A stretch of 63,743 nucleotides of DNA, filler included, from Raillietiella orientalis (taxonomy: Eukaryota): NCBI GenBank assembly GCA_036172245.1. It is 3 parts of 3 records of this genome, joined end to end, with 100 filler letters (N's around TTAATTAATTAA, not from the genome) between each part and the next. Parts side by side here need not be neighbours in the genome. Positions count along the whole stretch, not along the records: positions 21,828 to 42,872 come from JAYWIR010000233.1; 2 more parts are not named here. One strand, given 5' to 3'. The translations under genes were made by a program, and so were the position numbers. The notes under the pieces were generated by a model. That model was not told where the DNA came from. It was given only the letters and a program-made list of their open reading frames with translations, and did not search any database. Shown piece by piece: positions 1-63,743 of this stretch; position 1 is the stretch's first letter; every line of letters begins with the position of its first letter.

Positions 1-3000
1 ATAGGAAGATGGAGGGAAAAAAACTTCATCTCTCCATTGCAAAAATGGTTGCCATGAAAACCAGACTAACACCAATCCTGCCATCTTGAAATTAGTTCGG
101 TTCTCCTATGATTTCTTCCCTTGGAGCAAGGGATTCCGAGGAAGCGGGGATGTGATAAAGGTGCCGTTGCATCCACGGGGAAAGGAATCCGTTCGGATGC
201 TCGGAAGGAGCTTAAAGATGTAATCGACATTATAGAAATTATTAGATATCAGCAGACACTGCAAATTTGCACTGAAAAAAGGAAGATGGAGGGAAGAAAA
301 CTTCATCTCTCCATTGCAAAAATGGTTGCCATGAAAACCAGACTAACACCAATCCTGCCATCTTGAAATTAGTTCGGTTCTCCTATGATTTCTTCCCTTG
401 GAGCAAGGGATTCCGAGGAAGCGGGGATGTGATAAAGGTGCCGTTGCATCCACGGGGAAAGGAATCCGTTCGGATGCTCGGAAGGAGCTTAAAGATGTAA
501 TCGACATTATAGAAATTATTAGATATCAGCAGACACTGCAAATTTGCACTGAAAAAAGGAAGATGGAGGGTAAAAAACTTCATCTCTCCATTGCAAAAAT
601 GGTTGCCATGAAAACCAGACTAACACCTGTCCTGCCATCTTGCAATTAGTTCGGTTCTCCTATGATTTCTTCCCTTGGAGCAAGGGATTCCGAGGAAGTG
701 GGGATGTGATAAAGGTGCCGTTGCATCCACGGGGAAAGGAATCCGTTCGGATGCTCGGAAGGAGCTTAAAGATGTAATCGACATTATAGAAATTGTCTTG
801 ATATCAGCAGACACTGCAAATTTGCACTGAAAAAAGGAAGATGGAGGGAAAAAAACTTCATCTCTTCATTGCAAAAATGGTTGCCATGAAAACCAGACTA
901 ACACCTGTCCTGCCATCTTGCAATTAGTTCGGTTCTCCTATGATTTCTTCACGTGGAGCAAGAGATTCGCAGGAAGTGGGGATGTGATAAAGGTGCCTTT
1001 GCATCCATGGGGAAAGGAATCCGTTCGGATGCTCGGAAGGAGCCGAACGATGTAATAGACATTATAGAAATTGTCTTGAAATCACCAGACACTGCAAATT
1101 TGCACTGAAAAAAGGAAGATGGAGGGTAAAAAACTTCATCTCTCCATTGCAAAAATGGTTGCCATGAAAACCAGACTAACACCAATCCTGCCATCTTGAA
1201 ATTAGTTCGGTTCTCCTATGATTTCTTCCCTTGGAGCAAGGGATTCCGAGGAAGCGGGGATGTGATAAAGGTGCCGTTGCATCCACGGGGAAAGGAATCC
1301 GTTCGGATGCTCGGAAGGAGCTTAAAGATGTAATCGACATTATAGAAATTATTAGATATCAGCAGACACTGCAAATTTGCACTGAAAAAAGGAAGATGGA
1401 GGGTAAAAAACTTCATCTCTCCATTGCAAAAATGGTTGCCATGAAAACCAGACTAACACCAATCCTGCCATCTTGCAATTAGTTCGGTTCTCCTATGATT
1501 TCTTCCCGTGGAGCAAGGGATTCCGAGGAAGTGGGGATGTGATAAAGGTGCCGTTGCATACGGGGAAAGGAATCCGTTCGGATGCTCGGAAGGAGCTTAA
1601 AGATGTAATCGACATTATAGAAATTATAATATCAGCAGACACTGCAAATTTGCACTGAAAAAAGGAAGATGGAAGAAAACTTCATCTCTCCATTGCAAAA
1701 ATGGTTGCCATGAAAACCAGACTAACACCAATCCTGCCATCTTGAAATTAGTTCGGTTCTCCTATGATTTCTTCCCTTGGAGCAAGGGATTCCGAGGAAG
1801 CGGGGATGTGATAAAGGTGCCGTTGCATCCACGGGGAAAGGAATCCGTTCGGATGCTCGGAAGGAGCTTAAAGATGTAATCGACATTATAGAAATTATTA
1901 GATATCAGCAGACACTGCAAATTTGCACTGAAAAAAGGAAGATGGAGGGTAAAAAACTTCATCTCTCCATTGCAAAAATGGTTGCCATGAAAACCAGACT
2001 AACACCTGTCCTGCCATCTTGCAATTAGTTCGGTTCTCCTATGATTTCTTCCCTTGGAGCAAGGGATTCCGAGGAAGTGGGGATGTGATAAAGGTGCCGT
2101 TGCATCCACGGGGAAAGGAATCCGTTCGGATGCTCGGAAGGAGCTTAAAGATGTAATCGACATTATAGAAATTATTAGATATCAGCAGACACTGCAAATT
2201 TGCACTGAAAAAAGGAAGATGGAGGGTAAAAAACTTCATCTCTCCATTGCAAAAATGGTTGCCATGAAAACCAGACTAACACCTGTCCTGCCATCTTGAA
2301 ATTAGTTCGGTTCTCCTATGATTTCTTCCCTTGGAGCAAGGGATTCCGAGGAAGTGGGGATGTGATAAAGGTGCCTTTGCATCCATGGGGAAAGGAATCC
2401 GTTCGGATGCTCGGAAGGAGCCGAACGATGTAATAGACATTATAGAAATTGTCTTGAAATCACCAGACACTGCAAATTTGCACTGAAAAAAGGAAGATGG
2501 AGGGAAGAAAACTTCATCTCTCCATTGCAAAAATGGTTGCCATGAAAACCAGACTAACACCTGTCCTGCCATCTTGAAATTAGTTCGGTTCTCCTATGAT
2601 TTCTTCCCTTGGAGCAAGGGATTCCGAGGAAGTGGGGATGTGATAAAGGTGCCGTTGCATCCACGGGGAAAGGAATCCGTTCGGATGCTCGGAAGGAGCC
2701 TAAAGATGTAATCGACATTATAGAAATTGATTAGATATCACCAGACACTGCAAATTTGCACTGAAAAAAGGAAGATGGAGGGTAAAAACCTTCATCTCTC
2801 CATTGCAAAAATGGTTGCCATGAAAACCAGACTAACACCTGTCCTGCCATCTTGCAATTAGTTCGGTTCTCCTATGATTTCTTCCCTTGGAGCAAGGGAT
2901 TCCGAGGAAGCGGGGATGTGATAAAGGTGCCTTTGCATCCACGGGGAAAGGAATCCGTTCGGATGCTCGGAAGGAGCTTAAAGATGCAATAGACATTATA

Positions 3001-6000
3001 GAAATTGAATAGATATCAGCAGACACTGCAAATTTCCACTGAAAATAGGAAGATGGACAGAAAAAAACTTCATCTGTCCTTTGCAAAAATGATTGCCATG
3101 AGAACCAGACTAAAACCTGTCCTGCCATCTTGCAATTAGTTCGTTTCTCCTATGATTTCTTCTCGTGGAGCAAGAGATTCGGAGGAAGTGGGGATGTGAT
3201 AAAGGTGCCGTTGCATCCACGGGGAAAGGAATCCGTTCGAATGCTCGGAAGGAGCATAAAGATGTAATCGACATTATAGAAATTGATTAGATATCACCAG
3301 ACACTGCAAATTTGCACTGAAAAAAGGAAGATGGAGGGTAAAAAACTTCATCTCTCCATTGCAAAAATGGTTGCCATGAAAACCAGACTAACACCAATCC
3401 TGCCATCTTGCAATTAGTTCGGTTCTCCTATGATTTCTTCCCTTGGAGCAAGGGATTCCGAGGAAGCGGGGATGTGATAAAGGTGCCGTTGCATCCACGG
3501 GGAAAGGAATCCGTTCGGATGCTCGGAAGGAGCTTAAAGATGTAATCGACATTATAGAAATTATTAGATATCAGCAGACACTGCAAATTTGCACTGAAAA
3601 AAGGAAGATGGAGGGAAGAAAACTTCATCTCTCCATTGCAAAAATGGTTGCCATGAAAACCAGACTAACACCTGTCCTGCCATCTTGCAATTAGTTCGGT
3701 TCTCCTATGATTTCTTCCCTTGGAGCAAGGGATTCCGAGGAAGTGGGGATGTGATAAAGGTGCCGTTGCATCCATGGGGAAAGGAATCCGTTCGGATGCT
3801 CGGAAGGAGCCGAACGATGTAATAGACATTATAGAAATTGTCTTGAAATCACCAGACACTGCAAATTTGCACTGAAAAAAGGAAGATGGAGGGAAGAAAA
3901 CTTCATCTCTCCATTGCAAAAATGGTTGCCATGAAAACCAGACTAACACCAATCCTGCCATCTTGAAATTAGTTCGGTTCTCCTATGATTTCTTCCCTTG
4001 GAGCAAGGGATTCCGAGGAAGCGGGGATGTGATAAAGGTGCCGTTGCATCCACGGGGAAAGGAATCCGTTCGGATGCTCGGAAGGAGCTTAAAGATGTAA
4101 TCGACATTATAGAAATTATTAGATATCAGCAGACACTGCAAATTTGCACTGAAAATAGAAAGATGGACAGAAAAAAACTTCATCTGTCCTTTGCAAAAAT
4201 AATTGCCATGAGAACCAGACTAACACCTGTCCTGCCATCTTGCAATTAGTTCGGTTCTCCTATGATTTCTTCACGTGGAGCAAGAGATTCGCAGGAAGTG
4301 GGGATGTGATAAAGGTGCCTTTGCATCCATGGGGAAAGGAATCCGTTCGGATGCTCGGAAGGAGCCGAACGATGTAATCGACATTATAGAAATTGATTAG
4401 ATATCACCAGACACTGCAAATTTGCACTGAAAAAAGGAAGATGGAGGGTAAAAAACTTCATCTCTCCATTGCAAAAATGGTTGCCATGAAAACCAGACTA
4501 ACACCAATCCTGCCATCTTGCAATTAGTTCGGTTCTCCTATGATTTCTTCCCTTGGAGCAAGGGATTCCGAGGAAGCGGGGATGTGATAAAGGTGCCGTT
4601 GCATCCACGGGGAAAGGAATCCGTTCGGATGCTCGGAAGGAGCTTAAAGATGTAATCGACATTATAGAAATTGATTAGATATCAGCAGACACTGCAAATT
4701 TGCACTGAAAAAAGGAAGATGGAGGGTAAAAAACTTCATCTCTCCATTGCAAAAATGGTTGCCATGAAAACCAGACTAACACCTGTCCTGCCATCTTGCA
4801 ATTAGTTCGGTTCTCCTATGATTTCTTCTCGTGGAGCAAGAGATTCGGAGGAAGTGGGGATGTGATAAAGGTGCCGTTGCATCCACGGGGAAAGGAATCC
4901 GTTCGAATGCTCGGAAGGAGCATAAAGATGTAATCGACATTATAGAAATTGATTAGATATCAGCAGACACTGCAAATTTGCACTGAAAAAAGGAAGATGG
5001 AGGGTAAAAAACTTCATCTCTCCATTGCAAAAATGGTTGCCATGAAAACCAGACTAACACCTGTCCTGCCATCTTGCAATTAGTTCGGTTCTCCTATGAT
5101 TTCTTCACGTGGAGCAAGAGATTCGCAGGAAGTGGGGATGTGATAAAGGTGCCTTTGCATCCATGGGGAAAGGAATCCGTTCGGATGCTCGGAAGGAGCC
5201 GAACGATGTAATAGACATTATAGAAATTGTCTTGAAATCACCAGACACTGCAAATTTGCACTGAAAAAAGGAAGATGGAGGGTAAAAAACGACATCTCTC
5301 CATTGCAAAAATGGTTGCCATGAAAACCAGACTAACACCAATCCTGCCATCTTGAAATTAGTTCGGTTCTCCTATGATTTCTTCTCGTGGAACAAGGCAT
5401 TCCGAGGAAGTGGGGATGTGATAAAGGTGCCGTTGCATCCACGGGGAAAGGAATCCGTTCGGATGCTCGGAAGGAGCTTAAAGATGTAATCGACATTATA
5501 GAAATTGATTATTTATCAGCAGACACTGCAAATTTGCACTGAAAATAGGAAGATGGACAGAAAAAAACTTCATCTGTCCTTTGCAAAAATAATTGCCATG
5601 AGAACCAGACTAACACCTGTCCTGCCATCTTGCAATTAGTTCGGTTCTCCTATGATTTCTTCACGTGGAGCAAGAGATTCGCAGGAAGTGGGGATGTGAT
5701 AAAGGTGCCTTTGCATCCATGGGGAAAGGAATCCGTTCGGATGCTCGGAAGGAGCCGAACGATGTAATAGACATTATAGAAATTGTCTTGAAATCACCAG
5801 ACACTGCAAATTTGCACTGAAAAAAGGAAGATGGAGGGAAGAAAACTTCATCTCTCCATTGCAAAAATGGTTGCCATGAAAACCAGACTAACACCAATCC
5901 TGCCATCTTGAAATTAGTTCGGTTCTCCTATGATTTCTTCCCTTGGAGCAAGGGATTCCGAGGAAGCGGGGATGTGATAAAGGTGCCGTTGCATCCACGG

Positions 6001-9000
6001 GGAAAGGAATCCGTTCGGATGCTCGGAAGGAGCTTAAAGATGTAATCGACATTATAGAAATTATTAGATATCAGCAGACACTGCAAATTTGCACTGAAAA
6101 AAGGAAGATGGAGGGTAAAAAACTTCATCTCTCCATTGCAAAAATGGTTGCCATGAAAACCAGACTAACACCTGTCTTGCCATCTTGCAATTAGTTCGGT
6201 TCTCCTATGATTTCTTCCCTTGGAGCAAGGGATTCCGAGGAAGCGGGGATGTGATAAAGGTGCCTTTGCATCCATGGGTAAAGGAATCCGTTCGGATGCT
6301 CGGAAGGAGCTTAAAGATGCAATAGACATTATAGAAATTGAATAGATATCAGCAGACACTGCAAATTTCCACTGAAAATAGGAAGATGGACAGAAAAAAA
6401 CTTCATCTGTCCTTTCCAAAAATGATTGCCATGAGAACCAGACTAAAACCTGTCCTGCCATCTTGCAATTAGTTCGGTTCTCCTATGATTTCTTCTCGTG
6501 GAGCAAGAGATTCGGAGGAAGTGGGGATGTGATAAAGGTGCCGTTGCATCCACGGGGAAAGGAATCCGTTCGAATGCTCGGAAGGAGCATAAAGATGTAA
6601 TCGACATTATAGAAATTGATTAGATATCACCAGACACTGCAAATTTGCACTGAAAAAAGGAAGATGGAGGGTAAAAACCTTCATCTCTCCATTGCAAAAA
6701 TGGTTGCCATGAAAACCAGACTAACACCAATCCTGCCATCTTGCAATTAGTTCGGTTCTCCTATGATTTCTTCCCTTGGAGCAAGGGATTCCGAGGAAGC
6801 GGGGATGTGATAAAGGTGCCGTTGCATCCACGGGGAAAGGAATCCGTTCGGATGCTCGGAAGGAGCTTAAAGATGTAATCGACATTATAGAAATTATTAG
6901 ATATCAGCAGACACTGCAAATTTGCACTGAAAAAAGGAAGATGGAGGGAAAAAAACTTCATCTCTCCATTGCAAAAATGGTTGCCATGAAAACCAGACTA
7001 ACACCTGTCCTGCCATCTTGCAATTAGTTCGGTTCTCCTATGATTTCTTCCCGTGGAGCAAGGGATTCCGAGGAAGTGGGGATGTGATAAAGGTGCCTTT
7101 GCATCCATGGGGAAAGGAATCCGTTCGGATGCTCGGAAGGAGCCGAACGATGTAATAGACATTATAGAAATTGTCTTGAAATCACCAGACACTGCAAATT
7201 TGCACTGAAAAAAGGAAGATGGAGGGAAGAAAACTTCATCTCTCCATTGCAAAAATGGTTGCCATGAAAACCAGACTAACACCAATCCTGCCATCTTGAA
7301 ATTAGTTCGGTTCTCCTATGATTTCTTCCCTTGGAGCAAGGGATTCCGAGGAAGCGGGGATGTGATAAAGGTGCCGTTGCATCCACGGGGAAAGGAATCC
7401 GTTCGGATGCTCGGAAGGAGCTTAAAGATGTAATCGACATTATAGAAATTATTAGATATCAGCAGACACTGCAAATTTGCACTGAAAATAGGAAGATGGA
7501 GAGAAAAAAACTTCATCTGTCCTTTGCAAAAATGATTGCCATGAGAACCAGACTAACACCTGTCCTGCCATCTTGCAATTAGTTCGGTTCTCCTATGATT
7601 TCTTCACGTGGAGCAAGAGATTCGGAGGAAGTGGGGATGTGATAAAGGTGCCTTTGCATCCATGGGGAAAGGAATCCGTTCGGATGCTCGGAAGGAGCCG
7701 AACGATGTAATAGACATTATAGAAATTGTCTTGAAATCACCAGACACTGCAAATTTGCACTGAAAAAAGGAAGATGGAGGGAAGAAAACTTCATCTCTCC
7801 ATTGCAAAAATGGTTGCCATGAAAACCAGACTAACACCAATCCTGCCATCTTGAAATTAGTTCGGTTCTCCTATGATTTCTTCCCTTGGAGCAAGGGATT
7901 CCGAGGAAGCGGGGATGTGATAAAGGTGCCGTTGCATCCACGGGGAAAGGAATCCGTTCGGATGCTCGGAAGGAGCTTAAAGATGTAATCGACATTATAG
8001 AAATTGATTATTTATCAGCAGACACTGCAAATTTGCACTAAAATAAGATGGAGAAAAACTTCATCTGTCCTTGCAAAAATTTGCCATGAGAATATCAGCA
8101 GACACTGCAAATTTGCACTGAAAATAGGAAGATGGAGAGAAAAAAACTTCATCTGTCCTTTGCAAAAATAATTGCCATGAGAACCAGACTAACACCTGTC
8201 CTGCCATCTTGCAATTAGTTCGGTTCTCCTATGATTTCTTCACGTGGAGCAAGAGATTCGGAGGAAGTGGGGATGTGATAAAGGTGCCTTTGCATCCATG
8301 GGGAAAGGAATCCGTTCGGATGCTCGGAAGGAGCCGAACGATGTAATAGACATTATAGAAATTGTCTTGAAATCACCAGACACTGCAAATTTGCACTGAA
8401 AAAAGGAAGATGGAGGGAAGAAAACTTCATCTCTCCATTGCAAAAATGGTTGCCATGAAAACCAGACTAACACCAATCCTGCCATCTTGAAATTAGTTCG
8501 GTTCTCCTATGATTTCTTCCCTTGGAGCAAGGGATTCCGAGGAAGCGGGGATGTGATAAAGGTGCCGTTGCATCCACGGGGAAAGGAATCCGTTCGGATG
8601 CTCGGAAGGAGCTTAAAGATGTAATCGACATTATAGAAATTATTAGATATCAGCAGACACTGCAAATTTGCACTGAAAAAAGGAAGATGGAGGGTAAAAA
8701 ACTTCATCTCTCCATTGCAAAAATAGTTGCCATGAAAACCAGACTAACACCTGTCCTGCCATCTTGCAATTAGTTCGGTTCTCCTATGATTTCTTCCCTT
8801 GGAGCAAGGGATTCGCAGGAAGTGGGGATGTGATAAAGGTGCCGTTGCATCCACGGGGAAAGGAATCCGTTCGGATGCTCGGAAGGAGCTTAAAGATGTA
8901 ATCGACATTATAGAAATTAGATATCAGCAGACACTGCAAATTTGCACTGAAAATAGGAAGATGGACAGAAAAAAACTTCATCTGTCCTTTGCAAAAATAA

Positions 9001-12000
9001 TTGCCATGAGAACCAGACTAACACCTGTCCTGCCATCTTGCAATTAGTTCGGTTCTCCTATGATTTCTTCACGTGGAGCAAGAGATTCGGAGGAAGTGGG
9101 GATGTGATAAAGGTGCCTTTGCATCCACGGGGAAAGGAATCCGTTCGGATGCTCGGAAGGAGCCGAACGATGTAATAGACATTATAGAAATTGTCTTGAA
9201 ATCACCAGACACTGCAAATTTGCACTGAAAAAAGGAAGATGGAGGGAAGAAAACTTCATCTCTCCATTGCAAAAATGGTTGCCATGAAAACCAGACTAAC
9301 ACCAATCCTGCCATCTTGAAATTAGTTCGGTTCTCCTATGATTTCTTCCCTTGGAGCAAGGGATTCCGAGGAAGCGGGGATGTGATAAAGGTGCCGTTGC
9401 ATCCACGGGGAAAGGAATCCGTTCGGATGCTCGGAAGGAGCTTAAAGATGTAATCGACATTATAGAAATTGATTAGATATCAGCAGACACTGCAAATTTG
9501 CACTGAAAAAAGGAAGATGGAGGGTAAAAACTTCATCTCTCCATTGCAAAAATGGTTGCCATGAAAACCAGACTAACACCTGTCCTGCCATCTTGCAATT
9601 AGTTCGGTTCTCCTATGATTTCTTCCCTTGGAGCAAGGGATTCCGAGGAAGCGGGGATGTGATAAAGGTGCCGTTGCATCCACGGGGAAAGGAATCCGTT
9701 CGGATGCTCGGAAGGAGCTTAAAGATGTAATCGACATTATAGAAATTGATTAGATATCAGCAGACACTGCAAATTTGCACTGAAAAAAGGAAGATGGAGG
9801 GTAAAAAACTTCATCTCTCCATTGCAAAAATAGTTGCCATGAAAACCAGACTAACACCTGTCCTGCCATCTTGCAATTAGTTCGGTTCTCCTATGATTTC
9901 TTCCCTTGGAGCAAGGGATTCCGAGGAAGCGGGGATGTGATAAAGGTGCCGTTGCATCCACGGGGAAAGGAATCCGTTCGGATGCTCGGAAGGAGCTTAA
10001 AGATGTAATCGACATTATAGAAATTGATTAGATATCAGCAGACACTGCAAATTTGCACTGAAAAAAGGAAGATGGAGGGTAAAAAACTTCATCTCTCCAT
10101 TGCAAAAATGGTTGCCATGAAAACCAGACTAACACCTGTCCTGCCATCTTGCAATTAGTTCGGTTCTCCTATGATTTCTTCCCTTGGAGCAAGGGATTCC
10201 GAGGAAGCGGGGATGTGATAAAGGTGCCGTTGCATCCACGGGGAAAGGAATCCGTTCGGATGCTCGGAAGGAGCTTAAAGATGTAATCGACATTATAGAA
10301 ATTGATTAGATATCAGCAGACACTGCAAATTTGCACTGAAAAAAGGAAGATGGAGGGTAAAAAACTTCATCTCTCCATTGCAAAAATGGTTGCCATGAAA
10401 ACCAGACTAACACCTGTCCTGCCATCTTGCAATTAGTTCGGTTCTCCTATGATTTCTTCCCTTGGAGCAAGGGATTCCGAGGAAGCGGGGATGTGATAAA
10501 GGTGCCGTTGCATCCACGGGGAAAGGAATCCGTTCGGATGCTCGGAAGGAGCTTAAAGATGTAATCGACATTATAGAAATTGATTAGATATCAGCAGACA
10601 CTGCAAATTTGCACTGAAAAAAGGAAGATGGAGGGTAAAAACTTCATCTCTCCATTGCAAAAATGGTTGCCATGAAAACCAGACTAACACCTGTCCTGCC
10701 ATCTTGCAATTAGTTCGGTTCTCCTATGATTTCTTCCCTTGGAGCAAGGGATTCCGAGGAAGCGGGGATGTGATAAAGGTGCCGTTGCATCCACGGGGAA
10801 AGGAATCCGTTCGGATGCTCGGAAGGAGCTTAAAGATGTAATCGACATTATAGAAATTATTAGATATCAGCAGACACTGCAAATTTGCACTGAAAAAAGG
10901 AAGATGGAGGGTAAAAAACTTCATCTCTCCATTGCAAAAATGGTTGCCATGAAAACCAGACTAACACCAATCCTGCCATCTTGAAATTAGTTCGGTTCTC
11001 CTATGATTTCTTCCCTTGGAGCAAGGGATTCCGAGGAAGCGGGGATGTGATAAAGGTGCCGTTGCATCCACGGGGAAAGGAATCCGTTCGGATGCTCGGA
11101 AGGAGCTTAAAGATGTAATCGACATTATAGAAATTGATTATTCATCAGCAGACACTGCAAATTTGCACTAAAAATAGAAAGATGGACAGAAAAAAACTTC
11201 ATCTGTCCTTTGCAAAAATAATTGCCATGAGAATATTCATCAGCAGACACTGCAAATTTGCACTGAAAATAGGAAGATGGACAGAAAAAAACTTCATCTG
11301 TCCTTTGCAAAAATAATTGCCATGAGAACCAGACTAACACCTGTCCTGCCATCTTGCAATTAGTTCGGTTCTCCTATGATTTCTTCACGTGGAGCAAGAG
11401 ATTCGGAGGAAGTGGGGATGTGATAAAGGTGCCTTTGCATCCATGGGGAAAGGAATCCGTTCGGATGCTCGGAAGGAGCCGAACGATGTAATAGACATTA
11501 TAGAAATTGTCTTGAAATCACCAGACACTGCAAATTTGCACTGAAAAAAGGAAGATGGAGGGAAGAAAACTTCATCTCTCCATTGCAAAAATGGTTGCCA
11601 TGAAAACCAGACTAACACCAATCCTGCCATCTTGAAATTAGTTCGGTTCTCCTATGATTTCTTCCCTTGGAGCAAGGGATTCCGAGGAAGCGGGGATGTG
11701 ATAAAGGTGCCGTTGCATCCACGGGGAAAGGAATCCGTTCGGATGCTCGGAAGGAGCTTAAAGATGTAATCGACATTATAGAAATTATTAGATATCAGCA
11801 GACACTGCAAATTTGCACTGAAAAAAGGAAGATGGAGGGTAAAAAACTTCATCTCTCCATTGCAAAAATGGTTGCCATGAAAACCAGACTAACACCTGTC
11901 CTGCCATCTTGCAATTAGTTCGGTTCTCCTATGATTTCTTCCCGTGGAGCAAGGGATTCCGAGGAAGTGGGGATGTGATAAAGGTGCCGTTGCATCCACG

Positions 12001-15000
12001 GGGAAAGGAATCCGTTCGGATGCTCGGAAGGAGCTTAAAGATGTAATCGACATTATAGAAATTATTAGATATCAGCAGACACTGCAAATTTGCACTGAAA
12101 ATAGAAAGATGGACAGAAAAAAACTTCATCTGTCCTTTGCAAAAATAATTGCCATGAGAACCAGACTAACACCTGTCCTGCCATCTTGCAATTAGTTCGG
12201 TTCTCCTATGATTTCTTCACGTGGAGCAAGAGATTCGCAGGAAGTGGGGATGTGATAAAGGTGCCTTTGCATCCATGGGGAAAGGAATCCGTTCGGATGC
12301 TCGGAAGGAGCCGAACGATGTAATAGACATTATAGAAATTGTCTTGAAATCACCAGACACTGCAAATTTGCACTGAAAAAAGGAAGATGGAGGGAAGAAA
12401 ACTTCATCTCTCCATTGCAAAAATGGTTGCCATGAAAACCAGACTAACACCAATCCTGCCATCTTGAAATTAGTTCGGTTCTCCTATGATTTCTTCCCTT
12501 GGAGCAAGGGATTCCGAGGAAGCGGGGATGTGATAAAGGTGCCGTTGCATCCACGGGGAAAGGAATCCGTTCGGATGCTCGGAAGGAGCTTAAAGATGTA
12601 ATCGACATTATAGAAATTGATTAGATATCAGCAGACACTGCAAATTTGCACTGAAAAAAGGAAGATGGAGGGTAAAAAACTTCATCTCTCCATTGCAAAA
12701 ATGGTTGCCATGAAAACCAGACTAACACCTGTCCTGCCATCTTGCAATTAGTTCGGTTCTCCTATGATTTCTTCCCTTGGAGCAAGGGATTCCGAGGAAG
12801 TGGGGATGTGATAAAGGTGCCGTTGCATCCACGGGGAAAGGAATCCGTTCGGATGCTCGGAAGGAGCTTAAAGATGTAATCGACATTATAGAAATTATTA
12901 GATATCAGCAGACACTGCAAATTTGCACTGAAAAAAGGAAGATGGAGGGTAAAAAACTTCATCTCTCCATTGCAAAAATAGTTGCCATGAAAACCAGACT
13001 AACACCTGTCCTGCCATCTTGCAATTAGTTCGGTTCTCCTATGATTTCTTCCCTTGGAGCAAGGGATTCCGAGGAAGCGGGGATGTGATAAAGGTGCCGT
13101 TGCATCCACGGGGAAAGGAATCCGTTCGGATGCTCGGAAGGAGCTTAAAGATGTAATCGACATTATAGAAATTGATTAGATATCAGCAGACACTGCAAAT
13201 TTGCACTGAAAAAAGGAAGATGGAGGGTAAAAAACTTCATCTCTCCATTGCAAAAATGGTTGCCATGAAAACCAGACTAACACCTGTCCTGCCATCTTGC
13301 AATTAGTTCGGTTCTCCTATGATTTCTTCCCTTGGAGCAAGGGATTCCGAGGAAGCGGGGATGTGATAAAGGTGCCGTTGCATCCACGGGGAAAGGAATC
13401 CGTTCGGATGCTCGGAAGGAGCTTAAAGATGTAATCGACATTATAGAAATTGATTAGATATCAGCAGACACTGCAAATTTGCACTGAAAAAAGGAAGATG
13501 GAGGAAGAAAACTTCATCTCTCCATTGCAAAAATGGTTGCCATGAAAACCAGACTAACACCTGTCCTGCCATCTTGCAATTAGTTCGGTTCTCCTATGAT
13601 TTCTTCAGCAAGGGATTCCGAGGAAGTGGGGATGTGATAAAGGTGCCGTTGCATCCACGGGGAAAGGAATCCGTTCGGATGCTCGGAAGGAGCTTAAAGA
13701 TGTAATCGACATTATAGAAATTGATTAGATATCAGCAGACACTGCAAATTTGCACTGAAAAAAGGAAGATGGAGGGTAAAAAACTTCATCTCTCCATTGC
13801 AAAAATGGTTGCCATGAAAACCAGACTAACACCAATCCTGCCATCTTGAAATTAGTTCGGTTCTCCTATGATTTCTTCCCTTGGAGCAAGGGATTCCGAG
13901 GAAGCGGGGATGTGATAAAGGTGCCGTTGCATCCACGGGGAAAGGAATCCGTTCGGATGCTCGGAAGGAGCTTAAAGATGTAATCGACATTATAGAAATT
14001 ATTAGATATCAGCAGACACTGCAAATTTGCACTGAAAAAAGGAAGATGGAGGGTAAAAAACTTCATCTCTCCATTGCAAAAATAGTTGCCATGAAAACCA
14101 GACTAACACCTGTCCTGCCATCTTGCAATTAGTTCGGTTCTCCTATGATTTCTTCTCGTGGAACAAGGCATTCCGAGGAAGTGGGGATGTGATAAAGGTG
14201 CCGTTGCATCCACGGGGAAAGGAATCCGTTCGGATGCTCGGAAGGAGCTTAAAGATGTAATCGACATTATAGAAATTATTAGATATCAGCAGACACTGCA
14301 AATTTGCACTGAAAATAGAAAGATGGACAGAAAAAAACTTCATCTGTCCTTTGCAAAAATAATTGCCATGAGAACCAGACTAACACCTGTCCTGCCATCT
14401 TGCAATTAGTTCGGTTCTCCTATGATTTCTTCACGTGGAGCAAGAGATTCGGAGGAAGTGGGGATGTGATAAAGGTGCCTTTGCATCCATGGGGAAAGGA
14501 ATCCGTTCGGATGCTCGGAAGGAGCCGAACGATGTAATAGACATTATAGAAATTGTCTTGAAATCACCAGACACTGCAAATTTGCACTGAAAAAAGGAAG
14601 ATGGAGGGTAAAAAACTTCATCTCTCCATTGCAAAAATGGTTGCCATGAAAACCAGACTAACACCAATCCTGCCATCTTGAAATTAGTTCGGTTCTCCTA
14701 TGATTTCTTCTCGTGGAGCAAGGGATTCCGAGGAAGTGGGGATGTGATAAAGGTGCCGTTGCATCCACGGGGAAAGGAATCCGTTCGGATGCTCGGAAGG
14801 AGCTTAAAGATGTAATCGACATTATAGAAATTGATTATTTATCAGCAGACACTGCAAATTTGCACTGAAAATAGGAAGATGGACAGAAAAAAACTTCATC
14901 TGTCCTTTGCAAAAATAATTGCCATGAGAACCAGACTAACACCTGTCCTGCCATCTTGCAATTAGTTCGGTTCTCCTATGATTTCTTCACGTGGAGCAAG

Positions 15001-18000
15001 AGATTCGGAGGAAGTGGGGATGTGATAAAGGTGCCTTTGCATCCATGGGGAAAGGAATCCGTTCGGATGCTCGGAAGGAGCCGAACGATGTAATAGACAT
15101 TATAGAAATTGTCTTGAAATCACCAGACACTGCAAATTTGCACTGAAAAAAGGAAGATGGAGGGAAGAAAACTTCATCTCTCCATTGCAAAAATGGTTGC
15201 CATGAAAACCAGACTAACACCAATCCTGCCATCTTGAAATTAGTTCGGTTCTCCTATGATTTCTTCCCTTGGAGCAAGGGATTCCGAGGAAGCGGGGATG
15301 TGATAAAGGTGCCGTTGCATCCACGGGGAAAGGAATCCGTTCGGATGCTCGGAAGGAGCTTAAAGATGTAATCGACATTATAGAAATTATTAGATATCAG
15401 CAGACACTGCAAATTTGCACTGAAAAAAGGAAGATGGAGGATAAAAAACTCATCTCTCCATTGCAAAAATGGTTGCCATGAAAACCAGACTAACACCAAT
15501 CCTGCCATCTTGAAATTAGTTCGGTTCTCCTATGATTTCTTCCCTTGGAGCAAGGGATTCCGAGGAAGCGGGGATGTGATAAAGGTGCCGTTGCATCCAC
15601 GGGGAAAGGAATCCGTTCGGATGCTCGGAAGGAGCTTAAAGATGTAATCGACATTATAGAAATTATTAGATATCAGCAGACACTGCAAATTTGCACTGAA
15701 AAAAGGAAGATGGAGGGTAAAAAACTTCATCTCTCCATTGCAAAAATGGTTGCCATGAAAACCAGACTAACACCAATCCTGCCATCTTGCAATTAGTTCG
15801 GTTCTCCTATGATTTCTTCCCTTGGAGCAAGGGATTCCGAGGAAGCGGGGATGTGATAAAGGTGCCGTTGCATCCACGGGGAAAGGAATCCGTTCGGATG
15901 CTCGGAAGGAGCTTAAAGATGTAATCGACATTATAGAAATTGATTAGATATCAGCAGACACTGCAAATTTGCACTGAAAAAAGGAAGATGGAGGGTAAAA
16001 AACTTCATCTCTCCATTGCAAAAATGGTTGCCATGAAAACCAGACTAACACCTGTCCTGCCATCTTGCAATTAGTTCGGTTCTCCTATGATTTCTTCCCT
16101 TGGAGCAAGGGATTCCGAGGAAGCGGGGATGTGATAAAGGTGCCGTTGCATCCACGGGGAAAGGAATCCGTTCGGATGCTCGGAAGGAGCTTAAAGATGT
16201 AATCGACATTATAGAAATTGATTAGATATCAGCAGACACTGCAAATTTGCACTGAAAAAAGGAAGATGGAGGGTAAAAAACTTCATCTCTCCATTGCAAA
16301 AATGGTTGCCATGAAAACCAGACTAACACCTGTCCTGCCATCTTGCAATTAGTTCGGTTCTCCTATGATTTCTTCTCGTGGAGCAAGAGATTCGGAGGAA
16401 GTGGGGATGTGATAAAGGTGCCGTTGCATCCACGGGGAAAGGAATCCGTTCGAATGCTCGGAAGGAGCATAAAGATGTAATCGACATTATAGAAATTGAT
16501 TAGATATCACCAGACACTGCAAATTTGCACTGAAAAAAGGAAGATGGAGGGTAAAAACCTTCATCTCTCCATTGCAAAAATGGTTGCCATGAAAACCAGA
16601 CTAACACCAATCCTGCCATCTTGAAATTAGTTCGGTTCTCCTATGATTTCTTCCCTTGGAGCAAGGGATTCCGAGGAAGCGGGGATGTGATAAAGGTGCC
16701 GTTGCATCCACGGGGAAAGGAATCCGTTCGGATGCTCGGAAGGAGCTTAAAGATGTAATCGACATTATAGAAATTATTAGATATCAGCAGACACTGCAAA
16801 TTTGCACTGAAAAAAGGAAGATGGAGGGTAAAAAACTTCATCTCTCCATTGCAAAAATGGTTGCCATGAAAACCAGACTAACACCTGTCCTGCCATCTTG
16901 CAATTAGTTCGGTTCTCCTATGATTTCTTCACGTGGAGCAAGAGATTCGCAGGAAGTGGGGATGTGATAAAGGTGCCTTTGCATCCATGGGGAAAGGAAT
17001 CCGTTCGGATGCTCGGAAGGAGCTTAAAGATGTAATAGACATTATAGAAATTGACTAGATATCACCAGACACTGCAAATTTGCACTGAAAAAAGGAAGAT
17101 GGAGGGTAAAAAACTTCATCTCTCCATTGCAAAAATGGTTGCCATGAAAACCAGACTAACACCTGTCCTGCCATCTTGAAATTAGTTCGGTTCTCCTATG
17201 ATTTCTTCTCGTGGAGCAAGGGATTCCGAGGAAGTGGGGATGTGATAAAGGTGCCGTTGCATCCACGGGGAAAGGAATCCGTTCGGATGCTCGGAAGGAG
17301 CTTAAATATGTAATCGACATTATAGAAATTGATTATTTATCAGCAGACACTGCAAATTTGCACTGAAAAAAGGAAGATGGAGGGAAGAAAACTTCATCTC
17401 TCCATTGCAAAAATGGTTGCCATGAAAACCAGACTAACACCTGTCCTGCCATCTTGCAATTAGTTCGGTTCTCCTATGATTTCTTCACGTGGAGCAAGAG
17501 ATTCGGAGGAAGTGGGGATGTGATAAAGGTGCCTTTGCATCCATGGGGAAAGGAATCCGTTCGGATGCTCGGAAGGAGCCGAACGATGTAATAGACATTA
17601 TAGAAATTGTCTTGAAATCACCAGACACTGCAAATTTGCACTGAAAAAAGGAAGATGGAGGGAAGAAAACTTCATCTCTCCATTGCAAAAATGGTTGCCA
17701 TGAAAACCAGACTAACACCAATCCTGCCATCTTGAAATTAGTTCGGTTCTCCTATGATTTCTTCCCTTGGAGCAAGGGATTCCGAGGAAGCGGGGATGTG
17801 ATAAAGGTGCCGTTGCATCCACGGGGAAAGGAATCCGTTCGGATGCTCGGAAGGAGCTTAAAGATGTAATCGACATTATAGAAATTATTAGATATCAGCA
17901 GACACTGCAAATTTGCACTGAAAAAAGGAAGATGGAGGGTAAAAAACTTCATCTCTCCATTGCAAAAATGGTTGCCATGAAAACCAGACTAACACCAGTC

Positions 18001-21000
18001 CTGCCATCTTGCAATTAGTTCGGTTCTCCTATGATTTCTTCCCTTGGAGCAAGGGATTCCGAGGAAGTGGGGATGTGATAAAGGTGCCGTTGCATCCACG
18101 GGGAAAGGAATCCGTTCGGATGCTCGGAAGGAGCTTAAAGATGTAATCGACATTATAGAAATTATTAGATATCAGCAGACACTGCAAATTTGCACTGAAA
18201 AAAGGAAGATGGAGGGTAAAAAACTTCATCTCTCCATTGCAAAAATAGTTGCCATGAAAACCAGACTAACACCTGTCCTGCCATCTTGCAATTAGTTCGG
18301 TTCTCCTATGATTTCTTCCCTTGGAGCAAGGGATTCCGAGGAAGCGGGGATGTGATAAAGGTGCCGTTGCATCCACGGGGAAAGGAATCCGTTCGGATGC
18401 TCGGAAGGAGCTTAAAGATGTAATCGACATTATAGAAATTATTAGATATCAGCAGACACTGCCAATTTGCACTGAAAAAAGGAAGATGGAGGGTAAAAAA
18501 CTTCATCTCTCCATTACAAAAATGGTTGCCATGAAAACCAGACTAACACCTGTCCTGCCATCTTGCAATTAGTTCGGTTCTCCTATGATTTCTTCACGTG
18601 GAGCAAGAGATTCGCAGGAAGTGGGGATGTGATAAAGGTGCCTTTGCATCCATGGGGAAAGGAATCCGTTCGGATGCTCGGAAGGAGCCGAACGATGTAA
18701 TAGACATTATAGAAATTGTCTTGAAATCACCAGACACTGCAAATTTGCACTGAAAAAAGGAAGATGGAGGGTAAAAAACTTCATCTCTCCATTGCAAAAA
18801 TGGTTGCCATGAAAACCAGACTAACACCAATCCTGCCATCTTGAAATTAGTTCGGTTCTCCTATGATTTCTTCTCGTGGAGCAAGGGATTCCGAGGAAGT
18901 GGGGATGTGATAAAGGTGCCGTTGCATCCACGGGGAAAGGAATCCGTTCGGATGCTCGGAAGGAGCTTAAAGATGTAATCGACATTATAGAAATTGATTA
19001 GATATCAGCAGACACTGCAAATTTGCACTGAAAAAGGAAGATGGAGGGTAAAAAACTTCATCTCTCCATTGCAAAAATGGTTGCCATGAAAACCAGACTA
19101 ACACCAATCCTGCCATCTTGAAATTAGTTCGGTTCTCCTATGATTTCTTCTCGTGGAGCAAGGGATTCGGAGGAAGTGGGGATGTGATAAAGGTGCCTTT
19201 GCATCCATGGGGAAAGGAATCCGTTCGGATGCTCGGAAGGAGCTTAAAGATGTAATAGACATTATAGAAATTGATTAGATATCAGCAGACACTGCAAATT
19301 TGCACTGAAAAAAGGAAGATGGAGGGTAAAAACTTCATCTGTCCATTGCAAAAATGGTTGCCATGAAAACCAGACTAACACCAATCCTGCCATCTTGAAA
19401 TTAGTTCGGTTCTCCTATGATTTCTTCCCTTGGAGCAAGGGATTCCGAGGAAGCGGGGATGTGATAAAGGTGCCGTTGCATCCACGGGGAAAGGAATCCG
19501 TTCGGATGCTCGGAAGGAGCCGAACGATGTAATCGACATTATAGAAATTGATTAGATATCAGCAGACACTGCATATTTGCACTGAAAAAGGAAGATGGAG
19601 GGTAAAAAACTTCATCTGTCCATTGCAAAAAAGGTTGCCATGAAAACCAGACTAACACCAATCCTGCCATCTTGAAATTAGTTCGGTTCTCCTATGATTT
19701 CTTCCCTTGGAGCAAGGGATTCCGAGGAAGTGGGGATGTGATAAAGGTGCCTTTGCATCCACGGGGAAAGGAATCCGTTCGGATGCTCGGAAGGAGCTTA
19801 AAGATGTAATAGACATTATAGAAATTGATTAGATATCAGCAGACACTGCAAATTTGCACTGAAATCAGGAAGATGGAGGGAAAAAAACTTCATCTGTCCA
19901 TTGCAAAAATGGTTGCCATGAAAACCAGACTAACACCAATCCTGCCATCTTGAAATTAGTTCGGTTCTCCTATGATTTCTTCTCGTGGAGCAAGGGATTC
20001 CGAGGAAGTGGGGATGTGATAAAGGTGCCGTTGCATCCACGGGGAAAGGAATCCGTTCGGATGCTCGGAAGGAGCTTAAAGATGTAATAGACATTATAGA
20101 AATTGATTAGATATCAGCAGACACTGCAAATTTGCACTGAAAAAGGAAGATGGAGGGTAAAAAACTTCATCTGTCCATTGCAAAAATGGTTGCCATGAAA
20201 ACCAGACTAACACCAATCCTGCCATCTTGAAATTAGTTCGGTTCTCCTATGATTTCTTCCCTTGGAGCAAGGGATTCCGAGGAAGTGGGGATGTGATAAA
20301 GGTGCCGTTGCATCCACGGGGAAAGGAATCCGTTCGGATGCTCGGAAGGAGCCGAACGATGTAATAGACATTATAGAAATTGTCTTGAAATCACCAGACA
20401 CTGCAAATTTGCACTGAAAAAAGGAAGATGGAGGGAAGAAAACTTCATCTGTCCATTGCAAAAAAGGTTGCCATGAAAACCAGACTAACACCAATCCTGC
20501 CATCTTGAAATTAGTTCGGTTCTCCTATGATTTCTTCCCGTGGAGCAAGGGATTCCGAGGAAGTGGGGATGTGATAAAGGTGCCTTTGCATCCATGGGGA
20601 AAGGAATCCGTTCGGATGCTCGGAAGGAGCTTAAAGATGTAATAGACATTATAGAAATTGATTAGATATCAGCAGACACTGCAAATTTGCACTGAAAAAA
20701 GGAAGATGGAGGGTAAAAAACTTCATCTCTCCATTGCAAAAATGGTTGCCATGAAAACCAGACTAACACCAATCCTGCCATCTTGAAATTAGTTCGGTTC
20801 TCCTATGATTTCTTCCCTTGGAGCAAGGGATTCCGAGGAAGTGGGGATGTGATAAAGGTGCCTTTGCATCCACGGGGAAAGGAATCCGTTCGGATGCTCG
20901 GAAGGAGCCGAACGATGTAATAGACATTATAGAAATTGTCTTGAAATCACCAGACACTGCAAATTTGCACTGAAAAAGGAAGATGGAGGGTAAAAAACTT

Positions 21001-21727
21001 CATCTGTCCATTGCAAAAAAGGTTGCCATGAAAACCAGACTAACACCAATCCTGCCATCTTGAAATTAGTTCGGTTCTCCTATGATTTCTTCCCTTGGAG
21101 CAAGGGATTCCGAGGAAGTGGGGATGTGATAAAGGTGCCGTTGCATCCACGGGGAAAGGAATCCGTTCGGATGCTCGGAAGGAGCTTAAAGATGTAATCG
21201 ACATTATAGAAATTGATTAGATATCAGCAGACACTGCAAATTTGCACTGAAAAAAGGAAGATGGAGGGTAAAAAACTTCATCTGTCCATTGCAAAAATGG
21301 TTGCCATGAAAACCAGACTAACACCAATCCTGCCATCTTGAAATTAGTTCGGTTCTCCTATGATTTCTTCCCTTGGAGCAAGGGATTCCGAGGAAGTGGG
21401 GATGTGATAAAGGTGCCTTTGCATCCATGGGGAAAGGAATCCGTTCGGATGCTCGGAAGGAGCTTAAAGATGTAATAGACATTATAGAAATTGATTAGAT
21501 ATCAGCAGACACTGCAAATTTGCACTGAAAAAAGGAAGATGGAGGGTAAAAACTTCATCTGTCCATTGCAAAAATGGTTGCCATGAAAACCAGACTAACA
21601 CCAATCCTGCCATCTTGAAATTAGTTCGGTTCTCCTATGATTTCTTCCCTTGGAGCAAGGGATTCCGAGGAAGTGGGGATGTGATAAAGGTGCCGTTGCT
21701 TCCACGGGGAAAGGAATTTCGTTTCGT
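1..21727. repeat. Tandem satellite array, 277-278 bp monomer, about 78 copies
   Basis: A near-identical unit recurs every 277-278 nt (ORF-track copies at 106, 383, 1216, 1762, 2039...). Recurring variant types include CCTTGGAGCAAGGG vs CACGTGGAGCAAGAG and GGAGGG..CTCTCC vs GGACAG..CTGTCC. Each unit carries the palindrome TGCAAATTTGCA. Confidence 0.98.
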
Positions 21728-21827
21728 NNNNNNNNNNNNNNNNNNNNNNNNNNNNNNNNNNNNNNNNNNNNTTAATTAATTAANNNNNNNNNNNNNNNNN
21801 NNNNNNNNNNNNNNNNNNNNNNNNNNN
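21728..21827. other. Artificial contig-concatenation linker (44 N + TTAATTAATTAA + 44 N)
   Basis: Exactly 100 nt with a six-frame-stop core; identical to the linker at 42873-42972. Confidence 0.97.
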
Positions 21828-23164
21828 CGTCATCGATGGTGGTGTCGATGACGGTCGCCGCAGCCGGCTCGCTCTTCTTACTGTTGACAAAGTCAACAGA
21901 GGGGAGGTCGTAGGTAGCGGCGAGTTCTTTCTGGCAGCTTTCGGCAACATCGACAACGCGTTTGACGACGACGCTGCACTCTGTAATTATCGCGCTACCC
22001 TGCTTTTTCTTCTTCTGTTAGTAGGCGATTTTTTTTTCCATCCTCCACTCCTTCTTTGATTTTTTTGCCGTTGCCACTTGCCACTCAGTCTTCTGGTTGG
22101 CTCCCTCAACTTTTTCGGCGTTGGTCGCCGGGGTCTCGGGTTCGGCCTGGGTCTTAAGCGCGGGTGGCACAGCCTTCACGGCAGCTTTCGCCGCCATTCT
22201 TTTCTGCAGAAGCCGGGCGCGTTATTTAAGGCTTCTCTTGGAAACCACCCGCACTGCTGCTTTTTGGCACACCTCCCTCGTGTGCCCCATTGTGCCGCAT
22301 ACTTAGCACTGCACGTTGGGACACCTCTTCTTGAGGTGGCCCGATGTATTGGAGAAGCCACAGTTTTTCGGCTTCCCCACATTCCAGAGGTCGACGGTTC
22401 CGCCTTCGACCACCAGTTTGTAGGGAAGAGTGCAGCCCTTTCGAACGGTCACGCGCGCAGCCGTGAGGCCGTGTTGCAGCCTTGTGTAGTCCCCGAAAGT
22501 ACAATCTTTTGTCCACTGCGCGTGGACCGTTCCAAATTGTTCCAGCGCGGCACGAACCTGATCTTTGCGCATTCGCGCGGTTACACCTAACAGGTGGACC
22601 ACCATGCTGCGGTCCGCCGTAGTGGGGAGAAGCCTACGCGTCCCCATTTCAACATGGGTTTTAAGCAGTCGTTGGACCAGCTCTGCATGCTTGCAGATGA
22701 CCTCAACGTACTGACCCTTGCTGCGGATGATCATAGCGATGAGCTCCTCCTGTTTCACATCGAGAGCGCGCATGCCCTTCGTAAAGGCGCGCGCGCTCTC
22801 TAAAGAATATAGATTGCCTATCTTGTAGAACAATGAGTTGCTATACCCCTCCTCTACATAGACCGACAATTCCGCCGCGGCTGCAGGCGATGAAGCCGAC
22901 ACAACGACGGTCCACGCCCGCGCTGCAGCGGGGACCGATTCTGTGAAGGCGGATGCCCTAACCTCCATCGCCTCTGGGGGCGACGTTGCCGCCGCCCTCT
23001 GGCTCTCAATCGCCTCTGAGGACGGCGTTGCCGCTGCCTCCTGGCCATCCCTGGAGGTCGCGTCAGGCATCCCTGCCTGATCGACCACCGAACCACACGA
23101 CGCTTGCACTGGGGGAGACGTCCTGGCACAAGGAGCACCGAGAAAACACGTTGTGAACCGAAAC
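21828..23164 (-). mobile_element. LINE piece A: 5' region and decayed gag-like ORF1 of an L1/Tx1-like element, cut by the contig edge
   Basis: ORF 22303-23109 (EGYSNSLFYKIGNL...RSMVVHLLGVTARM...AARVTV) is homologous to the ORF1s at 34795 and 40487. It has zinc knuckles CGFSNTSGHLKKRC and C*VCGTMGHTREVC with an in-frame stop, then a Lys-rich tail with ECSVVVKR and ELAAT motifs. Confidence 0.88.
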
Positions 23165-25895
23165 GTTCTCCGCCTCCTAAAGCGTCACTACTCCTCGTTG
23201 TATGTTATGTAGCCAACGGAACGCAGTCTCTCGGAGCTGCTTCTGCCGACGGATTCCCCTGCGGTCGATGAGGAGGAACGCGCCACTCTTGACTTGCCCT
23301 TCACGGCGGAAGAAGTGTCTTCCGCCATAGCGGGCCTCAAGAAGCGCAAGGCGCCAGGTGAGGATAGTTTGCCTGCGGAGTTCTTCCAGTGCTCCGCGGC
23401 GGAACTCATCCCCCTGGTGCTTATGCTTTCTGAGCTGATGCAAGATACGGGCAATGTACCGGCCTCGTTTCGCTCAGCAAAGGTGCGTCTGTTGCCGAAA
23501 GGCGGAGACATGCGCCTTTTAAGCAACTTTCGTATCATCACCTTGGTGAATGCGAAAGTCAAGTTGTTCTCCAGGCTGTGGGTCGCGCGCCTGGGCAGGA
23601 TCGCTGGATCCGTGGTAAATCCGGAGCAGTCTTACGCTGTTCCCGGGCTGTCCATGGAGGCGAACCTGTTCTTCGCGCGCTCGTGGCTCGAGCTGCAACG
23701 CTGCGTGGCGCACGACAGCCAGGCAACCGCATCTGCGGCTGCTGAGGCTAGGCGTCTCTGCATTTGGCCTGGGTAAGCGCCGTGTGCCTTGGCGGTCGCG
23801 TCGATCTTTGCAAGGCGTTCGATTGCGTAAATCAGGATCTCCTGCTGGAGCTCCTGGAACGCCTCGGTCTCCCGGTGCACCTCGTGGCGTATTTGCGCGC
23901 TTGCTGGCGCCACGCGCTCATTTCCATCTCTTTTAGCGGCTGCCACGTGAACGGCGTGCCGGTGCGGCGGGGCATCAGGCAGGGCGACAGCTGAAGCCCG
24001 TTGCTCTTCAGCATCTTCTTTGTGTTAATGCTGAGGGCGTATAGGATGACCCTGGCCAACCTGCCGAGCTCTTGTCCATGAACGCCGTCCTCGGTGGCCT
24101 ATGCTGACCAACTGCTTCTCATCTTACCCATGATCACCGCGGCGTCCAGTCTCGAGGATTTCTTCGAGCTGATTCGCCGGGGAGCGGGCATGAGCGTAAA
24201 CCAAGGCAAGAGCGTGGTCGTACCTATTGGTGCGGCGTGGGAGGGGCAGTCCGACTGGATCCGCCTAAGGATCCCGACCGCTTCCTCCTTGCAATATCTG
24301 GGCTATCCGCTGGGGAACATCAGCCCAGTGGAAGTGTGGTCGGACTGCCTTCGGAAGGCTTCGAATGCCCTGAGCCCGTTCCACCATGGCAGGTTCGTCC
24401 TACCGGAGCGGGCCACGACATGGAACAGCTTCGTTGCCCCCTTCTTGCGCCTCCTGCCTTTTGATTGCCCGCTTCCCTACTCGGCCAAGCTCCAGGCGCA
24501 CAGCCTGTTGAGGAACGCTTTGTGGGGACCTGCGAGTTCCAGGGTCCGCCTGAAAAACTTGGCGGCTCCGCGTCGGGATGCTGGCTTTGGCATCCTGATA
24601 CTGGAGAGAATCGAGCTGCAGGTGCTGCTTCGGATGTTGGCCCTGTGCGCCAACCTTTGGTCCACTCCGTGGTGGGCTCCCGCGCGCCTGCTTCTGCGGC
24701 GCTGCACAGACAGCGATGGATTTCTGTCGCTACGGCCGCACACGGAGCGCGCCACGAGAAGCTTCGGTTTCCCCTTTTAACCGCTTTACTGGCTCCTGGA
24801 TGCCCAGGAATGGATCTCCTGCCGCCCAAGGAACTTTCAAGCCTCGCGGCAGGAACCGTTGCATGGCTGGGCAAAGCTCCAGGATGTTTCCCTCCTTGAA
24901 CTCCGTTGCGCTCACCTCTCCCCGTAGTTCACGGTGGATGAAGTCTGGAACAGCCAGGAGAAGTAAACTCGCGTGACCGTAACGCCCCTCCCCGATGCGC
25001 AGTTAACCCTCAGGGGAAGAGATGACAGCTGCGATCGGGAGAGATGGGAGGTCGCCTGCACCAACGCAGGAAAAACGCGACCTATTGGCGTCTGGAGGAC
25101 TTACGAGCTGGCAGATGCCGCCACGCCTCGCCACATACCGAAGGGACTCCTTCGGTGGAGCGAACACTTGAGTGTGCCCCCCAAGAACTTGCTGTTTCTC
25201 CCTCGTGTTTGAACACTTCTGTGTTCCCCCTTTCGTCGAATCAGGACGTAATTATGCTGGTGCATTGGGGTTTTCACTCCAACCAGCGCACGAACCTTGT
25301 ATCCGGGGGAGTTGTCATCCCAAACTGTAAGCGGTGCGGAAAGTGGAAACGCTCCTGCACCTGCACTTGGACTGCGGTGCACTCCTAGGACTGTGGTGGA
25401 GGCTGGCCTAAGCTCACCTGCACCAGCTGGACACCTCGAGGGATTTGTTGCGCCGCTATTTCACGCCAGGCGGCCTGTCCTTAGGTGCTGTTGTTGTAAC
25501 CGTCTGTTGCATTTGCGCCATCGACAAGTCCCACAGACAACTGGAGAAGTTGGCCATCCTTCGTCAGCCCACCGGCTTAGCCAGCACCAGCATGTCGTCG
25601 GCCGCCATGTGGGTGCATCTTCCAGAGAGCGTGAGGAAAGATATCGCAGTCATCCATCGCCGGTTCTGAAAGGAAGGAACGGCAGAACCAAAGACTTCTG
25701 TCCCCTACCCTCCATATCTTTATTTTTATTTTGTTATACGGTGTATTTGTGGTCCCCTCCCTCCCGTTTTGGGTTTCGGCATACCGACCTGCGTGTCGGG
25801 GATCCCACCCCCTTCGTCTCTTGTTTTCCCCTTTGTCCAGGAACCCGGTTCCCGGATAGTTTACAATAAACGTCCCGGCGCACCCGGGTGATAAA
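23165..25895 (+). mobile_element. LINE piece B: decayed ORF2 from the APE-RT linker through RT and the C-terminal CCHC, plus the complete 3' UTR
   Basis: Motifs KAPGEDSLPAEFF, LLPKGGDMR..NFRIITLVN, VDLCKAFDCVNQ, RRGIRQGDS*SP, VAYADQ (degenerate YADD), YLGYPL and a C-terminal CKRCG..HLHLDC. Several stops and frameshifts; ORF2 stop at 25669; ends AATAAA-hairpin-TGATAAA. Confidence 0.93.
25784..25895 (+). promoter_or_regulatory. Structured 3' terminus of LINE B (CTGCGT-loop hairpin, AATAAA, terminal CCCGG/CCGGG hairpin)
   Basis: CCGAC-CTGCGT-GTCGG at 25784-25799; AATAAA at 25865-25870; CCCGG-CGCAC-CCGGG at 25874-25888; then TGATAAA. Elements D and F have the same architecture. Confidence 0.75.
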
Positions 25896-26708
25896 CAGCG
25901 ACGGCGCGCGTCACCACGAACGACCGAAAGCTTATGCCTTCGCAGATACTCCTCAGTAACGTCGTCGTTTATCTGCGGTTTTCCGGGCAAACCCCAGCTT
26001 GCGGCAACCGCGGGAAGGAGAACCACCGTCCGCGGAAGTGCCCAACACGCAGTTGCCGATACTGTAAGCTGCCCGGCCACTCGATTAACGAGTGCGCCGA
26101 GCTATAACGTAAGAGAAGTGCGAGAAACCTCCACGCACCATCGCCGTCCGCGCCGACGCCATCCGTTTCGTCGTCGGGGAAGAAATCCAGCGCGAACGAG
26201 GATTCGCAGCGGAGAAGTAAAGAGTCCGCTTGCGCGGTCGATTCTCGGAGCTATGCTCCGCAAAAACCCGCGAGAAAGAACAAGAAGCTTCTCCAGGGTG
26301 CTTCAGTAAGGCTCCGAGCAACCCAGTGCGCTGATAACATCGGCCAGGCTGCAAAACCACAGCCGCTTCCGTCCGCTATCGCTCCGGAGAGAAATAACAG
26401 TGGCATGCTCGGAAAGTCCACCGGAGCTACGAAAAAGTAATCGCGCGCTTCTTTGCCCGAGACAGGCAAGCCGGCCACGGCTGGCCGAACGCCAGCAAAG
26501 GTTGAAAAGCCTCGCGCGACCCTCGAGAATCCCGCCACTCTGCCCGCACCTTTCGGTAAGAAGGTGCAGAAGGCAGACAAGGCGAAGGAGACACTGGTCT
26601 TTATCGCCGTGTCCGAGGCCTTGCGAAGGATGCGAAGGACCCTCTAAGCCCTCGCGCCCTGTTCCCGGATAGATTATAATAAACTCCTCGGCGCACCCGG
26701 TGAATAAA
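25896..26708 (+). mobile_element. Element C1: divergent ORF1 3' half followed directly by the LINE-type 3' end (candidate non-autonomous HAL1-like element)
   Basis: One frame from 25895 to 26647 (ATARV..MPSQILL..CGNRGKENHRPRKC, CRYCKLPGHSINEC..SEALRRMRRTL*) with two internal TAA. It is followed by 61 nt containing GTTCCCGGATAG..AATAAACTCCTCGGCGCACCCGGTGAATAAA, which matches B's end. No ORF2. Confidence 0.7.
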
Positions 26709-26985
26709 CAGCCGACCCCCTGCGATCTTCTTTATCTCCTGGACGTCTGCCGCGGTCATCACGTGGATCTCCTGCAGGAGTGCCAGGTCAATGTCACGCA
26801 GGGTGTCGGCCGTATCTCGTCTGTAGCTGTCCTCGCGCAGCCCGTAGACGTTCCAACTGGGCACGCGGATCCGACGGCGACAGGTGAGCCCAGGTGTTAT
26901 TCCTTGGAAATTGGCTCTGCGGCGTCCGCCACCTGTTGGGTCGGGACGCTAGGTGTAGGGAGAGGGTTAGTTGCTGAAGTCTGGA
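26709..26985 (-). mobile_element. LINE fragment I: ORF1 end and APE endonuclease start, same family as G
   Basis: QQVADAAEPISKE* followed by ..RRRIRVPSWNVYGLREDSYRRDTADTLRDIDLALLQEIHV..GGRL; nucleotide-similar to 42180-42420. Confidence 0.88.
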
Positions 26986-26989
26986 ATGG

Positions 26990-27463
26990 AACGGGCGACC
27001 AGCTCTGGAGCGAACTGGAACGCGTAGGGGTCCGAGAGGACGATCTCCTGGCACTGATGCCAGTTAGCGCGGTAGGCCATTGAAGGGTGCACAGCAAGGA
27101 TGCAGCCCTCGTCCAGCGCCTGCTGCGAACACCCCTTAAATTCGGGGGAAGGAGGTCGTCCCCTCGGCCCTCGATCAATCGTTGGTGGTCCAGCTCTCGG
27201 GCATTCCGACGAGAATCACGGACAACGATATCATTGTTGCACTCGAGGCGTTCGCCACAGTGCACGCGATGTGGAGGCGCGCGAAGCCGATCGATAAAGT
27301 CGCGCGCTTCTCTTGCGGAATCGCCACGGCGCGCGTCAATATGGACGACCGGAGGCTCATGCCTTCGCAGATCCTCCTCGGTGACGTCGTCGTCTATCTC
27401 CGGTTTGCCGGGCAAACCCCCGCTTGCGGCAACTGCGGGAAGGAGGGACACCGTCCACGGTGA
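26990..27463 (+). mobile_element. Element C2: second ORF1 fragment of the C family
   Basis: LWSELERVGVREDDLLAL..H*RVHSKDAALVQRLL (frameshift) VVQLSGIPTR..ATARVNMDDRRLMPSQILLGDVVVYLRFAGQTPACGNCGKEGHRPR; 27325-27460 is similar to 25896-26035. Confidence 0.82.
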
Positions 27464-27469
27464 CAGTCA

Positions 27470-28286
27470 TTCCCGCAGTTGGCGTGGGGTTGCCGACTTT
27501 CCCTATCCCTTTCTTCTCTCTTCTCTGCAGGTGCACCTATGTGCTTGCGAAGAAAAGGTTGGCATCCATACTTCGCCCGGGAACAGCATAAGTCTGCTCC
27601 GGGCTAATTACGAATTCTGCCACCTGCCCCAGACGCGAAGCCCATAGCCCTGCTATCAACTTGGCGTCCGTATTCATGATCGTGATCGGACGCCAGTTCT
27701 TTAAATCCCTGAGGTCTCATCCTTTCGGTAGGAGCCTCACTCTCGCTGACCGAAACGAGGCGGGAACTTCGCCTTCGTCTCGGATCAGCCTGATCAACTT
27801 AAGCAACAGGAGTGTCAGCACTTCCGCGAAGCTCTGAAAGAACTCCGAGGGCAAGCCGTCTTTCCCTGGAGCTTAACGCCTCTTGAGCCTTTTGATACCG
27901 GCGAGAATATCGCCGGTGGTAAAAGGCTCCTCGAGGCTTTCCATCTTCTCCTCCCCTATTGCCGGGAGCCCATCTGGAAACAAGCGCCGAGAGGCGTCTC
28001 AATCCGGAGGCTCCCTGGCGTAAAGGGAGGAATAAAAACTTCGCACGAGATGGCGTACCGACGCCGGGGACGAACATTCCCGGCCCTGGTCGTCCAGCAA
28101 GATGGCCGACCCGGATTGCCAGGCTTGGCGTTCGGCCCCGGCGCAGTACTCCTCCAGGCGACGGACATTAGGGGTTATCTCGTACCTACGGGCTTGTAAG
28201 TAGGCCCGATGGTTGCGAGCACCCTCGCCGAATCCGGAAGACAGGCGGTCCAGGGAGAACTGCTCGCAGAACTCCCGGACGGAGGC
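27470..28286 (-). mobile_element. LINE piece H (downstream part): APE-RT linker and RT N-terminus, family of F/G
   Basis: ASVREFCEQF..GFGEGARNHRAYLQAR..RQAWQSGS..APGKDGLPSEFF..NWRPITIMNTDAKLIAGLWASRLG..PEQTYAVPGRS; closely similar to 39560-40255; contains stops. Confidence 0.9.
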
Positions 28287-30045
28287 TGACTCTCGGCTCT
28301 GTCGCCGAGAGGGTATCCATCTTCGAGAGGTGCCCGTCATCGTTATCCTCGTCGCCCTTTGAGCGCCGAGACGACGCGTCCTCGCCCCCGCTCCTCGGTC
28401 CCGCGGCCGAACAGCACCAGCCGGAGGGTGCCGGCGGTGCGGTATGGAGGGCGAGCGACGCCGCCCGCGCCCATCACCACCAGGAAGAGCCACCACAGGA
28501 AGCAGCAGCAGCAGGTGCAGATCACGCTCATCCGCCTCCTGGCGCTGCCGTTCAGCCGACTCGTAACTCTGCAGCCGAAATTCCAAGATTCTACTTTCCG
28601 TTCGGCCGCCCACAAGCTGCCGACGCGGCGGTGCAGTCCAGGGTTGTCGACCTGTTCCGACAGTTTCCCGACTCCTGTTTGCCGCAGGACCACTGCGAGA
28701 GCTTAGCAAAGGCACGTGGGTTCCCCCTTTACTGGAAAAGACCGCTGTTCTTGGCAGCTCAAGAAGACCACCGTGAGGTTCTGGAATTGAATGCCTTCCG
28801 GGAGTTTTTGGAAAGAACTTCTAGGCTCTTATCCACCAACCACGACGCAGCGTCGCAGCTGGTTGCCATCCTGACGAAAGGGAGGAGAAACTACTTGATC
28901 CCAGAGGACTTTCACCCTCTTATCCAGGACGTCATCGACACCCACCCGGGGCTCATGTTCCTGAGGGAAGCCAGCGAGTTCCACTCCCGCTACATCCACA
29001 CAGTCACGGCCCGCATCTTCTACTGCGTGAACCGCTCGTGGTCCGGCATCGTGAGCCTGGCGGAGCTACGGCGCTCCGACCTGCTGGCCACGATCGAGCA
29101 GCTGGAGCAGGAAGAGGACATCAACCAGATCCACCGCTATTTCTCCTACGAGCATTTCTACGTCATCTACTGCAAGTTCTGGGAGCTGGACATGGACCAC
29201 GACATGTTCCTGGACAAAAACGACTTGGCCAGATACAACGATTTTGCGCTGTCGCAGAAGATCGTGGACTGAATCTTCTCCGGCGCGGTGATGCGCACCT
29301 CGAAGAACGGGCGGATGGCGTACGGCGACTTCATGTGGTTCCTGCTCTCCGCTGAGGACAAGCGCAACCCCACCGCCATCGAATACTGGTTCCGCTGCAT
29401 GGATCTGGACGGCGACGGCTTTCTGAGGCCCTTCAAGCTGCAGCACTTCTACGAGGAGCAGACGCAGCGCCTAGAAGCCATGGGTGTCGATGCCCTACCC
29501 ATCCCGGACTGTCTCCGCCAGATACTGGACATGGTAGCCCCTTCCCTGCCCGGCTGCATCTCCCTGCGAAACCTGAAGAGGTGCAAGATGGCGCCTGTGT
29601 TCTTCGACACCTTCCTGGACCTGGAAAAGTACCTGGAGAACGAGCAGCGCGACCCATTCGTCTCGCAGAGACCCCGACGCGGAAACGCCGGAGGTGTCCG
29701 ATTAGGACCGCTACGCGGCCAGCGAGTACGAGGCACTCGTGGCGGACGAGATCAGCGGCGAGCAGCAGAACCATTTCCTGTACGACGAAAACGAAGATCC
29801 GCTCGACAAAATTGGTGTTCTTGTCAAGTACCCGGAATTCGCGGATTCAGACGAGAGCTTCCGCGTCCCCGTGCTCCCTCGTGAAACCTCCGGCGGCGAG
29901 TTTCCAAATGCAGCCCCCGTTTTGCTGGGCCCATCCCTGAGAGCAGCAGCCATCTTTCCCCGCGGAGACGACGGAGACAGCACACCGCCCGCAGCCGCCG
30001 AACTCTCGGAGAACTCGTCACGTGGACTCGGACAAGACACCCGAT
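28287..30045 (+). pseudogene. PPP2R3: Intronless retrocopy of the protein phosphatase 2A regulatory subunit B'' (PR72/PR70, PPP2R3A/B-like, EF-hand)
   Basis: IPRFYFPFGRP, FPLYWKRPLF, LIQDVIDTHPGL.FL..A.EFHSRYI, FSYEHFYVIYCKFWELD.DHD, IEYWFRCMDLDGDG and FFDTF..LEKYL..EQRDPF are colinear with no introns. TGA at 29270-29272 replaces the Arg of D-R-IFSG; there is a frameshift near 29670 and a TAG at 29703. Both flanks are contiguous halves of LINE H. Confidence 0.93.
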
Positions 30046-30401
30046 TGCGCCCCCAATCCGAGAGACCCTGAAGCGCGACGCCTCTTAGGAATTCGCGAAG
30101 GTGTTCCTTCGCAACTGAGAGTCGCGTCCATTCCCCCGGCAGACGCGAATTCCTGAATGGCCGTCCCCTGTCGCGAGGTCGCATCTCGAAAATTAACCGG
30201 GAATGGTCCGACAGCGTGGAGGCAATCTTCCCCCGTTTGCCGACCCGTGAACACAGGTCAGCGTCGACGAAGACGTGGTCGATGCTGCGGACCATTCCGC
30301 TCTAACCAGCGAACAAGTTGAGCGCACGCATGGCGGCGCACCACTCGTTCATCGCGTTCTCTTGTGTTTCTGGCTCACCTGTTAGCAGACGGAGATTGAA
30401 A
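30046..30401 (-). mobile_element. LINE piece H (upstream part): C-terminal half of the APE endonuclease
   Basis: FNLRLLTGEPETQENAM..MVRSIDHVFVDADLC..STLSDHSRL..ALQGLSDWGR; matches the G APE at 42690-42872 and resumes at 28286 across the retrocopy. Confidence 0.9.
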
Positions 30402-30519
30402 TTTATCACCCGGTCACGCCGGGGCGTTTATTAATAATAATAAACTGGTCAGGGACAATGTGCCCAATTAACAGAACGACAGGGAACATAGAAAGATTAC
30501 CGGCACGCAGGCCTGGTAA
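30402..30519 (-). promoter_or_regulatory. Structured 3' terminus of LINE D
   Basis: On the minus strand: TTACC(A)GGC-CTGCGT-GCCGGTAA at 30519-30497; AATAAA at 30432-30427; then CCCGG-CGTGA-CCGGG-TGATAAA. Confidence 0.75.
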
Positions 30520-31702
30520 ACAAACCGATCGCAGCGTGGGAGGAATGATGGGAAACAAACAAAAATCAAAAACTGGAGGGAAGGGTAACAAGTATTTGGT
30601 TAAGCTCCGTACTCACGGGGATTTTAACAATGAGCACCTAAAATGTTCCGGAGCCTATGGAGACGCGAATGTGGGAAGAAAATACAAAATAAGTTTATGG
30701 AGGGTAGGGCAATGATCACCGGGTTGGCCGCTGCTGAGGGTGTGTAACCCGGCGGTGTATTGCGGCGAGATTCCTTTTTGTCTCCTCTGTCAAATGAGGC
30801 CATCTAGCGGATGCTCTTATCTTAAAGGATGCTATGCTGATTACCTCTTGGTGCTGTCCGTTGATTTCCAACGCCTGGCGGAAGGAAACTATCGCGCGTA
30901 TCAAACCGATGGTTGCAATCCTTGCGCTTCGGCACAGCCCGCTCGGCGTGAAGAATCGTCGCAGCAGGTCTCTTGCGCTGTCCACAAGATGCATTAGTGC
31001 TTTTGCCAGCCTACGCCACAGTCTTTGTAGGACACCGCAGTCCAGAAGTAGGTGCGGAATCGACTCCGTCGATCCGCACCGAACGCATTTCGCAGACCCA
31101 AGTCCCTCGGAGTCTGGATGCCAACGAACGTAGCACTGAAAACCCCAGTGAACGAAAAGCAGCACGGCTCGTTTCCAAGCAGGGGAGAGCAGCGAAGTGT
31201 CAATACACTATGGAGGGACTACAAGTTCTACGGGGGTGACAGCAAGTTCTTCTGCCCACCGGAGGAGTCCCTTTTCAGTAACACGAGGAGTGGCGGCGTC
31301 CGCCAACTCACCCCACTTCCAGGCGCCAAGGAGTTTCGATTTTCCCGCTATCGTGCAGAAAACCGCCCACCTCGCCGGTTGGCAACTGTCGTTTCTTGCC
31401 CTGAGGGCAGACAGCGCTGCGGCGAGAAGCCTGGCAGCCAGGGTAGAGAACTTCACCACGTCCTGCAGTACTTAATCCAAGAATCGTGGAAAAAATCAAC
31501 GCAGGGGGCAAAGATTTTCAGGGCGAATTCCTTGGAACCCCGCCAAGGATTCAACAGACTCCTGGCGCCAAGCTTCCAAGTTCATTGGGCGGCAGGAGAT
31601 CCACGAGTGAGCTTCCAGAAGTGCGGTCAACTGCCGCAATGGAAACCCGAAACCCCGCTTCCTGTATTGACTGCCCGGAAAAAGCGAGAGAAATCCTCCC
31701 CT

Positions 31703-33019
31703 TCACACGCATCTCAGCAGGAAAACGCGGGCTGGCACACACAGGGGGGATATCCATAGCTGGGCACACAGTGCCAGCAGTCGGAACTGCACCTGCAGTC
31801 CGATTCGTTCCATTGTCAGGATACCCAAACCAGCATCCCGACGCGGAGCTAACAAAACTTTAAGGCGGAACCTGGAACTCGCCGGACCCCAAACAGCGTT
31901 TCTGAGCAGGCGTTCATCCCGCTGTTTAACCGCATAGGGGGGGTCCAAAACAAAAAACAGGGGACGGAGGAGGGGGGCCACAAAGGTGTTCCAAATAGTC
32001 GCCCGTTCCTGCAAGGTAAAACTGCCGTTCAAGAACGGGCTGATGGCCAACTCTCCTTTCTGATGACAGTCCGCACACGCTTCGACTGCGCCGAAAGCGC
32101 CCAACGGAACGCCAAGGTACTTAAAGTACTCGCCCGTGAGGATCCATAGGCAAATCCAGTCGGACTGCCTCTCCCATGACGTACCCACAGGAAAGACTAC
32201 GCTCTTCTCTCTGTTCACGCTCACGCCCGCTCCCCGACGAATCAGGTCGAAGAAATCCTCGACACTAGACGCCGGGGTGGACATGGGGAGCAAAAGAAGC
32301 AGGTCATCAGCGTAGGCGGCCACGGCAGGCATTCCCGGGCAGGAGCTGAGCAAGTGAGACAGCGTCAGCCTGTATGCTCTAAGCACTAACTCAAAGAAGA
32401 TGCTGAACAGCAACTGCATTAAGCTGTCGCCCTGTCGGATGCCTCTACGCACGGAAATACCATACACGCCGCAGCCGCTAAAAGTGATGCAGGTTAGCGC
32501 GTGGCGCCAGCACGCGTTCAAACACACCAGGAGTTGCGCCGGGAACCCAAGGCGTTCCATAAGCTCCAAAAGCAGCTTCTGGTTTACGCAGTCAAACGCC
32601 TTGTGGAGATCGACCGAGACCGCCAAGGCACCTGGCGTTCCCTCCTGCCGTCGGCGCCTGTTCTTCTTGACTGCGGCAGTGACTTTCGCAGCAGCCTGGC
32701 TTTGCTGCGCCACAACCTTCTGCAGCTGCATCCATGTACGTGCGAAAAGGATGTTCGCATCCATGGATCGTCCAGGAACCGCGTAGGTTTGTTCCGGGCT
32801 TACCAGAGATGACGCGATAGTTCCTAACCGCGCGACCCACAGCTTAAAAAACAACTTGACGTCCCAGTTCACCAAGGTGATCGTACGCCAGTTGTTAAGT
32901 TGGCGCAAGTCTCCGCCTTTCGGCAGGAGACACACCTTTGCTGAGCGGAAGGAATCCAAGAGATTCCCGGATTCACTCATCAGCGTCGCGAGTCTTAGCA
33001 TCAAAGGAATGAGCTCCAC
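31703..33019 (-). pseudogene. Reverse transcriptase domain of LINE D (longest open segment, 438 aa)
   Basis: NWRTITLVNWDVK, VDLHKAFDCVNQ, RRGIRQGDSL, AVAAYADDLLL, FKYLGVP; frameshifts and stops on both sides. Confidence 0.93.
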
Positions 33020-34794
33020 TGCAAAGCACTGATAAAACTCTGCAGGGAGCCCATCCTCGCCTGGCGCCTTTCGTCTCTTCAGCCCAGCGATGGCGAACGG
33101 AATTTCATCCGCCGTGAAGCTTTCCTTGAGACGTTTGCGTTCCTCCTTGCCGATAACACGATCATCCTGCGACAGGAGTATCTAAGAGAGAATATCCACC
33201 GTCGGGGATTTCGTGTACAGCGAGGAGAAGTAGCGTCTCACAATGCGGCGTACTTCGGCTGGGGCCGAACATTCCTCGCCCTTGTCGTCCAACAGGCATG
33301 CTGCTCCGGTCTGCCAGACCTGGCGCTCGGCCCTCGCCTTGTACTCCGCGAGACTCCCGACATCCACGCGTCTCGAAAAAGTTCGGGCCTGCAGAAAGTC
33401 TCTACTTTTGGCCACGCCCTTTCCGAAACCGGTGGAAGATGGTGCAAAGGGAATTGGCAGCAGAACTCGCGTGCAGATCTTTTGAGATGGTTCCAGTCCG
33501 CAAGTTCTTGAATGGCAAAGCCTCGGAGGTGTCCACGTAGATGCTCCGCAGCCTCCGTTTGGCTAAGCCAATCGGCCATCATCCTCTAGTTTTGCAAAGG
33601 AGGTCCCCTGCCTGGCGGAAGGATCTCAAACTGCAACTTGTGGTGGTCAGAAAGCCTAGTCAACAATCATACTCTGCTACCCTGACGCGAATGCAGGTTT
33701 TCATCAAGGAAAAGGTGATCGAGCGATCTTTCCATTCCAGATTCGCTGAATATGAAGTTGGCGGCGTGCACGGACGCGCACATCTCGATGAACAGCGCGC
33801 GCTCCCTCGGGCGTCTCCAATTGTCAGAGAGCAGTCGGACGTTGAAGTCCCTAGCGACGAGGTGCGCCACATGGAATATGGAGTTGTTGAGCCAGTGGCC
33901 CTGCAACTCACCAAAGAAAGCTACTCTTTCTTTGAGGTAACGAGAGCCATTCGGCGCGTAGACGCTCGTAACGACGAGATCGAGGGACTCGGACCACTAG
34001 ATGACAAGCTGGCCTTTCCGTCCGTCGTCATCGAAACGAACACTACGCACCGCTTCCGCCATTTTTTGTTTTACGAGGAACGCGACGCCGCACGTGTGTG
34101 CGCGGCCGCACCGCCGATGTAGCGTTCCGTCTGCACGCTCCTCGATTTCGGCTGCCTGCTCGTCGGAGATTACGTGAATCTCCTGCAGAAGCGCGAGGTC
34201 GAAGGGGCGCAGGGCGTTGGCTACTAATCGCCTCTTCTCGTCGTTCTGTTGTCCGTTCACGTTCCAACACGCGACGGACAGACGACGAGAGCATGCGATT
34301 CCTTGCATTACTGCTGAGAAGGTGGCGGCTTTTTGCTCGCTTTATCCGGTTAGCAGACGGCGAGCAGCACGACTGGCTGGATGGGACAGTCGCCACCGTT
34401 CTCTGTCGTGCTGCATGCATGTAATGCCTCCACGCCAGGCTTAACCCCGTCGGGTTTCGTGGAGACTTCGCGTTGCTTCGCGGCGACCGTTGCCTGGCTG
34501 CCTACTTTTGATCGGCGCGCGCACGCTTTTGACTGAGTTGTCCTCGTCTCGGTGATCGGAACGGCATCTATTTCAGAGTCCGACCGGCGCATGTTCGATC
34601 GGGTTTCGGCCTTCCGCGAAGTAGTGACAGGTTCTGCTGGATTGACAGGTGTCCTGTTGTCGTTTTCCGACACCAGAGCATCGCTTAAATGCGGCAAACC
34701 CGCGCCGGTGCCGCACGCGTTTTTCTTCAGCTCCCGTGAGCGAATCCAAGCACGGTTGTCGGAAGTGTGAAAGTGCGGCCGTTGTGAGGCAGAA

Positions 34795-36429
34795 ATGCCT
34801 GAATACGCCGCAGTACCTGCGACGGGAGACGTGAGGCCCACGTCTCCCCAACCTATGCAGGTGGGGTCATGCCCCACCAGAAAATCAGCCCCCGCCACCC
34901 CGGCGAGGGCGTGGAACAAGGTGGCCGCGGCGGCTCCGCCGGACGTGGCCGCCAAAGTGCAGGCCTACATAAAGGAGGGCTACAACCCAGCCCTCCTTTA
35001 CAAGGTAGGAAATCTTGATTCATTGCTTACAACGCGGAAATTTGGAAACGCCATCCGTAGGATGGGAATATCTGACGAGGAGATTCTTTGCTTCTCGATT
35101 CGGAGCGGCGGGCAGTTCGCGGAGCTGATCTGCAAACATGGAGCGCTCACACACAAACTGCTCTGCATGCCCGTTCCGTTCGAAGGGTGGAATCTCCTCC
35201 CACACACGGTGGATCACTCTATGGTGATCCACCTCACGGGTACAACGGTGCGGATGACCAAGGAAGCCATCCGCACTGAAATCAACAAGTTCGCGGAGAT
35301 ATACGCGATGTGGTCGAAGCCCAACGCCTTTACTTACCGAGGCGCATTTAGTGGGCGAGTGGCCGCACGCGTAACTCTCTGCGAAAACAAAGAACTTTCC
35401 CACAAGCTTGAAGTCAACGACGAGCTCGCCGACCTCTGGTACCGATGGAAGGAAAAATACTGTGGGCTGTGCAACACATTCGGGCTTCTTAAAAAGAGAT
35501 GCCCGGATGCCAAATGCCCAACCTGCGGCGCGAAGGGCCACACTAGTGCTGTGTGCCCGAAAAACGCCGCGACAACGCCTTCAACCCCTTCGACAAATGA
35601 GGGAAAGAAGGCAGAAAACCAAAAAACGTGGGACCAACAGCCGACCTCAGAAGAAGTTGTGCACAAGGAGCAGGAGCCTCAAAAGGAGACTTCTGAGCCA
35701 ACTGCCGACGAGGAAAACTGGAAACTCGTGTCAAAAAAAAAAACAAAGGAAACACAAAAAAAAACCAAAGCTCCAAAAAAAAATAATAATAATACAAATC
35801 AGAACGCGAGCGTTTCCAAAAAACCCGCGGTCGGCAAACCAAAAATTTCGCCGCGCGAGTCGATGAAGGAATGCCGCGTTGCAATCGAGCGCGTTCCGTC
35901 GATCAAGCGTCGATCGGCGAACGCGACTCCCGCAACCGTCGCGAACGCCGCGGAACCGCCGCAGGAATCCTGCGACAAACACGCGAGCAGCAACGACGAG
36001 AAAAACTTCGCGAAGGCGGCGGAGGAACTCGCGGCCACCTTAATGCAGCCGCCTAAGGCTGCAAAGAAGGCCTTCGGACGTCCGGCGGAAGTTAGTGGCC
36101 CGGAAACTTCCGGGTCCGAGGCGGAAGCCGGCAACCCTACCACCGTCGCCCTCTGGAGGAGGAAGGCGGGCCAGAAGTCGGGCAACCTAATGCGCGTCGC
36201 TCCCCCTCAGGCTGAGGAGGAGGAGATGCGCTCGGATAGCGAGGAGGCGATGTCCGCGAGGTCAAGGGATCCCTCTATCGACAGCATCCGGTCGGTCGTT
36301 CCTATCGACCTCAGTCCGGCTGCAGACGTTCCGGTCGTTGCCGAAACGCCACCACCGCTGATGGACAACGACCAGCCGCCTCCCGAACAGGAGGCGGCAA
36401 TACACACGCCACCACCATCACTAGTATGA
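34795..36429 (+). CDS. LINE ORF1 gag-like nucleic-acid-binding protein, 544 aa, open reading frame
   Basis: RRM-like region (SMVIHLTGTTVRMTKEAIRTEINKFAEI), knuckles CGLCNTFGLLKKRC (His lost) and CPTCGAKGHTSAVC, and a long Lys/Pro/Glu-rich tail. The host element is broken, so it is probably not functional. Confidence 0.85.
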   Translation: MPEYAAVPATGDVRPTSPQPMQVGSCPTRKSAPATPARAWNKVAAAAPPDVAAKVQAYIKEGYNPALLYKVGNLDSLLTTRKFGNAIRRMGISDEEILCFSIRSGGQFAELICKHGALTHKLLCMPVPFEGWNLLPHTVDHSMVIHLTGTTVRMTKEAIRTEINKFAEIYAMWSKPNAFTYRGAFSGRVAARVTLCENKELSHKLEVNDELADLWYRWKEKYCGLCNTFGLLKKRCPDAKCPTCGAKGHTSAVCPKNAATTPSTPSTNEGKKAENQKTWDQQPTSEEVVHKEQEPQKETSEPTADEENWKLVSKKKTKETQKKTKAPKKNNNNTNQNASVSKKPAVGKPKISPRESMKECRVAIERVPSIKRRSANATPATVANAAEPPQESCDKHASSNDEKNFAKAAEELAATLMQPPKAAKKAFGRPAEVSGPETSGSEAEAGNPTTVALWRRKAGQKSGNLMRVAPPQAEEEEMRSDSEEAMSARSRDPSIDSIRSVVPIDLSPAADVPVVAETPPPLMDNDQPPPEQEAAIHTPPPSLV

Positions 36430-37313
36430 TGCGTGGAATCGCCTCTTGCAGGCAGCCGCATATAGCCTGTTGGAATGTCAGCGGGCTGCGTAGCGAAAGC
36501 AAGAGGCGTAGCGTGGCCGACACCCTGCGACCTTTCGACCTGGCACTTCTCCAAGAGGTGCATGCCCTCAGAGCAGAGGACGTCCAGGAAATCGAGAGGC
36601 TCACAGGGGGGAGGCTACTTTGGCGTGGTGGAGGAGACCACTCCCGCGGGGTGGCCTTCCTGCTAAAGACGGCCGTCGCCAATGCGGTGCGCAGTGCACA
36701 GTTCGACGAGGAAGGTCGAGTCGGACAACTTGTCCTTAAGTGGTCCGAATCGATCGACCTCGTAGTGACGAACCTGTACGCGACCTGCACCAGCCACAGG
36801 CGCGCAGAACGCACTGCGTTCTTCGAAGCCCTGCGGCAAGGCTGGCTGGACGAAGCAGGCGTGCGGCGGGCGCATCTGATAGCGGGAGACTTCAACGTCC
36901 GCCTGCTGTCGGAAGCGCATGACGTACGAGCACAATTGGTCAACGAGTTGTGTGCGGCTATGCACACACGCAACTTCTTGGCCGATGAAGCCAGGGCGAG
37001 AAGCATAATCGACCACGTGTTTCTCGATAATCACTTGTGTACGCGGGTGGGGACTCGAGGAGCAATTGCGTCGGAGCTGTCCGATCACCCTCGGCTAGTG
37101 ATTAACATTCATCCGCGCGACAGAGGTCCACCCTTCGAAGCGTGGCGCCTGCCGGGAGACTGGTTGCGACTCGCAGGAGCGCGCGAACATCTGCGCGCAT
37201 TCCTGCGTAGTTGCGAGTAGCAGACTCTCGCTGACTTGGATAAAATAAAACGCTCAGTCCGAGAGTTCTGTGACCAGTTTCCCTCCATCATCTTCCTCCA
37301 GGTTTCGGCGATG
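36426..37313 (+). pseudogene. LINE E ORF2 N-terminus: AP-like endonuclease (EEP fold)
   Basis: Catalytic motifs CWNVSG, LLQEVH, NLYA, AGDFNV, IDHVF and LSDH; stop at 37218-37220, then truncated. Confidence 0.93.
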
Positions 37314-37314
37314 C

Positions 37315-37437
37315 CACCCGGATACGCCGGGACGTTTATAAAAAACGTTTCAATTGTCAATACAGAACGTGGTACATGGCCCCACTGACGGTGACGCAAT
37401 ACCGGAACTGCCGGGACACCAAGACGCAGCTCAGTGT
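37315..37437 (-). promoter_or_regulatory. Structured 3' terminus of LINE F
   Basis: On the minus strand: ACACTGAG-CTGCGT-CTTGGTGT at 37437-37416 (two G-U pairs); TATAAA; CCCGG-CGTAT-CCGGG-TG. Confidence 0.72.
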
Positions 37438-40255
37438 GGCTCTCCTCAGCAGTAGAGGGGGATGGCGGAGAACACAAAAATAAAATAAAAGAGAAAAACA
37501 AACCACAAAAAAAAAAAGTTTGGAGGGCCGGGAAGGGATCACAGAGAACTGCTAGGAGGGCCGATCCTTTGCAGGATGCCTTCTAGTTCCTTTTTCATCC
37601 TTCCTAGATGGGTCCATCCGGTAGATCTCTGCAGGAAGCGAGAAGCATACTCGATAACATCCCTCACGATGCAGTCTTCATCTTCGGCATCACTCGAGGC
37701 CGCCACTATACCACGAATGCAGCAAAGTGCTGCCAGGGCTGCAGCTGGACTGAGGGCGTCCCGCACGAAGACAAGACCGAAGATACATTCACCATTGCCA
37801 CCATTCGGTATCCCAAGTGCCGTTTGAAGACGTTCCCAAAAAATCCGGACGGCAGGGCATTCAACTAAGAGGTGGGGGAGCGAATCCCGCTCCCCACACC
37901 TGGCACACGCAGGATTTACTCTTCCCCGCGTCCAGTGGAAGCGGCGCGCGTTGCAGGGTAGACCCCAATGCAGCCACAGAAGCGCCGATTCTTGCCACTT
38001 CAGGGGAAGAATCCTGTATTTAAGTAGAACCGGGGGCCACTCCAGGTCAGACAATCGAATGCCGAGCAGCTCGCCTTATCTTCTTAATCCACGCGGCTGG
38101 ATACTAGGGGTCGTTGCATCTCTCAACTCTCCCATGGCCCAGCCGCTCATCGTTTTTTCTCTGCCTGCGATACGGCAGCAGACTTGCCACCTTGGCTTCC
38201 GGCTTTCGTGAAGCGCCTTTTGGAGGAAGGGCATCGCTGTAACAAGGGGTGTGCCTTCCGCCCACGTGCAACTCGGTGCAAATTCAAGTATTTCACGTAG
38301 AGCTCGACGGGCGTAAAAGCCGATTCGCAGGCAGTTCATCTGGTCTTCGCACCTCTGGTTCAGCTTGGCCCAGGTGCCAGCAGTCTCTTCCAAGCAAGCG
38401 AAGAAGTTGGCAGGGCCACAAACCATCCAGTCGTTCTCCTTTGCCAGGGTTGCCATGCGGCCGAGCAGTAGACCGCATCTTCGAATCTTCCGGCCAGGGC
38501 ACAGAAGAAACGATGCGAGTCCTTCGCAGCGGGACACACGCCTGGCCAGGAGACGGGCCGGAATGTACCAAGCGGTGCTCCACATCTTCGCTGCGATGGC
38601 GAGGGTCCGCCATCGCAGCTGGATTTGCACGCGCTCCAGCGTCAGGATGCTGAGACCGCCGTCCCGACGCGGAGCGCACAATTCCTTCAAAGGGACTTCG
38701 GGTCTCCCCTTGCCCCAAAGAGCTATGCGGAGGAGGTCCTTCGTCCGCTTTTTCGATTCCACGGGGGCGGGGCAAACAAAAAGCAAGGGGAAGAGTATGG
38801 GGGCCGCGAAGGCGTTCCAAACCCCGGCTCGTTCTGGGAAGTGAAGCTTGCCTTCCAGGAACGGGCCAATCGCCGTCTCGACTTTTTGGAGACAGCTGGA
38901 CCGGCTTCCGCAGGGGAGAAGTCCCCCAACGGCACACCGAGGTACTTGATGCACCTCACCGTTGGGATCCCCAGACGGACCCAGTCCTGCTGCCCTGCCC
39001 ACGTCGCTCCAACTGGCAACACTGACGACTTCGCCGTGTTGACCTGTAATCCGGCCCCACGGCTAAGCCGGTCGAAGAAATCTCCGACCGCCTTCGCAGG
39101 GGTGGACATAGGTAAGAGGAGCAGAAGATCGTCGGCATACGCCGCTACGGCTGGCGTGCCGGGGCACGAGCTCGGCAAGGGAGCCAACGTCACCCTTTAC
39201 GATCTCAGCACCAACACAGCGTAGGTGCTAAAAAGCAGGGGGCTGAGGCTGTCGCCCTGCATTATGCCCCGCCGCACCGGCACGCCATACACCTTTTGTC
39301 CACTGAAAGTAATTGAGATTATCGCGTTCCGTTAGCAAGAGCGCAGGTAGGTAATCAAGAAGGGCTGGAAGCCCATGCGACCCAGGAGCTCCAAGAGGAG
39401 TTCCTGGTCAACACAGTCGAATGCCTTATGGAGGTCGACTGCGATCGCTAAGGCCCCTTTTCCCGCATTAGGGTTTCTACCCTGTTTCACTGACGACCTC
39501 AAAGTAGGGTTGCAAATATTCCCTTTCCCTTCTTTATTACTCCGCTGCGCGTGCATCCATGTGCTCGCGAAGAAGAGGTTGTCCTCTATACTTCGCCCGG
39601 GAACAGCGTATGTCTGCTCCGGGCTAATTATGAAATTAAACACCTGCCCCAATCGCGACGCCCACAGCCCGGCAATCAACTTGGCGTCCGTGTTCACAAT
39701 CGTGATCGGACGCCAGTTGCAAAGTTTCCAGAGGTCTCCTCCCTTCGGGAGGAGGCTCACCCTGGCTGACCGAAACGAGGCCAAAACATTGCCTTCGTCT
39801 CGGATTCGCCTTGTCAACTCGAGCACTAGGGGGGCCAGCTCTTCCGGGAAACTCTGAAAGAACTCCGCGGGCAAGCCGTCTTCCCCTGGCGCCTTACGCC
39901 TCTTGAACCTTTTGAGACCGGCGAGAATTTCACCGGTCGTGAAAGGCTCATCGAGGCTTTCTCTCTCCTCCTCCCCTATCGCCACGGAACCACTCATGAG
40001 CAATCGCCGCGAGCCGTCTTGTTTGGGTGGAGTTTTGGCGTAAAGGGAGGAATAAAAACATCGCACCAGATTCCGTACTGCAGACGGGGACGAACGTTCC
40101 CGGCCCAGGTCATCCAGCATGCTGGTTGACCCGGATTGCCAGGCTTGTCGCTCGGCTCCGGCGCGGTATTCGGCCAGGCGACGGACATTGGGGTTCCTCT
40201 CGTGACCACGCGCGTGCATATACGCGCGTTCGTTGCGAGCCTCTACGCCGAATCC
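37315..40255 (-). mobile_element. LINE piece F: ORF2 from the linker (GFGVEAR..) through RT and CCHC to the 3' end
   Basis: KAPGEDGLPAEFF, NWRPITIVNTDAK, VDLHKAFDCVDQ, RRGIMQGDSLSP, AVAAYADDLLL, KYLGVP, CARCGERDSLPHLLVEC; stop at 37539; ends TATAAACGTCCCGGCGTATCCGGGTG; contains stops and frameshifts. Confidence 0.94.
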
Positions 40256-40263
40256 CCGCTGTG

Positions 40264-40276
40264 GAGAGCGGACGTG
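40264..40276 (+). promoter_or_regulatory. Possible internal Pol II promoter element (DPE-like GGACGTG) near the 5' end of G
   Basis: GAGAGCGGACGTG lies about 15 nt inside the 5' boundary; RGWCGTG is the DPE of Drosophila LINE internal promoters. A has a similar ACGTGTTTT at 23151-23143. The motif is short and could be chance. Confidence 0.35.
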
Positions 40277-41572
40277 CTTTTCCTGCGCTCCGCCTGCGTG
40301 GCAAAGCGAGTGTTTTATCTTCTTGAGTGATTTGTGCGTGCACATCGTCGGTGTCCGATCGCAACGTTGCCAGAGGACACCGCGATGGAAGTAGGTGTGG
40401 AAGATGCTTGTTCGCCATTACAGCCTACTGGATCAGGGGCATCCGCCCCGGAATAGTTTCCGGCGACGCCGAGGTCATGGAGCGCCATGATGGCCGCGCC
40501 TAGCGTGGAAGCCATGGTCGAGATGGAAGGCTACAAGAAAGCGGGATATAAACCCTCGCTAGTCTACAAGGTAGGCAACCTTTTCGATGGGCGAACTGCA
40601 CGCGCCTTTACGAAGGCGCTGCAGAACGCCAATATTTTTGAAAAAGATCTCGACGGCCTCTGCGTTCTCAGCCGCGGGCAGCGGGTAAAGGTGGTATGCA
40701 AGGATATCACCTTGGCCCGACACCTGATCACCAACCCGCTGATCGTTGATGGTCGGAACATCTTGCCGATAACGATGGACCGCTGTGTGGTGGTCCATCT
40801 CACTGGGATCTCCAGTCGCATGACGAGGTCAGCGGTTCGAGAGCAGCTACAAAAGCACGGAGAAGTGCACGCGTTGTGGCCGCAGTCCACGATTTTCCAA
40901 GGCTACAATAGCCTTTTCGGAGGTCAAGCTGCTGCGCGTATCACGGTAAAAGAGGGTGGTGCGCTTCCCCATAAGCTGGAGGTCTGCCAAGAAGCGGTGG
41001 ACCTCTTGTACGTGGGAAAACGCCAATTTTGTGGTTACTGCAATGCAGTAGGGCATCTACGAAAAAGGTGCCCGAACATTTTGTGCCACCTATGCGGCGA
41101 AAAGGGTCACGTTCGGCGCGTGTGCCCCAAGCGCCCCACCTCGGTGCCCCCTGCCGCCAAAAAGGCGCAGGGAAAACGTGGAAAGCAGGTAGAAAGACCA
41201 GCTCGCGAAAATGGCCGTTCCCAACTGCCAGCCTCCCTTCCTCCCGTACAGACGTAGGAGGAAATAGCTCCCGTGGACGCGGGAATGGAGAAGGGTTGGC
41301 AGCTGGTTCAGGCCAGAAAAGAGAAAAAAAAGAAAGTGATGATAGAAGAAAATTCGGTAAAGAAAACTGCCGGCAACAAGAAAAAAGCCGCGCCGCTTTC
41401 AAAAAAAAAACTCCGCGAATGCTCGGTGGCACTGGAACGCTTATCCGTTCCTGCCGAGTCCGCCCGCGGCAATGTTCGCGGAACAGCTGATGCGGACGCG
41501 ATGAATACTCGCGTGGACGAGCCCAATCTACGTGTGGAGGGTGAGACGCGAGACTCGCGCGCCGACAGCCAG

Positions 41573-41734
41573 GACGCCGCGCTCGATAAAGTCGCGGAGG
41601 AGCCCGCGGCAACGTTGGCCGTCAACGATGACGCCGCACTCGATAAGGTCGCGGAGCAGCCCGCGGCAACGGTCGCCGCTGGCGAGGACGCGGCCTTAGA
41701 GAAAGCGGCGGAGGAGCTCGCAGCAACGCTCGCC
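41573..41734 (+). repeat. 57-bp in-frame tandem repeat, about 3 copies, within G ORF1
   Basis: Units start at 41573, 41630 and 41687: DAALDKVAEEPAATLAVND / DAALDKVAEQPAATVAAGE / DAALEKAAEELAATLA. Confidence 0.9.
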
Positions 41735-42872
41735 AAGCACGAAACCCCGTCGCGCAAGGGCGTACGCAGGTCGGCTCCGACGAAGAAGGCCCCCGCAGGT
41801 GAGTGCGACCTGGGGGCCGGAAGCGGATACTCCTCCTCGTAGGCACCCCCCAGGAAGTCGGGACGCAAGTCCCAGAAACCCAGGAGGCGCCTCTCCTCCA
41901 CCAGCGAGGAGTAGAAACCGGAAGGAAGCGGCAGCGTGGGAATCCCGGAGGGGGAATACCCACGTCCGGAAGCCGTCGAGTCGGCCACCTCCATGGAGGA
42001 GGAAGAGCAGGGGGGTGAAGTCCTCCCTGCAGTCGCGAAACCTGAGCAGCCCGAACCCATGGAGGGAGGCGAACAGGTAGGCGCGACTCCACGTTCGGGT
42101 GATCCGGCCGACGCGCCGGCACCGATGGAGGAGGAGGAAAAGGTGCCTTCAGTACCTGTCCTCCCTCCCCCTCCAACTAGCGTCCCGCCCCAGCAGTTGG
42201 CGGACGCCGCATCGCCGTTTTCCCTGGACTAACACCTGAGCTCGGCAGTCGCCGGCGGATTCGCGCGGCCTGTTGGAACGTCAACGGGCTGCGCGACGAC
42301 GGCAACAGGCGAGATACAGCCGACGCTCTGCGTGAGCACGACCTGGCGCTGCTGCAGGAGATCCACGTGATCACCGCGGCAGACGCCCAGGAAATCGAGA
42401 CGATCGCGGATGGTCGGCTGTATTGGCGATGCGGCCTCGGCAACACCTGCGGGGTCGCGTTCTTCGTGAAGCCGGCCATCGACGCTGCCGTAAAGGGCGT
42501 GCGGCTTGATGACGACGGTCGGATCGGTCAGCTGATTCTCAGCTGGTCCGACTCGATCGACCTAATCGTCACAAACGTGTATGGCCTCAGCGGCAAACAG
42601 GGTTACCGCGACCGCACCAGGCTGCTGGAATCCCTGAAGCGCGACTGGCTGGCGGATAACAATGTGCGAAAGCCTCACCTGATAGCGGGAGATTTCAATC
42701 TCCGCCTAATAACAGGTGAGCCGGAAACACAAGTGAACGCGATGAAAGACTTGTGCGCCGCTATGCTTGCGCGCAACTTGTTCGCGGGTGAGAAAGGAAT
42801 GGTCCGCAGCATCGACCACGTCTTCCTAGACGCTGTCCTGTGTTCAGGAGTCGGCAAACGGGAAAGGGTTGT

Positions 42873-42972
42873 NNNNNNNNNNNNNNNNNNNNNNNNNNNN
42901 NNNNNNNNNNNNNNNNTTAATTAATTAANNNNNNNNNNNNNNNNNNNNNNNNNNNNNNNNNNNNNNNNNNNN
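42873..42972. other. Artificial contig-concatenation linker (44 N + TTAATTAATTAA + 44 N)
   Basis: Same 100-nt spacer as 21728-21827. Confidence 0.97.
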
Positions 42973-45900
42973 CTCAGGATTCCGACCGAATTCATCGGGA
43001 AGCGGCCATGGTCGTTTACGTGCAAGTGCGGAGATTTGGACGGAAAACACCACATTGGAAATAGATAAGATAGAGGAATTTCTGTGATGCATTTTGAAGA
43101 TTTAATTCCTATGCTGGAAGACGAAGTAGATTGATTCCAACCATTTTGATGTCTCAGCATTGCGACCGATTTCATCGGGAACCGACCATGGTCGTTTTGG
43201 TGCTAGTTTGGAGATTTGGACGAAAAACACCACATTGGAAATAGAGAAGATAGAGCAATTTTAAGAAAACACTTTGAAGATTCTATTTGGATGCAGGAAG
43301 TGGAAGTAGATTGCTTCCAACCGTTTTGATGTCTCAGGATTGCGACCGAATTCATCGGGAAACGGCCATGGTCGTTTTGGTGCAAGTGCGGAGATTTGGA
43401 CGGAAAACACCACATTGGAAATAGAAAAGATAGAGGAATTTTTTTGATCCACTTTGAAGATTCTATTTGGATGTAGGAAGTGGAAGTAGATTGCTTCCAA
43501 CCATTTTGATGTCTCAGGATTGCGACCGAATTAATCGGGAACCGGCCATGGTCGTTTTCGTGCAAGTGCGGAGATTTGGACGGAAAACACCACACTGGAA
43601 ATAGAATAACATAGAGGAATTTCTGTGGTGCATTTTGAAGATTCAATTTCTATGCTGGAAGACGAAGTAGATTGATTCCAACCATTTTGATGTCTCACGT
43701 TAGCGACCGATTTCATCGGGAACCGACTATGGTCGTTTTGGTGCTAGTGTGGAGATTTGGACGGAAAACAACACATTGGAAATAGAGAAGATGGAGGAAT
43801 TTTTACGAAACACTTTGAAGATTCTATTTGGATGCAGGAAGTGGAAGTAGATTGATTCCAACCATTTTGATGTCTCGGGATTGCGACCGAATTCATCGGG
43901 AAGCGGCCAGGTCGTTTACGTGCAAGTGCGGAGATTTGGACGGAAAACACCACATTGGAAATAGAATAACATAGAGGAATTTCTGTGATGCATTTTGAAG
44001 ATTCAATTTCTATGCTGGAAGACGAAGTAGATTGATTCCAACCATTTTGATGTCTCAGGATTGCGACCGAGTTCATCGGGAACCGACCATGGTCGTTTTG
44101 GTGCTAGTGTGGAGATTTGGACGGATAACATCACATTGGAAATAGAAAAGATAGAGGAATTTTTTGCATACACTTTAAAGATTGTATTTGGATGCAGGAA
44201 ATGGAAGTAGATTGCTTCCAACCATTTTGATGTCTAACGATTGCGACCGAATTCATCGGGAACCGGCCATGGTCGTTTTGGTGCAAGTGCGGAGATTTGG
44301 ACGGAAAACACCACATTGGAAATAGAAAAGATAGAGGAATTTCTGTGATGCATTTTGAAGATTCAATTTCTATGCTGGAAGACGAAGTAGATTGATTCCA
44401 ACCATTTTGATGTCTCAGGATTTCGACCGAATTCATCGGGAAGCGGCCATGGTCGTTTTGGTGCTAGTGTGGAGATTTGGACGGAAAACACCACATTGGA
44501 AATAGAAAAGATAAAGGAATTTTTTTGATCCACTTTGAAGATTCTATTTGGATGCAGGAAGTGGAAGTAGATTGCTTCCAACCATTTTGATGTCTCAGGA
44601 TTGCGACCGAATTCATCGGGAACCGGCCATGGTCGTTTTGGTGCAAGTGCGGAGATTTGGACGGAAAACACCACACTGGAAATAGAAAACATAGAGGAAT
44701 TTCTGTGATGCATTTTGAAGATTCAATTTCTATGCTGGAAGACGAAGTAGATTGATTCCAACCATTTTGATGTCTCAGGATTGCGACCGAATTCATCGGG
44801 AAGCGGCCATGGTCGTTTAGGTGCAAGTGCGGAGATTTGGACGGAAAACACCACATTGGAAATAGAAAAGATAGAGGAATTTTTAGGAAGCACTTTGAAG
44901 ATTCTATTTGGATGCAGGAAGTGGAAGTAGATTGCTTCCAACCATTTTGATGTCTCAGGATTGCGACCGAATTAATCGGGAACCGGCCATGGTCGTTTTG
45001 GTGCAAGTGCGGAGATTTGTACGGAAAACACCACATTGGAAATAGAAAAGATAAAGGAATTTATTTGAACCACTTTGAAGATTGTATTTGGATGCAGGAA
45101 ATGGAAGTAGATTGCTTCCAACCATTTTGATGTCAAACGATTGCGACCGAATTCATCGGGAACCGGCCATGGTCGTTTAGGTGCAAGTGCGGAGATTTGG
45201 ACGGAAAACACCACATTGGAAATAGAAAAGATAGAGGAATTTCTGTGATGCATTTTGAAGATTCAATTTCTATGCTGGAAGACGAAGTAGATTGATTCCA
45301 ACCATTTTGATGTCTCAGGATTTCGACCGAATTCATCGGGAAGCGGCCATGGTCGTTTTGGTGCTAGTGTGGAGATTTGGACGGAAAACACCACATTGGA
45401 AATAGAAAAGATAGAGGAATTTTTTTGATCCACTTTGAAGATTCTATTTGGATGCAGGAAGTGGAAGTAGATTGCTTCCAACCATTTTGATGTCTCAGGA
45501 TTGCGACCGAATTCATCGGGAACCGACCATGGTCGTTTTGGTGCTAGTGTGGAGATTTGGACGGAAAACACCACATTGGAAATAGAGAAGATAGAGGAAT
45601 TTTTAGGAAACACTTTGAAGATTCTATTTGGATGCAGGAAGTGGAAGTAGATTGATTCCAACCATTTTGATGTCTCGGGATTGCGACCGAATTCATCGGG
45701 AAACGGCCATGGTCGTTTTGGTGCAAGTGCGGAGATTTGGACGGAAAACACCACATTGGAAATAGAAAAGATAAAGGAATTTTTTTGATGCACTTTGAAG
45801 ATTCTATTACTATGCTGGAAGAGGAAGTAGATTGCTTCCAACCATTTTGATGTCTTAGGATTGCGACCGAATTCATCGGGAAACGGCCATGGTCGTTTTG

Positions 45901-48900
45901 GTGCAAGTGCGGAGATTTGGACGGAAAACACCACATTGGAAATAGAAAAGATAAAGGAATTTTTTTGATGCACTTCAAAGATTCTATTTCTATGCTGGAG
46001 AAGGAAGTAGATTGATTCCAACCATTTTGATGTCTCAGGATTGCGACCGAATTCATCGGGAAGCGGCCATGGTCGTTTAGGAGCAAGTGCGGAGATTTGG
46101 ACGGAAAACACCACATTGGAAATAGAAAACATAGAGGAATTCCTGTGATGCATTTTGAAGATTCTATTTCTATGCTGGAAGTGGAAGTAGATTGCTTCCA
46201 ACCATTTCGATGTCTCAGGATTGCGACCGAATTCATCGGGAAACGGCCATGGTCGTTTTGGTGCAAGTGCGGAGATTTGGACGGAAAACACCACATTGGA
46301 AATAGAAAAGATAGAGGAATTTTTTTGATGCACTTTGAAGATTCTATTTGGATGCAGGAAGTGGAAGTAGATTGCTTCCAACCATTTTGATGTCTCAGGA
46401 TTGCGACCGAATTCATCGGGAAACGGCCATGGTCGTTTTGGTGCAAGTGCGGAGATTTGGACGGAAAACACCACATTGGAAATAGAAAAGATAGAGGAAT
46501 TTTTTGGATCCACTTTGAAGATTCTATTTGGATGCAGGAAGTGGAAGTAGATTGCTTCCAACCATTTTGATGTCTCAGGATTGCGACCGAATTAATCGGG
46601 AACCGGCCATGGTCGTTTTGGTGCAAGTGCGGAGATTTGGACGGAAAACACCACATTGGAAATAGAAAAGATAAAGGAATTTTTTTGATCCACTTTGAAG
46701 ATTCTATTTGGATGCAGGAAGTGGAAGTAGATTGCTTCCAACCATTTTGATGTCTCAGGATTGCGACCGAATTCATCGGGAACCGGCCATGGTCGTTTTG
46801 GTGCAAGTGCGGAGATTTGGACGGAAAACACCACACTGGAAATAGAAAACATAGAGGAATTTCTGTGATGCATTTTGAAGATTCAATTTCTATGCTGGAA
46901 GACGAAGTAGATTGATTCCAACCATTTTGATGTCTCAGGATTGCGACCGAATTCTTCGGGAAGCTGCCATGGTGGTTTAGGTGCAAGTGCGGAGATTTGG
47001 ACGGAAAACACCACATTGGAAATAGAAAAGATAGAGGAATCTTTGGGAAGCACTTTGAAGATTCTATTTGGATGCAGGAAGTGGAAGTAGATTGCTTCCA
47101 ACCATTTTGATGTCTCAGGATTGCGACCGAATTCATCGGGAACCGGCCATGGTCGTTTTGGTGCAAGTGCGGAGATTTGGACGGAAAACACCACATTGGA
47201 AATAGAAAAGATAGAGGAATTTTTTTGATCCACTCTGAAGATTCTATTTCTATGCTGGAAGAGGAAGTAGATTGCTTCCAACCATTTTGATGTCTCAGGA
47301 TTGCGACCGAATTCATCGGGAACCGGCCATGGTCGTTTTGGTGCAAGTGCGGAGATTTGGACGGAAAACACCACATTGGAAATAGAAAAGATAGAGGAAT
47401 TTTTTTGATGCATTTTGAAGATTCTATTTCTATGCTGGAAGTGGAAGTAGATTGCTTCCAACCATTTTGATGTCTCAGGATTCCGACCGAATTCATCGGG
47501 AAGCGGCCATGGTCGTTTTGGTGCAAGTGCGGAGATTTGTACGGAAAACACCACATTGGAAATAGAAAAGATAAAGGAATTTATTTGAACCACTTTGAAG
47601 ATTGTATTTGGATGCAGGAAATGGAAGTAGATTGCTTCCAACCATTTTGATGTCAAACGATTGCGACCGAATTCATCGGGAACCGGCCATGGTCGTTTAG
47701 GTGCAAGTGCGGAGATTTGGACGGAAAACACCACATTGGAAATAGAAAAGATAGAGGAATTTTTTTGATGCATTTTGAAGATTCTATTTCTATGCTGGAA
47801 GAGGAAGTAGATTGATTCCAACCATTTTGATGTCTCAGGATTCCGACCGAATTCATCGGGAAGCGGCCATGGTCGTTTACGTGCAAGTGCGGAGATTTGG
47901 ACGGAAAACATCACATTGGAAATAGAAAAGATAGAGGAATTTTTTGCATACACTTTGAAGATTGTATTTGGATGCAGGAAGTGGGAGTAGATTGCTTCCA
48001 ACCATTTTGATGTCTAAGGATTGCGACCGAATTCATCGGGAACCGGCCATGGACGTTTAGGTGCAAGTGCGGAGATTTGGACGGAAAACACCACATTGGA
48101 AATAGAAAAGATAGAGGAATTTTTTTGATGCATTTTGAAGATTCTATTTCTATGCTGGAAGAGGAAGTAGATTGATTCCAACCATTTTGATGTCTCAGGA
48201 TTCCGACCGAATTCATCGGGAAGCGGCCATGGTCGTTTACGTGCAAGTGCGGAGATTTGGACGGAAAACACCACATTGGAAATAGAAAAGATAGAGGAAT
48301 TTATGTGATGCATTTTGAAGATTTAATTTCTATGCTGGAAGACGAAGTAGATTGATTCCAACCATTTTGATGTCTCAGCATTGCGACCGATTTCATCGGG
48401 AACCGACCATGGTCGTTTTGGTGTTAGTGTGGAGATTTGGACGGAAAACACCACATTGGAAATAGAGAAGATAGAGCAATTTTAATGAAACACTTTGAAG
48501 ATTCTATTTGGATGCAGGAAGTGGAAGTAGATTGCTTCCAACCGTTTTGATGTCTCAGGATTGCGACCGAATTCATCGGGAAACGGCCATGGTCGTTTTG
48601 GTGCAAGTGCGGAGATTTGGACGGAAAACACCACATCGGAAATACAAAAGATAGAGGAATTTTTTTGAACCACTTTGAAGATTCTATTTGGATGTAGGAA
48701 GTGGAAGTAGATTGCTTCCAACCATTTTGATGTCTCAGGATTGCGACCGAATTCATCGGGAAGCGGCCATGGTCGTTTTGGTGCTAGTGCGGAGATTTGG
48801 ACGGAAAACACCACATTGGAAATAGAAAAGATAAAGGTTTTTGATCCACTTTGAAGATTCTATTTGGATGCAGGAAGTGGAAGTAGATTGCTTCCAACCA

Positions 48901-51900
48901 TTTTGATGTCTCAGGATTGCGACCGAATTCATCGGGAACCGGCCATGGTCGTTTTGGTGCAAGTGCGGAGATTTGGACGGAAAACACCACACTGGAAATA
49001 GAAAACATAGAGGAATTTCTGTGATGCATTTTGAAGATTCAATTTCTATGCTGGAAGACGAAGTAGATTGATTCCAACCATTTTGATGTCTCAGGATTGC
49101 GACCGAATTCATCGGGAAGCGGCCATGGTCGTTTTGGTGCAAGTGCGGAGATTTGGACGGAAAACACCACATTGGAAATAGAAAAGATAGAGGAATTTTT
49201 AGGAAGCACTTTGAAGATTCTATTTGGATGCAGGAAGTGGAAGTAGATTGCTTCCAACCATTTTGATGTCTCAGGATTGCGACCGAATTAATCGGGAACC
49301 GGCCATGGTCGTTTTGGTGCAAGTGCGGAGATTTGTACGGAAAACACCACATTGGAAATAGAAAAGATAAAGGAATTTATTTGAACCACTTTGAAGATTG
49401 TATTTGGATGCAGGAAATGGAAGTAGATTGCTTCCAACCATTTTGATGTCAAACGATTGCGACCGAATTCATCGGGAACCGGCCATGGTCGTTTAGGTGC
49501 AAGTGCGGAGATTTGGACGGAAAACACCACATTGGAAATAGAAAAGATAGAGGAATTTTTTTGATGCATTTTGAAGATTCTATTTCTATGCTGGAAGAGG
49601 AAGTAGATTGATTCCAACCATTTTGATGTCTCAGGATTCCGACCGAATTCATCGGGAAGCGGCCATGGTCGTTTACGTGCAAGTGCGGAGATTTGGACGG
49701 AAAACATCACATTGGAAATAGAAAAGATAGAGGAATTTTTTGCATACACTTTGAAGATTGTATTTGGATGCAGGAAGTGGAAGTAGATTGCTTCCAACCA
49801 TTTTGATGTCTAAGGATTGCGACCGAATTCATCGGGAACCGGCCATGGACGTTTAGGTGCAAGTGCGGAGATTTGGACGGAAAACACCACATTGGAAATA
49901 GAAAAGATAGAGGAATTTTTTTGATGCATTTTGAAGATTCTATTTCTATGCTGCAAGAGGAAGTAGATTGATTCCAACCATTTTGATGTCTCAGGATTCC
50001 GACCGAATTCATCGGGAAGCGGCCATGGTCGTTTACGTGCAAGTGCGGAGATTTCGACGGAAAACACCACATTGGAAATAGAAAAGATAGAGGAATTTAT
50101 GTGATGCATTTTGAAGATTTAATTTCTATGCTGGAAGACGAAGTAGATTGATTCCAACCATTTTGATGTCTCTGCATTGCGACCGATTTCATCGGGAACC
50201 GACCATGGTCGTTTTGGTGTTAGTGTGGAGATTTGGACGGAAAACACCACATTGGAAATAGAAAAGATAGAGGAATTTTTTTGATGCATTTTGAAGATTC
50301 TATTTCTATGCTGGAAGAGGAAGTAGATTGATTCCAACCATTTTGATGTCTCAGGATTGCGACCGAATTCATCGGGAAACGGCCATGGTCGTTTTGGTGC
50401 AAGTGCGGAGATTTGGACGGAAAACACCACATCGGAAATACAAAAGATAGAGGAATTTTTTTGAACCACTTTGAAGATTCTATTTGGATGTAGGAAGTGG
50501 AAGTAGATTGCTTCCAACCATTTTGATGTCTCAGGATTGCGACCGAATTCATCGGGAAGCGGCCATGGTCGTTTTGGTGCTAGTGCTGAGATTTGGACGG
50601 AAAACACCACATTGGAAATAGAAAAGATAGAGGAATTTTCTTGATCCACTTTGAAGATTCTATTTGGATGTAGGAAGTGGAAGTAGATTGCTTCCAACCA
50701 TTTTCATGTCTCAGGATTGCGACCGAATTAATCGGGAACCGGCCATGGTCGTTTTGGTGCAAGTGCGGAGATTTCGACGGAAAACACCACACTGGAAATA
50801 GAAAAGATAAAGGAATTTTTTTGATGCACTTTAAAGATTCTATTACTATGCTGGAAGAGGAAGTAGATTGCTTCCAACCATTTTGATGTCTTAGGATTGC
50901 GACCGAATTCATCGGGAAACGGCCATGGTCGTTTTGGTGCAAGTGCGGAGATTTGGACGGAAAACACCACATTGGAAATAGAAAAGATAAAGGAATTTTT
51001 TTGATGCACTTCAAAGATTCTATTTCTATGCTGGAGAAGGAAGTAGATTGATTCCAACCATTTTGATGTCTCAGGATTGCGACCGAATTCATCGGGAAGC
51101 GGCCATGGTCGTTTAGGAGCAAGTGCGGAGATTTGGACGGAAAACACCACATTGGAAATAGAAAACATAGAGGAATTCCTGTGATGCATTTTGAAGATTC
51201 TATTTCTATGCTGGAAGTGGAAGTAGATTGCTTCCAACCATTTTGATGTCTCAGGATTGCGACCGAATTCATCGGGAAACGGCCATGGTCGTTTTGGTGC
51301 AAGTGCGGAGATTTGGACGGAAAACACCACATTGGAAATAGAAAAGATAGAGGAATTTTTTTGATGCACTTTGAGGATTCTATCTCTATGCTGGAAGTGG
51401 AAGTAGATTGATTCCAACCATTTTCATGTCTCAGGATTGCGACCGAATTCATCGGGAACCGGCCATGGTCGTTTTGGTGCAAGTGCGGAGATTTGGACGG
51501 AAAACACCACATTGGAAATAGAAAAGATAGAGGAATTTTTGTGATGCACTTTGAAGATTCTATTTCTATGCTGGAAGAGGAAGTAGATTGCTTCCAACCA
51601 TTTTGATGTCTCAGGATTGCGACCGAATTCATCGGGAACCGGCCATGGTCGTTTTGGTGCAAGTGCGGAGATTTGGACGGAAAACACCACATTGGAAATA
51701 GAAAAGATAGAGGAATTTTTTTGATGCACTTTGAAGATTCTATTTGGATGCAGGAAGTGGAAGTAGATTGCTTCCAACCATTTTGATGTCTCAGGATTGC
51801 GACCGAATTCATCGGGAACCGGCCATGGTCGTTTAGGTGCAAGTGCGGAGATTTGGACGGAAAACACCACATTGGAAATAGAAAAGATAGAGGAATTTTT

Positions 51901-54900
51901 TTGATGCATTTTGAAGATTCTATTTCTATGCTGGAAGAGGAAGTAGATTGATTCCAACCATTTTGATGTCTCAGGATTGCGACCGAATTCATCGGGAAGC
52001 GGCCATGGTCGTTTACGTGCAAGTGCGGAGATTTGGACGGAAAACACCACATTGGAAATAGAAAAGATAGAGGAATTTATTTGAAGCACTTTGAAGATTG
52101 TATTTGGATGCAGGAAGTGGAAGTAGATTGCTTCCAACCATTTTGATGTCTAAGGATTGCGACCGAATTCATCGGGAACCGGCCATGGTCGTTTAGGTGC
52201 AAGTGCGGAGATTTGGACGGAAAACACCACATTGGAAATAGAAAAGATAGAGGAATTTTTTTGATGCATTTTGAAGATTCTATTTCTATGCTGGAAGAGG
52301 AAGTAGATTGATTCCAACCATTTTGATGTCTCAGGATTCCGACCGAATTCATCGGGAAGCGGCCATGGTCGTTTACGTGCAAGTGCGGAGATTTGGACGG
52401 AAAACACCACATTGGAAATAGAAAAGATAGAGGAATTTCTGTGATGCAATTTGGGGATTTAATTTCTATGCTGGAAGACGAAGTAGATTGATTCCAACCA
52501 TTTTGATGTCTCAGCATTGCGACCGATTTCATCGGGAACCGACCATGCTCGTTTTGGTGCTAGTGTGGAGATTTGGACGGAAAACACCACATTGGAAATA
52601 CAAAAGATAGAGGAATTTCTGTGATGCATTTTGAAGTTTCAATTTCTATGCTGGAAGACGAAGTAGATTGATTCCAACCATTTTGATGTCTCAGGATTTC
52701 GACCGAATTCATCGGGAAACGGCCATGGTCGTTTTGGTGCAAGTGCGGAGATTTGGACGGAAAACACCACATTGGAAATAAAAAAGATGGAGTAATTTGT
52801 TCGATGCACTTTGAGGATTCTATCTCTATGCTGGAAGTGGAAGTACATTGATTCCAACCATTTTGATGTCTCAGCATTGCGACCGATTTCATCGGGAACC
52901 GACCATGCTCGTTTTGGTGCTAGTGTGGAGATTTGGACGGAAAACACCACATTGGAAATAGAAAAGATAAAGGAATTTTTTTGATCCACTTTGAAGATTC
53001 TATTTGGATGCAGGAAGTGGAAGTAGATTGCTTCCAACCATTTTGATGTCTCAGGATTGCGACCGAATTCATCGGGAACCGGCCATGGTCGTTTTGGTGC
53101 AAGTGCGGAGATTTGGACGGAAAACACCACACTGGAAATAGAAAACATAGAGGAATTTCTGTGATGCATTTTGAAGATTCAATTTCTATGCTGGAAGACG
53201 AAGTAGATTGATTCCAACCATTTTGATGTCTCAGGATTGCGACCGAATTCTTCGGGAAGCTGCCATGGTGGTTTAGGTGCAAGTGCGGAGATTTGGACGG
53301 AAAACACCACATTGGAAATAGAAAAGATAGAGGAATTTTTTTGATCCACTTTGGAGATTCTATTTGGATGCAGGAAGTGGGAGTAGATTGCTTCCAACCA
53401 TTTTCATGTCTCAGGATTGCGACCGAATTAATCGGGAACCGGCCATGGTCGTTTTGGTGCAAGTGCGGAGATTTGTACGGAAAACACCACATTGGAAATA
53501 GAAAAGATAAAGGAATTTATTTGAACCACTTTGAAGATTGTATTTGGATGCAGGAAATGGAAGTAGATTGCTTCCAACCATTTTGATGTCAAACGATTGC
53601 GACCGAATTCATCGGGAACCGGCCATGGTCGTTTAGGTGCAAGTGCGGAGATTTGGACGGAAAACACCACATTGGAAATAGAAAAGATAGAGGAATTGTT
53701 TTGATGCATTTTGAAGATTTTATTTCTATGCTGGAAGAGGAAGTAGATTGATTCCAACCATTTTGATGTCTCAGGATTCCGACCGAATTCATCGGGAAGC
53801 GGCCATGGTCGTTTACGTGCAAGTGCGGAGATTTGGACGGAAAACATCACATTGGAAATAGAAAAGATAGAGGAATTTTTTGCATACACTTTGAAGATTG
53901 TATTTGGATGCAGGAAGTGGAAGTAGATTGCTTCCAACCATTTTGATGTCTAAGGATTGCGACCGAATTCATCGGGAACCGGCCATGGTCGTTTTGGTGC
54001 AAGTGCGGAGATTTGGACGGAAAACACCACATTGGAAATAGAAAAGATAGAGGAATTTTTAGGAAGCACTTTGAAGATTCTATTTGGATGCAGGAAGTGG
54101 AAGTAGATTGCTTCCAACCATTTTGATGTCTCAGGATTGCGACCGAATTCATCGGGAACCGGCCATGGTCGTTTTGGTGCAAGTGCGGAGATTTGGACGG
54201 AAAACACCACATTGGAAATAGAAAAGATAAAGGAATTTTTTTGATGCACTTTGAAGATTCTATTTCTATGCTGGAAGAGAAAGTAGATTGATTCCAACCA
54301 TTTTGATGTCTCAGGATTGCGACCGAATTCATCGGGAACCGGCCATGGTCGTTTAGGTGCAAGTGCGGAGATATGGACGGAAAACACCACATTGGAAATA
54401 GAAAAGATAGAGGAATTTTTTGCATACACTTTGAAGATTGTATTTGGATGCAGGAAGTGGAAGTAGATTGCTTCCAACCATTTTGATGTCTAAGGATTGC
54501 GACCGAATTCATCGGGAACCGGCCATGGTCGTTTAGGTGCAAGTGCGGAGATTTGGACGGAAAACACCCCATTGGAAACAGAAAAGATAGAAGAATTTTT
54601 TTGATGCATTTTGAAGATTCTATTTCTATGCTGGAAGTGGAAGTAGATTGATTCCAACCATTTTCAGGTCTCAGGATTGCGACCGAATTCATCGGGAAGC
54701 GGCCATGGTCGTTTACGTGCAAGTGCGCAGATTTGGACGGAAAACACCACATTGGAAATAGAAAAGATAGAGGAATTTTTAGGAAGCACTTTGAAGATTC
54801 CATTTCTATGCTGGAAGAGAAAGTAGATTGATTCCAACCATTTTGATGTCTCAGGATTGCGACCGAATTCATCGGGAAGCGGCCATGGTCGTTTAGGTGC

Positions 54901-57900
54901 AAGTGCGGAGATTTAGACGGAAAAGACCACATTGGAAATAGAAAAAATAGAGGAATTTTTTTGATGCACTTTGAAGATTCTATTTCTATGCTGGAAGTGG
55001 AAGTAGATTGATTCCAACCATTTTCAGGTCTCAGGATTGCGACCGAATTCATCGGGAAGCGGCCATGGTCGTTTACGTGCAAGTGCGGAGATTTGGACGG
55101 AAAACACCACATTGGAAATAGAAAAGATAGAGGAATTTTCTTGCTGCATTTTGAAGATTCTATTTCTATGCTGGAAGAGGAAGTAGATTGATTCCAACCA
55201 TTTTGATGTCTCAGGATTAAGACCGAATTCTTCGGGAAGCGGCCATGGTCGTTTACATGCAAGTTTGGAGATTTGGACGGAAAACACCACATTGGAAATA
55301 AAAAAGATAAAGGAATTTGTTTGATGCACTTTGAGGATTCTATCTCTATGCTGGAAGTGGAAGTACATTGATTCCAACCATTTTCATGTCTCAGGATTGC
55401 GACCGAATTCATCGGGAACCGGCCATGGTCGTTTTGGTGCAAGTGCGAAGATTTGGACGGAAAACACCACATTGGAAATAGAAAACATATAGGAATTTTT
55501 GTGATGCATTTTGAAGATTCAATTTCTATGCTGGAAGACGAAGTAGATTGCTTCCAACCATTTTGATGTCTCAGGATTGCGACCGAATTCATCGGGAAAC
55601 GGCCATGGTCGTTTTGGTGCAAGTGCGGAGATTTGTACGGAAAACACCACATTAAAAATAGAAAAGATAAAGGAATTTTTTTGATCCACTTTGAAGATTC
55701 TATTTGGATGTAGGAAGTGGAAGTAGATTGCTTCCAACCATTTTCAGGTCTCAGGATTGCGACCGAATTCATCGGGAAGCGGCCATGGTCGTTTACGTGC
55801 AAGTGCGGAGATTTGGACGGAAAACACCACATTGGAAATAGAAAAGATAGAGGAATTTTCTTGCTGCATTTTGAAGATTCTATTTCTATGCTGGAAGAGG
55901 AAGTAGATTGATTCCAACCATTTTGATGTCTCGGAGGGCTGAGATTACACTGAATTCACAATAAAACAAAGAACAAAGCTATATGCAAGTTTGAGATTTG
56001 GACGGAAACACCACATTGGAAATAAAAAAGATAAAGGAATTGCCGATAAATCTACTCAATTCTATCTCATGCTGAAGGAAAGTACATTGATTCAACCATT
56101 TTCATGTCTGTGGATTTAGACCGAATTCATCGGGAACGCTATGGTCGTTTTGGTGCAAGTGCGGAGATTTGGACGGAAAACACCACACTGGAAATAGAAA
56201 ACATAGAGAAATTTCTGTGATGCATTTTGAAGTTTCAATTTCTATGCTGGAAGACGAAGTAGATTGATTCCAACCATTTTGATGTCTCAGGATTTCGACC
56301 GAATTCATCGGGAAGCGGCCATGGTCGTTTTGGTGCTAGTGTGGAGATTTCGACGGAAAACACCACATTGGAAATAGAAAAGATAAAGGAATTTGTTTGA
56401 TCGACTTTGAAGATTCTATTTGGATGTAGGAAGTGGAAGTAGATTGCTTCCAACCATTTTCATGTCTCAGGATTGCGACCGAATTAATCGGGAAACGGCC
56501 ATGGTCATTTTGGTGCGAGTGCGGAGATTTGTACGGAAAACACCACATTGGAAATAGAAAAGATAAAGGAATTTTTTTTATCCACTTTGAAGATTCTATT
56601 TGGATGCAGGAAGTGGAAGTAGATTGCTTCCAACCATTTTGATGTCTCAGGATTGCGACCGAATTCATCGGGAACCGACCATGGTCGTTTTGGTGCAAGT
56701 GCGGAGATTTGGACGGAAAACACCACATTGGAAATAGAAAAGATAGAAGAATTTCTGTGATGCATTTTGGAGATTCAATTTCTATGCTGGAAGACCAAGT
56801 AGATTGATTCCAACCATTTTGATGTCTCAGGATTGCGACCGAATTCTTCGGGAAGCTGCCATGGTGGTTTAGGTGCAAGTGCGGAGATTTGGACGGAAAA
56901 CACCACATTGGAAATAGAAAAGATAGAGGAATTTTTAGGAAGCACTTTGAAGATTCTATTTGGATGCAGGAAGTGGAAGTAGATTGCTTCCAACCATTTT
57001 GATGTATAAGGATTTCGACCGAATTCATCGGGAAGCGGCCATGGTCGTTTTGGTGCTAGTGTGGAGATTTGGACGGAAAACACCACATTGGAAATAGAAA
57101 AGATAAAGGAATTTTTTTCATCCACTTTGAAGATTTTATTTGGATGTAGGAAGTGGAAGTAGATTGCTTCCAACCATTTTCATGTCTCAGGATTGCGACC
57201 GAATTAATCGGGAACCGGCCATGGTCGTTTTGGTGCAAGTGCGGAGATTTGGACGGAAAACACCACATTGGAAATAGAAAAGAAAAAGGAATTTTTTTGA
57301 TGCACTTCAAAGATTCTATTTCTATGCTGGAGAAGGAAGTAGATTGATTCCAACCATTTTGATGTCTCAGGATTGCGACCGAAGTCATCGGGAAGCGGCC
57401 ATGGTCGTTTAGGAGCAAGTGCGGAGATTTGGACGGAAAACACCACATTGGAAATAGAAAACATAGAGGAATTCCTGTGATGCATTTTGAAGATTCTATT
57501 TCTATGCTGGAAGTGGAAGTAGATTGCTTCCAACCATTTAGATGTCTCAGGATTGCGACCGAATTCATCGGGAAACGGCCATGGTCGTTTTGGTGCAAGT
57601 GCGGAGATTTGGACGGAAAACACCACATTAAAAATAGAAAAGATAGAGCAATTTCTTTGATGCACTTTGAGGATTCTATCTCTTTGCTGGAAGTGGAAGT
57701 ACATTGATTCCAACCATTTTCATGTCTCACGATTGCGACCGAATTCATCGGGAACCGGCCATGGTCGTTTTGGTGCAAGTGCGGAGATTTGGACGGAAAA
57801 CACCACACTGGAAATAGAAAACATAGAGGAATTTCTGTGATGCATTTTGAAGTTTTAATTTCTATGCTGGAAGACGAAGTAGATTGATTCCAACCATTTT

Positions 57901-60900
57901 CATGTCTCAGGATTTCGACCGAATTCATCGGAAAGCGGCCATGGTCGTTTTGGTGCTAGTGTGGAGATTTGGACGGAAAACACCACATTGGAAATAGAAA
58001 AGAGAAAGGAATTTGTTTGATCCACTTTGAAGATTCTATTTGGATGTAGGAAGTGGAAGTAGATTGCTTCCAACCATTTTCATGTCTCAGGATTGCGACC
58101 GAATTCATCGGGAAAAGGCCATGGTCGTTTTGGTGCAAGTGCGGAGATTTGTACGGAAAACACCACATTGGAAATAGAAAAGATAGAGGAATTTTTTGCA
58201 TACACTTTGAAGATTGTATTTGGATGCAGGAAGTGGCAGTAGATTGCTTCCAACCATTTTGATGTCTCAGGATTCCGACCGAATTCATCGGGAAGCGGAC
58301 ATGGTCGTTTACGTGAAAGTGCGGAGATTTGGACGGAAAACACCACATTGGAAATAGAGAAGATAGAGCAATTTCAAGGAAACACTTTGAAGATTCTATT
58401 TGGATGCAGGAAGTGGAAGTAGATTGCTTCCAACCGTTTTGATGTCTCAGGATTGCGACCGAATTCATCGGGAAACGGCCATGGTCGTTTTGGTGCAAGT
58501 GCGGAGAATTGGACGGAAAACACCACATCGGAAATACAAAAGATAGAGGAATTTTTTTGAACCACTTTGAAGATTCTATTTGGATGTAGGAACTGGAAGT
58601 AGATTGCTTCCAACCATTTTGATGTCTCAGGATTGCGACCGAATTCATCGGGAAGCGGCCATGGACGTTTTGGTGCTAGTGCGGAGATTTGGACGGAAAA
58701 CACCACATTGGAAATAGAAAAGATAGAGGAATTTTTTTGATCCACTTTGAAGATTCTATTCGGATGTAGGAAGTGGAAGTAGATTGCTTCCAACCATTTT
58801 CATGTCTCAGGATTGCGACCGAATTATTCGGGAACCGGCCATGGTCGTTTTGGTGCAAGTGCGGAGATTTCGACGGAAAACACCACACTGGAAATAGAAA
58901 AGATACAGGAATTTTTTTGATGCACTTTAAAGTTTCTATTACTATGCTGGAAGAGGAAGTAGATTGCTTCCAACCATTTCGATGTCTCAGGATTGCGACC
59001 GAATTCATCGGGAACCGGCCATGGTCGTTTAGGTGCAAGTGCGGAGATATGGACGGAAAACACCACATTGGAAATAGAAAAGATAGAGGAATTTTTTGCA
59101 TACACTTTGAAGATTGTATTTGGATGCAGGAAGTGGAAGTAGACTGCTTCCAACCATTTTGATGTCTAAGGATTGCGACCGAATTCATCGGGAACCGGCC
59201 ATGGTCGTTTAGGTGCAAGTGCGGAGATTTGGACGGAAAACACCACATTGGAAATAGAAAAGATAGAGGAATTTGTTTGAAGCCCTTTAAGATTCTATTT
59301 TTATGCTGGAAGTGGAAGTAGATTGATTCCAACCATTTTCAGGTCTCAGGATTGCGACCGAATTCATCGGGAAGCGGCCATGGTCGTTTACGTGCAAGTG
59401 CGCAGATTTGGACGGAAAACACCACATTGGAAATAGAAAAGATAGAGGAATTTTTAGGAAGCACTTTGAAGATTCCATTTCTATGCTGGAAGAGAAAGTA
59501 GATTGATTCCAACCATTTTGATGTCTCAGGATTGCGACCGAATTAATCGGGAAGCGGCCATGGTCGTTTAGGTGCAAGTGCGGAGATTTAGACGGAAAAG
59601 ACCACATTGGAAATAGAAAAAATAGAGGAATTTTTTTGATGCACTTTAAAGATTCTATTTCTATGCTGGAAGTGGAAGTAGATAGATTCCAACCATTTTC
59701 AGGTCTCAGGATTGCGACCGAATTCATCGGGAAGCGGCCATGGTCGTTTACGTGCAAGTGCGGAGATTTGGACGGAAAACACCACATTGGAAATAGAAAA
59801 GATAGAGGAATTTTCTTGCTGCATTTTGAAGATCCTTTTTCTATGCTGGAAGAGGAAGTAGATTGATTCCAACCATTTTGATGTCTCAGGATTAAGACCG
59901 AATTCTTCGGGAAGCGGCCATGGTCGTTTACATGCAAGTTTGGAGATTTGGACGGAAAACACCACATTGGAAATAGAAAAGATAAAGGAATTTGTTTGAT
60001 GCACTTTGAGGATTCTATCTCTATGCTGGAAGTGGAAGTACATTGATTCCAACCATTTTCATGTCTCAGGACGACCGAATTCATCGGAAGCGGCCATGGT
60101 CGTTTACGTGCAAGTGCGGAGATTTGGACGGAAAACACCACATTGGAAATAGAAAAGATAGAGCAAGGAATTTTCTTGCTGCATTTTGAAGATTCTATTT
60201 CTATGCTGGAAGAGGAAGTAGATTGATTCCAACCATTTTGATGTCTCAGGATTAAGACCGAATTCTTCGGGAAGCGGCCATGGTCGTTTAAATGCAAGTT
60301 TGGAGATTTGGACGGAAAACACCACATTGGAAATAAAAAAGATAAAGGAATTTGTTTGATGCACTTTGATGATTCTATCCCTATGCTGGAAGTGGAAGTG
60401 CATTGATTCCAACCATTTTCATGTCTCAGGATTGCGACCGAATTCATCGGGAACCGGCCATGGTCGTTTTGGTGCAAGTGCGGAGATTTGGACGGAAAAC
60501 ACCACATTGGAAATAGAAAACATATAGGAATTTTTGTGATGCATTTTGAAGATTCAATTTCTATGCTGGAAGACGAAGTAGATTGCTTCCAACCATTTTG
60601 ATGTCTCAGGATTGCGACCGAATTCATCGGGAAACGGCCATGGTCGTTTTGGTGCAAGTGCGGAGATTTGTACGGAAAACACCACATTGGAAATAGAAAA
60701 GATAAAGGAATTTTTTTGATCCACTTTGAAGATTCTATTTGGATGCAGGAAGTGGAAGTAGATTGCTTCCAACCATTTTCAGGTCTCAGGATTGCGACCG
60801 AATTCATCGGGAAGCGGCCATGGTCGTTTACGTGCAAGTGCGGAGATTTGGACGGAAAACACCACATTGGAAATAGAAAAGATAGAGGAATTTTCTTGCT

Positions 60901-63743
60901 GCATTTTGAAGATTCTATTTCTATGCTGGAAGAGGAAGTAGATTGATTCCAACCATTTTGATGTCTCAGGATTAAGACCGAATTCATCGGGAAGCGGCCA
61001 TGGTCGTTTACATGCAAGTTTGGAGATTTGGACGGAAAACACCACATTGGAAATAAAAAAGATAAAGGAATTTGTTTGATGCACTTTGAGGATTCTATCT
61101 CTATGCTGGAAGTGGAAGTACATTGATTCCAACCATTTTCATGTCTCAGGATTGCGACCGAATTCATCGGGAACCGGCCATGGTCGTTTTGGTGCAAGTG
61201 CGGAGATTTCGACGGAAAACACCACACTGGAAATAGAAAAGATAAAGGAATTTTTTTGATGCACTTTAAAGTTTCTATTACTATGCTGGAAGAGGAAGTA
61301 GATTGCTTCCAACCATTTCGATGTCTCAGGATTGCGACCGAATTCATCGGGAACCGGCCATGGTCGTTTAGGTGCAAGTGCGGAGATATGGACGGAAAAC
61401 ACCACATTGGAAATAGAAAAGATAGAGGAATTTTTTGCATACACTTTGAAGATTGTATTTGGATGCAGGAAGTGGAAGTAGATTGCTTCCAACCATTTTG
61501 ATGTCTAAGGATTGCGACCGAATTCATCGGGAACCGGCCATGGTCGTTTAGGTGCAAGTGCGGAGATTTGGACGGAAAACACCCCATTGGAAACAGAAAA
61601 GATAGAAGAATTTTTTTGATGCATTTTGAAGATTCTATTTCTATGCTGGAAGTGGAAGTAGATTGATTCCAACCATTTTCAGGTCTCAGGATTGCGACCG
61701 AATTCATCGGGAAGCGGCCATGGTCGTTTACGTGCAAGTGCGCAGATTTGGACGGAAAACACCACATTGGAAATAGAAAAGATAGAGGAATTTTTAGGAA
61801 GCACTTTGAAGATTCAATTTCTATGCTGGAAGACGAAGTAGATTGCTTCCAACCATTTTGATGTCTCAGGATTGCGACCGAATTCATCGGGAAACGGCCA
61901 TGGTCGTTTTGGTGCAAGTGCGGAGATTTGGACGGAAAACACCACATTGGAAATAGAAAAGATAGAGGAATTTTTTTGATGCACTTTGAAGATTCTATTT
62001 CTATGCTGGAAAGGAAGTAGATTGATTCCAACCATTTTCATGTCTCAGGATTGCGACCGAATTCATCGGGAAGCGGCCATGGTCGTTTACGTGCAAGTGC
62101 GGAGATTTGGACGGAAAACACCACATTGGAAATAGAAAAGATAGAGGAATTTTTTGCATGCACTTTGAAGATTCTATTTCTATGCTGGAAGAGGAAGTAG
62201 ATTGATTCCAACCATTTTGATGTCTCAGGATTGCGACCGAATTCATCGGGAAGCGGCCATGGTCGTTTAGGTGCAAGTGCGGAGATTTGGACGGAAAACA
62301 CCACATTGGAAATAGAAAAGATAGAGGAATTTTTGTGATGCATTTTGAAGATTCTATTTCTATGCTGGAAGACGAAGTAGATTGATTCCAACCATTTTGA
62401 TGTCTCAGGATTGCGACCGAATTCATCGGGAAACGGCCATGGTCGTTTTGGTGCAAGTGCGGAGATTTGGACGGAAAACACCACATTGGAAATAGAAAAG
62501 ATAGAGGAATTTTTGATGCACTTTGAAGATTCTATTTGGATGCAGGAAGTGGAAGTAGATTGATTCCAACCATTTTGATGTCTCAGGATTGCGACCGAAT
62601 TCATCGGGAACCGGCCATGGTCGTTTTGGTGCAAGTGCGGAGATTTGGACGGAAAACACCACATTGGAAATAGAAAAGATAGAGGAATTTTCTTGCTGCA
62701 TTTTGAAGATTCTATTTCTATGCTGGAAGAGGAAGTAGATTGATTCCAACCATTTTGATGTCTCAGGATTGAGACCGAATTCATCGGGAAGCGGCCATGG
62801 TCGTTTACATGCAAGTTTGGAGATTTGGACGGAAAACACCACATTGGAAATAAAAAAGATAAAGGAATTTGTTTGATGCACTTTGAGGATTCTATCTCTA
62901 TGCTGGAAGTGGAAGTACATTGATTCCAACCATTTTCATGTCTCAGGATTGCGACCGAATTCATCGGGAACCGGCCATGGTCGTTTTGGTGCAAGTGCGG
63001 AGATTTGGACGGAAAACACCACATTGGAAATAGAAAAGATAGAGGAATTTTTTTGATGCACTTTGAAGATTCTATTTCTATGCTGGAAGAGGAAGTAGAT
63101 TGCTTCCAACCATTTTGATGTCTCAGGATTGCGACCGAATTCATCGGGAAACGGCCATGGTCGTTTTGGTGCAAGTGCGGAGATTTGGACGGAAAACACC
63201 ACATTGGAAATAGAAAAGATAGAGGAATTTTTTTGATCCACTTTGAAGATTCTATTTGGATGCAGGAAGTGGAAGTAGATTGCTTCCAACCATTTTGATG
63301 TCTCAGGATTGCGACCGAATTCATCGGGAACCGGCCATGGTCGTTTTGGTGCAAGTGCGGAGATTTGGACGGAAAACACCACATTGGAAATAGAAAAGAT
63401 AGAGGAATTTTTTTGATGCATTTTGAAGATTCTATTTCTATGCTGGAAGTGGAAGTAGATTGATTCCAACCATTTTGATGTCTCAGGATTGCGACCGAAT
63501 TCATCGGGAAGCGGCCATGGTCGTTTAGGTGCAAGTGCGGAGATTTGGACGGAAAACACCACATTGGAAATAGAAAAGATAGAGGAATTTTTTGGATGCA
63601 CTTTGAAGATTCTATTTCTATGCTGGAAGTGGAAGTAGATTGCTTCCAACCATTTTGATGTCTCAGGATTGCGACCGAATTCATCGGGAACCGGCCATGG
63701 TCGTTTTGGTGCAAGTGCGGAGATTTGGACGGAAAACACCACA
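42973..63743. repeat. Tandem satellite array, 180 bp monomer, about 115 copies
   Basis: The unit recurs every 180 nt (GTCTCAGGATTGCGACCGAATTCATCGGGAA..CCATGGTCGTTT..GGAAAACACCACATTGGAAATAG..GAAGTAGATTG.TTCCAACCATTTT). Most units have GAATTC and CCATGG sites; no evident similarity to the 278-bp satellite. Confidence 0.98.

Follow-up and report, generated by a model that had tools for sequence, protein, structure and literature searches.

A putative stringent-type 3′ recognition module at the tail-less ends of L1-superfamily LINE remnants in Raillietiella orientalis

LINEs of the stringent type are defined by conserved 3′ hairpins in which the stems vary and the loops are conserved, and they include one monocot L1 lineage (PMC3472496; passages of PMC4176376). 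In this lineage, the LINE1-1_ZM group, the tail is shared with maize and sorghum SINEs (Ohshima 2012, PMC3472496; passages of Ohshima 2013, PMC3747384). Of the 15 green-algal L1-clade families, 2 terminate in (A)n and 5 carry no repeat (table 1, PMC3472496), and the green-algal L1-1_CR shares its tail with a SINE (PMC3472496). For monocot and green-algal L1s it has thus been published that an L1-clade LINE can have stringent recognition together with a 3′ stem-loop that is conserved and shows compensating changes (Ohshima 2012, PMC3472496). The main text of that paper gives few stringent examples for this clade, namely a single monocot lineage and a single green alga, and according to Ohshima the stringent, hairpin-based mode gave rise to the relaxed one that relies on poly(A) (PMC3472496). 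For the L2-clade elements UnaL2, ZfL2-1 and ZfL2-2, passages of PMC4176376 describe an ORF2p that reads a conserved 3′ stem-loop, the loop bases being critical.

The window, i.e. the whole stretch of DNA that was analysed (63,743 nucleotides, filler included), consists of three contigs of Raillietiella orientalis (GCA_036172245.1) joined with N linkers. Its middle contig (21828-42872; JAYWIR010000233.1) is made of nested, broken APE-RT LINEs with a putative zinc finger (Table 1). All copies in the window are broken; three 3′ ends are full (B, D and F) and one is decayed (C1), the latter lying directly 3′ of an ORF1 C-terminal fragment and abutting an H-like APE fragment on the opposite strand; the stretch 25898-26707 is an example of an ORF1-only half element. 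The L1-like architecture claimed in the original prediction was recovered: APE, RT and CCHC domains are present, and of the solved structures human L1 ORF2p is the one nearest to the RT. Matches above the Pfam threshold were obtained for Exo_endo_phos (PF03372) in elements G (E 2.4e-13) and H (E 1.8e-12), for RVT_1 (PF00078) in D (E 8.1e-17) and F, and for zf-CCHC (PF00098) in ORF1 of H (E 1.3e-5), which gives this ORF1 the expected CCHC motif. In D, the APE is followed by the RT in one order and on one strand, as in the APE-type ORF2 of the L1 superfamily. The match to zf-RVT (PF13966) is weak (E 0.002–0.003; 18.5–19.2 bits, below the Pfam cut-off of 27.5), and a CxxC...H....C pattern is seen in the D and F ORF2 translations. 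Among clades with solved structures, to which the RT comparison was limited, the best relative is human L1 ORF2p (E 8.5e-30, versus 5.8e-13 for R2). The nearest RT relatives by identity are a metagenome protein (57%), then proteins of at most 37% (turtle, pseudoscorpion, alga, fungus, fish). ORF2 DNA identity is 68.9% between B and D, 65.2% between D and F and 66.1% between B and F, and the ORF1 copies of A, G and H are 39–43% identical. B, D and F are best explained as dead, 5′-truncated copies from three diverged families of one L1-superfamily LINE lineage in an animal, probably arthropod, host. Two other arrangements were considered and rejected: H and F as a single 5′-inverted (twin-primed) element, the layout of which fits but with no similarity joining the two families, and the simple insertion of a PP2A copy into a single LINE, since the LINE sequences on its two sides belong to different families.

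Table 1. LINE remnants and 3′ UTR elements in the middle contig (positions along the window)
Feature	Position	Strand	Description
B ORF2 remnant	23159..25669	+	RT to putative C-terminal zinc-finger region; 5′-truncated, spread over several frames
B 3′ UTR	25670..25895	+	ORF2 stop codon (25667-25669) to ORF1-fragment junction; end uncertain by 2 nt (25895-25897)
B C-rich box	25703..25716	+	CCCTACCCTCCATA; T-rich tract follows
B hairpin 1	25784..25799	+	CCGAC/CTGCGT/GTCGG; loop 25789-25794; 5-bp stem
B AU-rich hairpin	25859..25871	+	GTTTA-CAA-TAAAC; pairs part of AATAAA (25865-25870)
B terminal hairpin	25874..25895	+	CCCGG-CGCAC-CCGGG; hairpin 25874-25888, then TG and tail ATAAA
C1	26639..26707	+	Final ∼70 nt of a B-type tail, decayed; CTCGG-CGCAC-CCGG, then TGAATAA(A)
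D ORF2 remnant	30716..34350	-	APE, RT, C-terminal CxxC...H...C region; 5′-truncated, broken
D 3′ UTR	30403..30715	-	Base 30402 (A) may be element or target
D hairpin 1	30497..30519	-	TTACC(A)GGC/CTGCGT/GCCGGTAA; loop 30505-30510; 3+5 bp, one bulged A
D AU-rich hairpin	30426..30445	-	GTTTATTA-TTAT-TAATAAAC; 8 bp; pairs AATAAA
D terminal hairpin	30403..30423	-	CCCGG-CGTGA-CCGGG; hairpin 30409-30423, then TG and ATAA(A)
F ORF2 remnant	37539..40340	-	RT and C-terminal region; 5′-truncated, broken; 5′ limit approximate
F 3′ UTR	37315..37538	-	Ends ...CCGGGTG against reverse complement of element G; end uncertain by 3 nt
F hairpin 1	37416..37437	-	ACACTGAG/CTGCGT/CTTGGTGT; loop 37424-37429; 8 bp including 2 G-U pairs
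F AU-rich hairpin	37332..37348	-	ACGTTT-TTTAT-AAACGT; 6 bp; pairs part of TATAAA
F terminal hairpin	37315..37331	-	CCCGG-CGTAT-CCGGG; hairpin 37317-37331, then TG; without ATAAA tail

The ordered 3′ elements that had been proposed for B, D and F are each present at the place indicated for them. The box CCCTACCCTCCATA is indeed identical in B and D, F having CCCTCCA, and the distance from the start of the hairpin 1 loop to the start of the terminal hairpin is 85, 87 and 98 nt, in agreement with the proposed 85–98 nt. In the D 3′ UTR, the box and T tract occur in two copies with a ∼125-nt D-specific insert between them. The terminal arrangement WATAAA-...-TG(ATAAA) holds for B and D; F has TATAAA instead of AATAAA and lacks the ATAAA tail. 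To these elements we add an AU-rich hairpin that pairs the W-ATAAA hexamer in all three UTRs.

Conservation is concentrated at the 3′ terminus. The terminal 25 nt are 84–92% identical (21–23 of 25) among B, D and F, far above the UTR spacer (34–44%; 26–31 of 70–76 positions) and the ORF2 DNA (65–69%), a distribution characteristic of stringent tails, and the differences within this block are confined to four sites, the Y position and the three loop nucleotides at the 3′ side. The motif CCCGG-N5-CCGGG occurs three times in the whole window, solely at the ends of B, D and F, for an expectation of 0.04, and none of 100 shuffles reached three occurrences. A covariance model built from B, D and F finds in the window just those three ends and C1 (26639-26702, 26 bits). 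These data support the presence in the 3′ UTR of small conserved islands that appear to be under selection. Since the terminal helix shows no variation at any of its 7 pairs, an RNA stem and a conserved palindromic sequence are indistinguishable at this position.

Hairpin 1 varies in a different manner. Its hexaloop CTGCGT is identical at 6/6 positions in B, D and F and is carried by three different stems, as originally predicted. The middle contig has 21 CTGCGT sites (strands counted apart), and at the 18 outside these hairpins the stem does not exceed 4 bp. In this contig, a stem of at least 5 bp closes any 6-nt loop at a base rate of 1.0% (4.3% with a bulge), and a stem of at least 8 bp at 0.1% (0.55% with a bulge). 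The stem of B (5 bp) thus corresponds to a rate of 1–4%, that of D (8 bp, bulged) to 0.55% and that of F (8 bp) to 0.1%, and on these base rates the joint chance of three different stems flanking one loop is ∼1e-6. Both members differ in 3 of the 8 pairs and one member in 3 further pairs; 88.9% of the cells are paired, a figure that falls to 48.9% or less when the partner columns are shifted. The shuffle control on these three full copies was not significant: 70 of 500 shuffles reached the observed percentage paired and 143 of 500 the observed count of both-side changes. The G-U pairs of F would be C-A mismatches on the other strand and are valid on the sense strand only; together with the compensatory changes, these two pairs point to the sense RNA. 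The covariation claimed for two hairpins applies to hairpin 1, with its 3 both-side changes, and not to the terminal helix.

RNAalifold recovers both hairpin 1 and the terminal hairpin, and in windows of 34–54 nt the proposed hairpins are the minimum-energy structure in D and F, as tandem AU and GC hairpins. Folding of the whole UTRs was no better than that of shuffled sequences (z of +0.73, -0.24 and -0.24 for the three UTRs), and in local windows z ranged from +0.12 to -1.86, so that thermodynamic significance was not found. In the whole-UTR ensemble, the pair probability is 0.04 (B), 0.43 (D) and 0.13 (F) for hairpin 1 and 0.13, 0.01 and 0.20, respectively, for the terminal hairpin; in B, the terminal CCCGG has an alternative pairing partner, an upstream CCCGG. 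The proposal of an RNA structure under selection therefore stands in part: the conserved islands and the compensation in hairpin 1 argue for it, whereas the terminal covariation is absent and the folding energy is no better than that of shuffles.

The 3′ junctions were set by paralogous uninterrupted sequences, which placed all four within ∼3 nt. The elements end ...GGGTGATAAA(CA) in B, ...GGTGAATAA(A) and ...GGGTGATAA(A) in C1 and D, and ...CCGGGTG(GCA) in F, i.e. 0–8 nt beyond the last hairpin. That these ends carry no poly(A) was confirmed: an A run longer than 3 is found at 0 of the 4 resolved junctions, at variance with relaxed, mammalian-type L1s, and a search of the same junctions for a short tandem-repeat tail, common though not constant among stringent-type LINEs, was equally negative (0/4). 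What follows the hairpin is not uniform: B and D have ATAAA, C1 has AATAA(A) and F has no tail. No shared motif is visible among the four target sites, and no 5′ junction with continuing target, considered with regard to target-site duplication, lies inside the middle contig.

The conserved islands, the compensatory changes of hairpin 1, the exact junctions and the missing tails are observed features, and a mechanism that would account for them can be proposed. The same 3′ hairpins are kept in three diverged copies without poly(A), which suggests that the RT recognises these hairpins. A stringent-type 3′ recognition module is the explanation that we prefer; judged by sequence comparison, whether it holds is an evenly balanced question, and we refer to the module as putative. 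Such a module would start with the C-rich box and T tract just past the stop codon, followed by hairpin 1, its invariant CUGCGU hexaloop set on a freely changing stem of 5–8 bp, and by an apparently unconstrained spacer of ∼80–92 nt; an AU-rich hairpin would then pair the W-AUAAA hexamer, directly adjoined by the GC hairpin ACGY-CCCGG-N5-CCGGG-UG. Provided that the RNA folds in this manner in the cell, ORF2p may bind the hairpins of its own RNA, and target-primed reverse transcription, presumably positioned by the terminal hairpin, would start just past it, so that neither poly(A) nor a repeat tail would be copied into the genome. In its most specific form, which we put forward tentatively and hold to be somewhat doubtful, this would be an animal L1-superfamily lineage that is strictly hairpin-dependent and tail-less: the hexamer would be hidden in the AU hairpin, the template would end or be read at the GC hairpin, and ORF2p would start 0–8 nt past it, in much the way of R2, with the CUGCGU hairpin guiding.

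The terminal block could instead be mainly a signal for 3′-end formation, in which the W-AUAAA hexamer and the GC hairpin set the RNA end ∼20–30 nt past the hexamer. The copies would then be tail-less because the RNA ends without adenylation or because the RT disregards the tail, and the hairpins would not be the recognition element of the RT. The layout agrees with such a signal, as AATAAA (TATAAA in F) precedes the terminal hairpin, by 9 nt in B, D and C1, the element ends 21–31 nt past the start of the hexamer, and the AU hairpin, which pairs the hexamer in all three UTRs, could tune its use; the vertebrate L1s treated in passages of PMC5381506 also all end in AATAAA. However, normal use of a poly(A) signal yields poly(A) RNA and, in L1-type elements, A-tailed copies, which were seen at 0/4 ends; F has just the weak TATAAA, no Rfam 3′-processing element (histone stem-loop included) was matched, and hairpin 1, with its invariant loop ∼85–98 nt upstream, is left unexplained. 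We consider a 3′-end signal of this kind unlikely.

It is also conceivable, and in our view rather improbable, that the islands are kept as primary sequence and not as RNA structure, the stems of hairpin 1 being partly due to luck. They might form a palindromic double-stranded DNA site or single-stranded motifs for a host or element protein, or a 3′ tail module moved from one family to another by template switching. The terminal stem, invariant at 7/7 pairs, is what this would produce, a palindrome with a free central spacer also resembles a dimeric DNA-binding site, and energy-based folding does not favour the hairpins; yet three stems on one loop (joint chance ∼1e-6), with none of the 18 control CTGCGT sites alike, and G-U pairs in F that fit the sense strand only are difficult to reconcile with conservation as DNA, and a recent swap of the module should have kept the loop and the Y position, both of which differ. 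We know of no role for the DNA of LINE 3′ ends. Finally, with only three sequences, all from dead copies, the similarity might be a functionless leftover of common descent or chance, but the spacer retains 34–44% and the ORF2 DNA 65–69% identity while 22 of 25 terminal positions and the hexaloop are kept, and the three CCCGG-N5-CCGGG motifs found compare with 0.04 expected, which leaves this explanation very little room.

Relatives of the module were sought in Rfam and in three public collections (metagenome, viral contigs and prokaryote genome contigs). As the original prediction had called for, Rfam was searched, and the module matches no family at the gathering score; at E up to 5 no histone stem-loop family was matched, and the only two matches listed (E 0.44 and 1.5; an lncRNA region and a bacterial sRNA) are weak and of no relation to the module. 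Histone-type 3′ stem-loops have a 6-bp stem and a 4-nt U-rich loop, and this identity was rejected for the terminal hairpin, which has a 5-bp stem and a 5-nt loop (CGNNN). The terminal motif was found at 19 metagenome loci, all apparently bacterial or chance and none with the upstream hairpin or box, and gave 0 matches in viral contigs; a slightly looser motif gave 63 matches in prokaryote genome contigs, none related. Protein-guided locus searches returned from the viral contigs a single distant LINE (27% identity), for which the model match was at best E 0.63, and no LINE locus in genome contigs. No related tail was found in the three collections scanned.

The R2 protein binds a structured 3′ UTR and starts cDNA at the exact RNA end, tail-less; its endonuclease is restriction-like, it has one ORF, and its target in the rDNA is fixed. 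The mechanism proposed above resembles R2 in its tail-less start at a structured 3′ end, but the RT match to R2 is far weaker than to L1 (see above). The LINE1-1_ZM group, which is L1-clade, is comparable to the elements described here: its final ∼45 nt are conserved to a much greater degree than the remainder, and compensatory changes alter its stem but leave the loop and 3′ flank conserved, which was read as stringent-type (PMC3472496). It differs in having a single hairpin, in which the loop is UCU and the flank CGAG, and poly(A) is still found at the end of most plant L1s (PMC3472496), whereas the B/D/F module has two or three hairpins, other sequences, no tail, an animal host and no known partner SINE. 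The green-algal families are likewise L1-clade and mostly without poly(A), but they live in algae, and the main text of PMC3472496 describes no two-hairpin module for them. The working model proposed here is that of UnaL2, ZfL2-1 and ZfL2-2, for which binding data and assays exist (passages of PMC4176376); these three elements belong to a different clade. A repeat tail is seen in 0/4 of the B, D, F and C1 ends. The L1 UTRs of lizard, frog and fish contain C-rich polypyrimidine and T-rich tracts and a near-terminal AATAAA, which match the box, T tract and hexamer found here; in vertebrate L1s AATAAA is followed by poly(A) in all species studied (passages of PMC5381506), whereas the ends described here lack poly(A) and have conserved hairpins flanking the hexamer.

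On present evidence, the B/D/F module is a plausible transposable element annotation of modest interest and not a surprise. The choice of template by L1-type RTs bears centrally on the copying of Alu elements and mRNAs by mammalian L1. An intact copy, if one exists, would provide a system in which RNA recognition could be compared within one superfamily. If true, a hairpin-dependent, tail-less lineage would place an animal case beside those of plants and algae, adding one data point to the few in the L1 clade, and would favour a stringent ancestral L1, with poly(A) dependence arising later and more than once.

All the elements that the original prediction listed were recovered in the 3′ UTRs of B, D and F, dead and 5′-truncated L1-like copies of three diverged families. 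A CCCTCCA box, 14 nt of which are identical in B and D, and then a T tract follow the stop codon. D carries this unit twice (30590-30715, minus strand), and the ~125-nt insert between both units folds as a long local hairpin in the minimum-energy structure. In hairpin 1, the arms on either side of the CTGCGT loop read CCGAC/GTCGG (B), TTACC(A)GGC/GCCGGTAA (D) and ACACTGAG/CTTGGTGT (F). Per position of contig 2, the rate of stems of at least 5 bp around any 6-nt loop is 1.0% (4.3% if a single bulge is tolerated) and that of stems of at least 8 bp 0.1% (0.55% likewise); the remaining 18 CTGCGT sites of this contig have stems of at most 4 bp. The whole window holds just three copies of the terminal hairpin sequence, CCCGG-N5-CCGGG, all of them at the ends of B, D and F (0.04 expected). 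Alignment of the three tails showed that the spacer between the hairpins is 34–44% identical, the level of noise, while the hexaloop is identical at 6/6 positions and the last 25 nt are 84–92% identical, differing only in the Y that precedes the stem and in the final three bases of the loop. As judged from this alignment, the stem and its flanks have stayed fixed while the loop changed freely and the surroundings decayed, which indicates long-term constraint. Within the window, a covariance model trained on the three tails matches only these (113–120 bits) and C1, the decayed end of a B-type tail (26 bits, E ~1e-4).

The tails had also been described as covarying. This holds for hairpin 1, in which both sides changed in 3 of the 8 pairs and one side in 3, but not for the terminal helix, where 7/7 pairs are invariant. 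RNAalifold recovers both hairpins, and 88.9% of cells pair in the stated structure, against at most 48.9% when partner columns are slid; with three sequences the shuffle control was non-significant (70/500 shuffles). As the two G-U pairs of F would be C-A mismatches on the opposite strand, the sense RNA is likely the folded form. The proposed hairpins are the minimum-energy structure in short windows. Over the whole UTRs, folding energies match those of shuffled sequences (z +0.73, -0.24, -0.24), pairing probabilities of the proposed stems in whole-UTR ensembles are low to moderate (0.01–0.44), and in B the terminal CCCGG can alternatively pair with an upstream CCCGG. In each of B, D and F, the conserved (W)ATAAAC(GT) block, with its (W)ATAAA hexamer, is paired by an A/U-rich arm lying upstream of it. 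The resulting hairpin sits just ahead of the terminal GC hairpin, so that the last ~52 nt of D and F form two adjacent hairpins. The joint chance of this third hairpin is ~2e-4 (contig base rates, sliding allowed), a generous figure since it was sought after the folds were seen. The decayed C1 no longer shows this pairing.

The predicted lack of poly(A) was upheld at the 3′ junctions of B, C1, D and F, where poly(A) and simple repeats were each found in 0/4 cases and the element stops 0–8 nt past the terminal hairpin. The elements inserted into other LINE copies, so the start of each flank could be read from uninterrupted paralogues; bases in parentheses in the table are assignable to either element or flank. 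Within contig 2, neither a shared target motif nor a target-site duplication was seen.

Features of the three contigs, with the layout of contig 2 from a tblastn map using the contig's own ORFs as queries
Feature	Position	Strand	Description
Contig 1	1-21727		278-bp satellite
Contig 2	21828-42872		55-61% GC; nearly all broken non-LTR retrotransposons; carries the 3′-end finding
A	22231-23184	-	ORF1
B	23159-25663	+	RT to C-terminus
B 3′ UTR	25670-25895	+
B AU-rich hairpin	25859-25871		5 bp
B end			...GGGTGATAAA(CA), meets ORF1 fragment
ORF1 fragment	from 25898	+
C1	26639-26707	+	short tail
C1 end			...GGTGAATAA(A), meets reverse complement of H-like APE
APE fragment	26706-26948	-
ORF1 fragment	27015-27451	+
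RT fragment	27483-28235	-
PP2A B'' copy	28172-29881	+	host gene copy without introns
APE fragment	30083-30403	-
D end			...GGGTGATAA(A), meets H-like APE
D AU-rich hairpin	30426-30445		8 bp
D 3′ UTR	30715-30403	-
D	34350-30719	-	APE, RT, C-terminus
G	34771-37217	+	ORF1 and APE
F end			...CCGGGTG(GCA), meets reverse complement of G
F AU-rich hairpin	37332-37348		6 bp
F 3′ UTR	37538-37315	-
F	~40340-37542	-	RT and C-terminus
H	40361 to contig end	+	ORF1 and APE
Contig 3	42973-63743		180-bp satellite

The linkers at 21728-21827 and 42873-42972 each consist of 44 N, TTAATTAATTAA and 44 N. As the window joins three separate contigs, its satellites and LINE nest are not demonstrated to be genomic neighbours. 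The 278-bp array (1-21717) holds ~78 copies with 93–95% matches, and the 180-bp array 115 copies with 90% matches; long ORFs within the latter are a by-product of the repeat.

The L1/Tx1-like architecture proposed for the lineage was borne out by Pfam matches to Exo_endo_phos in G and H, RVT_1 in D and F and a CCHC knuckle in the ORF1 of H, and by the RT of D, whose closest solved structure is human L1 ORF2p (E 8.5e-30; R2, 5.8e-13). The D and F C-termini give weak, sub-threshold matches to zf-RVT. ORF2 DNA identity between the three families is 65–69%. Across 1.84 billion representative proteins, a single metagenome protein comes closest (57% identity; the next, 37%); named relatives come from turtle, pseudoscorpion (7/20 looked up), thrips, fish, alga and fungus, and word-based searches return mostly plant L1-type proteins at 22–30% identity. 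By its architecture this is thus an isolated, L1-like lineage, which may belong to L1 or to Tx1.

Contig 2 also contains a PP2A regulatory subunit B'' copy (EF-hand_13, P2R3B_EF-hand) with one in-frame stop (29270-29272), closest to arthropod proteins (57–61% identity, versus ~52% to those of vertebrates), which makes an arthropod or a member of a nearby animal group the probable host. This copy probably represents a processed pseudogene; its 3′ side shows no poly(A), and LINE fragments of two different families flank it. At 25898-26707 (+), C1, the last ~70 nt of a B-type tail, directly follows an ORF1 fragment that spans the CCHC knuckle and reaches the basic C-terminal region, with no ORF2 in between; candidate explanations are a half LINE with ORF1 alone (HAL1 type), template switching or a very short 5′-truncated insertion. 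At 34350-34771 and ~40340-40360, minus-strand 3′ parts (D, F) lie head-to-head with plus-strand 5′ parts (G, H). The F/H breakpoints would fit 5′ inversion by twin priming; no similarity tying both halves to one family was found. The APE overlap of D and G is just 47% identical, making them different elements.

The most economical reading of these tails is a 3′ recognition module of the stringent type, in which ORF2p would read the hairpins, with the CUGCGU loop as the obvious specific contact, and reverse transcription would start beside the terminal hairpin. The underlying prediction of a selected RNA structure is partly supported: the compensatory changes of hairpin 1 speak for it, but the shuffle-like energies and the invariant terminal helix do not. 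The main rival holds that the hexamer and the GC hairpin define the RNA 3′ end, which leaves both hairpin 1 and the missing A tails unexplained. Possibly, the terminal palindrome is a pure sequence motif or a DNA site. A recent exchange of tails is at odds with the conservation pattern, in which stem and flanks are unchanged but the loop and the surroundings have diverged.

A monocot L1 lineage has a conserved 3′ hairpin with a variable, compensating stem and a conserved loop and flank (Ohshima 2012, PMC3472496). Its tail is common to SINEs, a Chlamydomonas L1 and a SINE likewise have a common tail, (A)n ends are tabulated for only 2/15 L1 families of green algae, and the ancestral L1 was proposed to be stringent (PMC3472496). 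Such stem-loops are bound by L2-clade ORF2p (PMC4176376). Vertebrate L1 UTRs contain tracts rich in C and in T, and they always carry AATAAA followed by poly(A) (PMC5381506), whereas the ends of B, D, F and C1 are tail-less. Literature searches returned no description of the tail motif; an entry for this family may already exist in Repbase or Dfam. With monocot and algal precedents published, the kind of system is already known; B, D and F add a member that has a distinct 3′-end sequence, belongs to an L1-like lineage of an animal host and lacks poly(A) or any other tail.

Follow-up and report, generated by a model that had tools for sequence, protein, structure and literature searches.

The 21-kb contig at positions 21828-42872 of the window (the whole 63,743-nucleotide stretch of Raillietiella orientalis DNA analysed here) is a pile of decayed, mutually inserted non-LTR retrotransposons (LINEs), and two of these elements share a breakpoint. 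Element F lies antisense in element E directly behind a G-F-G-D motif, and F itself breaks off at the orthologous G-F-G-V codons, where it abuts element G. The most likely reading, to which we assign a probability of roughly 0.45 from comparison of the copies, is that these elements would have accumulated through serial nested antisense insertions, with the breakpoint shared by chance or through a weak target preference. On balance, we regard the locus as an ordinary nested LINE stack with one striking, explainable coincidence.

Composition of the LINE contig

All of the LINE copies lie in this contig. Its GC content is 0.55-0.61, compared with approximately 0.43 in the flanks, which are contigs of 278-bp and 180-bp satellites joined to it artificially through N runs (21728-21771, 21784-21827, 42873-42916 and 42929-42972) and a TTAATTAATTAA linker. 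The elements have the make-up of APE-type LINEs: C has both Exo_endo_phos and RVT_1, E and G have Exo_endo_phos, F has RVT_1, and the ORF1 of G has zf-CCHC. As in L1/Tx1-like LINEs, ORF1 carries CCHC knuckles, and ORF2 an AP-like endonuclease, an RT and a C-terminal Cys-rich motif; this likeness is one of domain architecture, the zf-RVT matches being under the Pfam cut-off.

Element H, the sister copy that defines the boundary of F, is in two parts on the minus strand. The RT-side part (27484-28300) comprises the linker, intact from REFCEQF to GFG, and the N-terminus of the RT, and it is colinear with the C-terminal part of the endonuclease (30045-30402) across a 1.75-kb fragment of a PP2A-B'' gene. 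There are 4 in-frame stops in the 251 codons of the RT-side part and 5 stops in 924 nt of H overall. The 3' end of element C breaks the 5' side of the endonuclease part of H. C (30405-34640, minus strand; 5' limit approximate) represents a third family and comprises a spacer, an endonuclease (Exo_endo_phos, E 7e-07), an RT (RVT_1, E 8.1e-17) and a 3' tail. Head-to-head with it lies E (34650-37313, plus strand; 5' end approximate), with a 5' leader, an ORF1 that is open over 34771-36429, an endonuclease (Exo_endo_phos, E 2.4e-13, within 36240-37220) and a linker. The APE of E is 47-48% identical to those of C and G, and its ORF1 is 39% identical to that of G. Because C and E each have an endonuclease, and their proteins are only 47% identical, they are not halves of one RNA, and this head-to-head pair cannot be the product of single-RNA twin priming. 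Antisense nested entry of 5'-complete copies is seen at the same pair.

Element F (37314-40255, minus strand), a member of the H-like family, comprises the linker from the GFG codons, an RT (RVT_1, E 5.4e-07, 30.0 bits against a cut-off of 29.6), a C-terminal Cys motif (zf-RVT, 18.5 bits, under its cut-off), a 3' UTR and a 3' tail. Its protein is 71.7% identical to that of H and 50-53% identical to those of C and A, and it has decayed by three in-frame stops and one frameshift in 2.7 kb. Element G (40256-42872, plus strand) begins with a putative 5' leader (40256-40486), followed by an ORF1 frame (40487-42232) with a CCHC zinc knuckle (zf-CCHC, E 1.3e-05) and three in-frame TAG codons, and by an endonuclease (42233-42872; Exo_endo_phos, E 1.5e-12); there are 3 stops in 2.4 kb. 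The end of the contig at 42872 cuts G approximately 240 nt ahead of its own GFG codons. Comparison of the G, E and Z leaders by blastn revealed no convincing common block (best E-values 0.03-0.33), so the 5' termini are not definable by comparison. H is the nearest copy present to both F and G, and with H set aside, F and G are most closely related to each other. G is 88.3% identical in nucleotides to the APE of H and 82.6% identical to K; G and H lie 12 kb apart in inverted orientation. The levels of decay (three stops and one frameshift in F, three stops in G and five in the older, outer H) are compatible with nesting, and CpG decay was uninformative as a clock, with observed/expected ratios of approximately 0.9-1.3 in all copies. 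Reassignment of TAG as a sense codon was rejected, since read-through of TAG, TAA or TGA lengthens frames alike on both strands in this GC-rich DNA.

A conserved 3' tail, AAACGTCCCGGCG..CCGGGTG, was found at 37315-37337 (minus, in F), 25868-25890 (plus) and 30407-30429 (minus), with 3 matches in the contig and 0 in 100 shuffles. The stem-loop-like tail of F (CCCGGCG..CCGGG) matches those of A and C and is 5 nt shorter than in A, B and C; B carries a fourth, more diverged tail. The copies therefore began their insertion at a common conserved 3' terminus, as is expected of LINEs. At three of the four 3' junctions (A, B and F) the primer strands end in ..G-N-T-G, with TCG(G)C a few bases upstream, while the fourth (C) is ambiguous, and F's own motif TTCGGCGTAG is similar to TTCGGCGATG of E. 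A nick-site preference of the form ..TCG(G)C..TG| is thus a possible lead that rests on four sites and is not significant. Site-specific targeting of the GFG codons was dropped, as there are just four 3' junctions in the window.

Database searches brought up distant relatives. The RT of F had 8 matches among longer proteins, the best with 62% identity (P0001, JGI contig) and the others with 26-32%, and no near-identical protein was found in that search. For the endonuclease of G, none of the 2072 candidates of near length had E<=1e-8. A scan of metagenomes with a 3-row RT alignment revealed 302 relatives, but the best 80 of these 302 all showed 22-36% identity, which is too distant for use as family copies.

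The breakpoint shared by E and F

A sequence-only reading of this DNA had placed F antisense in E immediately after GGTTTCGGCGATG (37301-37313, plus strand), the G-F-G-D codons of E, and this placement held: the conserved family 3' tail of F directly abuts this coding sequence, which forms the final bases of E. E aligns with H and C as far as 37313, and the break falls after the GFG codons. The junction is good only to approximately 1 nt, because F lacks the terminal ATAAA that is present in A, B and C. The sense 3' segment of F ends in the true family 3' terminus at the target junction, as in a twin-primed insertion. This tail shows that F entered E antisense at a true target-primed 3' junction, and E's GGTTTCGGCGATG was presumably the primer 3' end for the reverse transcription of F.

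The 5' limit of F had been put at GGATTCGGCGTAG (40243-40255, minus strand; G-F-G-V), orthologous to 37301-37313, and two comparisons confirmed it. First, the blastn alignment of F with H (79.7% over 753 nt, 39504-40255 vs 27484-28235) ends exactly at 40255. Second, when E, F, H and C are aligned together, one column block holds GGTTTCGGCGATG of E, GGATTCGGCGTAG of F, GGATTCGGCGAGG of H and GGTTTCGGAAAGG of C; the REFCxQF block upstream is common to E, H and C, and F does not align there. That 10 of the 13 nt are identical between the motifs of E and F was counted correctly, but the match has no weight of its own, because the families are approximately 58% identical and, by our own binomial arithmetic, at least 10 of 13 matches at orthologous codons have a chance of approximately 0.13.

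The breakpoints are offset by 13 nt in an element of approximately 5.6 kb. According to our arithmetic, the chance of such a coincidence is 0.5% (~27/5600) for one pre-specified pair, approximately 2% over the three to four pairs in the contig formed by the 5' boundary and the target site of one element, and approximately 27% for any pair among roughly 12 internal breakpoints. The coincidence is not extreme, yet pure chance is uncomfortable, given that the breakpoints agree within the length of one plausible target-site duplication (13 nt), that the orientation is the very one that would let homology act, and that F and G are so closely related.

Divergence of F and G from H

On the other side of the breakpoint, the head-to-head arrangement of F with the 5' leader, ORF1 and APE of G was found as had been described: G starts at 40256 on the plus strand, beside the limit of F at 40255 on the minus strand, with ORF1 and APE in G and the RT in F. 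This is a matter of geometry only. If F and G came from a single RNA, they should be equally diverged from other copies, as the sequence-only reading had assumed, and here the data lean against it. The identity of G to H is 151/171 nt (88.3%), compared with 596/752 (79.3%) for F and H (Fisher p=0.0068), a test for which just 171 nt of G were usable owing to the contig end, and which takes the two parts of H as one element and gene conversion between G and H as absent. None of the 582 F-H windows of 171 nt exceeded 84.8%. In addition, dS was 0.21 for G-H vs 0.47 for F-H, and dN was 0.10 vs 0.18, although both of the compared regions are equally conserved between families (55-61% vs 58%). A single-RNA origin is disfavoured because G is far closer to H than F is at equal regional conservation, which suggests that F and G did not derive from the same RNA. 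From these divergences we infer that G is probably a separate, later copy belonging to another, closely related subfamily, and a homology-guided inversion accounts for the data no better than two separate insertions do.

Under serial nested insertion, H would contain C, C would contain E, E would contain F, and F would contain G. The antisense entry of F into E was ordinary target-primed reverse transcription, for which the sense strand of E, nicked after ..GGCGATG, served as primer. G, 5'-complete, would then have entered F antisense, so the missing 5' half of F should lie beyond G, off the contig. The common GFG breakpoint would reflect chance among a dozen or so breakpoints, or a weak nick preference (..TCGGC..TG|) met in both E and F.

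Alternative explanations

The 5' inversion of L1 copies has reportedly been attributed to twin priming, by Ostertag and Kazazian in 2001. The sequence-only reading had proposed a homology-guided form of this process, in which one RNA of the F/G family was inserted antisense into E. A 13-nt overhang of antisense E would pair with the orthologous GGAUUCGGCGUAG of the RNA and prime a second cDNA to the RNA 5' end, giving G, while the first cDNA would halt at the orthologous point, giving F. On the right-hand side, the 5' half of the G family would end up colinear with the RT half of the E family, as a chimera. We consider this explanation unlikely, though worth weighing. The geometry and strand polarity of the proposal are correct, as a stagger of approximately 13 nt gives an antisense-E GFG overhang that is complementary to sense F/G RNA, and, as judged from the map, the first cDNA would be unable to pair with this overhang. 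The tail junction of F in E is real, the limit of F does fall at the orthologous codons, and H is the nearest copy to each of F and G, which are similarly decayed. The 13-nt offset is compatible with a target-site duplication, which Kojima (2010, PMC2912911) puts at ~14-16 bp for L1; according to the same paper, microhomology is needed at this step in 5'-inverted L1, with only 28 of 605 copies without it. However, the distance from G to H is about half that from F to H (p about 0.007), which is not expected for one RNA. Guidance by the overhang would also be weak, because the 13-mer matches 10/13 at five equally good sites in the 5.5 kb of F and G, and the third base from the 3' end of the primer is mismatched. 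Moreover, the C/E pair shows the same geometry without single-RNA twin priming.

An unguided event, whether twin priming at a chance inversion point, the joining of two RNAs (F and G) or a breakage hot spot in the linker, appears improbable. Twin priming that involves another RNA has been put forward for L1 chimeras whose partners are antisense (PMC13174262) and would fit the different subfamilies of F and G, but two RNAs do not explain why F ends at the GFG codons. As for a hot spot, four breakpoints cluster around the GFG codons within approximately 200 nt: relative to these codons, F breaks at 0 and E at +12, the 5' limit of A lies at about +100 to +135, and H carries its PP2A insert at about -60. 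This cluster is not significant after correction for the post-hoc window (approximately 0.2 by our arithmetic). Likewise, no conserved stable RNA fold starts at these codons, the z-scores being -1.27, -0.65 and -2.26 and the three structures differing. A fold of the alignment that suggested structure from the GFG motif was rejected, since the single-sequence z-scores and folds disagree with it.

A chimeric assembly join between E and F or F and G is very improbable: the contig is short, repeat-dense and set amid artificially linked contigs, but the E/F join falls at the exact family 3' terminus, as biology rather than an assembler would predict, the copies differ by 12-40% and so offer no long identical repeat to collapse on, and the F/G join unites unrelated sequences. 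Finally, in-place DNA inversion between the 13-nt motifs was rejected because it presupposes that F and G are a single element, which is disfavoured, and that E and F belong to one family, which they do not; recombination between inverted RT halves was rejected because it likewise presupposes a single F/G element, against the divergence test.

Comparison with known systems

The locus resembles L1 twin priming in its layout: the 3' segment is in sense orientation and keeps its 3' end, and it meets an inverted 5' part of that family head-to-head. The twin-priming model, as described by Kojima (2010, PMC2912911), makes internal priming dependent on pairing of the target overhang with complementary RNA. 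Unlike in L1, the target here would be a homologous antisense LINE, the match would be long and position-specific instead of a chance microhomology of 2-5 nt, the inverted segment (G) reaches a putative 5' leader, and the divergence comparison speaks rather against a single RNA. Chimeric L1s have also been ascribed to pairing of nascent cDNA with nearby homologous genomic DNA in an SDSA-like manner, in earlier work cited by a preprint (bioRxiv 10.1101/2024.08.27.596794). Homology between the inserting element and the resident DNA would similarly steer resolution here and can make chimeric elements, but the pairing would be between target overhang and RNA rather than cDNA and DNA, antisense, and accompanied by inversion. 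Among the papers listed for twin priming with homology or chimeras, none was found to describe a target overhang that pairs with the RNA at the orthologous position when a LINE enters another in antisense.

The Zepp clusters of Chlorella are nested LINE-in-LINE stacks in repeat-rich chromatin. As in those clusters, later copies entered earlier ones, and each junction enters the younger element. Unlike in Zepp, the elements here end in a specific stem-loop-like tail, ..CCGGGTGATAAA, with no poly(A), and four junctions are too few to fix a preference for self-targeting.

This locus is chiefly of value because it invites a genome-wide survey; it is not evidence for the mechanism. The general idea, tentative and unlikely, is that an element landing antisense in a homologous LINE would meet an overhang that necessarily complements the orthologous part of its RNA, could be primed there, and would resolve as an inversion, on the far side of which the 5' half of the incoming family would join the RT half of the resident family in a seamless, colinear chimera. 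If this is true, LINE families would have a built-in route for swapping modules, of which F/G in E would be the first example caught, and the mosaic, module-swapped LINE lineages of many genomes would have a mechanism that does without DNA recombination.

Sequence context and organisation of the LINE copies

The window consists of three contigs that are artificially linked by runs of N (21728-21827 and 42873-42972), each surrounding the letters TTAATTAATTAA. The flanking contigs are pure satellite at about 43% GC, with a 278 bp unit at 3-21717 (contig 1-21727; matches 93-95%) and a 180 bp unit at 42973-63743 (matches 90%), and are tied to the LINE contig solely via these linkers. All of the coding-like sequence lies in the middle contig (21828-42872; GC 55-61%). 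Because the joins are artificial, the sequence after 42872 in the window differs from that in the genome, and the decisive sequence begins about 240 nt past the contig end.

The order of the decayed LINE copies was established from translated and nucleotide self-comparisons, and their domains from Pfam scans. Copy Z (22231 to about 23080, minus strand) carries ORF1, and the C-like copy A (about 23100-25897, plus) runs from the reverse transcriptase (RT) to the 3' tail. They are followed by an unnamed plus-strand copy (from 25898; ORF1 C-terminus and spacer) with the short tail B ending at 26712, by K (26708-27083, minus; spacer end and N-terminus of the AP-like endonuclease, APE; 82.6% nucleotide identity to G) and by a further unnamed ORF1 fragment (27084-27460, plus). 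Copy H (minus) comprises an RT side (27484-28300; linker and RT N-terminus; 79.7% to F) and an APE side (30045-30402; APE C-terminus; 88.3% to G). Beyond it lie C (30405 to about 34640, minus; spacer, APE, RT and 3' tail), E (about 34650-37313, plus; 5' leader, ORF1, APE and linker), F (37314-40255, minus; linker from the GFG codons, RT and 3' tail) and G (40256-42872, plus; 5' leader, ORF1 and APE). Exo_endo_phos was detected in E (36240-37220, E 2.4e-13), G (42181-42870, E 1.5e-12) and C, and RVT_1 in C (E 8.1e-17) and, barely past the cut-off, in F (E 5.4e-07); a CCHC knuckle lies within ORF1 of G, and the zf-RVT matches at the C-termini of F and C were weak and under the cut-off. At least three families are present, with about 45-55% protein and 55-61% nucleotide identity between them. 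The elements add new members to a known type, the APE-type LINEs, and their 3' tail is a specific one other than poly(A); the nearest protein found in a protein search showed 62% identity.

Several other features were observed among these copies. The unit at 25898-26712 follows A's tail in the same orientation and contains an ORF1 C-terminus (..AARVT..), a Lys/Ser-rich spacer and a 56-nt LINE tail (25844-25899 and 26657-26712 are 84% alike); it may be an ORF2-less derivative element. Its segment 25898-26035 is repeated at 27323-27460 (85.5%), and a 58-nt imperfect palindrome (27427-27484, 79%), exactly at the end of H's RT similarity and of the plus-strand ORF1 fragment, is suggestive of a joint formed by fold-back or rearrangement. 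Part of a gene for PP2A regulatory subunit B'', 1.75 kb long and free of introns (about 28300-30045, plus; EF-hand_13 E 7.2e-33, P2R3B_EF-hand E 1.2e-08) lies antisense within H's linker, between ..GLSDW and SVREFCEQF. It has one in-frame TGA (29270-29272; Arg in relatives) and a 3' end with neither poly(A) nor LINE tail, and may be a captured cDNA or template-switch product. The ORF1 frame of G (40457-42232, plus) spans 1.77 kb and is interrupted only by three in-frame stops, each of them TAG, as is the single stop in the endonuclease-linker frame of E (37218-37220). Tests of read-through offered no support for an altered genetic code, and these stops may reflect mutational bias, e.g., CAG to TAG.

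Breakpoints at the GFG codons

The sequence-only reading had placed F antisense in E immediately after E's GFG codons (37301-37313, plus), a conserved G-F-G motif in the endonuclease-RT linker, and this was borne out. The 3' terminus AAACGTCCCGGCG..CCGGGTG is common to A, C and F (3 matches versus 0 in 100 shuffles), while B has a more diverged form; ATAAA follows in A, B and C, and F lacks these five bases. F's conserved tail directly abuts the reverse complement of E's GGTTTCGGCGATG, and E/F is accordingly a true 3' junction of target-primed reverse transcription, for which the sense strand of E served as primer. The 5' limit of F likewise lies at the orthologous codons (40243-40255, minus), as had been proposed: F-H similarity stops precisely at 40255/28235, the four GG(T/A)TTCGG.. 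motifs of E, F, H and C align in one block, and upstream of it E, H and C have REFCxQF in common, F showing no similarity there. The reported 10/13 identity between the E and F codons was correct as a count, but carries no independent weight, being expected of homologous codons at such divergence.

The real signal is the positional coincidence of the two breakpoints. We calculate that it would arise by chance with a probability of about 0.5% in a single pair, about 2% in the 3-4 element-and-target pairs of the contig, and about 27% in any two of the dozen or so breakpoints.

The spacing from REFCxQF to GFG is 38 nt in both E (37240-37313) and C (33380-33460, minus), which belong to different families, and 39 nt in H; this places endonuclease and linker in one frame and GFG and RT in the -1 frame, with the change exactly at the breakpoints studied. 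A C CCT TTG heptamer is present at this point in C but absent from E. The spacing could represent a native frameshift, a two-ORF arrangement or a shared defect.

Divergence of F and G from H

H is the sole copy containing both regions compared, on the assumption that its two parts, which are colinear and follow directly on each other in element coordinates on either side of the PP2A insert, belong to one element. In the endonuclease C-terminus, G and H were identical at 151/171 positions (88.3%), an overlap of 171 nt only in which G/H gene conversion is possible, versus 596/752 (79.3%) for F and H in the linker and RT N-terminus (Fisher p=0.0068). None of 582 F-H windows of 171 nt exceeded 84.8%, and between-family identity is alike in the two regions (55-61% vs 58%). 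Both dS (0.21 for G-H, 0.47 for F-H) and dN (0.10, 0.18) were about two-fold apart. With 5 in-frame stops in 924 nt of H, decay of H itself can explain most of the distance between G and H, in which case G would derive from nearly the subfamily of H and F from a more distant one. The equal divergence of F and G expected of a single RNA was thus not found, and the result leans against one RNA.

Origin of the F/G/E arrangement

The reading we favour, with a probability of about 0.45, is serial nested antisense insertion. It has the higher prior because every junction over 12 kb of the contig enters a further element. Head-to-head geometry also arises otherwise, as in C and E: both bear an endonuclease and they are 47% identical, which leaves two origins for E, either entry into C in antisense as a separate copy with a complete 5' end or a two-RNA event. 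A third head-to-head pair, which may be twin-primed or nested, is Z/A, near 23080-23130, where Z extends off the contig start; the ORF1 start of Z (minus) lies about 15-45 nt from A's 5' limit (plus), itself about 100-135 nt downstream of where the GFG codons of A would be expected. The primer strands end in ..GCTG| (A), ..GCTG| (B) and ..GATG| (F), with TCG(G)C just upstream in all three (junctions at 25890-25905, 26705-26720, 30395-30410 and 37305-37320; C's is ambiguous through A/T overlap), which may indicate a weak nick-site preference, a lead only from four sites. Given the likeness of F's own motif, TTCGGCGTAG, to the TTCGGCGATG of E, such a preference could place two independent antisense insertions at the same codons. 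At the junction of B there is TATT/AATA microhomology to the terminal AUAAA of the RNA.

Homology-guided twin priming of one F/G RNA, as first proposed, appears doubtful. The first cDNA would be primed on E's sense strand nicked after ..GATG, and a second nick about 13 nt leftward would leave a 3' overhang antisense to E's GFG codons, which would prime on the RNA at the orthologous site and copy to its 5' end, yielding a colinear G-5'/E-3' chimera on the right. The polarity holds, the antisense-E overhang being complementary to the sense F/G RNA, and twin priming is the sole homology-based route because the first cDNA, also antisense, could not pair with the overhang. The left side is as predicted, with G's 5' end against F's GFG, and the positional coincidence favours this mechanism perhaps 10-100 fold. 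According to Kojima 2010 (PMC2912911), L1 twin priming relies on overhang-RNA microhomology (2-5 bp in about 70% of 5'-inverted L1; 28/605 without), and duplications peak at 14-16 bp. However, guidance would be modest: E's 13-mer slid along the 5.5 kb F+G sense sequence gave five 10/13 sites, the orthologous one included, and in the orthologous duplex the third base from the primer end is mismatched, although later mutation blurs this test. The divergence test disfavours twin priming perhaps 10-30 fold. As an interpretation, homology-guided twin priming is a coherent hypothesis, one that the only internal test available counts against.

Other complex or two-RNA events, or a breakpoint hot spot, seem improbable. 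No more than about 200 nt from the GFG codons there are four breakpoints (those of the PP2A insert in H, of F, of E and at the 5' limit of A), but this cluster is non-significant once the post-hoc choice of interval is allowed for, and fold analysis found no conserved stable RNA fold starting at these codons. An assembly artefact is very improbable.

Twin priming and its microhomology dependence (Kojima 2010, PMC2912911), chimeric L1s formed by cDNA pairing with homologous DNA (bioRxiv 10.1101/2024.08.27.596794) and twin priming with a second RNA (a proposal; PMC13174262) are already described; none of the papers listed by full-text searches was found to report a target overhang pairing with the RNA at the orthologous position of a LINE entered in antisense. 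The homology-guided idea would be a new variation on a known mechanism; this locus has moderate-to-low value as evidence for it, and somewhat higher value as a hypothesis for a genome-wide survey.
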